From Wolbachia endosymbiont strain TRS of Brugia malayi (GTDB lineage Bacteria; Pseudomonadota; Alphaproteobacteria; Rickettsiales; Anaplasmataceae): a stretch of 32,000 nucleotides of DNA. The notes beneath the pieces were generated by a model. The model saw nothing but the letters and a program-made list of their open reading frames with translations, was not told where the DNA came from and did no database searches. Both the position numbers and the translations under genes were made by a program. The DNA lies in NCBI RefSeq assembly GCF_000008385.1, contig NC_006833.1, positions 960,001-992,000 of the forward strand, given 5' to 3'. Numbering within the stretch: the first letter of the stretch is position 1; each line of letters starts with the position of its first letter. This document shows, piece by piece, positions 1 to 32,000 of this stretch.

Positions 1-575
1 TAGATGAGAATAAGCATATATATAATGCAGTAATTAATGACTTATCTTGGAAGTACCTGTTTCTCTTTGGACCTAAAGGCTCTGGTAAAACTCACCTTGC
101 TCACATTTGGCAGTCAATAAACAATGCAATTTTTATCAATGTGAACAACTTTATAAGTGAGATTAGATATAGCAACGCTTTTATTTTAGAAGATGTACAA
201 GATATTCAAGATGAAGCAACGCTATTACACTGTTACAACTATATGAAAGAAAATAACAAGAGGTTGCTAATTACTTCCTCAACTTCACCAAAAAGACTTA
301 ATTTTAAATTGAAAGATTTAAGCTCCCGCATATTATCAACTATTAGCGCAAAAATTCCATCTGCAAGCGAGGAATTATTACGAATTATGTTAATAAAACG
401 ATTTTCAGACAAACAGTTGAAAGTTGATCTGAAAGTGATTAATTATATTTTAGCAAGAATAGAGCGTTCTTTTTGTAGCATTAATAGAATTATAGAGAAA
501 ATAGATAATGGATCTATGGGATCAAATGTTACCATTCCTTTTGTTAGCACCTTATTAAAAAGGGATACTACATAA
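1..575 (+). CDS. hda: Hda/DnaA-related AAA+ regulatory protein, 5' end cut by window edge
   Basis: The frame is open from position 3 (DENKHIYNAVINDLSWKYLFLFGPKGSGKTHLAHIWQS...). This places a Walker A GPKGSGKT upstream of the GTG at 141 used by the ORF track. Short single-domain DnaA-like protein; stop at 573-575. Confidence 0.7.
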   Translation, partial: DENKHIYNAVINDLSWKYLFLFGPKGSGKTHLAHIWQSINNAIFINVNNFISEIRYSNAFILEDVQDIQDEATLLHCYNYMKENNKRLLITSSTSPKRLNFKLKDLSSRILSTISAKIPSASEELLRIMLIKRFSDKQLKVDLKVINYILARIERSFCSINRIIEKIDNGSMGSNVTIPFVSTLLKRDTT

Positions 576-786
576 TTCCTTTTTTTTTGCAAAGCATTCT
601 TTGCATATACCAAAAATTTATTAACATCTGTGACACTGACATCATTAAAATCTCCGCTTATTTATGCCAAGAGTATAAGAATATTATATCATAATAAGTA
701 TGGACAGATATGATTAGGGAGCAGCATATTATAGTAGGACTCACTTTGTTAAGATGTTTTCTGCAGATTTGATGTTATAATTAATC

Positions 787-957
787 ATGGTAAGAGCAAG
801 ATCGAATCTAAAAAAAAGGCTAAGACGAAGGTTTATTATGCTTATCCTATTGGCAAATACTTTATTTATTTTGTATTTTTTAATAAGGAATACGGGCAAC
901 ATTTCCAATCAAATAATAGTAAAAGAAATAAATATAGGAGCTGACAATGAAAGATAA
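787..957 (+). CDS. possible 56-aa small membrane protein (below ORF-track cutoff)
   Basis: ATG 787 to TAA 955-957 translates to MVRARSNLKKRLRRRFIMLILLANTLFILYFLIRNTGNISNQIIVKEINIGADNER. It has a basic N-terminus followed by one hydrophobic helix and overlaps the xerD start by 11 nt. No family was recognised. Confidence 0.2.
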   Translation: MVRARSNLKKRLRRRFIMLILLANTLFILYFLIRNTGNISNQIIVKEINIGADNER

Positions 958-1933
958 GCAGTTACATAATAAAAAAGAAAATCTTTACATCACATATTAC
1001 ATAGATGCTTTAGTGTCAGAAAGGTCCGCTACACAAAATACTTTAGAAAGTTATCGTTCAGATTTACATCAACTTGAAGATTTTCTGCTGAAAAGTGGTA
1101 CTACTTTGGTTGGTGCAAGCAAAACTAATATTAAAGATTATGTGAAGTCTCTATGCACACAAAAAAAATACAAAAGTAGTTCTATATCAAGAAAAATATC
1201 TGCCATGAAAAATTTTTATAAGTGCCTATTTAACGATGGAATAATAGATTCTAACCCAGCTCCAGCTAACGATGACGAATTAAAAAATCCAAAGGTTTTT
1301 CGTCCTTTGCCTAAGTATCTAAGCGTTAAAGAAATGCTTTTGCTGATAGATACAGTTAGAAAATCAGCAAACGAACCGAACAAAGAGATAAATAGTAGAA
1401 GGTTATGCGCTATTTTAGACATCCTCTACTCTTCTGGCATGCGTATCTCTGAATTAATTAGCATGAAATTATGCGAAGTGTCACATTTATTAAACAGTAG
1501 TGACAAAGAATGTTATATAATAATAAAAGGAAAAAGCAGTAAAGAAAGGCAAATCCTCTTTAATGAGCAAGCATTGCAGAGCCTTAGAAATTACTTGTTA
1601 GCCCGCGATAATCTGATTTCTGATAGAAAGGAATCTGATTGGTTGTTTCCAGGTAACAAACCTAATAAGCCAATTACAAGACAGAGAATCGGTCAGTTGG
1701 TTAAGGAATTAGCGAAAAAATGCAATATTGATGAAAATAAAATCTCCCCACATGTGATTAGACACTCCTTTGCCACTCATCTACTAGATAGTGGAGCAAG
1801 CATTATGCTGATACAGAAAATTCTTGGACATACTAACCTTTCTACAACACAAATATACACTCATATTGCTAATAAAAAATTAAAGGATAAATTAGCTAAT
1901 TCACATCCTATCACTCAGATAATCAATAGTTAA
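947..1933 (+). CDS. xerD: site-specific tyrosine recombinase XerD
   Basis: 328 aa. N-terminal SAM-like core-binding region (NTLESYRSDL). C-terminal catalytic motifs HVIRHSFATHLL and LGHTNLSTTQIYTH, with an XerD-like tail (THIANKKLKDKLANSHP). AGGAG lies 6 nt upstream of the ATG. Confidence 0.85.
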   Translation: MKDKQLHNKKENLYITYYIDALVSERSATQNTLESYRSDLHQLEDFLLKSGTTLVGASKTNIKDYVKSLCTQKKYKSSSISRKISAMKNFYKCLFNDGIIDSNPAPANDDELKNPKVFRPLPKYLSVKEMLLLIDTVRKSANEPNKEINSRRLCAILDILYSSGMRISELISMKLCEVSHLLNSSDKECYIIIKGKSSKERQILFNEQALQSLRNYLLARDNLISDRKESDWLFPGNKPNKPITRQRIGQLVKELAKKCNIDENKISPHVIRHSFATHLLDSGASIMLIQKILGHTNLSTTQIYTHIANKKLKDKLANSHPITQIINS

Positions 1934-1997
1934 ACTTGTTGTTTTTAATTTATAGTAAAGTTAAATTCAAATAAAGTTCATTTGGGAACAGGCTTTT

Positions 1998-2711
1998 GTG
2001 ATTTCAAGTTTATTGTTTAACTTCTTTCTTATACTATGGGAAATGCTCTATACTTTGATTGCTCTTCCTGTAATTCTCTTTCCTACACGGGTGATAACTA
2101 TTTTTCTTGCCTGCTCAGTAAGGGTTGTATTGCTTATGCTTCGTTTACTATGTGAAATTGAATACGAAGTTAGGGGAATGGAAAATATTCCAAAATATCC
2201 CTTTGTAATTGCCTCTAAACACCAATCTCCACTTGAAACATTTATCTTTATACTTTTATTTAGAAATGCAGTTTTTATTTTAAAACGCGAACTGAAGTGG
2301 ATTCCTTTCATTGGCTTGCATCTCATGGCGCTTAGAATGATTTTTATTAACCGTTCAGATGGCATCAATGCCATGCGCCATATTATCAAGCTAGCAAGAA
2401 TGCGTATAGCAGAAAACAGAAGTATAATAATATTTCCTGAAGGTACCAGAACAGCTGCAAAGCAAAAAACAAAATATCAACCAGGTATTGCTGCTTTGTA
2501 TAGTGTATTATCTGTTCCTGTATTACCAGTCGCTTTAAATACAGGTTTGTTTTGGCCAAAGAGCATACTTTCTATGAGAAGGAATCCCGGAAAGGCAGTA
2601 ATAGAGATATTGCCTCCAATATATCATGGGTTAAACAAAAATGAGTTCTTGAAAAATTTAGAAAAAACTATTGAAGAGAGAAGTAACAAACTAACTGCAG
2701 AGAAAAACTAG
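1998..2711 (+). CDS. plsC: 1-acyl-sn-glycerol-3-phosphate acyltransferase
   Basis: 237 aa. N-terminal TM segment, an acyltransferase HX4-type block (ASKHQSPLETF) and an FPEGTR block. The GTG start at 1998 is uncertain; ATG at 2043 is an alternative. Confidence 0.8.
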   Translation: MISSLLFNFFLILWEMLYTLIALPVILFPTRVITIFLACSVRVVLLMLRLLCEIEYEVRGMENIPKYPFVIASKHQSPLETFIFILLFRNAVFILKRELKWIPFIGLHLMALRMIFINRSDGINAMRHIIKLARMRIAENRSIIIFPEGTRTAAKQKTKYQPGIAALYSVLSVPVLPVALNTGLFWPKSILSMRRNPGKAVIEILPPIYHGLNKNEFLKNLEKTIEERSNKLTAEKN

Positions 2712-2774
2712 TATTGCAAACCAGTAAGAAGATTTTATAATGAAAGAAGAGTATAGTGTTTTAGGTATTGGTAT

Positions 2775-3044
2775 ATGGTAAATCATAAGAATGTTAAGAA
2801 AATGATAAAGGCAATAGCAAAGCGCACTTTAATAAATAAAATGCGCAAAAGTAAAACTCGCACTGCTATTAGAAAATTGGTTGATATAATTAAGTCTGGC
2901 AATAAAGAAAATGTCACTCCAGCGTTTCGAAGCGCTGAGTCTAATTTACACAAGTGTGTTAGTAAAGGTGTTATCCATAAAAATACTGCTGCACGTAAAA
3001 TAAGTCGCTTGAATGCAAAAGTAAAAGCATTGATGACTGCTTAA
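2775..3044 (+). CDS. rpsT: 30S ribosomal protein S20
   Basis: 89-aa, highly basic protein with S20-like sequence (KNVKKMIKAIAKRTLINKMRKSKTRTAIRK ... HKNTAARKISRL). Confidence 0.9.
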   Translation: MVNHKNVKKMIKAIAKRTLINKMRKSKTRTAIRKLVDIIKSGNKENVTPAFRSAESNLHKCVSKGVIHKNTAARKISRLNAKVKALMTA

Positions 3045-3109
3045 CGTGATTAATGCAAAGTTAACCGTTTAATTTGTATGCTTCACACAAAACTCAAGTA
3101 GCTTAAACG

Positions 3110-4360
3110 ATGAATAAAAAAGCGTTATTGGAACTAAGCAATGGATTAAAAATTGAGTTACCCGTATTAAGCGGAACAATGGGTTATGATGTATTAAATA
3201 TTAAAGATTTATATAAGGTCACAGGGTTACTCACCTACGACCCAGGGTTTGTTTCCACGGCTTCATGTTCTTCCGCAATTACATTCATTGATGGAGATGA
3301 AGGAGTTCTTAGATATAGAGGACATGATATAGCTGATTTAGCACAAAGCAATGATTTTACTGCTGTAATTTATTTACTACTCTATGGTAAATTACCTAAT
3401 CTAGAGCAACACAAAAAATTTTTCCTAAAAATACAAGAATTATCTAAAGTACCAGAGCAGGTTGTAAATGTAATAAAAGCATTTCCAAAAACTGCTCACC
3501 CTATGTCAATTTTGATTGCGTGTTTTGCAACTTTGTCAGCACTTTACCATGAGAGATATGGTAACAATGTCAGTAATGAAAACCTAGATTTTGGAATCTC
3601 TGCAATAGCGCAGGTTCCTGCAATTATTGCAATGGTTTATAGACATACCAATGACCAGGAATTCATAGATACTGACAATGAATTGAACTATAGTAAAAGC
3701 TTCTTAAGGATGATGTTTGGTAATGCTCTTGATAACGATAAAAGCACCCTTTTTGCAAAAGCCTTGGACAAAATATTTACTCTTCATGCTGACCATGAGC
3801 AGAATGCGTCAACAGCAGCTGTCAGGGTGGTAGGATCGGCTGGTTCTAATTTATTTGCATGCCTTTCTGCAGGAGTTGCTACACTCTGGGGACCTGTGCA
3901 TGGCGGAGCTAACGAGTCAGTTATAAATATGTTAAAGGAGATAGAACAAAGCGGAAATGTAGACAAATTTATTGAAAAAGCTAAAGATGATAAAGACCCG
4001 TTTAAACTGATGGGATTTGGACATCGTGTCTATAAAAATTACGATCCACGCGCACGCATATTAAAAGATGCTTGTGATGAGATTTTAAACAAACTAGAAC
4101 AAGATAGTAAACTGCTCAAGATTGCAAAAGAACTTGAAAAAATAGCTTTAAAAGACGAGTATTTTGTTGTGCGTAAGTTATACCCAAATGTTGATTTCTA
4201 TTCAGGTATAATAATGAATGCTATCAATATTCCTCCAAGTATGTTTACACCTATTTTTGCGCTTGCAAGAACTACTGGTTGGGTTACTCAGTGGTATGAA
4301 ATGATAAATGATAAAGAAACTAAGATTTGCAGACCAAGGCAGCTTTATGTTGGTAAATAG
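3110..4360 (+). CDS. gltA: citrate synthase
   Basis: 416 aa with citrate synthase signatures: LHADHEQNASTAAVR, GPVHGGANE and GFGHRVYKNYDPRA. Confidence 0.95.
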   Translation: MNKKALLELSNGLKIELPVLSGTMGYDVLNIKDLYKVTGLLTYDPGFVSTASCSSAITFIDGDEGVLRYRGHDIADLAQSNDFTAVIYLLLYGKLPNLEQHKKFFLKIQELSKVPEQVVNVIKAFPKTAHPMSILIACFATLSALYHERYGNNVSNENLDFGISAIAQVPAIIAMVYRHTNDQEFIDTDNELNYSKSFLRMMFGNALDNDKSTLFAKALDKIFTLHADHEQNASTAAVRVVGSAGSNLFACLSAGVATLWGPVHGGANESVINMLKEIEQSGNVDKFIEKAKDDKDPFKLMGFGHRVYKNYDPRARILKDACDEILNKLEQDSKLLKIAKELEKIALKDEYFVVRKLYPNVDFYSGIIMNAINIPPSMFTPIFALARTTGWVTQWYEMINDKETKICRPRQLYVGK

Positions 4361-4654
4361 AGCCTTTATTCGCAGTAGTGGTATAACAGAAAAAACTTTA
4401 AGTAAGCACAATTATAAAATTAAAGTAGATTAAAAACGTAGCTATAGAATGACAGAAACGGTGTTTGTAAATAAACATAAAGCCCATTTTACAGGCCTTA
4501 AGAACCCTTATATGGGGATGTTTTAGACCTAAAATTTATCCTTAATCTTTATTTAAGTGACAAAAGCACATTATTAAACTAGGTGTGTTATGTTTAATTT
4601 TTCTTATATAGACACTCCATGTCTTTATAAATTTTTATCTACGTTAGCTGAATC

Positions 4655-4689
4655 TCGCTTATTAAGTAATGTAATAAGCGCCAAGTTTT
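4655..4689 (+). terminator. hairpin plus T-run in long spacer (possible intrinsic terminator)
   Basis: Perfect 9-bp inverted repeat CGCTTATTA (4655-4663) / TAATAAGCG (4671-4679) with a 7-nt loop, then TTTTT at 4685-4689. It lies about 300 nt downstream of the gltA stop. The stem is AT-rich, so the call is weak. Confidence 0.25.
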
Positions 4690-4974
4690 TGAGAGAACAG
4701 TAAACAACTCACATTGCATTGTTCTTTTTGTCTTTATTTAAGAATTAGTTCAAAAATCAACTAATCTTCTTTTTTTATAAAGAAATTATTTGAAAAACTT
4801 CTGCATTACCCTTATCGTGACGTTATGGATATTTATAATTCCAAGGTTGACTACTTACCAAGCATATAAGACATTAATGTCAAGTTCCTACAAGAGATAT
4901 CACTAGGGTTTCTTTTGCTTTTTTTCCTGCTTGGTGAGTTCCTTAAACATTTACAGCTAAAGCGATTTAAGAGA

Positions 4975-5135
4975 GAGATCACTCAAATCTGAGATCCAGA
5001 AAAAAGTAGGGTTCACTTCAGTGCGTAACGCTGGAGCCTAAAAAAACCTGGATCACAGTGTTACAAACTTGGATGACAGAAGAAGGAAGTATTGGCATGA
5101 AAGCCACCTGGTAGACTCAAACCACAACACTTGTG
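4975..5135. repeat. intergenic copy of short palindromic repeat family (WPE/RPE-like)
   Basis: Relatively GC-rich patch in an AT-rich spacer, with CACTTCAGTGCGTAACGCTGGAGCC ... CCTGGATCACAGTGTTACAAACTTGGATGACAG. It shares the TCAGTGC / CTGGATGACA arms seen inside priA, ispA and pdhC. Confidence 0.5.
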
Positions 5136-5179
5136 TAGCCGTATTAGTAAATTTAAAATTTTAGCTATATCCTTAACTA

Positions 5180-6118
5180 TTACTCAACAGTAGAGTGATG
5201 TGCTGCTATTTCTTGCTTGTCATCCAAGCTTAAGCTAATTATTGAAACACTTTCTTCGTCAAAATCTATATTTTCAATTAACATATCATCAGTAACGTTC
5301 AAAAGTTCCGGCGGAGAAATAATAGTTCTATTATTACCCTCTTTCATTCCTATAACCCCAAGCTCCATAGCAAGTGGTACTTTTTTATTGCCAACCTTAA
5401 ATTGCACTGTTTGATTCTTGATTATATATTCACCATCATGCCCCATTAAGCTATATTTAACTGATACCCTGTCACCGCACTTTACTTGTTTTCCAGTCTT
5501 GTTAATTAATTCGTTAAAAATCATCATACTATTCACTGAGTCAGGATATTTATCTTTTACTTCGATTAATTTAATATAATAAGAATTAAAATTCACTTCA
5601 TTCTTATTAGCAATATTATTTATCGTAACTACACGCTCTCCACCTTCTTTCATACCTATTACCCCTAAACCCACCTCTCTTTGGTTATCTTGACCTATTA
5701 CCAAAGTAACATCAGAAGTTTGTTTTGGAAGTGGCAGCGGTGTTGCTAAATTATCAGATATTTTATACATTTGTAATACGACTTCCTGACCGCAGAAAGC
5801 TCTACTGCCACTGCCTTCTATAATTTCATAAAAATTTATTGAACCTTTTTCTACTTTTTGCTGTATTATTTCTTTCAAATACTCTATCAGCCCATGCTTT
5901 TCAATATAGCGATCAAGCGCTGATTCAAGTATTGGCTTCACCAGATAATATGCTATCGTCTGTACCCAACTACTATGCGCAGCATCTATCTCATAAAGCT
6001 TGTCCTTCCTCTCTGGTTTACCTTTATTTATACAAACAACAACAAACACAAATGCAGAAGCTAAAGTGAAAATTATCACTATAGAAATAAGCAATTGTAG
6101 TATAATTTTTCTAGTCAT
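5180..6118 (-). CDS. membrane-anchored protein with two FKBP-type peptidyl-prolyl isomerase-like domains
   Basis: 312 aa. N-terminal TM anchor (ILQLLISIVIIFTLASAFVFVVV). Two repeats of an FKBP-like pattern (EGSG..CGQEV...GLGVIGMKEGGERVV and CGDRVSVKY...FKVGNKKVPLAMELGVIGMKEGNNRTII). The start overlaps the ispA stop by 8 nt. Confidence 0.6.
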   Translation of the reverse strand: MTRKIILQLLISIVIIFTLASAFVFVVVCINKGKPERKDKLYEIDAAHSSWVQTIAYYLVKPILESALDRYIEKHGLIEYLKEIIQQKVEKGSINFYEIIEGSGSRAFCGQEVVLQMYKISDNLATPLPLPKQTSDVTLVIGQDNQREVGLGVIGMKEGGERVVTINNIANKNEVNFNSYYIKLIEVKDKYPDSVNSMMIFNELINKTGKQVKCGDRVSVKYSLMGHDGEYIIKNQTVQFKVGNKKVPLAMELGVIGMKEGNNRTIISPPELLNVTDDMLIENIDFDEESVSIISLSLDDKQEIAAHHSTVE

Positions 6119-7028
6119 CTCTTTTTACTTGATTCAATAAATTATATAAATAATTAGTATCTCCTGAAAGCTCACCCAGATTATCCAAAGCCTGTTTAAA
6201 GAGATTATCTATATAGTTTTCTATTTCACTTTTACTAAGCATAGACATCAAATTATTCACTTCATCTTGTTTATAGTCTCTAATATCATCCTTAGCCTGA
6301 AAGATAAGCCCTAGATTCACTCCATAGTTATATAACGCTCTACGTTGCTTGTCTGTAGCACTCCCTATTATAGCACCTATTTCACATGAGGCCGCAAATA
6401 GTTTTGCGGTTTTCATCAAGTGAATTTCTTTTATTTTACTATCTGGAGTTATCTTAGCACATGACCCCAGAGTCCTGTTCTTATTACATAGCTGTCTGGT
6501 GTGCTCATTTATAACTGAACTTTCTGGATCTAAGTAGTCATGGTGCTGGATGACATGGAGCGCCGTTTTAATATCTAAAATCTGTCCCCCTACCATTCCC
6601 TTGGCTCCTATTGCTTGAGAGAGCGCTTTTATAATTTCACAGCGCTTATTGCTACCCTCATTTAATGAGGATAATATTTCAAAAGCTAAAGTAAGCAGTG
6701 CATCTCCTGCAAGTACTGCTGTTGCTTTGTCAAATCTTTTATGACAGCTTAGCTGGCCTCTGCGAGTATCGCTATTGTCCATACATGGCAAATCATCATG
6801 AATCAAAGAATAGGTATGAATACATTCAACTGCCATAGCAATCGATATTACCCTCTCAATCTCAACATTAAATACTTGTGACGAAGCTACAACTAAAAAT
6901 GGACGTATGTGTTTTGCAGGAGCAAGAAGTACATAACGTACAGCTGATATAAGCCTATTTTGACTATCTTCAGGTAAAATTTTATTTATTTCTGTAATAA
7001 GCAAATTTTTTGTTGTTTTATCTAGCAT
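6111..7028 (-). CDS. ispA: farnesyl diphosphate synthase (short-chain trans-prenyl diphosphate synthase)
   Basis: 305 aa. First Asp-rich motif LIHDDLPCMDNSDTRRG and second motif FQAKDDIRD. It carries an extra ~34 aa between GGQILDI and IHLMKTAKL (see repeat feature). Confidence 0.85.
   Translation of the reverse strand: MLDKTTKNLLITEINKILPEDSQNRLISAVRYVLLAPAKHIRPFLVVASSQVFNVEIERVISIAMAVECIHTYSLIHDDLPCMDNSDTRRGQLSCHKRFDKATAVLAGDALLTLAFEILSSLNEGSNKRCEIIKALSQAIGAKGMVGGQILDIKTALHVIQHHDYLDPESSVINEHTRQLCNKNRTLGSCAKITPDSKIKEIHLMKTAKLFAASCEIGAIIGSATDKQRRALYNYGVNLGLIFQAKDDIRDYKQDEVNNLMSMLSKSEIENYIDNLFKQALDNLGELSGDTNYLYNLLNQVKRDD
6440..6570. repeat. in-frame palindromic-repeat-derived insertion inside ispA
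   Basis: The plus strand reads CTGGATCTAAGTAGTCATGGTGCTGGATGACATGG. The coding strand reads GTCATCCAGCACCATGAC, encoding ALHVIQHHDYL. The spacing between the conserved GGQxLD and IHxxKT blocks is 48 aa versus about 14 aa in E. coli IspA as I recall it. Confidence 0.5.
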
Positions 7029-7178
7029 CTTTGAGCTTGTTAATTGCTCAGCGTATGATATTAAAGCATACCTCAGCTGAAGCGGTAAGAAACTGTCATA
7101 GCTTATCAGTCATATAAAGATATTGCAAACATAAAAATTTTCTATAATATCAAAGAATAAATTATCTTTTGGTAAAAA

Positions 7179-7445
7179 ATGAATAGTGAACTAGCAAAGA
7201 GTACTAGAGAAGATATAGAAGCAAAGATAAAAAAGATTGTATTAGAGCATATTAGCAAGGATGTAGAGAAGTTTAACAACTCCTCAAAGCTTTCAGAACA
7301 TGGCGCAGATAGTTTAGATGCAGTTGAAATAATTATGGCAGCAGAAGAAGAGTTTGGAATAGAAATCCCTGATGAGGATGCACAAAAAATGGAAACTATG
7401 GAACAAATAGTTGAGTATGTCAGTAACAAAAAAAACAATAGTTGA
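7179..7445 (+). CDS. acpP: acyl carrier protein
   Basis: 88-aa acidic protein with the phosphopantetheine attachment motif GADSLDAVEIIMAAEEEFGIEIPDEDA. fabF follows directly. Confidence 0.9.
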   Translation: MNSELAKSTREDIEAKIKKIVLEHISKDVEKFNNSSKLSEHGADSLDAVEIIMAAEEEFGIEIPDEDAQKMETMEQIVEYVSNKKNNS

Positions 7446-7451
7446 TATTAA

Positions 7452-8720
7452 ATGAGCAGAAGAGTAGTAGTTACTGGTATTGGCTTAATTACTCCACTGG
7501 CAGCAGATGTTGAAAATACTTGGCTTAAGTTAATAAATGGTAAGTCTGGTATAAAGAAAATCAGTAGATTCGATGCTTCTGACCTTAGCTGCAAAGTTGC
7601 AGGGCAAGTCCCTTTACAACATGACAACATTGAGCATTGTTTTAACCCATTGAATTACATCTCTGAGAAAGATCTAAAAAGAACAGATCGCTTTATTCAT
7701 TACGGTATTGCAGCTGCCATTCAGGCAGTAGATGATTCACTAATTTTGGAAAATCAAAGCATTAACCGAGAACGTATTGGTGTGGCCATTGGCTCTGGCA
7801 TAGGTGGTCTTCCATCAATTCAGGAAAATGTAATTATCATGCAGGAAAAGGGACCCAGACGTGTTAGTCCATTTTTTGTTCCTGCAAGCTTAATAAATTT
7901 AATATCTGGCCATGTTTCTATCAAATATGAATTTACAGGTCCAAATGATTCAGCAGTAACTGCATGTGCAACAGGTGCACACGCAATCATAAACTCAGCA
8001 AGAGCTATAAAACTTGGTGAAGCAGACGTGATGATTGCAGGTGGATCAGAAAGTGCATTGTGTAGAGTTGGAATTGCAGGTTTTGCATCTATGAAGGCAT
8101 TATCAACTAAATTTAACGATAAACCTAAAGAAGCTTCAAGACCGTGGAATGAAGGACGCGATGGATTTGTCATGGGGGAAGGAGCAGGTATATTAGTGCT
8201 AGAAGAATATGAACATGCAAAAAAAAGAGGTGCAAAAATATATGCAGAACTCACTGGATATGGGCTAACAGGAGATGCATATCATATTACAGCACCACAT
8301 TTAGAAGGAAGAGGTGCATTAAAAGCAATGCAACTCGCCTTAAAAAGTGCACAAATAAATCCAAATCAAATCGGGTATATCAATGCACATGGAACTTCAA
8401 CACCTCTTGGAGATAAAATTGAAGTAATAGCGATAAAACAATTATTCGATGACTATGCCTATAAAATACCAATTTCTTCAACTAAATCTTCTATAGGACA
8501 TTTACTTGGTGCTGCAGGAAGTGTTGAAGCAATATTTAGCATTCTTGTGTTAAACAATGGAATTGTTCCGCCAACTTTAAATTTACATAAACCTTCAGAA
8601 GGATGTGATTTAAATTTTATACCGCTTAAAGCTCAAGAGCATGAAATTCAATATGCGCTTTCCAATTCGTTTGGTTTTGGTGGTACTAATGCATCACTTG
8701 TTTTTGGAAAGTGTAGTTGA
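7452..8720 (+). CDS. fabF: 3-oxoacyl-ACP synthase II
   Basis: 422 aa. Active-site Cys in VTACATGAHAI, His motifs NAHGTSTPLGD and SSTKSSIGHLLGAAG, and C-terminal NSFGFGGTNASLVF. Confidence 0.92.
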   Translation: MSRRVVVTGIGLITPLAADVENTWLKLINGKSGIKKISRFDASDLSCKVAGQVPLQHDNIEHCFNPLNYISEKDLKRTDRFIHYGIAAAIQAVDDSLILENQSINRERIGVAIGSGIGGLPSIQENVIIMQEKGPRRVSPFFVPASLINLISGHVSIKYEFTGPNDSAVTACATGAHAIINSARAIKLGEADVMIAGGSESALCRVGIAGFASMKALSTKFNDKPKEASRPWNEGRDGFVMGEGAGILVLEEYEHAKKRGAKIYAELTGYGLTGDAYHITAPHLEGRGALKAMQLALKSAQINPNQIGYINAHGTSTPLGDKIEVIAIKQLFDDYAYKIPISSTKSSIGHLLGAAGSVEAIFSILVLNNGIVPPTLNLHKPSEGCDLNFIPLKAQEHEIQYALSNSFGFGGTNASLVFGKCS

Positions 8721-8817
8721 TTTCATATCTTGTAGAGCATAAGTTATTTTACTATTATGTGATTTGTCTTTTACTGTCGATTTACTATACTTATTCAGCA
8801 AGATCCAGTTTTATTGA

Positions 8818-10095
8818 ATGCATAAAATATTAGTAAGGAGTAACTATAAACCCTTGGTTGGACAAATCAAGATTAATGGTTCGAAGAATGCTATTTTGCC
8901 AATAATGGCAGCTAGCCTCTTGAGTAGTTCTTCAGTAGTTCTACATAATGTACCTGATCTAATTGATGTGCACCTGATGTCTGAATTGCTTGAAGGTCTT
9001 GGAGCAAAAGTAAACTTTATGCACAACAAAGATCACAAAGCAAATCATACTTTGGAAACTGATTGCAGTAACATCAACAATTACGCGATACAGTATGAAA
9101 CTGCAAGCAAACTACGAGCTTCTTTTCTAATGTTGGGCCCAATGCTTAGTAGATTTGGCAAAGCGAGAACAGCTTTTCCTGGTGGATGCAATATCGGAAA
9201 GCGTCCCGTTGATATGCATATCAAAGCGTTAGAAGAAATGGGAGCTAAAATTGAAATTGATGGCTATAATATAATTGCAACAGTGAAAGGAAAGCTACAA
9301 GGAAGAAAAATCACACTTGAGAAAATAAGCGTCGGTGCAACAGAAAATATAATAATGGCAGCAACACTTGCAGAAGGAGTAACAACAATAAATAATGCTG
9401 CAACTGAGCCAGAAATTCTTGATTTAATAGAGTTTCTAAAGAAAATAGGTGCTGATATTAAAATCAATAATACGAAGGTTATAATAACAGGAGTTAAAAA
9501 ATTAAATGGGTGTATCCACAAAATAATATCAGATCGAATAGAAGCCGGTACGTATGCATTAGCTGCTATCATAACTAACGGTAAGCTGGTGTTGGAAGGA
9601 ATCAATCTATCTGACATCAGATGTATTGCAAATGAGTTGGAAGCTATAGGAGCTATGGTTGAACTGTACGACGGAAGCATTGTCATTTCCAGAAAAAATG
9701 GTTCTATTAAGTCTACTAATGTTGCAACAGATCCATACCCCAACTTCCCCAGTGATATGCAACCACAACTGATGTCCGCAATGTGCATCGCTGACGGGAT
9801 ATCAGTAATTGAAGAAAACATTTTTGAAAATAGGTTTTCACATGCAGATGAATTAAGAAAGTTAGGTGCTAATATTAGCATTAAGAAAAACAAAGCTGCT
9901 ATAAATGGAATAAAAAGCTTATCTGGAGCTAATCTATATGCTACTGACTTAAGATCAACTGCAGCTTTAGTGCTTGCTTCTTTAGTAGCCAGTGGAGAAA
10001 CCACAATAAATAACTCACATCATTTATGGAGAGGGTATGAAGCAATGCACGAAAAACTTAATTCATGCGGGGCCGATATCTCTATTTCACCTTGA
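8818..10095 (+). CDS. murA: UDP-N-acetylglucosamine 1-carboxyvinyltransferase
   Basis: 425 aa. INGSKNAILPIMAASLL at the N-terminus, an active-site loop FPGGCNIGKRPVDMH that retains Cys, and TDLRSTAALVLASLVASGET. Confidence 0.95.
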   Translation: MHKILVRSNYKPLVGQIKINGSKNAILPIMAASLLSSSSVVLHNVPDLIDVHLMSELLEGLGAKVNFMHNKDHKANHTLETDCSNINNYAIQYETASKLRASFLMLGPMLSRFGKARTAFPGGCNIGKRPVDMHIKALEEMGAKIEIDGYNIIATVKGKLQGRKITLEKISVGATENIIMAATLAEGVTTINNAATEPEILDLIEFLKKIGADIKINNTKVIITGVKKLNGCIHKIISDRIEAGTYALAAIITNGKLVLEGINLSDIRCIANELEAIGAMVELYDGSIVISRKNGSIKSTNVATDPYPNFPSDMQPQLMSAMCIADGISVIEENIFENRFSHADELRKLGANISIKKNKAAINGIKSLSGANLYATDLRSTAALVLASLVASGETTINNSHHLWRGYEAMHEKLNSCGADISISP

Positions 10096-10104
10096 GGACA
10101 TTTT

Positions 10105-10974
10105 ATGAATGAAGAACGTTATTCAACCAAGAGAATCACAGTAAAAGAGATAGATGAAATTCTATATGAGGAACACAGGGTACTAGATCATGGGTTTATT
10201 CGAGTAGTGGATTATATGGGCTCTGATAGCGCCATAGTACAAGCTGCTCGTGTTTCTTATGGCAAAGGAACAAAACAGATAAATCAAGACGAAGTACTTA
10301 TAAAGTATTTAATGAGATATCATCATACAACTCCATTTGAAATGTGTGAAATTAAGTTTCATGTGAAACTTCCAATTTTTATTGCAAGACAATGGATAAG
10401 GCATAGAACTGCAAACGTAAATGAATATTCTGCAAGGTATTCAATCCTTGATCATGAATTCTATATACCAGAACCAGAGCAAGTTGCAAAACAATCCGAT
10501 AATAATAAACAAGGTAGTGGTGAAGCTTTTGACTTGGATATCTCAAAGGAAATAATAGATTCTCTAATAAATGACTCTAATTTGGTGTATTCTCATTACA
10601 ACAAATTTATTGAACAAGGACTTACAAGAGAAATTGCCAGGACTAACTTAACACTTAATTATTACACGCAATTTTATTGGAAGGTAGATCTACATAACCT
10701 TCTTCATTTTTTAAAGCTTAGAGCTGATAAGCGTGCCCAACATGAAATTAGAGTCTATGCAGAAGTTATATTGGATATAGTAAAGAAGTGGGTACCACTA
10801 GTCCACAGCGCCTTTGTTGAATACTGTTTAGAATCAGCCTGCATTTCAAGAACTGGCCTTGGGATAATTCGCAAATTAATTAGAGGAGAAAATGTTACTA
10901 GAGAAGAAAGCAATATTGGTAAAAGAGAATGGGAAGAGCTGATGTTTATACTTGATAAACAACCTGAAAGATAA
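10105..10974 (+). CDS. thyX: FAD-dependent thymidylate synthase
   Basis: 289 aa with the ThyX signature [14 protein letters not shown] and a flanking HHTTPFEM block. It lies 9 nt after murA. Confidence 0.93.
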
Positions 10975-11040
10975 AAGCATGTGCACTAATTTTTTCTGTT
11001 AGTTAATTTTCGTCCACCAGATCACATCTTACCCTTCACA

Positions 11041-13131
11041 TCACATTAACTCATCACTTTTGTAGAACATTTCATTGAAATCACTTATAGTTCCAAAATC
11101 CTGATCTTTGATAAACAGATGATTATTTGTAACATAAGCTTCAGAAAGAGTAATTGGCTTTCCATCAAGCTTAGAATCTTGTATATAAATTTTATTATAC
11201 AGAGCTATCATTTGATCATAATTGTATTTTCCAGTAGTATACTGACTACTTAAGTTTTGATAAAAATTATCTATATCTTGATCTTGAACCTGTAGCACCG
11301 CCTTATATTTACCAGTTTCAATAAATTCACCTGTCTTTATTTTCAAGGGGTGTTGTAGATAATCTACTTCATTATCCTCCATACTGTCTATAACGCTTGC
11401 TATGACGGCTTCTTCTTGTTTATTTTTATCATCTTCTTCTAGCGATCCTTTATCCCTATTTCTTTCCTCATTAGCAGGTTGTTCAGTCTGACTCTCTTGC
11501 ATATCTGATTCATTTTCATGCCTTAAATGCCCTTCGCCGTTTAACTGAATCTTGACCCAATCTTTAAACTCCTGATTATAGCCCTTCAGCTTAGTTAGAA
11601 AATCCTCAAATAATTTATTATCTTGAGGTCTATTTGTACTGTGCATAGAAAGGCTTTTCAAAAAACTATCAAGGAGATCTGGATGTTTATGCTCAAGAAA
11701 TTTTATTACCTGCTCTGCTTTTGAATAGTAATAATCTCCTTGGTTATTATTACGTAATATCTCGTCAGGTTTTAGAAACTTGCGTTGTATCGTAGAAAGA
11801 GCTTCAATATCCTCACGATCATTGACGTGCTTACCGTTTTCCACGCTTGCCATATAGTTAGCAACTCCTTCATGCATAGCTTTAGACAAAACATCGCCCG
11901 TACCATAATAAGAATTAATAATAGTCAAAGCGTGCCCCAACTCGTGCTTTAAAGTTTTACATGAGTAATCAAATTGATCCTGTAAGTAAAAATAAACATG
12001 AATTTCCGAACCGCGACCTTGGAGTGTTAAACCAGAGTGATCTTTAGCATCAATGTTCAACTCCTTAAGGTAATCTTCATAGTTGCTCCTTGTATTAAAT
12101 ACGAAAATGTTGACCTTACTTGGTATATTGTGCCAAGGCTGAGAATTATTAATGCCAAATGCTGAGTCAAAATCTCTTATGGCACCCTTGACAGTGTCTT
12201 TTATATTACTCAGCTTGTCCTGATTTAATTCTTTATTATCATACTTTATGTTTATTTGAAGCTTATGTTCGCTGAGGGTAATAACTTCACTGTCTGGTAC
12301 AAGATCTGCGGCAACTTTATTACCACCTCCTACATCCATCCACTCCTTAAATTCTCTCTCAATTCCTGAATTATTTAAAAGCTGCTTGAACCTCAACACT
12401 GCTTGTTCTTTACCAGAAGATATTTCAGTAAGCAGTTGTTTTATGAATTGAGGATGTTTTTCTTGCAAGAACGTTACTAAGCAATCTGCCATTCTATAAC
12501 CATTAGCCATATTAGCTATTTTATAAGGTGTGTTGTATCCCGATTCTTGCATCTCATCGTATGTCTCTTTTATATAGTGCATATCATGAGTACTCTTCTT
12601 CTTAGCTGCATCATAACTCCACATAAAAAGCTTCACACCAGTACGTAAGACTTCAGGTACTTCATTCAAATTGCCAGTAGCGTACTCAAGAAATGCATCA
12701 CTCATCTTTTCCATTAAAATTTTAGACTTCGCACAAAATAAACCATTTACATCTCCAATAATGAAAGTCTTTGCTATTGTACCGTCAGCTTCATGTGCCC
12801 TTACCGTTCCACCACCCCATAGTTCATTATGGTCTTTGCCACCTGAAAGCTCCTTTATGTAAGCTTTATAATCGTCATAACTTTTCAGCACATAAAGTTG
12901 CAATTTCACTGGGCCGCTATTATAGTTTTTCTGTGAATAGAAATTCTCAGACCAAGCCTCATAAGTATCTTTTACAATTTGCTTTATATAATCAGGCGTA
13001 TAGCTTATTAGTCCACCATATCTCACTTCTACTATAAGCTCATTGCTTATCACTACATCCTCTTTATTTGGAAACAGTTTTTCAATCAGCATTTGTGATT
13101 TATCATGCCCAAAATTTGTTTTGAATGCCAT
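11041..13131 (-). CDS. tandem collagenase-like (gluzincin HEXXH) protein, candidate secreted effector
   Basis: 696 aa with no N-terminal signal peptide. HELGH is encoded at 11932-11946, with a downstream MHEGVANYMA that could supply the third zinc-ligand Glu. The layout FVFNTRSNYEDYLKEL...HELGHAL...HEG resembles the M9 collagenase catalytic subdomain. The N-terminal half is a diverged copy lacking HEXXH. An acidic linker and a roughly 130-aa C-terminal domain of unknown type follow. Confidence 0.6.
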   Translation of the reverse strand: MAFKTNFGHDKSQMLIEKLFPNKEDVVISNELIVEVRYGGLISYTPDYIKQIVKDTYEAWSENFYSQKNYNSGPVKLQLYVLKSYDDYKAYIKELSGGKDHNELWGGGTVRAHEADGTIAKTFIIGDVNGLFCAKSKILMEKMSDAFLEYATGNLNEVPEVLRTGVKLFMWSYDAAKKKSTHDMHYIKETYDEMQESGYNTPYKIANMANGYRMADCLVTFLQEKHPQFIKQLLTEISSGKEQAVLRFKQLLNNSGIEREFKEWMDVGGGNKVAADLVPDSEVITLSEHKLQINIKYDNKELNQDKLSNIKDTVKGAIRDFDSAFGINNSQPWHNIPSKVNIFVFNTRSNYEDYLKELNIDAKDHSGLTLQGRGSEIHVYFYLQDQFDYSCKTLKHELGHALTIINSYYGTGDVLSKAMHEGVANYMASVENGKHVNDREDIEALSTIQRKFLKPDEILRNNNQGDYYYSKAEQVIKFLEHKHPDLLDSFLKSLSMHSTNRPQDNKLFEDFLTKLKGYNQEFKDWVKIQLNGEGHLRHENESDMQESQTEQPANEERNRDKGSLEEDDKNKQEEAVIASVIDSMEDNEVDYLQHPLKIKTGEFIETGKYKAVLQVQDQDIDNFYQNLSSQYTTGKYNYDQMIALYNKIYIQDSKLDGKPITLSEAYVTNNHLFIKDQDFGTISDFNEMFYKSDELM

Positions 13132-13214
13132 ATTTACCTCTTAAAAACTTTTACTATAAATAAGCTTTAAAAAAGATCTATTAATTATGGGTTCAATTCT
13201 TGATTGACTCACTT

Positions 13215-14193
13215 ATTACCATTTCCTTTTGCACAATTAGATAACTCTATAGACAATTGATCAACACTAAAAAGCTGATTCTTAGTGTTAAAATATTTAG
13301 CATAACTGTCAGAATTAAATTCAGATATTGGTAGAAACCAATTTTAAGTTCAGGGTAAGAACTCTTGTTAAGCACAAAAAACAAGTTTTCAAATCAACCA
13401 GCATATTACTACCAGGACTAACGAAATTAAAATATTTATCGCCTTCCAATCCTTCATGTGTCGATATTCCACTATATAGTATTTACTCGAATCAAGAATG
13501 ACTTCCCTCCGCCACGTTGTAAAATTACTGCTGAACGTCCATCAACTATATCATAACCTTTTACCACTTTAAATAAGGTAATATACCTCTTTCTATAAAC
13601 CCTTTTACTTCCTCATTCTTTCAATCTAACTCTTTTTCCGCTTGTTTTTCTCTCTTACCAAATTCACCTTCTTTCTTAGCATTTTCATTTTGTATCTGCA
13701 AAAATATATCTCTTGTATGGTTAAGCCATTTGCATTGCTTAGAAAGTTATCTAGCACATTTGATGCAATGGGTGACAATTCGCCCTGATCATTACATGCT
13801 TTTTCCTTTGTCTTATATTGATGATTGGGATTGTAGATTACAGCCAGAGGGTAAAATCCATAATCTACAATTGGCGTTCCATCAGATGATAGTTCTATTG
13901 AAAATCCGTTATGATCGAGTGGAAGATTGGAAACTAAATATCTATCATATCACCTCTGATGCATAGCTCACTTCCACCACTGTGTCCGCTATATCTACTA
14001 TAGTAGATATAAAAATTTTCATAATTAAAATCTAAGTAGTCATTTAGATTATCAAATTGAACTGTATTGCCAAGCTTTTCACGTAAAAGATTTTTGTTCT
14101 CATTTGTAAGCTTTACACGCACAGAAAAATAATACCGGTCTTAAGTTCGCCTTTTTCTACTTGAAAGTTCAAAGTAATTGTACCGTTAATCAT
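13215..14193 (-). pseudogene. frameshifted remnant of an unknown ~330-codon gene
   Basis: ATG at 14193 gives MINGTITLNFQVEKGELKTGIIF. Continuing requires at least 6 frame changes or stops: VKLTNENKNLLREKLGNTVQFDNLNDYLDFNYENFYIYYSRYSGHSGGSELCIRGD / YDRYLVSNLPLDHNGFSIELSSDGTPIVDYGFYPLAVIYNPNHQYKTKEKACNDQGELSPIASNVLDNFLSNANGLTIQEIYF / GYDIVDGRSAVILQRGGGKSFLIRV / THEGLEGDKYFNFVSPGSNMLVDLK / FNSDSYAKYFNTKNQLFSVDQLSIELSNCAKGNGNK-stop. GHSGG resembles a GxSxG nucleophile elbow, but no family was assigned. Confidence 0.5.
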
Positions 14194-14415
14194 CAGTAAT
14201 CCCCACAAATCGTATAAATTTATCAACTACCTTATTTATCAATTATAAGGTGTGTACTACAAAAAATATGTTAAACATTAAGATTTTTTCTATATCCAGA
14301 CAAGGCAACTACAATTTGTGATTTCAGCGCATAACACTAAAATCCAGAAAAAACATGTTTAGGTTGCTATGTGAACGATATTAACGGTCGTTATACAACT
14401 TGTACAGCAGCTCCA

Positions 14416-14835
14416 CTACAATATTTGTTTACTGCTTGTCTGTAGGTATCCTACACACCACCTAATGTTACCTGCAACTCCTGACAACAGCACAGCAGTC
14501 GCAATCATTCCGATAGCGGCAATTTTAGGCATAATCCCTATTGCAACTAGCGTAGCTCCTATAGCACCAAACAATAATGCTAAGCCTATTGTCCATCCCC
14601 CCGAAAAAGTTCTAGAAGGTTGTTGTTTTTGTGAAGAAATTATGCTTGTGTACTATAAGACAGTTGCTAGGTGCTTTGTTTTCTGTGCAAATTATTATTA
14701 CTTTCATCACTTGCAGACGTTTTTTGAAATGGAGTTGTACTACCTGTGAACATTTGTGAATCACTATCTATTGATTATTCCTGTTATATAATAGTCTTAC
14801 TTGTAATCGATTGTTCCAAAATTTGTTCATCATTA
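14416..14835 (-). pseudogene. remnant of small S/T/Q-rich protein with C-terminal two-helix hydrophobic hairpin
   Basis: Minus-strand pieces lie in different frames: NDEQILEQSITSKTII / IDSDSQMFTGSTTPFQKTSASDESNNNLHRKQST-stop-QLSYSTQA / ISSQKQQPSRTFSGGWTIGLALLFGAIGATLVAIGIMPKIAAIGMIATAVLLSGVAGNIRWCVGYLQTSSKQIL-stop (stop at 14416-14418). The 94-aa plus-strand ORF at 14465-14749 is its antisense shadow. Confidence 0.45.
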
Positions 14836-14848
14836 TTTACATTTTTAT

Positions 14849-15918
14849 CTATTTTTGATTGAAATGACTCTTAAGCACTACACTATAACCTACATTATCA
14901 ATTGTTGTTTCCAAAGTTGGATCTGGATCTTGATAGTAAGTTATAGTAGCAGTAGATACTTCAGGTTTACCTTTTATCGTTCTTTTTACCAGCTTTTTCT
15001 TTTCTATTTTATAAATATTAAACTGATCAGAAAAACTGAAGGCTAATCTATCTTTAAATACCTACTCAAAATCGTTCACAAAGCTGTTTTTATACATACA
15101 ATGTGCTGTTCTACTACCTGGACTGTACATATCCACAATTCTTATTGTAGTTTTTTGTTTTCTCGAAACTATTAACCTTTTCGTTAGTGAGATACATTAT
15201 ACTTTTAGCTATCGCGGGATCGGTACTGCTAACTAAACTTCTAATATACTCTTTCATCTACTACTATGACTCTAATATAAAATCTCTCACGTCCGTATTC
15301 ATTATCTATAACAGAACCTATTGTTGTTCTTCCAATTCTATTGTCTAATAACTATGGAACAGTAGATAACCTTTATATGCTTCTCGCACATCCTTATCAT
15401 TTAAAAGTACTGTTGCCCTTTCTACATGTTATCTAAGCTTCTTTTCTGATACTTATTGAGATACCTTTTACTAAAGTTACCGTGATCACAATTATAACAT
15501 TTTATCACCATTTCCACATATCGAGATGCATCAAGCAAATATGAACTCCTACTATGCAGTTCAACAGTCGATACTGCATTTTGACTTACTGTATTTGGGC
15601 AAAAGGCATGTTCATAAGCTTTGTTTCTAGCTTTCTCAAATGTTAACCACCTTCAACAACAGGTATTCCCCTTATTTTCATTTCATTTTTCGGTAACAAT
15701 TGGTCATTTGTAAAAGCAAGTGCTGAAAAAAGCGTCCAAGCATTGGTACCATGAGCAGCAAAAGTTCTCTTATCAATAAGGTATTTTCTTTTAAAATTCT
15801 CATTCATTTTAAACAACTGCTTTTCCAATTAGATTGGTCTTCTGTTCTTCATAAAGTTCTTATGAAGTTCAGAAAATCCTATTAGTTTCTGTACATGAGA
15901 CCCTTGCATATTTACCAT
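14849..15918 (-). pseudogene. frameshifted/nonsense-disrupted remnant of an unknown ~350-codon gene
   Basis: ATG at 15918 gives MVNMQGSHVQKLIGFSELHKNFMKNRRPI, then an in-frame TAA, then LEKQLFKMNENFKRKYLIDKRTFAAHGTNAWTLFSALAFTNDQLLPKNEMKIRGIPVVEGG-stop. Later segments lie in other frames: LLDNRIGRTTIGSVIDNEYGRERFYIRVIVVDERVY and IRIVDMYSPGSRTAHCMYKNSFVNDFE-stop-VFKDRLAFSFSDQFNIYKIEKKKLVKRTIKGKPEVSTATITYYQDPDPTLETTIDNVGYSVVLKSHFNQK-stop (14849-14851). Confidence 0.5.
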
Positions 15919-15991
15919 CTTAGCTAAATAAATTTATATATACTAGTTTAACAAACCAATCCACAAAAATCAACTCAAAACTCTTAAAACA

Positions 15992-18370
15992 ATGCTAAAC
16001 TCAATTGCTATGGCAAGAACAGTTAATGTACTACTACCACTCCCAATTGACCAATTGTTTTCATATGCAGTTAAGGAAAATACTGACGTTTCAGTTGGAG
16101 ATTATGTGGTGGTGCCATTTGGCAAAAAACGCTTGATCGGAATAGTTTGGAAGTATAGTAACAAGAACGATCAAGAATTAAAATTCATTGAGCAAAAGAT
16201 CAATCTACCAAATATTAGACTAAAATTAATTGCATTTGCAGAGTGGGTTGCACAGTACAATGTAATATCTATTGGTATGCTTGCAAAAGTAATAATGGGA
16301 GGAGTGTTAAAAGTAAATCACCTAGATAAGCTAGTTCATGTTGAACAAGAGCAGGAAGTAAGTGAGATAAATTACCAACTAAACCCCGAACAGCAGATAG
16401 CCAGCAATAAAATAATAAGCAATTTGAATGAGTATTCAGTGACTTTGCTTGACGGTGAGACAGGATCTGGAAAAACGGAAGTTTATCTCTCTGTAATTGC
16501 ACAATTGATTAAGAACTATAGCAGTACACCTGCCACTCCAAATGCTGCTCGGACTTTATCATTTCAGTGCCCAGATACACAACTGTACAAACATTGCAAT
16601 TTGGGTCCACCAGTAGGGTATCATCCCAGTACTCTAATATTGGGATCCAGCTTTCCACGCAATCTCATCAAAAACGTTCATTTTAACGTAAGAGCAGCCA
16701 CTCCCATACCTAGTTTACAAACAAAATTTCTGGATTCCAGTGTTAGCTACTTACATGACATCTTTATGTTTAAGGCAAAACCCACTATAATATTCAACAC
16801 ATTGTCTTCGCCAAGTGCTGGAATGACACCAAAATATGTCGAAACGGCATCAAACAAAGGTAGTATACAAGTTTTAATCCTCCTACCTGAAATTGTTTTA
16901 ACTTCACAATTGGTAAATCGTATTCGTAGTCAAACATCAAGAAACTTAGCTGAATGGCACTCAGGACTCACTCTAAAAACTCGCAGAAACAATTGGCTCA
17001 ATACAGCAAATGGAAATGCGCAGATAATTATTGGTGCACGATCAGCACTTTTTTTGCCCTATAAAAACCTAAAATTGATCATCGTTGATGAAGAGCACGA
17101 TTCATCTTTCAAACAAGAGCAGGGAACTATATATAATGCCCGGGATATGGCAATAATCTTGGCCAAAATCGAAAACATTCCAATAATTTTATCTTCAGCA
17201 ACTCCATTACTTGAAACTATTTATCATGTTAAAAATGGAAATTACAACTATGTAAAGCTAGCTAAGCGATTCGGTGGCGCAGAATTGCCACTCATTAAAG
17301 TAGTGGATACAAGAAACAATAAGCAATGGATTTCCAATGAGCTTTTTGAAGGAATAAAACAGACCATAGAGAAAAAACAGCAGGTTATGCTTTTTTTAAA
17401 CCGCAGAGGGTATGCACAACTTGCAGTTTGTAAAAAGTGTGGATATAAAATTCCCTGCTCGAACTGCGCTGTTTGGCTCGTATACCACAAGAAAAAAAAT
17501 GCTCTTTTGTGTCATCATTGTTCTTACCAATTAAAACTTCCAGAGAAATGTTCTAATTGCCAAAGTAAACAGTCATTGTTTCTTTATGGCATAGGAATTG
17601 AAAGGTTACTTGAAGAAACAGTCAAGTTAATACCAAACGCAAAAACTGCGATTATAAGTAGCGATCAGAAGTCGGTTAGTAACGTTATTGACTTAGTGTT
17701 GAAGGAAGAGTTAAACATTATAATTGGCACGCAGATAATTGCTAAAGGGCACAACTTCCCTAAATTAACTTTGGTTGGTGTGATAAATGCAGATTTGAGT
17801 CTTGAAAATGCTGATCTAAGAGCAGCAGAAAAGACGTATCAGTTATTACATCAAGTTGCAGGAAGGTCTGGAAGGTTTAATGAAAAAGGAATGGTAATAG
17901 TGCAAACCAATCATCCTGAAAGTTCAGTAATAAAAGCATTGCAGCATCAAAAAAGGGACTCATTTTATGAAATCGAACTTGAGTCAAGGTACAAAGCTAA
18001 AATGCCTCCATTTAGTAGACTAATCGCACTTATAATTTGCGGTAAGAATCAGATTGCAACACAAAAAGCAGCAAATGAGATAGCGAGCTTCTTGCATAAT
18101 CAATGTTTAAGCAAAAAGCTCCCGTCCTCTTCTTCTTTGTCATTCCAGTGCTTGACCCTAAAATCTAGAAAAAAAGAATTTGAAATTCTTGGTCCATCAC
18201 CGGCAGCAATAAGTTTCTTAAATAATAAGTACCGGTATAGGGTATTGCTAAAAATATATAATAAACATAGTCTATCCGTACAAAAAAAGCTGAAATATTG
18301 GATTAAAAATTGTAACTTAAGTCCGAATATTATAGTAACAATAGATGTTGATCCTATAAGTTTTTTTTAA
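15992..18370 (+). CDS. priA: primosomal replication protein N' (PriA helicase) carrying in-frame repeat insertions
   Basis: 792 aa. N-terminal VNVLLPLPIDQLFSY, Walker A GETGSGKTEVY, DEEH box (IIVDEEHDSSFK), Cys-rich zinc region (CKKCGYKIPCSNCAVWLVYHKKKNALLCHHCSY...CSNC) and QVAGRSGR. The start could also be the ATG at 16010. The ORF stays intact despite a 113-codon insertion after Walker A. Confidence 0.9.
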   Translation: MLNSIAMARTVNVLLPLPIDQLFSYAVKENTDVSVGDYVVVPFGKKRLIGIVWKYSNKNDQELKFIEQKINLPNIRLKLIAFAEWVAQYNVISIGMLAKVIMGGVLKVNHLDKLVHVEQEQEVSEINYQLNPEQQIASNKIISNLNEYSVTLLDGETGSGKTEVYLSVIAQLIKNYSSTPATPNAARTLSFQCPDTQLYKHCNLGPPVGYHPSTLILGSSFPRNLIKNVHFNVRAATPIPSLQTKFLDSSVSYLHDIFMFKAKPTIIFNTLSSPSAGMTPKYVETASNKGSIQVLILLPEIVLTSQLVNRIRSQTSRNLAEWHSGLTLKTRRNNWLNTANGNAQIIIGARSALFLPYKNLKLIIVDEEHDSSFKQEQGTIYNARDMAIILAKIENIPIILSSATPLLETIYHVKNGNYNYVKLAKRFGGAELPLIKVVDTRNNKQWISNELFEGIKQTIEKKQQVMLFLNRRGYAQLAVCKKCGYKIPCSNCAVWLVYHKKKNALLCHHCSYQLKLPEKCSNCQSKQSLFLYGIGIERLLEETVKLIPNAKTAIISSDQKSVSNVIDLVLKEELNIIIGTQIIAKGHNFPKLTLVGVINADLSLENADLRAAEKTYQLLHQVAGRSGRFNEKGMVIVQTNHPESSVIKALQHQKRDSFYEIELESRYKAKMPPFSRLIALIICGKNQIATQKAANEIASFLHNQCLSKKLPSSSSLSFQCLTLKSRKKEFEILGPSPAAISFLNNKYRYRVLLKIYNKHSLSVQKKLKYWIKNCNLSPNIIVTIDVDPISFF
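16517..16855. repeat. about 339-nt palindromic element inserted in frame in priA
   Basis: It lies between ...SVIAQLIKN and KGSIQVLILLPEIVLTSQ, which are contiguous in E. coli PriA ([25 protein letters not shown], from memory). It is GC-richer than its flanks. It contains TTATCATTTCAGTGCCCAG at the left and CCAAGTGCTGGAATGACACC at the right (imperfect terminal inverted repeats). Internally it carries ATCCCAGTACTCTAATATTGGGATCCAG and CTGGATTCCAGTG. Confidence 0.7.
18115..18175. repeat. second in-frame repeat fragment near priA 3' end
   Basis: Core GTCATTCCAGTGCTTGACCC at 18139-18158 encodes SLSFQCLTL, just upstream of the conserved ILGPSPAAI block. Confidence 0.5.
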
Positions 18371-18554
18371 TGATCACTTAAAACTAGATTACCTATAGCT
18401 AACCCAAGCAAGGTCTTCCTACATCATACTGCGGTTCATTCACGGTATTGTAAGTTAAAAGACTGAACAGCATCTCGGCCGCTAATGTGTAGCAGAACGG
18501 TGGTTGTCAGTAAACACTTCAGTTACAAATATTAAGAAATTTACCAAAAGGCAA

Positions 18555-18592
18555 AAAAACCCAGTGGTGCTGGTTTTGACCCTATAATAATT
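18555..18592. repeat. possible degenerate repeat fragment in priA-recR spacer
   Basis: AAAAAAACCCAGTGGTGCTGGTTTTGACCC resembles the CCAGTGCTTGACCC core. The match is short and imperfect. Confidence 0.25.
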
Positions 18593-18927
18593 TAAATTGG
18601 CGCTGTAATAATTTGCTGACGCTTAGTCTAAGCGCAATTCGGCTGAATGCAGAAAAAATTCAAAAGACATGCAGACACTATAACTTGACATAATTCGCCA
18701 AAAAATACCTCAAGTCTTTTACTGAACTCACGCAGATCAAAAATAAGTTGTGAGTCAGAAATACCCTTATTATTATTATAATGAGGCTTTAAATATGCAG
18801 AAGTAATTTTCTCCGTTGGAGTAAAAAATTTTTTTTATAGTTAACCAAAGTAAGATCAAGAGAGATTTACCACTTTCTCTATAAAGGGTTTGATGTTACC
18901 ATTTACGAACTATACTAAACTTATTGA

Positions 18928-19533
18928 ATGAACATTAACATAAAGAATTTAGTTCATGCTTTTTCCAAATTGCCAAGTCTAGGGCCATCATCATCAAGAA
19001 GGTTAGTTATACACTTACTCCAAAACAAGGAGAAAGTCATGCTACCTCTTGCATCTTCGATTAAAGAGCTGGCAGATCTTATAATAGAGTGTAAGGTTTG
19101 CGGAAATCTAGATACTCAATCACCTTGTTCTATTTGTACCAACCCAAAGCGTGACACTAAGCTAATGTGCGTAGTAGAAGAATTAGGCGACTTATGGGCA
19201 TTTGAAAAAGGAAGTATATATTCAGGTATGTACCATGTTTTGGGCGGTAGATTATCAGCAATAAATGGCATAGGTCCAGAAAAACTCAACCTTGATAATA
19301 TTCCTAAAAGAGTCACAGAGTTTAAAATTGAAGAGGTCATTATCGCAATTAATCCAACATTGGAGGGCCAAGTTACCGTACAGTATATAATTGAATCGCT
19401 AAAAAATTTAGATGTGAAAGTATCACGCCTTGCTTGTGGTATACCAATGGGTGGCGAAATTGATTACCTAGATGAAGGAACGTTAAAAGCAGCACTTACT
19501 TCAAGACAAGAATATGAGTCGAATATAAAATAG
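18928..19533 (+). CDS. recR: recombination protein RecR
   Basis: 201 aa. N-terminal helix-hairpin-helix region ([17 protein letters not shown]), C4 zinc finger ([18 protein letters not shown]) and a Toprim-like region ([15 protein letters not shown] ... [14 protein letters not shown]). Confidence 0.92.
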
Positions 19534-19586
19534 GACATGTACTTAAAAAACTTATATCGCTAATAACCTTCAGAAGAAAAGAAACA

Positions 19587-20300
19587 GTGCTACCACTCAA
19601 GGTGGTGGATTGGGAAAATGACTACCTAAACTATAAGCACTTTTCAGGTAAATTCAACACTATAATAAAAACAACTGGCCAGTTTTTTACAATAATATCT
19701 TTAGAAGGATATGCAGATGGGGCAAGACATTTTTTTGAAAGAGTGGGTAAAAGAGTTAAAGCAACAAAATGAAATTGCAGCTTATTGTAGCGCATGGAAC
19801 ACCAATGCATCGGACTAATCACTGCCTTCTTTTTTAAATCTTCTATTCGAAGACTTATTCGCGCCATATGAAGTAAAAAGAAGTGTTATATAACATTTCA
19901 AGAACATAAAACAAGAGCTATTTTCTTTAAACACACTAGAAAAGCTAATCAGTAAATCTCCACTTGCTATGCTTTCCATATTGCTTGACCCTACAAAAGA
20001 GGCCGATAGAAAAGACATTAGCTCTATACTGAGAGAGTTGAGTATTCTTCAGAGAGAAGAGAAGAAACATTAAGGATTTAAAACACAATTAGCAAGAGTA
20101 GTTAATAGAATTAGGAAAGACAAAAACACCTACATAATGGTGGACAACCTTGATATATTCCATCATAAAGGTATTGCTGATTTTCTGGAATCTATAAAGT
20201 ACATGCTTAACACAGAGAAGGACTTGTTCTCATTATTTCTGTCAGTAGAGATAAGAGTAATGTATATAAGGCTATTAACACAATACTTGGTAAAATTTTG
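19587..20300 (+). pseudogene. KAP-family P-loop NTPase remnant
   Basis: DYLNYKHFSGKFNTIIKTTGQFFTIISLEGYADGARHFF, then a frameshift, then LKEWVKELKQQNEIAAYCSAWNTNASD-stop. This matches the KAP layout D.L.r..fa..l...i....vigL.G.WG.GKT.FL......L.....v.FnAW......D, but the Walker A is decayed (GYADGAR). Further on, YIMVDNLDIFHHKGIADFLESIKYMLN resembles the KAP Walker B block (IDDLDRC....evLe.ik.l). Multiple stops and large deletions. Confidence 0.55.
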
Positions 20301-20491
20301 ATCTGAGATCTTTTATTGATCTCTTTTTACACTTATCAAAACAACCGATAAAAATTTTACATAAGAACTATTTTAAAATATAAAGTTACCGAAAAATTAA
20401 AAAGTTTAATTATAAACAATTTTATATTTTATATAGAAAGTCTACCGCTATTGTTAGAAACAATAAAACACTGCGTAAAAAAAATAAAACT

Positions 20492-20743
20492 ATGTCTTTT
20501 AAACTATATAAAGGAAGAATCGCCCGCCCCAAATTTGTTTTCGTTTCTGATAACACTATAATCAATAGGTATCAACGTATATGAGGGACTGGATTACTCA
20601 TATCAGAAGGCATTAGAAAAAATTGAAAATGAATATAGACCTGCAGTGTTGAACTACATAAATAGCCAGGAAGAATGGGAAAAGCTTAAAACCTTTTTTA
20701 AGGCTGCTTTTAAAGAGAAAGGCTCAGAGGCCACAAGCTCATG
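20492..20743 (+). pseudogene. small (~85 codon) unknown gene with one frameshift
   Basis: MSFKLYKGRIARPKFVFVSDNTIINRYQRI-stop, then in the next frame YEGLDYSYQKALEKIENEYRPAVLNYINSQEEWEKLKTFFKAAFKEKGSEATSS-stop. Confidence 0.3.
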
Positions 20744-20929
20744 AAGCAAATATAAGGAACATTCTGTTTTGAAAGTACCCCTGCCTTTGTGCACCAAAAA
20801 CAGGGGTAACATTTAGTAACCACGGTCACCTTCATTTAGAAACTTCTGACAAAAGCTCTTGTTTATGTGTAGTACTAGATTGCTCTTTATTCATATTGTT
20901 AAACAAATTAATCTTCTCTTTTACAGGTA

Positions 20930-21536
20930 TTAAATTTGCACTTGAAGAATTTTTTGATTTCTGAGCAGTATTAGTATTTTTAATAACCTGCTGCATTGTT
21001 GGACTAAACCCTCTAACATTGTGCTATCCACTATTTTACCGCTGTCACTAAAAGCGATTGTCGATACTCTACTTCCCTGTAGTTTCAAAGTATGGAGTAG
21101 AGCCATTCACCCCTTCAATAACATGCCACAAACAATATTTAACGACACATTTATATGTTTAAATTGTTTACTAAAACTCTTATTCTGAGCATCCTGCTCA
21201 AAAATGGAGTAGAGCCATTCACCCCTTCAATAACATGCCACAAACAATATTTAACGACACATTTATATGTTTAAATTGTTTACTAAAACTCTTATTCTGA
21301 GCATCCTGCTCAAAAATTGCTTTTATTCCAGCAAATCTAGCTTGATAAGATTTTGGGAGAACAGGTGGAGTAATCTTTCCAAGTTTTATTACTTTTTCTA
21401 ACTCATTCTACGACTATAACTCAGTTTCTGGCGCTCTTGCGCGGTACCTGCGGAGCAATCATACCTTATTGAGTTAACCTTTCCTTTGTTTTTAGGAAAA
21501 ACTTTTAGATTATTTTTTTCTACTGTAGTAGTCATT
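20930..21536 (-). pseudogene. unknown gene remnant disrupted by frameshifts and a 112-bp tandem duplication
   Basis: ATG at 21536 gives MTTTVEKNNLKVFPKNKGKVNSIRYDCSAGTAQERQKLSYSRRMS-stop. The next frame gives NELEKVIKLGKITPPVLPKSYQARFAGIKAIFEQDAQNKSFSKQFKHINVSLNIVCGMLLKG-stop. Then ...SRVSTIAFSDSGKIVDSTMLEGLVQQCSRLLKILILLRNQKILQVQI-stop (20930-20932). Confidence 0.4.
21092..21317. repeat. perfect 112-bp tandem duplication (about 2.0 copies)
   Basis: ATGGAGTAGAGCCATTCACCCCTTCAATAACATGCCACAAACAATATTTAACGACACATTTATATGTTTAAATTGTTTACTAAAACTCTTATTCTGAGCATCCTGCTCAAAA at 21092-21203 repeats at 21204-21315. I could see no mismatch. Confidence 0.9.
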
Positions 21537-21612
21537 TTTTTACCTCTAAGCCTATCAACCAATAGAATTATAAACTTAAAGATATTAATTTTATAATAAC
21601 AATGCCGATAGA

Positions 21613-22884
21613 CTAAATATTTACTCTAGCTTCAATAAGCATTGCCAGAGGATTCTCTATATAATGTTTAAAGGCGTTTAAAAATTTTGCTCCTAACACC
21701 CCGTCAACTGCTCTGTGGTCAACAGAAAGCGTTACTGTTATTATCTCTACTATCTCTATTTTTTCATCGATAACAATAGGCTGCTTTTTAGATGTACCAA
21801 TAGCCATAATGCAAGACTGTGGTGGATTGATTATAGCACTAAAAGTTTTTATACTGAACATTCCTAAGTTGGAGATAGTAAATCCGCCTCCTTGAAATTC
21901 TTCTGGTCCCAATTTTCCAGACCTCGCTCTGATTACTAGATCTTTCACTTCTTTTGATATAGACAAAATACCTTTTTCATCAGCATTTTTCACTATAGGA
22001 GTAATGAGTCCATCTTCAAGTGCTACAGCGATTGAAATATCTATATTTGCATACCTCAGTATTTTATTATCTATCCACGAAGAATTTATATCAGGAAATT
22101 TTTTCATGCTGAAAGCCACAGCTTTTATAATTAAGTCATTAATTGTTACTTTATTGTTTTTATCTGCTGAGTTAATCTCATTTTTGAGCGATATTAGCTT
22201 ATCAACTTGGCACTCCACAGTTAAGTAAAAATGTGGAATATTCTGTTTAGCCTCAATGAGGCGTTGCGCTATCACTTGGCGCATGTTACTTACTTCAAGT
22301 ATAGTATCTTCATCCGATCTTTCACGATTTTTAATTTGTACACCACTATCTAAAAACCCCAGTACATCAGCTTTAATAATACGGCCATATGGCCCAGTAC
22401 CCTTTAACCGTCTAACATTGATCCCTTCATTCTGAGCTATTTTTTTAGCTAATGGGCTTACTTTTATCCTACTTTCTGTTGTCTTAGTACCCTCTTCCTT
22501 CTTAGATTCCTGTGTCAAGCACTGAGATGACATCGAAGGGTTGGATGATACTGAAGAGGTGGTTACAACTTTCTCCTTAACCTCAATATTGACAGCAGGA
22601 ACTGAAACATAGTTATCAATCGCACTTTTGTCTTCCCCTTCTTCTAGCATTAGAGCTATCAGCTGATTAACAGGCACGCCGCTTGTTCCTTCCGACACTA
22701 AAATTTTCGCTAAAACCCCTCTATCTACAGATTCAAACTCCATTATGGCTTTATCAGTCTCTATTTCAGCAATTACATCACCTACTTCAACTCTATCTTG
22801 CTCTTTCTTACACCACTTCACAATCTTTCCCCCAGTTTTACTCATCGTTGGAGAAAGAGCAGGCATTAATATTTCTATAGGCAT
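21613..22884 (-). CDS. pdhC: pyruvate dehydrogenase complex E2, dihydrolipoamide acetyltransferase
   Basis: 423 aa. Lipoyl domain MPIEILMPALSPTM...EIETDKAIMEFES, E3-binding domain SPLAKKIAQNEGINVRRLKGTGPYGRIIKADV and catalytic LSVDHRAVDG. Confidence 0.92.
   Translation of the reverse strand: MPIEILMPALSPTMSKTGGKIVKWCKKEQDRVEVGDVIAEIETDKAIMEFESVDRGVLAKILVSEGTSGVPVNQLIALMLEEGEDKSAIDNYVSVPAVNIEVKEKVVTTSSVSSNPSMSSQCLTQESKKEEGTKTTESRIKVSPLAKKIAQNEGINVRRLKGTGPYGRIIKADVLGFLDSGVQIKNRERSDEDTILEVSNMRQVIAQRLIEAKQNIPHFYLTVECQVDKLISLKNEINSADKNNKVTINDLIIKAVAFSMKKFPDINSSWIDNKILRYANIDISIAVALEDGLITPIVKNADEKGILSISKEVKDLVIRARSGKLGPEEFQGGGFTISNLGMFSIKTFSAIINPPQSCIMAIGTSKKQPIVIDEKIEIVEIITVTLSVDHRAVDGVLGAKFLNAFKHYIENPLAMLIEARVNI
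22480..22580. repeat. in-frame repeat fragment in the pdhC inter-domain linker
   Basis: The coding strand reads GTCATCTCAGTGCTTGACAC (plus strand 22512-22534 region), encoding SMSSQCLTQ. It is 17/20 identical to the priA 3' core and is read in the same frame. Confidence 0.5.
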
Positions 22885-23224
22885 TTATTATAAGTTTAAA
22901 ATCTATTCAATTTTTAATTTACTCTTTATCTTGTGTTTGTGTCAATCTAATCGTAAATTATGATGAACAAATTTACCATAAGGTCTGTGACATCAATGAA
23001 GACTGTGGGTGGACAAAAATTAGTCTACTTAGCGATAAGCGCTATGCGATGATAAAAGAAAATATTCATGAATATCAAAACAGAGTACAGGCAGTAAGAT
23101 TACTATGAAAACAGATGAGTCTGTTATAATGAGAATAAAAAAGTACAGTAAAGAATGGTGCCTGCTATCCTCTTCAAAAAGTAAAGCTTGGGTACAAAAA
23201 AAGCATATATATGGATTGATTAGG

Positions 23225-23722
23225 TTAAAAAAGGATCTTGACTGGCAGTAGTTCCTGAATCTTCTGTAGCATGCTCCTTGTATGAAGTAGAAGGTTCTTT
23301 ACACTCCGGAAAGTTACTCTCCTGTACAGAGTATTACATTGCCCACAGAAACTTCTTAACGTCTCTTCAGCAGATGAATTTAAAATTTGTATAATAGACC
23401 TTTCACTTTGTTCTTTTGGTGATTGATCAATCCTAGAAATCAACCCAGAAACCCTACTATCTTCTTTTTCAGCTTCACTTTTTATTTTACTTTTTATACT
23501 TGCAATGTTACCTTGGTCGATTTCCTTTTTTGTTATATTGAATGAACTTGCAATACCTTGATACTTGATCTTGCAATCGCCACTACCAACTATACAAAGA
23601 GTAATAGAGTCAGATAGCTCACTTGCAGCCTGCTTACGTATGGCGTAAGCCAAATAATTATCATGGTATTCAACGTTAAATTGTTATTCTATTAACTTAG
23701 AAATTTTACTTTTTAGAGACAT
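23225..23722 (-). pseudogene. unknown 165-codon gene with premature in-frame TAA at codon 13
   Basis: Strong SD TAAGGAGGGG (23729-23738, minus strand), a 6-nt spacer, then ATG at 23722. Translation is MSLKSKISKLIE-TAA(23686-23684)-QFNVEYHDNYLAYAIRKQAASELSDS... The ORF-track 142-aa version only begins at a TTG at 23653. Confidence 0.45.
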
Positions 23723-23876
23723 AAAGTACCCCTCCTTATAGCCGCACCTCTCCGTTAAAAAACAGCAATTAAACCTAAACAACAAGCTTATACATGCTTT
23801 ATTTTAACTAATTATTAAAGCAAGAGGTAGAATCTATACCTTTCAGGTATTTTAGCTATAATTCAGAATCTTTTGG

Positions 23877-26672
23877 CTATAGCCCTAATAATTTCTTTTT
23901 GATTTCTTCCTCTATCTCCCTAGTTATACCGGGATAAAGTTTTTCAATTAAACTGCTAACACTAACATTACTATTCTGGTCCACAAGAGCATTAATTATT
24001 TCTTCCACTTTTTTACCATCAATCTGTACAGATTTAATAATAATATAACCAGGAGAGCCTCTGCCATAGGTTTGATTAATGTCATCAATACAGCCACCTG
24101 CACCAGGATTACTGCTCCTAAAACCACTGCTACATTTTACCTTTTCATACTTGATTTTACTATCTTTTATATATGCTACTTGATTGTCTTCAGTAAAATT
24201 TTTATCTGTTACTATTGTTGGATTTCCTAATATCTTTAAATTACCTAAATTATTATGGATCTTCGTCTTCTTATACTCTTTTCCACCGTACATCCTATAT
24301 TTACCACCACCTGCAACAGTAATTAAATCTTTACAGTTTGCTTCTGAAGAGTCTTTGCACATTTTTATGAAAGTTGGTCCACCATCCTTATTGGATATAT
24401 GACTTGTGAGTCTACCACCCCCCTCTGTAGCTTGAGCTCTAATTATAGGATATTCAGGATCAACTTTTAATTGAATTTTGATATAATCTCCTGGCATTCC
24501 TGGTCTACTTTCCATAGAGTGAGCTGCATTTTTTACATGACCTGCTTCACCACCTCCCCATGCTTCTATTTCAATATAACCGTATTTTGATAAATCACCT
24601 GTATAATTATTATCACCTAAAAAGGTATAAGGTTGCGGCAAATTTTTATTTTTCAGCCGTTTGTTTATTGTATCCAGCACCTTTTTCTTCACACTCTCCA
24701 AGTCAAGCTTACATAATTTATCAGCGTAAAAGACCTCTGTTCTGTTTACCTTAATTGGTCGATCTTTTAATTGTGTGCACTTCTGTACTTCATTTTTTTC
24801 ATTTCTCAATGTTCTGCCATTTTTGTCTTTACAATCCACTTCCTCATATCTTAAGTAAAATGGACTACCATCTTTTTTATTTAAATATTGTTCTAAATCT
24901 GTCAATCTATATACTACTTTCAGTCCTTTATTAGATGCAAATGCTTTATCTATTTCATCATTTCTTTCTACACAGTAACTGCACTTTTCTTTCTCCTGTT
25001 TATTTTCGTCAGGGAAGAAAACATACCCTTGCTTGTTGAATATCATTTCGTCTAACTGTTTTTGAGGTCTTTTTAACAGGTCAATTATCTCCTTTTCCTT
25101 GCTTGGAAGATAATAGAACTGATTTGATTCCTTTGAATAAACAGCATTGTATTTAATATACCTCGCTCCTATTGATTTTAGCGATATTATCTCACCATCT
25201 CTCTCAAGAACAAACTCTTCTGGCTCTGGTTTCCAGCCAGAAAGGCAAAGCATTTTACCATTAGAATTTTCTTGATCTTTTACTCTCATATATCTCACTT
25301 CTATCTTTGGTCGTCCCATATTATCCAATTCCCACTTAGTAGATCCAATTTCACTGTTTTCCTTGGAATTTGTTATACTGTAGCTCTTACCATCAGGAAA
25401 CTGGATCCCAATATTAGGAGTAAGCCCATATTTTTCTAAAACTTCAAACTGAGGGTTCTTTCTTAAGATACCTTCTATAACATCAGTGATATTACCTTCA
25501 TTATTATTACTATTAGTTGTTTTCTTTACTATCCTCGGTTTGACTACTTTCAAAGATAGAGGGCCAATGTTTGTTGAAGAACCAGTATTAACATAGAAAG
25601 CATTTGCACCCATCTTCATTTTTACCTCCAGTGTATTTTCATCTACTATCTCTACCCTTTCAGGTTCTGGAGCAGGTGGGGCCGGAAAACAGCTGACAGA
25701 CTGGAGATTTTCTTTATCCATATTTTGAGTTCCATAGTATTCAGCACAGAGCTGATCCTTTTTTCTATAGGTCTTGAAGTAATAAGTAGTACCCTTACCA
25801 TCTTCAACCTCGTGTGAAGTTCTTTGGAAATCCAATTCTTTTTTTTCTAATTTACCAATGATTACCCTAACTCTTGGGTTAAAGTAATCATTGTCCTTAT
25901 TTGTTATAGGGACAATTTTAACCTGTGGAAGTAACATTCCAAGTTGTTCACAGAATGGAGGTGGACCAGGTGCAAGTGGTATAGGAGCACACTTTATCTT
26001 TTGCTTTCCTTCATTCCATGATGAACAAGTATCACAAGCTTTTCCCATATTCCCTAGATGGAAAATGTTTTCTCCTGAAAACACTCTAGCACCCCATGAA
26101 GAAATTCCTGACATACAAGACCCTTTTTGACTGCAAGCGCATATTTTAGGAGAATTAGAAAATTTTACTTTCTCTTCATCAGTAACATTATCTGCCCATT
26201 CCCACTTAAGGCCCTTCGCAATTCCTTCTTTGATCTTTTCACTGTTATCTGTCCTAATCGTCCCATCAGCTAATATTTTATCTCCTTCCCAATCGATAAA
26301 AACCGCAGCAGAAACTCCAGCACCTGTACTTTGTGTTCCATATATCTGGCGGCAGGATGTTCCACTAGGTAATATATAACAATTATTTTTTCCTTCGTAA
26401 TCACAGACCTGAATCTTTGGGTCAAAATAACCATCAGTTCCTTGGTCTTTTACCTGCCTTACTGTAATGTATTGGTATAATCTTTCATCAACCTGAAAAC
26501 TTCCAGCAGTACCAAAACTAAAAATTTTTATAAAACCCTCTAAAGCTTTTTTACCCCCAGCTTCAAATTTAGTATTATTCTCTACAAAAGGCGGGCAATC
26601 AGCATATCCTTGACATGAGAGATAAAATGTCAAAAAGAATATCAATAAAAAATTAAGTTTTACACTTTCCAT
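23877..26672 (-). CDS. 931-aa exported Cys-rich protein with C-terminal glycine-rich domain, unknown function
   Basis: N-terminal signal peptide MESVKLNFLLIFFLTFYLSCQGYADC, with a possible lipobox-like LSC. About 24 Cys and no further TM segments. Pro-rich hinges (PLAPGPPPF, PAPPAPEPE). The C-terminal ~240 aa carry spaced Gly clusters (EAWGGGEAGH, TEGGGR, KDGGPT, VAGGGKYRMYGG, NPGAGGC, YGRGSPGYIIIK). The start overlaps the VirB4-like stop by 20 nt. Confidence 0.75.
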   Translation of the reverse strand: MESVKLNFLLIFFLTFYLSCQGYADCPPFVENNTKFEAGGKKALEGFIKIFSFGTAGSFQVDERLYQYITVRQVKDQGTDGYFDPKIQVCDYEGKNNCYILPSGTSCRQIYGTQSTGAGVSAAVFIDWEGDKILADGTIRTDNSEKIKEGIAKGLKWEWADNVTDEEKVKFSNSPKICACSQKGSCMSGISSWGARVFSGENIFHLGNMGKACDTCSSWNEGKQKIKCAPIPLAPGPPPFCEQLGMLLPQVKIVPITNKDNDYFNPRVRVIIGKLEKKELDFQRTSHEVEDGKGTTYYFKTYRKKDQLCAEYYGTQNMDKENLQSVSCFPAPPAPEPERVEIVDENTLEVKMKMGANAFYVNTGSSTNIGPLSLKVVKPRIVKKTTNSNNNEGNITDVIEGILRKNPQFEVLEKYGLTPNIGIQFPDGKSYSITNSKENSEIGSTKWELDNMGRPKIEVRYMRVKDQENSNGKMLCLSGWKPEPEEFVLERDGEIISLKSIGARYIKYNAVYSKESNQFYYLPSKEKEIIDLLKRPQKQLDEMIFNKQGYVFFPDENKQEKEKCSYCVERNDEIDKAFASNKGLKVVYRLTDLEQYLNKKDGSPFYLRYEEVDCKDKNGRTLRNEKNEVQKCTQLKDRPIKVNRTEVFYADKLCKLDLESVKKKVLDTINKRLKNKNLPQPYTFLGDNNYTGDLSKYGYIEIEAWGGGEAGHVKNAAHSMESRPGMPGDYIKIQLKVDPEYPIIRAQATEGGGRLTSHISNKDGGPTFIKMCKDSSEANCKDLITVAGGGKYRMYGGKEYKKTKIHNNLGNLKILGNPTIVTDKNFTEDNQVAYIKDSKIKYEKVKCSSGFRSSNPGAGGCIDDINQTYGRGSPGYIIIKSVQIDGKKVEEIINALVDQNSNVSVSSLIEKLYPGITREIEEEIKKKLLGL

Positions 26673-29007
26673 AGAACACTGGTAACCACTTATTCACTTC
26701 TTCTCCTTTTTCTTTTATTGCTTCATACATATATTTTATAGTCTCTCTGTTAGCTGAGAGCACATGTATTTCTTGTATATTCTTCAAATCTAAATTTAAA
26801 GTTACTAATCCTTTATACTGCTTTATCAAAAATAAACCTTCTTGAGTTGGTGTTTGCAAAATTATATTCAGCTCCTCTTTTGATAGGGAAAATGCTTTCA
26901 TATACAACCTATTTGCATTGAAGTTCGGCATTAAAATTCTTGTATCAACATGCTTATCCAAATATTGAGTAAATTCGCTAGCAAATGCTAGGTTTAAGTT
27001 CTCAGTACTCAGAATTACCACAACGTTTAATTCTGTCATCCTTTGCATCCAATTATCGAACCCTTCCTCTGTAGGAAAAATACTACTTATCTCCCATGCT
27101 TCATCCAAAACAAGTATTGCAGGTGAGCCATCACATTGTGCCTCAAAAGAGTATAAAAAATAGTAAAGTATCACGGACATACATTCTTTGTGCTTTGTGA
27201 GGTTTGCAGTGTTGAGAGATATAGTCTTTATTTTCCAGTCAATATCTGATTCATCACTATCCTGGAATAAGTAAGCAAACTCACCATCACCACACCATTT
27301 ACTTATCTTACCTTTCAAGAGCAAGAGCATCTCAGAAATTCGCGAAATAGAACGCGATTCTCTAGGTATAGCAAATATAGAATCTACAACTTTTTTTATC
27401 TTTTCTTTTATACCTACCAAGCTAGTATCGGCCACCATTCTTTTGATCAGTTCAACCAGCATACTACGGTTGGAAGCACTATCTTCAATGTTTAATGGGT
27501 TAAATTTTAGGCTTTTATTCTTATATTTCGGATCGATTATATAATACTTACCACTCACTGCTTTGGTAAAAATTATTGATTTTCCGGTGTTATCTAATAT
27601 GATAATTCTAGGATTAAATTTTCTTGACTCTGATAATAGAAAATTAATCAATGAGGTCCTACCCGAATTTGGAGCTCCAAGTATCGTAGTGTGACCATTG
27701 TTTTTCTTTCCATGAAAATTAAAGAAGTAAGGACTCCCCTTTTTTGAAAAAAAGACTGTTACTGCTTCTTTCCACCTTCCACCTTTTAATGTACCTGAAG
27801 TAAAATCATGTAGCATAGCAAAACTGCAAGCATATTTTGCTAATATATTTTTCGGTTGTGTAACAAAAGCAAAATTACCTGGAAGTTGTGCCCAAAAATG
27901 ATTTTCCATATGAAGGTCAGTTCTGAACATCATCAAACCAATTAACGACATCACGGAGGATAAACTACTAATATTCTCGGCCAATCTATTTCTATCATCT
28001 GCAAAAATCGTAAAAATAATTTTCTGTTGGCAAAAGTCTATAGTAGAAGTTCCTTCAAGTTCTATTATTTCTTTTATTTCTGAATTCCTAAGCAAGGTAT
28101 TATCTTCACTGACTTGCAGCATATTAATTTGTTTTTTAAATTCTTTCATCGCTTTGTTATTACTAGTAAATATTATTATTTCTGTAATAATGAGCTCAGA
28201 GTCAAGTTGCAAGCACCTGTCTATATTCCCCAGGGGAATTTCACGATATTCCTTTATACAAAAAACAGAACCAAACTTCTGCTGATTTTCAAATATTGTT
28301 TGAAACGTGTTAAAACCAAAGGCTATCTTTAAATTTTTAATATATTGCGATAGATCCCTTTCACATATTGGATGATCTTTGTGCGTTAATGTAACAATAT
28401 AATGGAGAAACTCTATCATTTCAGAATATACTTTATCTCCATTAAACCTCAGAGCCAGCTTTTTGGCCCCAAAAGGTTCTAAGTCACTTTGAATTAAGTC
28501 AGTTACCCTCTGTAATTCCTGATGGTTTTCTTGTAAAGATAGCTTATGCTTATTTCTTATCCCACCAAAAAAAAATGAATTATTACTATGCTTATTAAAA
28601 TCGCTAACCAATATTACAATGTATAACTCGTTTATATATCGTAATTTACTATTAGTGAGTTTATCAAGCCACGTTGAGTGTAGCTTATCAGAAAAGTCTC
28701 CAGTTTTATTCCATTTCAAACTCAGTTTATTGCGCTTCCTAACAGTATGAATCCAAACGGTAAAATATAGGCTATCAATATTTTTTGATATGCTTTTTCT
28801 AATCTCAGTTCTAAGGTCACTGTAGTTATCAGCAGAGGAGTAATCTTCTAATTTTATTATCTTTAACAACTCCCCCTGTTTTGTCAGTATAGTTTCTTCA
28901 TCGTAATGACAAGCATAAGGAATAAAATCTAAATCAATACTCTCTATTAATGCTAAGTTGTTCTTTTTTTCAAATTTAGGATTAATTGTTGGTGTTTTTA
29001 CCTGCAT
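26653..29007 (-). CDS. virB4: VirB4/TrbE-family type IV secretion ATPase, divergent paralog (Walker A GxxxxGRT)
   Basis: 784 aa. N-terminal FIPYACHYDEETILTKQGELLKIIKLE is typical of VirB4. Walker A is LGAPNSGRTS, with Arg where the canonical Lys sits. Walker B is PAILVLDEAWE. No VirB3-like TM region is fused. Confidence 0.85.
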   Translation of the reverse strand: MQVKTPTINPKFEKKNNLALIESIDLDFIPYACHYDEETILTKQGELLKIIKLEDYSSADNYSDLRTEIRKSISKNIDSLYFTVWIHTVRKRNKLSLKWNKTGDFSDKLHSTWLDKLTNSKLRYINELYIVILVSDFNKHSNNSFFFGGIRNKHKLSLQENHQELQRVTDLIQSDLEPFGAKKLALRFNGDKVYSEMIEFLHYIVTLTHKDHPICERDLSQYIKNLKIAFGFNTFQTIFENQQKFGSVFCIKEYREIPLGNIDRCLQLDSELIITEIIIFTSNNKAMKEFKKQINMLQVSEDNTLLRNSEIKEIIELEGTSTIDFCQQKIIFTIFADDRNRLAENISSLSSVMSLIGLMMFRTDLHMENHFWAQLPGNFAFVTQPKNILAKYACSFAMLHDFTSGTLKGGRWKEAVTVFFSKKGSPYFFNFHGKKNNGHTTILGAPNSGRTSLINFLLSESRKFNPRIIILDNTGKSIIFTKAVSGKYYIIDPKYKNKSLKFNPLNIEDSASNRSMLVELIKRMVADTSLVGIKEKIKKVVDSIFAIPRESRSISRISEMLLLLKGKISKWCGDGEFAYLFQDSDESDIDWKIKTISLNTANLTKHKECMSVILYYFLYSFEAQCDGSPAILVLDEAWEISSIFPTEEGFDNWMQRMTELNVVVILSTENLNLAFASEFTQYLDKHVDTRILMPNFNANRLYMKAFSLSKEELNIILQTPTQEGLFLIKQYKGLVTLNLDLKNIQEIHVLSANRETIKYMYEAIKEKGEEVNKWLPVFYGKCKT

Positions 29008-29037
29008 ACAATATCATGCGTATTTAATAAAGATATT

Positions 29038-29415
29038 CTACAAGTGATACTTAATTTTTATCTTTTTTTTACTATCAGGTTGCACTTTTACAAAGTTAAA
29101 CTTTTCTTTCAAGTAATCCGTTGTCTTTTCTATGCTACCTAACATCATAACCAGTACACCAAACATTATCATAAAAAAGATCAGGCCCCTAAACACTATT
29201 GCAAGTACCACTGCAGCTATACATAGCCCTATGATTATTGAAGGACTCATATTTTCTACAGTACCTTTTACTGACAATGAAGAAACAAAATTTTTTACCG
29301 TTTCTTGTACATCCTTTAACTCATCGCTCACCGAACCTGCTTCGCTAGAATATGATGAAAAAATAAAGCTTAACAGGGCTATAAAAATCAAAACTTTATT
29401 CAATTGAATGTGCAT
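29038..29415 (-). CDS. VirB2/TrbC-like pilin-type protein
   Basis: 125 aa from the ATG at 29415; the ORF track starts one codon earlier at a TTG. Cleavable-looking signal peptide (LIFIALLSFIFSSYSSEA), then two hydrophobic helices separated by FRG (IIIGLCIAAVVLAIVFRGLIFFMIMFGVLVMMLG) and a basic tail. It ends 30 nt upstream of the VirB4-like start. It lacks the VirB3 TRP-type motif. Confidence 0.55.
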   Translation of the reverse strand: MHIQLNKVLIFIALLSFIFSSYSSEAGSVSDELKDVQETVKNFVSSLSVKGTVENMSPSIIIGLCIAAVVLAIVFRGLIFFMIMFGVLVMMLGSIEKTTDYLKEKFNFVKVQPDSKKKIKIKYHL

Positions 29416-29525
29416 CAACTAAATACCTTCCAAACATCTTCTGATTATAATAACCTTCATATCAATAGGCAAGGGATGAATTTACTTATTCACTATAAGT
29501 AAACACATGTTTAATTTTTACCACC

Positions 29526-30761
29526 TTAAACATGCAGTAGGCTTCTTTCATTATTAATAACAGGACTCGAATTGGTGTACATTAATTTACTTGAAGGAGG
29601 GAGAGTTAAATACCATACAGCTACTGCTGCTGTAGCAAACACTACAGCTATAACAGACAATCCTAGAAACAATGCTCTTGATTTTATTACTACTGCCCCA
29701 ACAAAACACCCAATTGCTAAAAGAGCACAACCTGTTGTAAATATACCGTAAAATTCTCTGTTACTGAGTTGTTCTTTAGGTAGAATATTTTCACCTTTTT
29801 TTTCATTCATAGGAAGTTTCTGCATGGTAATATCTTCTACGTTCTTTTTCTTCTTAGGAGGTTGTACTGGACTTACCTTGCTGACCTGGTTTTTGTTTTC
29901 TTGCACCTGCAGCTCTTCTCTTGCAGTCTGGTCTAGTTTCATTTGGTTCTCATTTTCTTCTTTTTGTAGATTGTTATCTTCTTCAGCAGAGCTTAATATT
30001 GAGCTTACATTGCTCCTTTCACTACCTAACGGTGACTCTAAACCGTCTTCACTTAATCCAGGCAAACTTACTCCACTATCTCCACCACTACCATTATTGA
30101 GTTCAGAAGCATTTGTTTCTGGTTCTAAAGTATCCATTTTTGTAAGTAATTTTTCTCCAAAATTAAATTGACTATTATCTCTTAGATTGGGTAAGCTTCT
30201 CCAACATTTTAGACTTGTTTCTTCACATGTATTACCTGATTCTGAATTTTCAGCAGTGCAACTAAGGGTATTGTCTGCCCCATTTGCAGATTGTTCATTT
30301 GTTTCTGCATTAGAATGACTTTCATTACTGTTCTTGCTAACAGCATCTGAAGTTATTAATTTCATAATTATTTGTTCTATTTTTATTTTTTCTATTAGGT
30401 TTAGTTCTTTTGATTTTATTATTTCTCTTTTCAACGCTGGAAGAAAGTGTTGGATATAATTATTATAATATTTCTCTTGTTCTATCAGTAATTCTCCTAA
30501 TTTAGTTAATACCTCAGGACTAGCTCCTTTCTTGAACAACTTTTTGCATTTCCTGGGAGTCTTATCTTGTCCACTCTCTTGATTTTCTCGATAGTCTTTT
30601 TTTGTTACCCTTTTTTTTATAACTTTGCACAATTCTTCTGTTTTTGATGCTGAATAACACTTTACCCCTTCCAAGGCCCGTGAATTTTTAGTAGAATTGT
30701 CAAAAGAGTTGTAAGGATTATTCCCTGTTAAATTAAAAACTATCGCTACATTATCATCCAC
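29526..30761 (-). CDS. 411-aa low-complexity protein with C-terminal two-helix hydrophobic hairpin
   Basis: GTG start at 30761. A long Ser/Asn/Glu/Lys-rich segment that is probably disordered, then a basic patch (PPKKKKN), then FYGIFTTGCALLAIGCFVGAVVIKSRALFLGLSVIAVVFATAAVAVWYL. No signal peptide and no recognisable enzymatic motif. Confidence 0.6.
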   Translation of the reverse strand: MDDNVAIVFNLTGNNPYNSFDNSTKNSRALEGVKCYSASKTEELCKVIKKRVTKKDYRENQESGQDKTPRKCKKLFKKGASPEVLTKLGELLIEQEKYYNNYIQHFLPALKREIIKSKELNLIEKIKIEQIIMKLITSDAVSKNSNESHSNAETNEQSANGADNTLSCTAENSESGNTCEETSLKCWRSLPNLRDNSQFNFGEKLLTKMDTLEPETNASELNNGSGGDSGVSLPGLSEDGLESPLGSERSNVSSILSSAEEDNNLQKEENENQMKLDQTAREELQVQENKNQVSKVSPVQPPKKKKNVEDITMQKLPMNEKKGENILPKEQLSNREFYGIFTTGCALLAIGCFVGAVVIKSRALFLGLSVIAVVFATAAVAVWYLTLPPSSKLMYTNSSPVINNERSLLHV

Positions 30762-30872
30762 AGTATTCCTTCATATATAACAAAATGTATAGATACTTTT
30801 TCAGCGTTAATTTTACATTAAAATCGGATAACTATTCCCTACCGTAGGAAATTATGGCAACTTGTCTACTGG

Positions 30873-31913
30873 TTAACTACTTGCCTTGCTAATAATCAGG
30901 TCTCCTACTTTTACAGATTTACTTTCAATATAATTGCTTGCCTGTTGAATTAAAATATCTATCACTTCTTTTACAGGCTTTTCCTTATCAACCATACCGA
31001 CACTTTGACCAGCCATTAAAGATCCCGTTTCGATATCTCCTTCAATCACTGCTCCTCTTAAGGCTCCAGCCCAGAATTTCTCTATCTCAAGCTGTCCATC
31101 TTCTTTTGAGATCTGTCCCTTGTGATATTTATCAATAATTTCTTTTTGGTATTGCATAAAATCATCACTTGCTTTATTGGCTATGGCTCTTACTGGAATA
31201 ACAGGAAAATCAGCACTTATCTGTACAGAAGATATTGCATCACGTGCAGCTGATTTAATAAATACTTCCTTAAAATTCTTGTGGGCAATCGATTCATTAG
31301 TGCAAACAAATAATGTGCCTATTTGACAGCCACTTGCTCCCATCTCTAGGTAATTTACTATCATTTCTCCCCTTCCTATTCCACCTGCAACAAACACTGG
31401 TACTCGCTCATCTTTAAAATAAGGTAATATCTCCTGCGAAAGAACAGAAGTGCTGACTGGACCTATGTGCCCACCTGCTTCCATTCCCTCTATTATCAAC
31501 GCATCTACCCCCATTTTTACTAACCTCTTTGCAAGGCTCAATGATGGTGCAAAACACATAACTTCAATGCCCACATTTTTGATTTTTTCTATATTAGGCT
31601 TTACCGGTAGTCCGCCAGCAAGAACTATATGGCTCACTTTTGTTTCAATACATACATCTATCAGCTCACTCAAGTTTGGGTGCATAGTAATTAGATTTAC
31701 ACCAAATGGCTTGTTGGTTAACTTCTGTGTCTCTATAATTTCTTTTTCCAGTAAGTCTGAAGACATCGCACCACATGCAATTACACCAAAGCCACCAGCG
31801 TTTGAGATTGCTGAAACCAAATTTCTCTCTGAAACCCAGCTCATAGCACCACCCATTATTGCAAACTCACTACCAAGAAAATCTGTTCCTTTTTTCCAGA
31901 GGTTACTCAACAT
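30873..31913 (-). CDS. nitronate monooxygenase family flavoprotein (FabK-like enoyl-ACP reductase II / 2-nitropropane dioxygenase family)
   Basis: 346 aa. TIM-barrel NMO pattern: IMGGAMSWVS..LVSAISNAGGFGVI, FGVNL, IIEGMEAGGHIG and FVAGGIGRGE. Confidence 0.8.
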   Translation of the reverse strand: MLSNLWKKGTDFLGSEFAIMGGAMSWVSERNLVSAISNAGGFGVIACGAMSSDLLEKEIIETQKLTNKPFGVNLITMHPNLSELIDVCIETKVSHIVLAGGLPVKPNIEKIKNVGIEVMCFAPSLSLAKRLVKMGVDALIIEGMEAGGHIGPVSTSVLSQEILPYFKDERVPVFVAGGIGRGEMIVNYLEMGASGCQIGTLFVCTNESIAHKNFKEVFIKSAARDAISSVQISADFPVIPVRAIANKASDDFMQYQKEIIDKYHKGQISKEDGQLEIEKFWAGALRGAVIEGDIETGSLMAGQSVGMVDKEKPVKEVIDILIQQASNYIESKSVKVGDLIISKASS

Positions 31914-32000
31914 ACAACCTATATAATGCGCTTAAGAATGTTTTGTTTATCTATAAATATGTGCTTTAAAGCACCAAGTATATGTAAGATTATAAAAAAC

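Follow-up and report, generated by a model that had tools for sequence, protein, structure and literature searches.

Among the closest known counterparts of the locus analysed here are the second VirB4 gene of the rvh T4SS and the Ehrlichia protein EtpE. RvhB4-II (VirB4-2) is encoded away from both main T4SS operons, and in Anaplasmataceae pilin genes precede it (PMC3556328, PMC7789307). It lacks the conserved ATPase sites (PMC4676284, PMC2653234), and its Rickettsia counterpart is solitary, without vir genes nearby (PMC2653234). The published descriptions of virB4-2 that we found treat it as an isolated gene and mention neither an overlapping EtpE-like gene nor a small upstream ORF. EtpE is found on the surface of Ehrlichia; the descriptions of it present an outer-membrane invasin and do not involve the T4SS. 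DNase X binding and the triggering of entry have been demonstrated for its part EtpE-C alone. Antibodies have poor access to the conserved N-terminal part of EtpE, a finding that fits the role of an anchoring core. In the searchable library we found no publication connecting EtpE with virB4-2.

Composition of the virB4-2 islet

The window is a stretch of 32,000 nucleotides from the chromosome of the Wolbachia of Brugia malayi (wBm). Four co-oriented minus-strand ORFs are packed in it as the initial annotation had claimed, and the ORF list confirms their coordinates and lengths (Table 1). The intergenic gaps are 107 nt between WBM0752 and WBM0751 and 30 nt between WBM0751 and virB4-2; this second spacing and the overlap of virB4-2 with WBM0749 were both confirmed from the sequence. 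VirB3, VirB6, VirB8-11 and VirD4 had been reported missing from the window, in agreement with a Pfam scan of the 14 remaining ORFs that reach 100 aa, which are housekeeping only (citrate synthase, FabF, MurA-like, ThyX, PriA, RecR, PdhC, NMO and others). The core T4SS is encoded elsewhere in wBm, as had been supposed, at wBm0279-0284 and wBm0793-0798 (PMC3518464). The idea of an unknown orphan module did not hold up, as the 784-aa gene is already published as virB4-2 (wBm0750; PMC3518464), and the four genes are the known second-VirB4 (virB4-2 or rvhB4-II) islet of the Wolbachia T4SS. WBM0748, WBM0749, WBM0751 and WBM0752 are on a 2018 list of T4SS-linked effector candidates.

Table 1. Features of the islet, in window coordinates
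Feature	Position	Strand	Description
WBM0752	30761-29526	minus	ORF, 411 aa
WBM0751	29418-29038	minus	ORF, 126 aa from TTG; 125 aa from ATG at 29415 (wBm annotation)
"virB4-2 promoter" probe fragment	28987-29335	unstranded	Exact matches to both published primers
wBm0750 (virB4-2, RvhB4-II)	29007-26653	minus	ORF, 784 aa
Walker A motif of RvhB4-II	27655-27678	minus	GAPNSGRT, from alignment to TrwK
virB4-2 stop / WBM0749 start overlap	26653-26672	minus	20 nt, ATGGAAAGTGTAAAACTTAA, read directly from the sequence
WBM0749	26672-23877	minus	ORF, 931 aa
Glycine-rich domain of WBM0749	24018-24603	minus	Residues ~690-885, motif IEAWGGGEAG
WBM0748	23653-23225	minus	142 aa, fifth gene just downstream of WBM0749

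The wBm0750 protein matches Pfam CagE_TrbE_VirB (101.9 bits) and TIGR00929 (443.7 bits, under the cut-off of 643.1), and its residues 26-783 are colinear with R388 TrwK (E 2e-54), making it a full-length VirB4 paralog. In its Walker A motif Arg stands in place of the catalytic Lys (GAPNSGRT versus GQSSSGKT in TrwK). The P-loop of the "VirB4-like ATPase" is degenerate, as published for RvhB4-II, and wBm0750 has both the full length and the degenerate NTP-binding residues of the published gene.

The gene before it, WBM0751, had been called a VirB2-like pilin. It encodes an N-terminal signal-like hydrophobic segment, a polar stretch of about 35 residues, two hydrophobic helices with "RG" between them and, last, a Lys-rich tail. 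The sequence is 100 % identical to a wBm protein. VirB2 / TrbC pilins (PF04956) likewise have a signal peptide followed by two hydrophobic helices with a short basic loop, and WBM0751 also resembles them in size (113-133 aa in relatives) and in its gene position before RvhB4-II. The long Lys-rich C-terminal tail, in contrast, is not a TrbC pilin feature. The resemblance stops at topology and position: WBM0751 has no TrbC match in Pfam or NCBIfam, hhalign against the syntenic TrbC proteins gives a probability of 0.2 % with VirB2 homology undetected, and homologues (42 clusters) come from Wolbachia only.

Composition and hydropathy agree with the earlier description of WBM0752 as a 411-aa protein with a C-terminal hairpin. 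The protein is low-complexity and acidic, 65 % of residues 1-355 being polar or charged, and carries two adjacent hydrophobic helices at about 341-389. It matches wBm AAW71340 exactly and no Pfam, NCBIfam or PHROG family. Positional homologues are 28 % identical in group B Wolbachia and 38 % over 101 aa in W. massiliensis, while Mesenet and the GLO MAG have none at the same position. WBM0752 is a Wolbachia-specific, fast-evolving upstream neighbour.

On the other side of the islet, WBM0748 passes NF049850, the "WBM0748 family T4SS-associated protein" model, with 189.3 bits (cut-off 150) over profile positions 24-130 of 144. It is separated from WBM0749 by 223 nt and preceded by a short upstream ORF, its counterpart is non-adjacent in two other Wolbachia and its RNA-seq counts per nt are about 3-4 times below those of its neighbours. 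WBM0748 is probably a separate transcription unit, possibly disrupted at its N-terminus in wBm.

WBM0749 and the conserved VirB4/EtpE-like pair

WBM0749 begins with a signal-peptide-like segment and contains 24 Cys; 20 of these are invariant among 46 homologues. It is found in all Wolbachia supergroups, and a profile search retrieves 64 relatives. Those in Ehrlichia carry the NCBI name "entry-triggering protein EtpE" and pass NF049896, while intermediates in Anaplasma and MAGs match this EtpE model at 6e-103 and 1e-25. WBM0749 itself does not match the equivalog model (NCBIfam) at E<=1. By BLASTP, it aligns with E. canis EtpE in two colinear segments (E 1e-10 and 2e-8), and hhalign of its family against EtpE gives 99.5 % (E 1.3e-22, 637 columns) within the conserved N-terminal ~800 residues of EtpE. 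From these sequence comparisons, we conclude that the "giant exported protein" of the initial annotation, WBM0749, is a distant, shortened EtpE relative that shares homology with EtpE in the conserved N-terminal core. Membership of a characterised family unrelated to secretion had been named as evidence against a secretion module. This objection holds in part, since WBM0749 does belong to a characterised family, that of EtpE, yet the family is itself locked to virB4-2.

This association is found in every locus compared. An EtpE-like gene follows the VirB4 copy in 16 of 16 loci from Wolbachia, Mesenet, Ehrlichia, Neoehrlichia, Anaplasma and uncultured Rickettsiales. The Walker A Lys is absent from 15 of the 16 aligned VirB4 genes, several of which also lack the Walker B DE. 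Upstream of the VirB4 gene there are usually one to four genes for TrbC/VirB2 pilins, in a slot that WBM0751 takes in Wolbachia; virB2 next to virB4-2 in Anaplasmataceae, which the initial annotation had mentioned, is on record, as virB2 paralogs flank virB4-2 (PMC3556328, PMC7789307). Supergroup B Wolbachia and Ca. W. massiliensis share the order NMO, 411-aa, 126-aa, VirB4 and 931-aa homologue together with the 20-nt overlap. The same overlap occurs in the Anaplasmataceae MAG GLO_00122, and two other MAGs have an overlap of 4 nt. Across relatives, the module is thus conserved in Wolbachia and the pair of VirB4 and large protein across Anaplasmataceae and deeper MAGs. The VirB4/EtpE-like arrangement is older than the split of the Anaplasmataceae genera, and the 20-nt overlap suggests translational coupling of virB4-2 and WBM0749.

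One explanation for a VirB4 copy with lost ATPase motifs, a TIGR00929 score under the family cut-off and a WBM0748 copy that looks truncated is that the islet is a remnant in decay, in which a dead VirB4 copy is left among unrelated neighbours with no joint function. We regard this as highly improbable. RvhB4-II is intact and has kept its full length, with 87-89 % identity between Wolbachia supergroups, the 20 invariant Cys are kept throughout the family of the 931-aa protein, all islet genes are expressed in adult worms and the arrangement predates the genus split.

Possible roles: surface assembly, shared regulation or secreted cargo

We lean towards the reading that the islet is a surface-structure (pilus or adhesin) branch of the rvh T4SS, with the core channel supplied by genes at other loci, and not a substrate-pumping unit. 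We infer a physical partnership among the islet proteins. RvhB4-II would sit at the inner-membrane base of the rvh machine and serve there, without catalytic activity, as a subunit for assembly or docking. The pilin-slot protein WBM0751 and the EtpE-like WBM0749 would be exported by Sec and undergo disulfide bonding in the periplasm. RvhB4-II would then help to assemble them onto the cell surface or to display them there. WBM0749 may represent the minimal form of its family, with a buried EtpE-N-like core and a distal fibre-like binding domain, devoid of the lineage-specific extensions to which Ehrlichia EtpE owes its DNase X-binding tip. The hairpin protein WBM0752 would be a Wolbachia-specific add-on, possibly secreted or located in the vacuole membrane.

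Similar RNA-seq counts per nt for WBM0752 (~0.8), WBM0751 (~1.0) and WBM0749 (~0.8) suggest co-transcription of the islet genes. Promoter-like matches at the islet are no commoner than chance. This counts against a surface branch, as do the undetected VirB2 homology of WBM0751 and the lack of a solved structure matching the N-terminal 650 residues of the WBM0749 model. Using EMSA, Li & Carlow (2012) showed that the regulator wBmxR2 binds a "virB4-2 promoter" probe in vitro (PMC3518464); this probe lies almost wholly inside the WBM0751 ORF. Binding just upstream of virB4-2 makes shared regulation plausible, and it is conceivable that nothing more than regulation or history links the genes. WBM0749 would then be a Sec-exported adhesin or invasin-like protein of the outer membrane that acts autonomously, never touches RvhB4-II or the T4SS and is co-regulated with T4SS genes by EcxR- or wBmxR-type regulators in the infectious stage. 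Several observations that count against a surface branch fit such autonomy: EtpE has been described without a T4SS and beads coated with EtpE-C alone reproduce entry, the gap between the VirB4 and EtpE-like genes is 0.5-1.5 kb without overlap in Ehrlichia, Neoehrlichia and Anaplasma, and two genomes carry paralogs of the EtpE-like family apart from any VirB4 gene. The solitary gene of Rickettsia, which also counts against a surface branch, indicates that RvhB4-II does not depend on an EtpE-like partner everywhere. However, the pair is retained at all loci in very divergent, heavily rearranged genomes, six lineages have coding overlaps (20 or 4 nt) that point to coupled synthesis beyond co-regulation, and the partner is nearly always a degenerate VirB4 copy for which we know of no other role. 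We therefore consider purely regulatory or historical linkage possible, though rather unlikely.

Alternatively, WBM0749, and perhaps WBM0751 and WBM0752, may be T4SS cargo released to the host, with WBM0749 leaving the periplasm through the T4SS in the manner of Ptl substrates. All three are among the listed T4SS-linked candidates, for which such a role was the ground of selection, and WBM0749 has been detected in worm proteomes, a detection that cannot tell bacterial from host compartments. By analogy, its Sec signal and many Cys recall the pertussis toxin subunits that Ptl exports, which are periplasmic and disulfide-bonded, and WBM0752 is fast-evolving, lacks a signal peptide and has a bilobed hydrophobic hairpin like those of inclusion-membrane proteins. 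On the other hand, VirD4-dependent effectors are normally cytoplasmic and without Sec signals, the Ehrlichia homologue EtpE remains on the bacterial surface, and the text of PMC6160203 reports no phenotype or translocation for WBM0748, WBM0749, WBM0751 or WBM0752. Taken together, these points make a cargo role improbable.

Comparison with EtpE, phage fibres and T4SS surface proteins

WBM0749 and Ehrlichia EtpE have in common a signal peptide, a Cys-rich conserved N-terminal core, the motifs GFFxPxIxV, PxAPxPPPFC, IEAWGGG and PGxGGC, a Gly_rich_2 domain in the corresponding place and a gene just downstream of virB4-2 (ECH_1041 for VirB4-2 and ECH_1038 for EtpE in E. chaffeensis). Unlike EtpE, WBM0749 stops shortly past the glycine-rich domain and lacks both the strain-variable middle (~950 aa) and EtpE-C. 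Identity between the two is only about 23-30 %, and the host is a nematode or arthropod for WBM0749 and a mammalian phagocyte for EtpE.

The AlphaFold2 model of WBM0749 is beta-rich with a mean pLDDT of 77.7, rising to 80-93 in the glycine-rich domain. Pfam Gly_rich_2 is weak there (17 bits) and over the cut-off in the Ehrlichia and Anaplasma homologues. Foldseek matches this domain to the cyanophage Pam3 fibre (7ypx_A, E 4e-4), the Bxb1 tail tip (9d93) and, at E<=1e-3, to 109 viral models (best E 5e-8), most of them minor tail proteins of mycobacteriophages. The C-terminal ~200 residues thus have the fold and the AWGGG motif of phage minor tail and tail-fibre proteins (PF21722, 9d93, 7ypx), a single domain in common at 12-17 % identity; the remainder of WBM0749 matches no phage protein (Foldseek, PHROG). 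In contrast to phage tail genes, the WBM0749 gene is chromosomal, vertically conserved and outside prophage. The N-terminal 650 residues of the model matched no solved structure by Foldseek and so provide no structural tie to the T4SS.

Pertussis toxin exported by Bordetella Ptl and the F-plasmid TraN, a Cys-rich outer-membrane adhesin, are Sec-exported, disulfide-rich proteins that need a T4SS, or work together with one, at the cell surface. Their likeness to WBM0749 is an analogy across differing T4SS subtypes without sequence relation, with no TraN or toxin Pfam match at E<=1. VirB5 is a helical protein of ~220 aa, unlike the beta-rich 931-aa WBM0749, and the two have no detectable relation (Pfam, Foldseek). 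The EtpE-like gene stands in the VirB5 position of the canonical order B2-(B3)-B4-B5, and the pilus-assembly route of A. tumefaciens runs VirB4-VirB8-VirB5-VirB2. A long T4SS pilus is made without VirB5 in wMel (PMC12407924), which counts in favour of a surface-structure branch.

The virB4-2 gene and its neighbours

ORF calling in the window recovered the four minus-strand genes of the initial annotation where it had placed them. The first three are separated by 107 nt and 30 nt, and wBm0750 (784 aa) shares its final 20 nt (ATGGAAAGTGTAAAACTTAA) with the beginning of WBM0749 (931 aa); the 30-nt gap and the overlap are as the initial annotation gave them. WBM0751 and WBM0749 encode products identical to wBm proteins. 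The protein features were likewise as described. Sequence analysis showed that WBM0752 (411 aa) is polar and acidic with a C-terminal pair of adjacent hydrophobic helices and that WBM0749 carries a signal peptide and 24 cysteines, while hydropathy and alignment placed a hydrophobic hairpin after a signal-like segment in WBM0751 (126 aa). No further T4SS gene was found in the 32-kb window, whose other ORFs are housekeeping genes; the window holds no Rfam family, and scans of it for promoters and terminators gave matches at chance level. The set is nevertheless not an unknown orphan module as first proposed, since wBm0750 has been published as virB4-2 and the islet is already known as part of the T4SS (PMC3518464), its neighbours having been noticed before and left unexplained. 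That it is an accessory module borrowing a core channel encoded elsewhere is a viable view.

The product of wBm0750 belongs to the VirB4 family as the initial annotation stated, with a PF03135 CagE_TrbE_VirB match of 101.9 bits (Pfam cut-off 21) and residues 26-783 colinear with residues 17-817 of R388 TrwK (E 2e-54). It falls below the cut-offs of TIGR00929 VirB4_CagE (443.7 vs 643.1 bits) and of the equivalog NF010473 (416.2 vs 1050 bits) and is therefore a divergent paralog. Its description as an ATPase fared less well: relative to the Walker A consensus GxxxxGK[ST], its motif reads GAPNSGRT where TrwK has GQSSSGKT, so that the lysine is replaced by arginine, while the Walker B motif ILVLDEAW (consensus hhhhDE) is kept. 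Judged from these residues, the protein is probably no ATPase.

Li and Carlow (PMC3518464) distinguished virB4-2 from wBm0797 and counted it among three scattered duplicates outside the T4SS operons wBm0279-0284 and wBm0793-0798. With altered NTP-binding residues and a location outside the virB3-virB6 and virB8-virD4 operons, wBm0750 corresponds to RvhB4-II (VirB4b) of the Rickettsiales vir homolog (rvh) T4SS, described by Gillespie et al. as lacking the conserved ATPase sites, evolving faster than RvhB4-I and having no known role (PMC4676284, PMC2653234). In Rickettsia no vir genes adjoin rvhB4-II (PMC2653234). RvhB4-II is 87-89% identical between Wolbachia supergroups and is therefore under strong constraint.

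RNA-seq of adult females gave about 0.8-1.0 counts per nt for WBM0752, WBM0751 and WBM0749, and 3-4 times fewer for WBM0748, the gene downstream. The similar depth fits a single transcription unit for the first genes, as the initial annotation had envisaged, and falls short of proof. One could regard the islet as a decaying remnant, a reading that we find scarcely credible as both its conservation and its expression contradict it. Wbm0749 was one of the likely surface proteins in Foster et al. 2005, and it has been noted in worm proteomes (PMC6160203). Because of their T4SS association, WBM0748, WBM0749, WBM0751 and WBM0752 were short-listed as effector candidates by Carpinone et al. 2018 (PMC6160203); export as cargo to the host is to our mind quite improbable.

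WBM0748 itself passes the cut-off of NF049850, 'WBM0748 family T4SS-associated protein' (189.3 bits, cut-off 150), and covers only positions 24-130 of the 144 in that profile. A short ORF (12 codons, MSLKSKISKLIE then stop) lies directly upstream, and the wBm gene may therefore be N-terminally disrupted and C-terminally divergent. In a group B Wolbachia and in W. massiliensis, WBM0748 is not beside the EtpE-like gene and IS elements are found there instead. Elsewhere in the window, a stretch poor in ORFs may be a decayed gene region, and an ORF next to it matches a collagenase family, which is unusual for an endosymbiont; its product is possibly an enzyme acting on host matrix.

Coordinates of features in the window and in the fetched loci of relatives (L-numbers)
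Feature	Sequence	Coordinates	Strand	Remarks
WBM0752	window		-	411 aa
WBM0751 coding sequence	window	29038-29418	-	126 aa
wBm0750 (virB4-2)	window		-	784 aa
WBM0749	window		-	931 aa
WBM0748 and upstream 12-codon ORF	window	23225-23722		WBM0748, 142 aa
'virB4-2 promoter' probe	window	28987-29335		two published wBm primers match exactly
ORF-poor stretch	window	13132-15991		2.9 kb without ORF of at least 100 aa on either strand and without Rfam match
696-aa ORF	window	11041-13131	-	Peptidase_M9 collagenase family, 29.7 bits, weak but above threshold
Tandem EtpE-like paralogs	L003	6666-20774
Tandem EtpE-like paralogs	L009	7413-17821
Tandem EtpE-like paralogs	L013, L015, L016
VirB4 with intact Walker A	L002 (uncultured MAG contig_216)	5683-8004		GPMNSGKT
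EtpE-family paralogs away from VirB4	L021	7001-11338		between gatB and atpD
EtpE-family paralogs away from VirB4	L022	3683-9052		between gatB and atpD

WBM0749 and the entry protein EtpE

Scanned directly against Pfam, NCBIfam and PHROGs, the 931-, 126- and 411-aa proteins returned nothing beyond sub-threshold noise. Orthologs of WBM0749 (915-1022 aa, annotated hypothetical) occur in all Wolbachia supergroups, and a profile built from 18 of them found 64 relatives among 1.8 billion representatives, about 30 of them full-length proteins of 680-1860 aa. Common to the relatives are a signal peptide, the motifs GFFxPxIxV, PxAPxPPPFC, CDFxxIEAWGGG and PGxGGC, and about 20 invariant cysteines. WBM0749 is predicted to be exported because of the signal peptide and the conserved cysteine pattern.

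Using a pattern from a 9-sequence alignment, which excluded Wolbachia, we scanned one genome per species and placed EtpE-like genes in Ehrlichia canis, E. muris, E. ruminantium, E. mineirensis, Neoehrlichia mikurensis, Ca. N. lotoris, Anaplasma spp., Ca. Mesenet longicola and several uncultured Anaplasmataceae and Rickettsiales MAGs; the resulting 15 loci are no exhaustive census. In a cluster look-up, the Ehrlichia members bear the NCBI name 'entry-triggering protein EtpE', and the EtpE equivalog NF049896 (cut-off 1500 bits) scores 2589.7 bits for E. canis and 1655.8 for E. ruminantium. WBM0749 is below this cut-off, having no NCBIfam match at E<=1. BLASTP aligned it with E. canis EtpE in two colinear segments (E 1e-10 and 2e-8). 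An hhalign comparison of the Wolbachia 931-aa profile (columns 86-943, wBm residues ~87-890) with the EtpE-side alignment (columns 132-811, E. canis residue 149 onward) gave 99.5% probability, E 1.3e-22 and 637 aligned columns, and bridging homologues from Anaplasma and from MAGs match NF049896 at 6e-103 and 1e-25. On these alignments, WBM0749 is homologous to the conserved N-terminal region of EtpE (EtpE-N) and the glycine-rich domain that follows. The protein is cysteine-rich and carries a signal peptide, as the initial annotation had it, and it belongs to the EtpE family.

The Ehrlichia EtpE-like proteins are 700-1100 residues longer. WBM0749 ends about 50 residues past the glycine-rich domain and is therefore without the variable middle and the C-terminus, EtpE-C. 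DNase X binding and the triggering of entry have been shown for EtpE-C only, which is not conserved even between Ehrlichia species; according to the EtpE papers, antibody has poor access to the conserved N-terminal part in live bacteria, and this part does not mediate binding.

An AlphaFold2 model of WBM0749 from 18 Wolbachia sequences was poor (pLDDT 54), and the addition of distant homologues (46 sequences) raised the mean pLDDT to 77.7, yielding a mostly beta-rich, multi-domain protein. Foldseek found structural relatives only for the C-terminal ~200 residues: in the PDB the cyanophage Pam3 fibre 7ypx and the mycobacteriophage Bxb1 tail-tip 9d93, and among viral models 109 at E<=1e-3, mostly minor tail or 'glycine-rich domain-containing' proteins. 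These hits make a strong match in fold. By sequence, the Pfam family PF21722 Gly_rich_2 (cut-off 24.3 bits) is below threshold in the wBm protein at 17 bits and above it, at 29-39 bits, in the Ehrlichia and Anaplasma homologues. We rejected a prophage origin of this fibre-like domain because the gene is vertically conserved beside virB4-2 with housekeeping genes around it. No solved structure in the PDB matched the N-terminal 650 residues with Foldseek; similarity to VirB5, VirB6, TraN, autotransporters and beta-barrel anchors was rejected on the negative PDB search, within Foldseek's reach.

Two clusters hold proteins annotated as eukaryotic. The 90%-identity cluster of WBM0749 includes proteins of 182 aa that carry the annotation of Brugia pahangi nuclear genes and come from contigs 0.2 and 10.9 Mb long, probably a Wolbachia-to-nematode DNA insert or contamination. 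In the cluster of the Anaplasma ovis homologue is a protein of 415 aa attributed to Hevea brasiliensis (rubber tree), probably assembly contamination.

Gene order across relatives

ORFs of 25 loci were scored by HMMs for EtpE-like, TrbC, Wolbachia 126-aa family and VirB4 proteins. Wherever an EtpE-like gene adjoins T4SS genes in these loci, the order on one strand is zero to four TrbC/VirB2 genes, then VirB4, then one to three EtpE-like genes. The VirB4 stop overlaps the EtpE-like start by 20 nt in three Wolbachia and one Anaplasmataceae MAG and by 4 nt in two other MAGs. The E. chaffeensis locus tags agree with this order (VirB4, ECH_1041; EtpE, ECH_1038). The VirB4-EtpE-like coupling is ancient within the order. 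In the papers of the open literature consulted that name both EtpE and VirB4, we met no connection between them.

The Walker A lysine is missing in the alignment from 15 of the 16 VirB4 genes that precede EtpE-like genes, several of which also miss the Walker B acidic pair; the partner of the EtpE-like gene is therefore nearly always the degenerate VirB4 copy. The one with an intact Walker A, from an uncultured MAG, may be a paralog that has degenerated less. The islet is an rvhB4-II islet: behind a gene in the pilin slot, a conserved, catalytically degenerate VirB4 is coupled to an EtpE-family protein that is predicted to be exported and carries a fibre-like domain at its distal end.

In Ehrlichia, Neoehrlichia and Anaplasma, virB4-2 is followed by two or three tandem EtpE-like paralogs of 750-1970 aa, only the first of which reaches the EtpE cut-off, with 167 bits for the second paralog in E. 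ruminantium. One explanation for the neighbourhood is co-regulation without physical partnership, for which three observations speak: the autonomous activity of EtpE-C, the spacers of 0.5-1.5 kb that separate VirB4 from the EtpE-like genes in these three genera, and EtpE-family paralogs that lie far from any VirB4 in two genomes. We regard this as possible but doubtful. One of the two genomes has two tandem unlinked copies; in the other, the paralog is directly downstream of a FlgK-like flagellar hook-associated gene.

The pilin slot is filled in Wolbachia by WBM0751, a protein found only there, at the position of the TrbC gene of other loci; in Mesenet and a related MAG the slot has no small gene. 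WBM0751 has the topology of a pilin: a signal peptide precedes two hydrophobic helices with a short basic loop between them, in ~110-130 aa beside virB4, features that do not by themselves establish PF04956 membership. The VirB2-like pilin of the initial annotation is upheld in topology, size and gene slot. As a VirB2 homologue the protein was rejected on sequence: it has no PF04956 or NCBIfam VirB2 match at E<=1 and no related chain in the PDB, and hhalign gave a probability of 0.2% between the 19-sequence Wolbachia family alignment and six syntenic TrbC proteins. We therefore call it a pilin-slot protein of pilin-like topology and not a VirB2 family member.

Nearly all of the published 'virB4-2 promoter' probe, to which the regulator wBmxR2 bound in gel-shift assays, falls within the WBM0751 coding sequence; the remainder spans the 30-nt gap and extends 21 nt into virB4-2. 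The wBmxR2 site may therefore be intragenic, or the true promoter may be upstream of WBM0751.

Positional homologues of WBM0752 occur in two further lineages of Wolbachia, at only 28-38% identity, and none outside the genus. The protein appears to be a fast-evolving addition specific to its lineage, and its bilobed hydrophobic hairpin might be compared with vacuole-membrane proteins from other intracellular bacteria.

A possible role for the degenerate VirB4

We infer that RvhB4-II, without acting as a catalyst, would provide the rvh machine, itself encoded elsewhere, with an assembly platform through which the pilin-type and EtpE-like proteins would be mounted at the surface, and we consider this reading as a whole somewhat probable. 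It is plausible because an active-site mutant of A. tumefaciens VirB4 still promotes T-pilus formation (as cited in PMC2653234), because wMel builds a long pilus without VirB5 (PMC12407924), and because Ehrlichia EtpE is surface-located with its conserved N-terminal part buried.

We hypothesize further that throughout Anaplasmataceae and relatives the catalytically dead RvhB4-II has EtpE-family proteins as its dedicated partners, and that it has been kept as a platform for loading onto the rvh T4SS both VirB2-type pilins and an EtpE-like adhesin that is Sec-exported and rich in disulfides. In this scheme the EtpE-like protein would be a tip or surface adhesin in place of the missing VirB5, and WBM0749 a minimal, ancestral-like form, hence a Wolbachia host-contact protein. 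This full combination is speculative and we rate it unlikely.

Three questions would become directly testable. The first is why all derived Rickettsiales retain a VirB4 copy whose ATP site is dead, for which a conserved, translationally coupled partner provides the first concrete candidate function. The second concerns the route of EtpE, a vaccine candidate and the sole defined Ehrlichia invasin, to the surface and its anchoring there. The third is how Wolbachia contacts host membranes, including what might cap or decorate the VirB5-less wMel pilus (PMC12407924). Filarial Wolbachia are drug targets, and an expressed, conserved protein with a predicted place at the surface is of practical interest. 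Should the linkage be merely regulatory, a conserved 'hypothetical protein' would still be usefully re-annotated. What appears to be new is that the EtpE core forms a widespread family that extends to Wolbachia and is tied to RvhB4-II. Whereas reviews call EtpE unique to Ehrlichia, its conserved core belongs to a T4SS-linked family found across Anaplasmataceae, Wolbachia and uncultured Rickettsiales.

Follow-up and report, generated by a model that had tools for sequence, protein, structure and literature searches.

Remote homology to the N-terminal module of the Ehrlichia invasin EtpE in a cysteine-rich protein encoded behind a second virB4 gene of Wolbachia

The stretch of DNA analysed here (the window, 32,000 nucleotides of the genome of the Wolbachia endosymbiont of Brugia malayi, wBm) holds a gene for a 931-aa protein, annotated as "hypothetical", that is most likely WBM0749. 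Sequence and profile comparisons have shown that this protein is distantly related to the module conserved at the N-terminus of EtpE, an invasin of Ehrlichia, the homology extending over about 540 aligned positions. [quoted passage not shown] That this protein and EtpE belong to the T4SS is a proposal drawn from gene context.

A preliminary description of this DNA had claimed a protein of 931 aa with a signal peptide, about 24 cysteines, proline hinges and a C-terminal region of glycine clusters, and all of these were found in the open reading frame, which can be divided as follows.

23877..26672, minus strand: whole gene, encoding the 931-aa EtpE-N-like Cys-rich protein (open reading frame and translation, ATG start)
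26601..26672, minus strand: signal peptide, aa 1-24 (MESVKLNFLLIFFLTFYLSCQGYA, then DC), the sole hydrophobic segment, with a QGYADC / GYSD motif conserved in orthologs and a putative cleavage site
25638..26600, minus strand: N-terminal Cys-rich region, aa 25-345, drawn from invariant columns of the Wolbachia ortholog alignment and motifs common to distant relatives
24693..25637, minus strand: central beta-rich region, aa 346-660 (MLCLSGW motif, Q..LD motif, C654), from hhalign against E. canis EtpE 365-600 and AF2 secondary structure
24018..24692, minus strand: glycine-rich domain, aa ~661-885 (EAWGGGEAGH ... GMPGDY ... EGGG ... AGGG ... PGAGGC ... GRGSPGYIIIK), from Pfam PF21722 and Foldseek
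23880..24017, minus strand: helical C-terminal tail, aa 886-931, from the Wolbachia alignment, with three helices predicted by AF2 and a conserved end, I(E/K)EE(I/V)KKELLG

An identical protein is carried by record CP034333.1, and more than 200 Wolbachia ortholog clusters were found. The h-region LNFLLIFFLTFYL, followed by the conserved QGYADC with a putative cut between A and D, fits a Sec signal peptide, and a hydrophobic N-terminus also opens most distant relatives of the protein. Cysteines number exactly 24 (22 in the mature protein), of which 13 fall in the N-terminal region, where the motifs YF(D/N)PKIQVC, SPKICACSQ, CDTC, KCAPIPLAPGPPPFC and FPAPPAPEPE are located. Cysteine conservation, which had been suggested as a check, was confirmed, as 18 of the 24 are invariant among 22 Wolbachia orthologs (57-83% identity) and 12 are invariant or nearly so across the wider family at ~20% identity. 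Both proline hinges are conserved as well (PIPLAPGPPPFC, aa 229-240, and FPAPPAPEPE, aa 329-338). In the AF2 model the N-terminal region folds into beta-rich domains, with a pLDDT of 80-91 over aa 250-390 and a loop at 186-247 of low confidence.

Published data report WBM0749 from dissected B. malayi and show it to be well transcribed (PMC6160203, PMC7787461). It was also listed as T4SS co-regulated and found in worm tissue (PMC6160203). The effector paper names it once, in a list of candidates, which assumed translocated effectors acting inside the host cell. We regard such a role as very improbable, since a classical Sec signal peptide and 22 cysteines in the mature protein, most of which are conserved, indicate that it resides in an oxidising environment outside the cytoplasm, the homolog EtpE remains on the bacterial surface (PMC3789761), and no eukaryote-like domain was found with Pfam. 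An effector recognised in the cytoplasm would be expected to have no Sec signal and to be recruited by VirD4 through a signal at its C-terminus, and a signal-peptide-like N-terminus is conserved in the family.

The family extends across Wolbachia and has members of 20-27% identity in Mesenet, Anaplasma, Ehrlichia, Neoehrlichia and unclassified Rickettsiales. Searches with a Wolbachia profile recovered relatives, Mesenet-like and others, with E values of 1e-47 to 1e-25 over the Cys-rich as well as the Gly-rich part. In E. canis the relative is EtpE itself, scoring 2590 bits against the equivalog model NF049896 of NCBIfam (curated cut-off 1500 bits). Intermediate members match that model with 59-455 bits (E 1e-16 to 1e-136) at model positions ~200-850, and the wBm protein had no NCBIfam match at E<=1, so it is not classed as an EtpE equivalog. 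When the Wolbachia alignment was compared with the N-modules of Ehrlichia, Neoehrlichia and Anaplasma by hhalign, a match with a probability of 99.7% (E 1.1e-25) was obtained over 541 columns, spanning residues 222-880 of the query and 214-799 of the E. canis protein; the first ~220 aa gave no alignment to Ehrlichia EtpE. In all EtpEs the module ends with TCE.W at aa ~750-800, which agrees with the published description of a 'conserved N-terminal ~700 residues'. The proposal that the protein might be something new thus gave way to membership, if remote, of a family that already has a name.

Like the wBm protein, EtpE (entry-triggering protein, E. chaffeensis ECH_1038; NF049896; orthologs Ecaj_0838 and Erum7970) has an N-terminal signal and a gene downstream of a second VirB4 paralog, and the two share a cysteine pattern, the hinge C.P.P.APGPPPFC, the motifs (M/V).CLSGW, EAWGGG..G and PG.GGC, and a TCE.W-type ending in the family. 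The differences are considerable, however, as identity is only ~22% and EtpE continues for 700-1200 aa beyond the module, including EtpE-C, whereas the Wolbachia protein stops after 46 aa and lacks this receptor-binding part, which binds DNase X. EtpE-like genes are present as two or three tandem paralogs in Ehrlichia and Anaplasma and as a single copy in Wolbachia. Among the members examined the helical tail was found only in Wolbachia; Mesenet and MAG relatives stop at TCE.W directly after the Gly domain, and Ehrlichia and Anaplasma carry long, unrelated extensions at this point. Even between species of Ehrlichia there is no conservation of EtpE-C.

The ~225 residues that precede the tail were shown, by profile matches and by comparison of the predicted structure, to be a glycine-rich domain of the kind known from phage minor tail proteins and ALK. 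Pfam PF21722 (Gly_rich_2, gathering score 24.3 bits) matches 16 of 30 family members at E<=0.01, exceeding the gathering score in E. canis EtpE (31.7 bits), Mesenet (31.2) and Anaplasma (29.2), while the wBm protein reaches 17 bits (E 0.006), below that score; PF12810 (ALK_LTK_GRD) matches two members. With the predicted model of the domain (pLDDT ~80), Foldseek retrieved from the PDB the ALK glycine-rich domain (7ls0_C, E 6.1e-5, probability 0.98), the Bxb1 tail tip (9d93) and the Pam3 fibre (7ypx), and from BFVD 96 matches at E<=1e-3, namely minor tail and glycine-rich-domain proteins aligned over ~225-250 columns. The likeness to phage tail fibres that had been seen in the glycine clusters was borne out by Foldseek and, across the family, by Pfam, but the structural comparison placed this domain alone, as Foldseek gave no recognisable or confident PDB relative for the N-terminal and central domains.

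The phage minor tail and tail-fibre proteins (PF21722; Bxb1 9d93, cyanophage Pam3 7ypx) and ALK/LTK (PF12810; 7ls0) have in common with the wBm protein the fold and the signature of spaced glycine clusters in its C-terminal ~225 aa, and this one domain only, at a sequence identity of 12-19%. They lack the conserved cysteines within the domain (C772, C780, C847 and C861) and the T4SS context. Wolbachia and distant relatives alike retain the clusters WGGGEAGH, GMPGDY, EGGG, KDGG, AGGG, PGAGGC and GRGSPG. In phage fibres and in ALK, glycine-rich domains of this type are located at the distal end that binds the ligand.

A surface or host-contact adhesin had been proposed from the outset, and this proposal now has real backing, as the closest characterised relative, EtpE, is a surface-exposed invasin that is pronase sensitive in E. 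chaffeensis (PMC3789761). Nonetheless, it is EtpE-C alone that was found to be exposed in that organism; EtpE-N, the part that the wBm protein matches, was poorly accessible to antibodies on live bacteria, was not invasive, and was predicted to be a membrane-proximal anchor (PMC3789761). The part kept by Wolbachia may therefore be buried rather than exposed. It could be that the protein is a structural accessory of the rvh system, periplasmic or embedded in the outer membrane and unexposed in Wolbachia, for example within the extra 'wing' or 'baseplate' densities observed in situ, as the rvh machine has additional periplasmic densities that are unexplained (bioRxiv 10.1101/2025.08.29.673095) and the Wolbachia protein is the N-module only. 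We consider this quite unlikely, given the distal, ligand-binding position of such glycine-rich domains elsewhere and the distribution of variation along the protein: mean identity among Wolbachia orthologs is 52% in the Gly domain and 42% in the tail, against 60-69% in the other regions, a pattern more in keeping with exposure than with burial.

The neighbouring genes, all on the same strand, are the following.

26653..29007, minus strand: VirB4 paralog II, 784 aa, its end overlapped by the gene for the 931-aa protein (PF03135, 6e-29; NCBIfam TIGR00929, 444 bits, below the VirB4 cut-off of 643 bits)
29038..29418, minus strand: 126-aa open reading frame with a signal peptide and two adjacent hydrophobic helices, conserved upstream of VirB4-II in Wolbachia and VirB2-like by topology and position only
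29526..30761, minus strand: 411-aa acidic, Ser-rich open reading frame with C-terminal hydrophobic segments, first gene of the Wolbachia cluster, conserved in position
23225..23653, minus strand: small downstream gene, 'WBM0748 family T4SS-associated protein' (NCBIfam NF049850, 189 bits against a 150-bit cut-off)

The ATG of the 931-aa protein lies 20 nt within the end of the VirB4-family gene, so that its placement directly after a virB4, as first described, stands; the VirB4 in question, however, is a degenerate second paralog, apart from the main virB3-virB4-virB6 operon. Its Walker A lysine is replaced (GAPNSGRTS) when compared across lineages, and it looks catalytically dead. The main T4SS operon of wBm, Wbm0793-0798, is elsewhere in the genome (PMC1069646), and the main virB3-virB4-virB6 operon contains no gene of the EtpE-N type. 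For the 126-aa product no Pfam match was found, and hhalign gave it a probability of 9.9% as a VirB2 homolog. The 411-aa frame occupies the same position in wBm-type and wMel-like loci and had no family match in Pfam or NCBIfam; it is probably WBM0752, which was listed as T4SS-co-regulated (PMC6160203). Other Wolbachia have a small gene (113-170 aa) in the downstream position, and the family of the wBm gene there had already been named 'T4SS-associated' by NCBI curators.

A VirB4 homolog was found immediately upstream and on the same strand in Wolbachia of supergroups D, A and S, in three Mesenet or Mesenet-like loci, in Anaplasma, five Ehrlichia and two Neoehrlichia, and in three deep MAG lineages; in all Anaplasmataceae loci with flanking sequence, the first family gene follows a VirB4 paralog without the Walker A lysine. 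Start and stop overlap by 20 nt in the Wolbachia supergroups and two Mesenet loci (L007, L015) and by ~17 nt in a Mesenet-like MAG (L014); in two MAG lineages the genes overlap by 4 nt or lie 8 nt apart. The distance between virB4-2 and the family gene is 0.5-1.5 kb in Ehrlichia, Neoehrlichia and Anaplasma, so that coupling is looser in these genera. VirB4 is absent near two tandem members in 'Rickettsiaceae bacterium H1' and near the second paralog in MAG OZ242261. The VirB4 linkage expected of orthologs is thus kept in every Anaplasmataceae genus examined but is missing at two deep-branching loci. The genomes that conserve the adjacency are otherwise heavily rearranged.

We think it unlikely that the protein acts as an independent adhesin of the outer membrane or surface, mechanistically unconnected with the T4SS, its place after VirB4-II being inherited gene order only. 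Beads coated with EtpE do invade through EtpE-C without other bacterial factors (PMC3789761), some family members lie away from any vir gene, and VirB4-II appears catalytically dead, all of which would suit a protein that acts by itself. Yet the adjacency is preserved at ~20-25% protein identity with little conserved synteny, the start codon lies inside the VirB4 gene in several lineages, and Pfam and NCBIfam scans revealed no outer-membrane route of the protein's own, be it an autotransporter, a T1SS or a lipoprotein signal.

Genes for TrbC/VirB2 (PF04956) are located upstream of VirB4 in four non-Wolbachia loci (L008, L009, L011 and L030), and in E. canis two frames of ~120 aa (631-996 and 1068-1430) in the VirB2 position resemble Anaplasma VirB2 proteins. 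E. canis and the Anaplasma locus each combine at least two VirB2 or VirB2-like genes with two or three EtpE-like paralogs in one cluster. In the Trw system of Bartonella, trwL (VirB2) and trwJ (VirB5) genes are co-amplified and serve host-specific adhesion. Several pilin genes with several putative adhesin copies are thus common to Trw and to the Anaplasma and E. canis clusters, but the amplified adhesin is EtpE-like in the latter and VirB5 in Bartonella, and Wolbachia has single copies.

The statement that Rickettsiales T4SSs lack VirB5 agrees with the literature, in which its absence is reported for all Rickettsiales (PMC7789307, PMC2653234). Wolbachia nevertheless makes a long pilus, seen by cryo-ET, and how this is done without VirB5 was called unresolved (bioRxiv 10.1101/2025.08.29.673095). 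The wBm protein would fill this gap, and it is conceivable, though not probable, that its module is a functional replacement of VirB5, that is, a minor pilus subunit, or a pilus-tip adhesin and nucleator, of the rvh T4SS. Its assembly onto VirB6/VirB2 would proceed from the periplasm and be aided by VirB4-II, lineage-specific extensions such as EtpE-C giving receptor specificity. With VirB5, TraC and CagL, which are minor pilins or tip adhesins, the protein has in common a gene after VirB4 and, in relatives, near VirB2 genes, a Sec signal and a proposed host contact; its distal domain is of the receptor-binding fibre type, and the multi-copy clusters of VirB2(-like) and EtpE-like genes parallel trwL/trwJ. 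On the other hand, VirB5, TraC and CagL are three-helix bundles of ~220 aa, in VirB5/TraC with a globular appendage, whereas the wBm protein is beta-rich and four times the size of VirB5, adjoins a degenerate VirB4 paralog, and has no counterpart in the main operon; some family members, moreover, stand alone, without VirB4 or VirB2.

Homology to VirB5 was rejected, as the protein has no Pfam match to VirB5/TraC at E<=1, none was found among the Foldseek PDB matches, and the 931-aa model is beta-rich. A TraN-like mating-pair protein, which the preliminary description had also put forward, was discarded as well. TraN, the Cys-rich outer-membrane mating-pair stabiliser of F-type systems, is likewise large, rich in cysteine, provided with a signal peptide and encoded in a T4SS gene cluster, but neither Pfam nor Foldseek PDB showed a match to it, and the genes around the wBm protein are VirB4 and P-type rvh genes, not F-type ones.

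According to the reading we favor, the protein would be exported by Sec and then oxidised in the periplasm; DsbA-type oxidoreductases are present in Wolbachia. It would next be assembled onto the rvh type IV apparatus, or pass through it, along with the proteins encoded beside it, namely VirB4-II, in the role of a non-hydrolysing assembly factor, and either the small two-helix protein or VirB2. The glycine-rich domain would thereby be presented at the cell envelope or pilus as an element for contact with, or binding to, host structures. The EtpE-N module bears long, lineage-specific C-terminal extensions in Ehrlichia and Anaplasma, the DNase X-binding EtpE-C among them, and in Wolbachia the module itself and its 46-aa helical tail would be the working part.

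No adhesin or invasin has been characterised in Wolbachia, whose T4SS, like that of all Rickettsiales, is said to be VirB5-less. In the literature searched, no paper brought EtpE together with Wolbachia, VirB4-2 or glycine-rich domains. A 'hypothetical protein' found Wolbachia-wide, WBM0749, from an organism that is a filarial drug target, is now tied to a studied Ehrlichia invasin, and the conserved half of EtpE, function-less so far, contains a phage-fibre-type domain with a putative role in binding. Throughout the Anaplasmataceae the gene for the EtpE N-module comes after that for VirB4-II, and in several genera VirB2 genes precede the two, suggesting that the surface display of EtpE may depend on the T4SS and making the wBm protein a specific and testable candidate for a host-contact or pilus-associated part of the rvh system. 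A bolder version, which we offer tentatively and think less probable than not, is that the EtpE-N module is the functional counterpart of VirB5 that the rvh system has long been missing, a large, disulfide-rich subunit with a phage-fibre-like domain at its tip that is loaded onto the VirB2 pilus by an ATPase-dead VirB4-II, bare in Wolbachia and fitted with receptor-specific extensions in Ehrlichia and Anaplasma. If true, this would connect the secretion machine with the Ehrlichia invasin that has been studied best and would explain the assembly of the pilus seen in Wolbachia by cryo-ET.

The 931-aa protein is encoded by a real open reading frame on the minus strand (23877..26672), and both the frame and its translation hold as first described, the number of cysteines being exactly 24. 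Its sole hydrophobic segment is the N-terminus, which is signal-peptide-like and is followed by a conserved QGYA|DC. Two proline hinges were found (PIPLAPGPPPFC and FPAPPAPEPE), and the regularly spaced glycine clusters noted in the preliminary description were confirmed in the C-terminal region. In a sample of 22 Wolbachia orthologs 18 of the 24 cysteine positions are invariant. It was considered whether the 'LSC' at aa 18-20 might mark a lipoprotein, and this was rejected because that cysteine is kept in only 2 of the 22 orthologs. The G+C content of the window is ~34%. An identical protein is found on record CP034333.1, the closest non-identical match is from the Wolbachia of Wuchereria bancrofti (95% identity), and there are more than 200 Wolbachia ortholog clusters at 50-95% identity. 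The small ORF downstream belongs to the 'WBM0748 family T4SS-associated protein' (NF049850), and WBM0748, 0749, 0751 and 0752 appear together in a published list (PMC6160203); these neighbour names and the gene order make WBM0749, from the Wolbachia of Brugia, the most likely identity of the protein. WBM0749 was labelled 'hypothetical' in the literature and once placed among 'likely surface proteins' (PMC1069646), its transcription was found to be good (PMC7787461), and it was later put forward as a T4SS effector candidate, being T4SS-co-regulated and found in worm tissue (PMC6160203).

The window protein itself gave no match in NCBIfam, PHROGs or a PDB sequence search. A profile of the Wolbachia orthologs, searched through 1.84 billion representative proteins, recovered ~25 full-length relatives (a count leaving out Wolbachia sequences and fragments), 680-1840 aa long, which match both the cysteine-rich and the glycine-rich parts. 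The motifs that they have in common with the Wolbachia protein are F.P.I.V, ICA, C.P.P.AP.PPPFC, IVPV, CLSGW, C.F.T.EAWGGG..G, G..G.Y.K, C..L..A.GG and PG.GGC....Q.G..G.V..TCE.W. When a single genome of each species was scanned, relatives were found in Ehrlichia canis, E. muris, E. ruminantium, E. mineirensis and Neoehrlichia, as well as in Anaplasma sp., Mesenet and unclassified Anaplasmataceae and Rickettsiales MAGs; a further relative is named 'Rickettsiaceae bacterium H1'. The scan used a single pattern from a 9-sequence alignment (F[VIL][TK]xEAWGGG), which is blind to Wolbachia, A. phagocytophilum-type and Rickettsia variants and so cannot support a claim that the family is missing from Rickettsia or Orientia. 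The 30-sequence family alignment has no conserved stretch, and word-indexed searches for homologs gave few matches, whether started from the distant alignment or from one family member (P0148).

The E. canis member of the family is EtpE, the entry-triggering invasin of Ehrlichia, by NCBIfam NF049896 (2590 bits against a cut-off of 1500), and intermediate relatives match positions ~200-850 of the same model with E-values of 1e-16 to 1e-136. EtpE orthologs were reported as Ecaj_0838 and Erum7970 (PMC3789761), tags with which the positions of the loci found here fit. In a profile-profile comparison, the Wolbachia orthologs were homologous to EtpE-type N-modules from Ehrlichia, Neoehrlichia and Anaplasma with 99.7% probability (E 1.1e-25, 541 columns), aa 222-880 of the window protein aligning with aa 214-799 of E. 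canis. The TCE.W motif closes the module near residue 750-800 in every EtpE, and the published 'conserved N-terminal ~700 residues' are the same module (PMC3789761); the Wolbachia protein therefore consists of this module and a 46-aa helical tail. EtpE-C, the DNase X-binding invasin region, has no counterpart in Wolbachia, and even between Ehrlichia species it is not conserved (PMC3789761). The window protein thus lies outside EtpE in the equivalog sense, having neither an NF049896 match nor an EtpE-C, and on sequence grounds it is a short-form member of the EtpE superfamily. A literature search by title and abstract found no work linking EtpE with Wolbachia or VirB4, and EtpE and 'glycine-rich' occurred together only in one unrelated paper.

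The first AF2 model, built with Wolbachia sequences only, had a pLDDT of 56.6 and was poor outside the C-terminus. The addition of distant relatives gave a pLDDT of 74.6 and a pTM of 0.55, with the following predicted elements:

aa ~60 to 660: beta-rich domains
aa 657-675: long helix
aa 680-885: beta-rich domain
end of the protein: three short helices

In Foldseek comparisons with the PDB the top match was the glycine-rich domain of human ALK (7ls0_C, E 6e-5), with the tail tip of Bxb1 next, and the cyanophage Pam3 fibre was matched by the first model. Against predicted viral structures there were 96 matches at E<=1e-3 over ~225-250 aligned columns, and among the matches listed most are phage minor tail or 'glycine-rich domain-containing' proteins. 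PF21722 is sub-threshold on the window protein (17 bits), is above threshold in EtpE and in the Mesenet and Anaplasma relatives, and matches 16 of 30 family members, two of which also match the ALK/LTK glycine-rich domain. The likeness to phage fibres that was first seen in the glycine pattern is therefore borne out, and as modelled aa 661-885 is a phage/ALK-type glycine-rich domain. The N-terminal and central domains had no confident structural relatives in the PDB by Foldseek. The protein was also noted to sit where VirB5 would be, and a TraN-like protein was among the readings offered. No VirB5 or TraN match was obtained in any search (Pfam, NCBIfam, PHROGs, Foldseek), and the protein is a homolog of neither; the TraN-like reading, with no supporting match in Pfam or Foldseek, was dropped. 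A periplasmic enzyme was likewise rejected, no enzyme family having been found in any search.

A 40-60-aa Gly/Ala-rich, strongly hydrophobic insert was seen in 10 of 25 distant family members (P0137, P0141, P0148, P0151, P0152, P0153, P0157, P0172, P0175 and P0177), with a weaker case in P0132. Its place is the loop that joins the conserved 'ICAC' cysteines to the C.P.PLAPGPPPFC hinge, and its composition suggests a TM hairpin or a fusion loop. The insert is absent from Wolbachia and Ehrlichia, the equivalent Wolbachia loop (aa 178-228, nt ~25989-26141) being hydrophilic and poorly modelled.

The gene cluster to which the protein belongs reads, from its first gene:

29526-30761, minus strand: 411-aa ORF, acidic and rich in Ser, Asn and Glu; hydrophobic segments at the C-terminus, no family match
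29038-29418, minus strand: 126-aa ORF carrying a signal peptide and a pair of hydrophobic helices
26653-29007, minus strand: 784-aa VirB4-II, a second VirB4 paralog
23877-26672, minus strand: the 931-aa EtpE-like protein

The gene was described as the one after virB4, and it does follow a VirB4 (PF03135), its ATG falling 20 nt within the 3' end of that gene; this VirB4 is a degenerate paralog and not the main one, and it scores under every NCBIfam VirB4 cut-off. The main wBm T4SS operons are located elsewhere in the genome (PMC1069646). In the window VirB4-II the Walker A lysine is replaced (GAPNSGRTS), and when the window was compared with the VirB4 genes of loci L004, L007, L008, L009, L011, L017 and L020, no other retrieved lineage had kept the lysine in its equivalent gene, with R, S, C, M or V standing in its place. 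The variants include GAPNSGRTS, GLPNSGRTL, GKPESGSTS, SSVT and SHMT, among others, and the Walker B DEAW is altered in several of the genes (NFAW, YEAW). From these motifs the VirB4-II beside the EtpE-like gene looks like a conserved pseudo-ATPase, and the window gene fits the description of the Rickettsia VirB4b/RvhB4-II paralog, in which the NTP-binding residues are mutated (PMC2653234). In a wBm-type draft genome (GCA_902646505.1, L002 5665-8020) VirB4-II is broken into 152-aa and 588-aa pieces beside an intact EtpE-like gene; the split reflects either an error in sequencing or incipient pseudogene formation. The identity of the 126-aa ORF as VirB2 was rejected as unproven, because its phmmer matches were marginal and the hhalign probability was 9.9%. 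A search of the cluster for promoters and terminators gave nothing above shuffled controls, and a 10/12 promoter-like site upstream of the 126-aa ORF (29472-29444, minus strand) is not counted as evidence. The 411-aa ORF is conserved in Wolbachia; neither a counterpart of it nor a VirB2 gene upstream of VirB4 was called in the Mesenet locus.

In all Anaplasmataceae loci with enough flank, the first family gene lies directly downstream of a same-strand VirB4 homolog. The linkage is kept in Wolbachia supergroups D, A and S, and was also found in three Mesenet or Mesenet-like loci, MAG OZ242261, Anaplasma, five Ehrlichia and two Neoehrlichia, as well as in Rickettsiales MAG OZ253531 and one further metagenomic genome (L030 4925-6010), where the upstream VirB4 has only 361 aa (the CagE_TrbE_VirB part alone) and overlaps the family gene by 10 nt. 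The two genes often overlap, by 20 nt in Wolbachia and two Mesenet loci and by ~17 nt in a Mesenet-like MAG (L014); two MAG lineages have a 4-nt overlap or an 8-nt gap, and in Ehrlichia, Neoehrlichia and Anaplasma the genes stand 0.5-1.5 kb apart. One or two TrbC/VirB2 genes (PF04956) lie upstream of VirB4 in L008, L009, L011 and L030, all four non-Wolbachia, and in E. canis two ~120-aa ORFs in this position closely resemble Anaplasma VirB2 proteins. Two or three tandem family paralogs follow virB4-2 in Anaplasma, Ehrlichia and Neoehrlichia (L011 12559-20258; L016 10873-13182; L017 10671-13178; L021 10883-13013; L023 5860-9870; L024 11658-13754; L027), and the 750-aa E. chaffeensis 'conserved domain protein' (ABD45385.1) belongs to the EtpE-like family. 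In 'Rickettsiaceae bacterium H1' (L028 6001-10335) two tandem members are flanked by gatB and atpD and have no VirB4 within 6 kb, and a second paralog of OZ242261 (L029 5980-8049) lies near flagellar genes and atpD, without VirB4 nearby. A VirB2-VirB4-EtpE-like cluster stands directly before atpD in OZ253531, and the atpD neighbourhood in these three genomes hints at an old shared location. The Anaplasmataceae-labelled OZ242261 encodes flagellar proteins (FliN-type, FlgK-type; L008 3579-3842, L029 2683-4869), and such genes are unusual for Anaplasmataceae as usually described.

Other features were seen elsewhere in the window. A 112-nt unit is perfectly duplicated in tandem (2 copies, 100% identical; 21092-21315) in the intergenic space that separates recR from the gene for dihydrolipoamide acetyltransferase. 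An inverted repeat of 46 nt with 74% complementarity (18132-18177 and 22493-22538) falls within two coding regions, one arm in the 3' portion of priA and the other in the acetyltransferase linker, where it reads in frame as ...SFQCLTLKSRKKE... and ...SSQCLTQESKKEE... and resembles a small repeat element that was inserted in frame. PriA carries an extra ~110 aa within its DEAD domain. One further gene may, from its motif, encode a secreted metalloprotease:

11041-13131, minus strand: 696-aa protein that matches Peptidase_M9 (collagenase) weakly but above threshold and has an HELGH motif

E. chaffeensis EtpE was shown to be on the bacterial surface and pronase-sensitive, with EtpE-C as its invasin (PMC3789761). 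That the Wolbachia protein is a stand-alone adhesin is a less likely reading. Antibody was found to reach EtpE-N poorly, and an anchor role was predicted for it (PMC3789761); that the Wolbachia module is a buried structural accessory seems improbable. A translocated effector, as which WBM0749 was listed, is unlikely, since the signal peptide, the cysteine content and the behaviour of EtpE all speak against it. We propose that Sec would export the protein, which would then be oxidised in the periplasm. Since it has no recognisable outer-membrane route of its own, it would probably be assembled onto or through the rvh (Rickettsiales vir homolog) apparatus, aided by the products of the neighbouring genes, and the glycine-rich domain would be presented as the binding element. 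The VirB4 of Agrobacterium stabilises pilus components without the need for its Walker A site, and by analogy a non-hydrolysing VirB4-II could do likewise. VirB5 was reported to be absent from Rickettsiales (PMC7789307, PMC2653234), and the means by which Wolbachia forms a long rvh pilus without it were called unresolved (bioRxiv 10.1101/2025.08.29.673095). That the EtpE-N module is a functional substitute for VirB5 is attractive and unproven, and we would put its probability at roughly one in four. For Rickettsiales secretion and Wolbachia-host contact, the main value of these findings is, rather than a demonstrated mechanism, a testable hypothesis.
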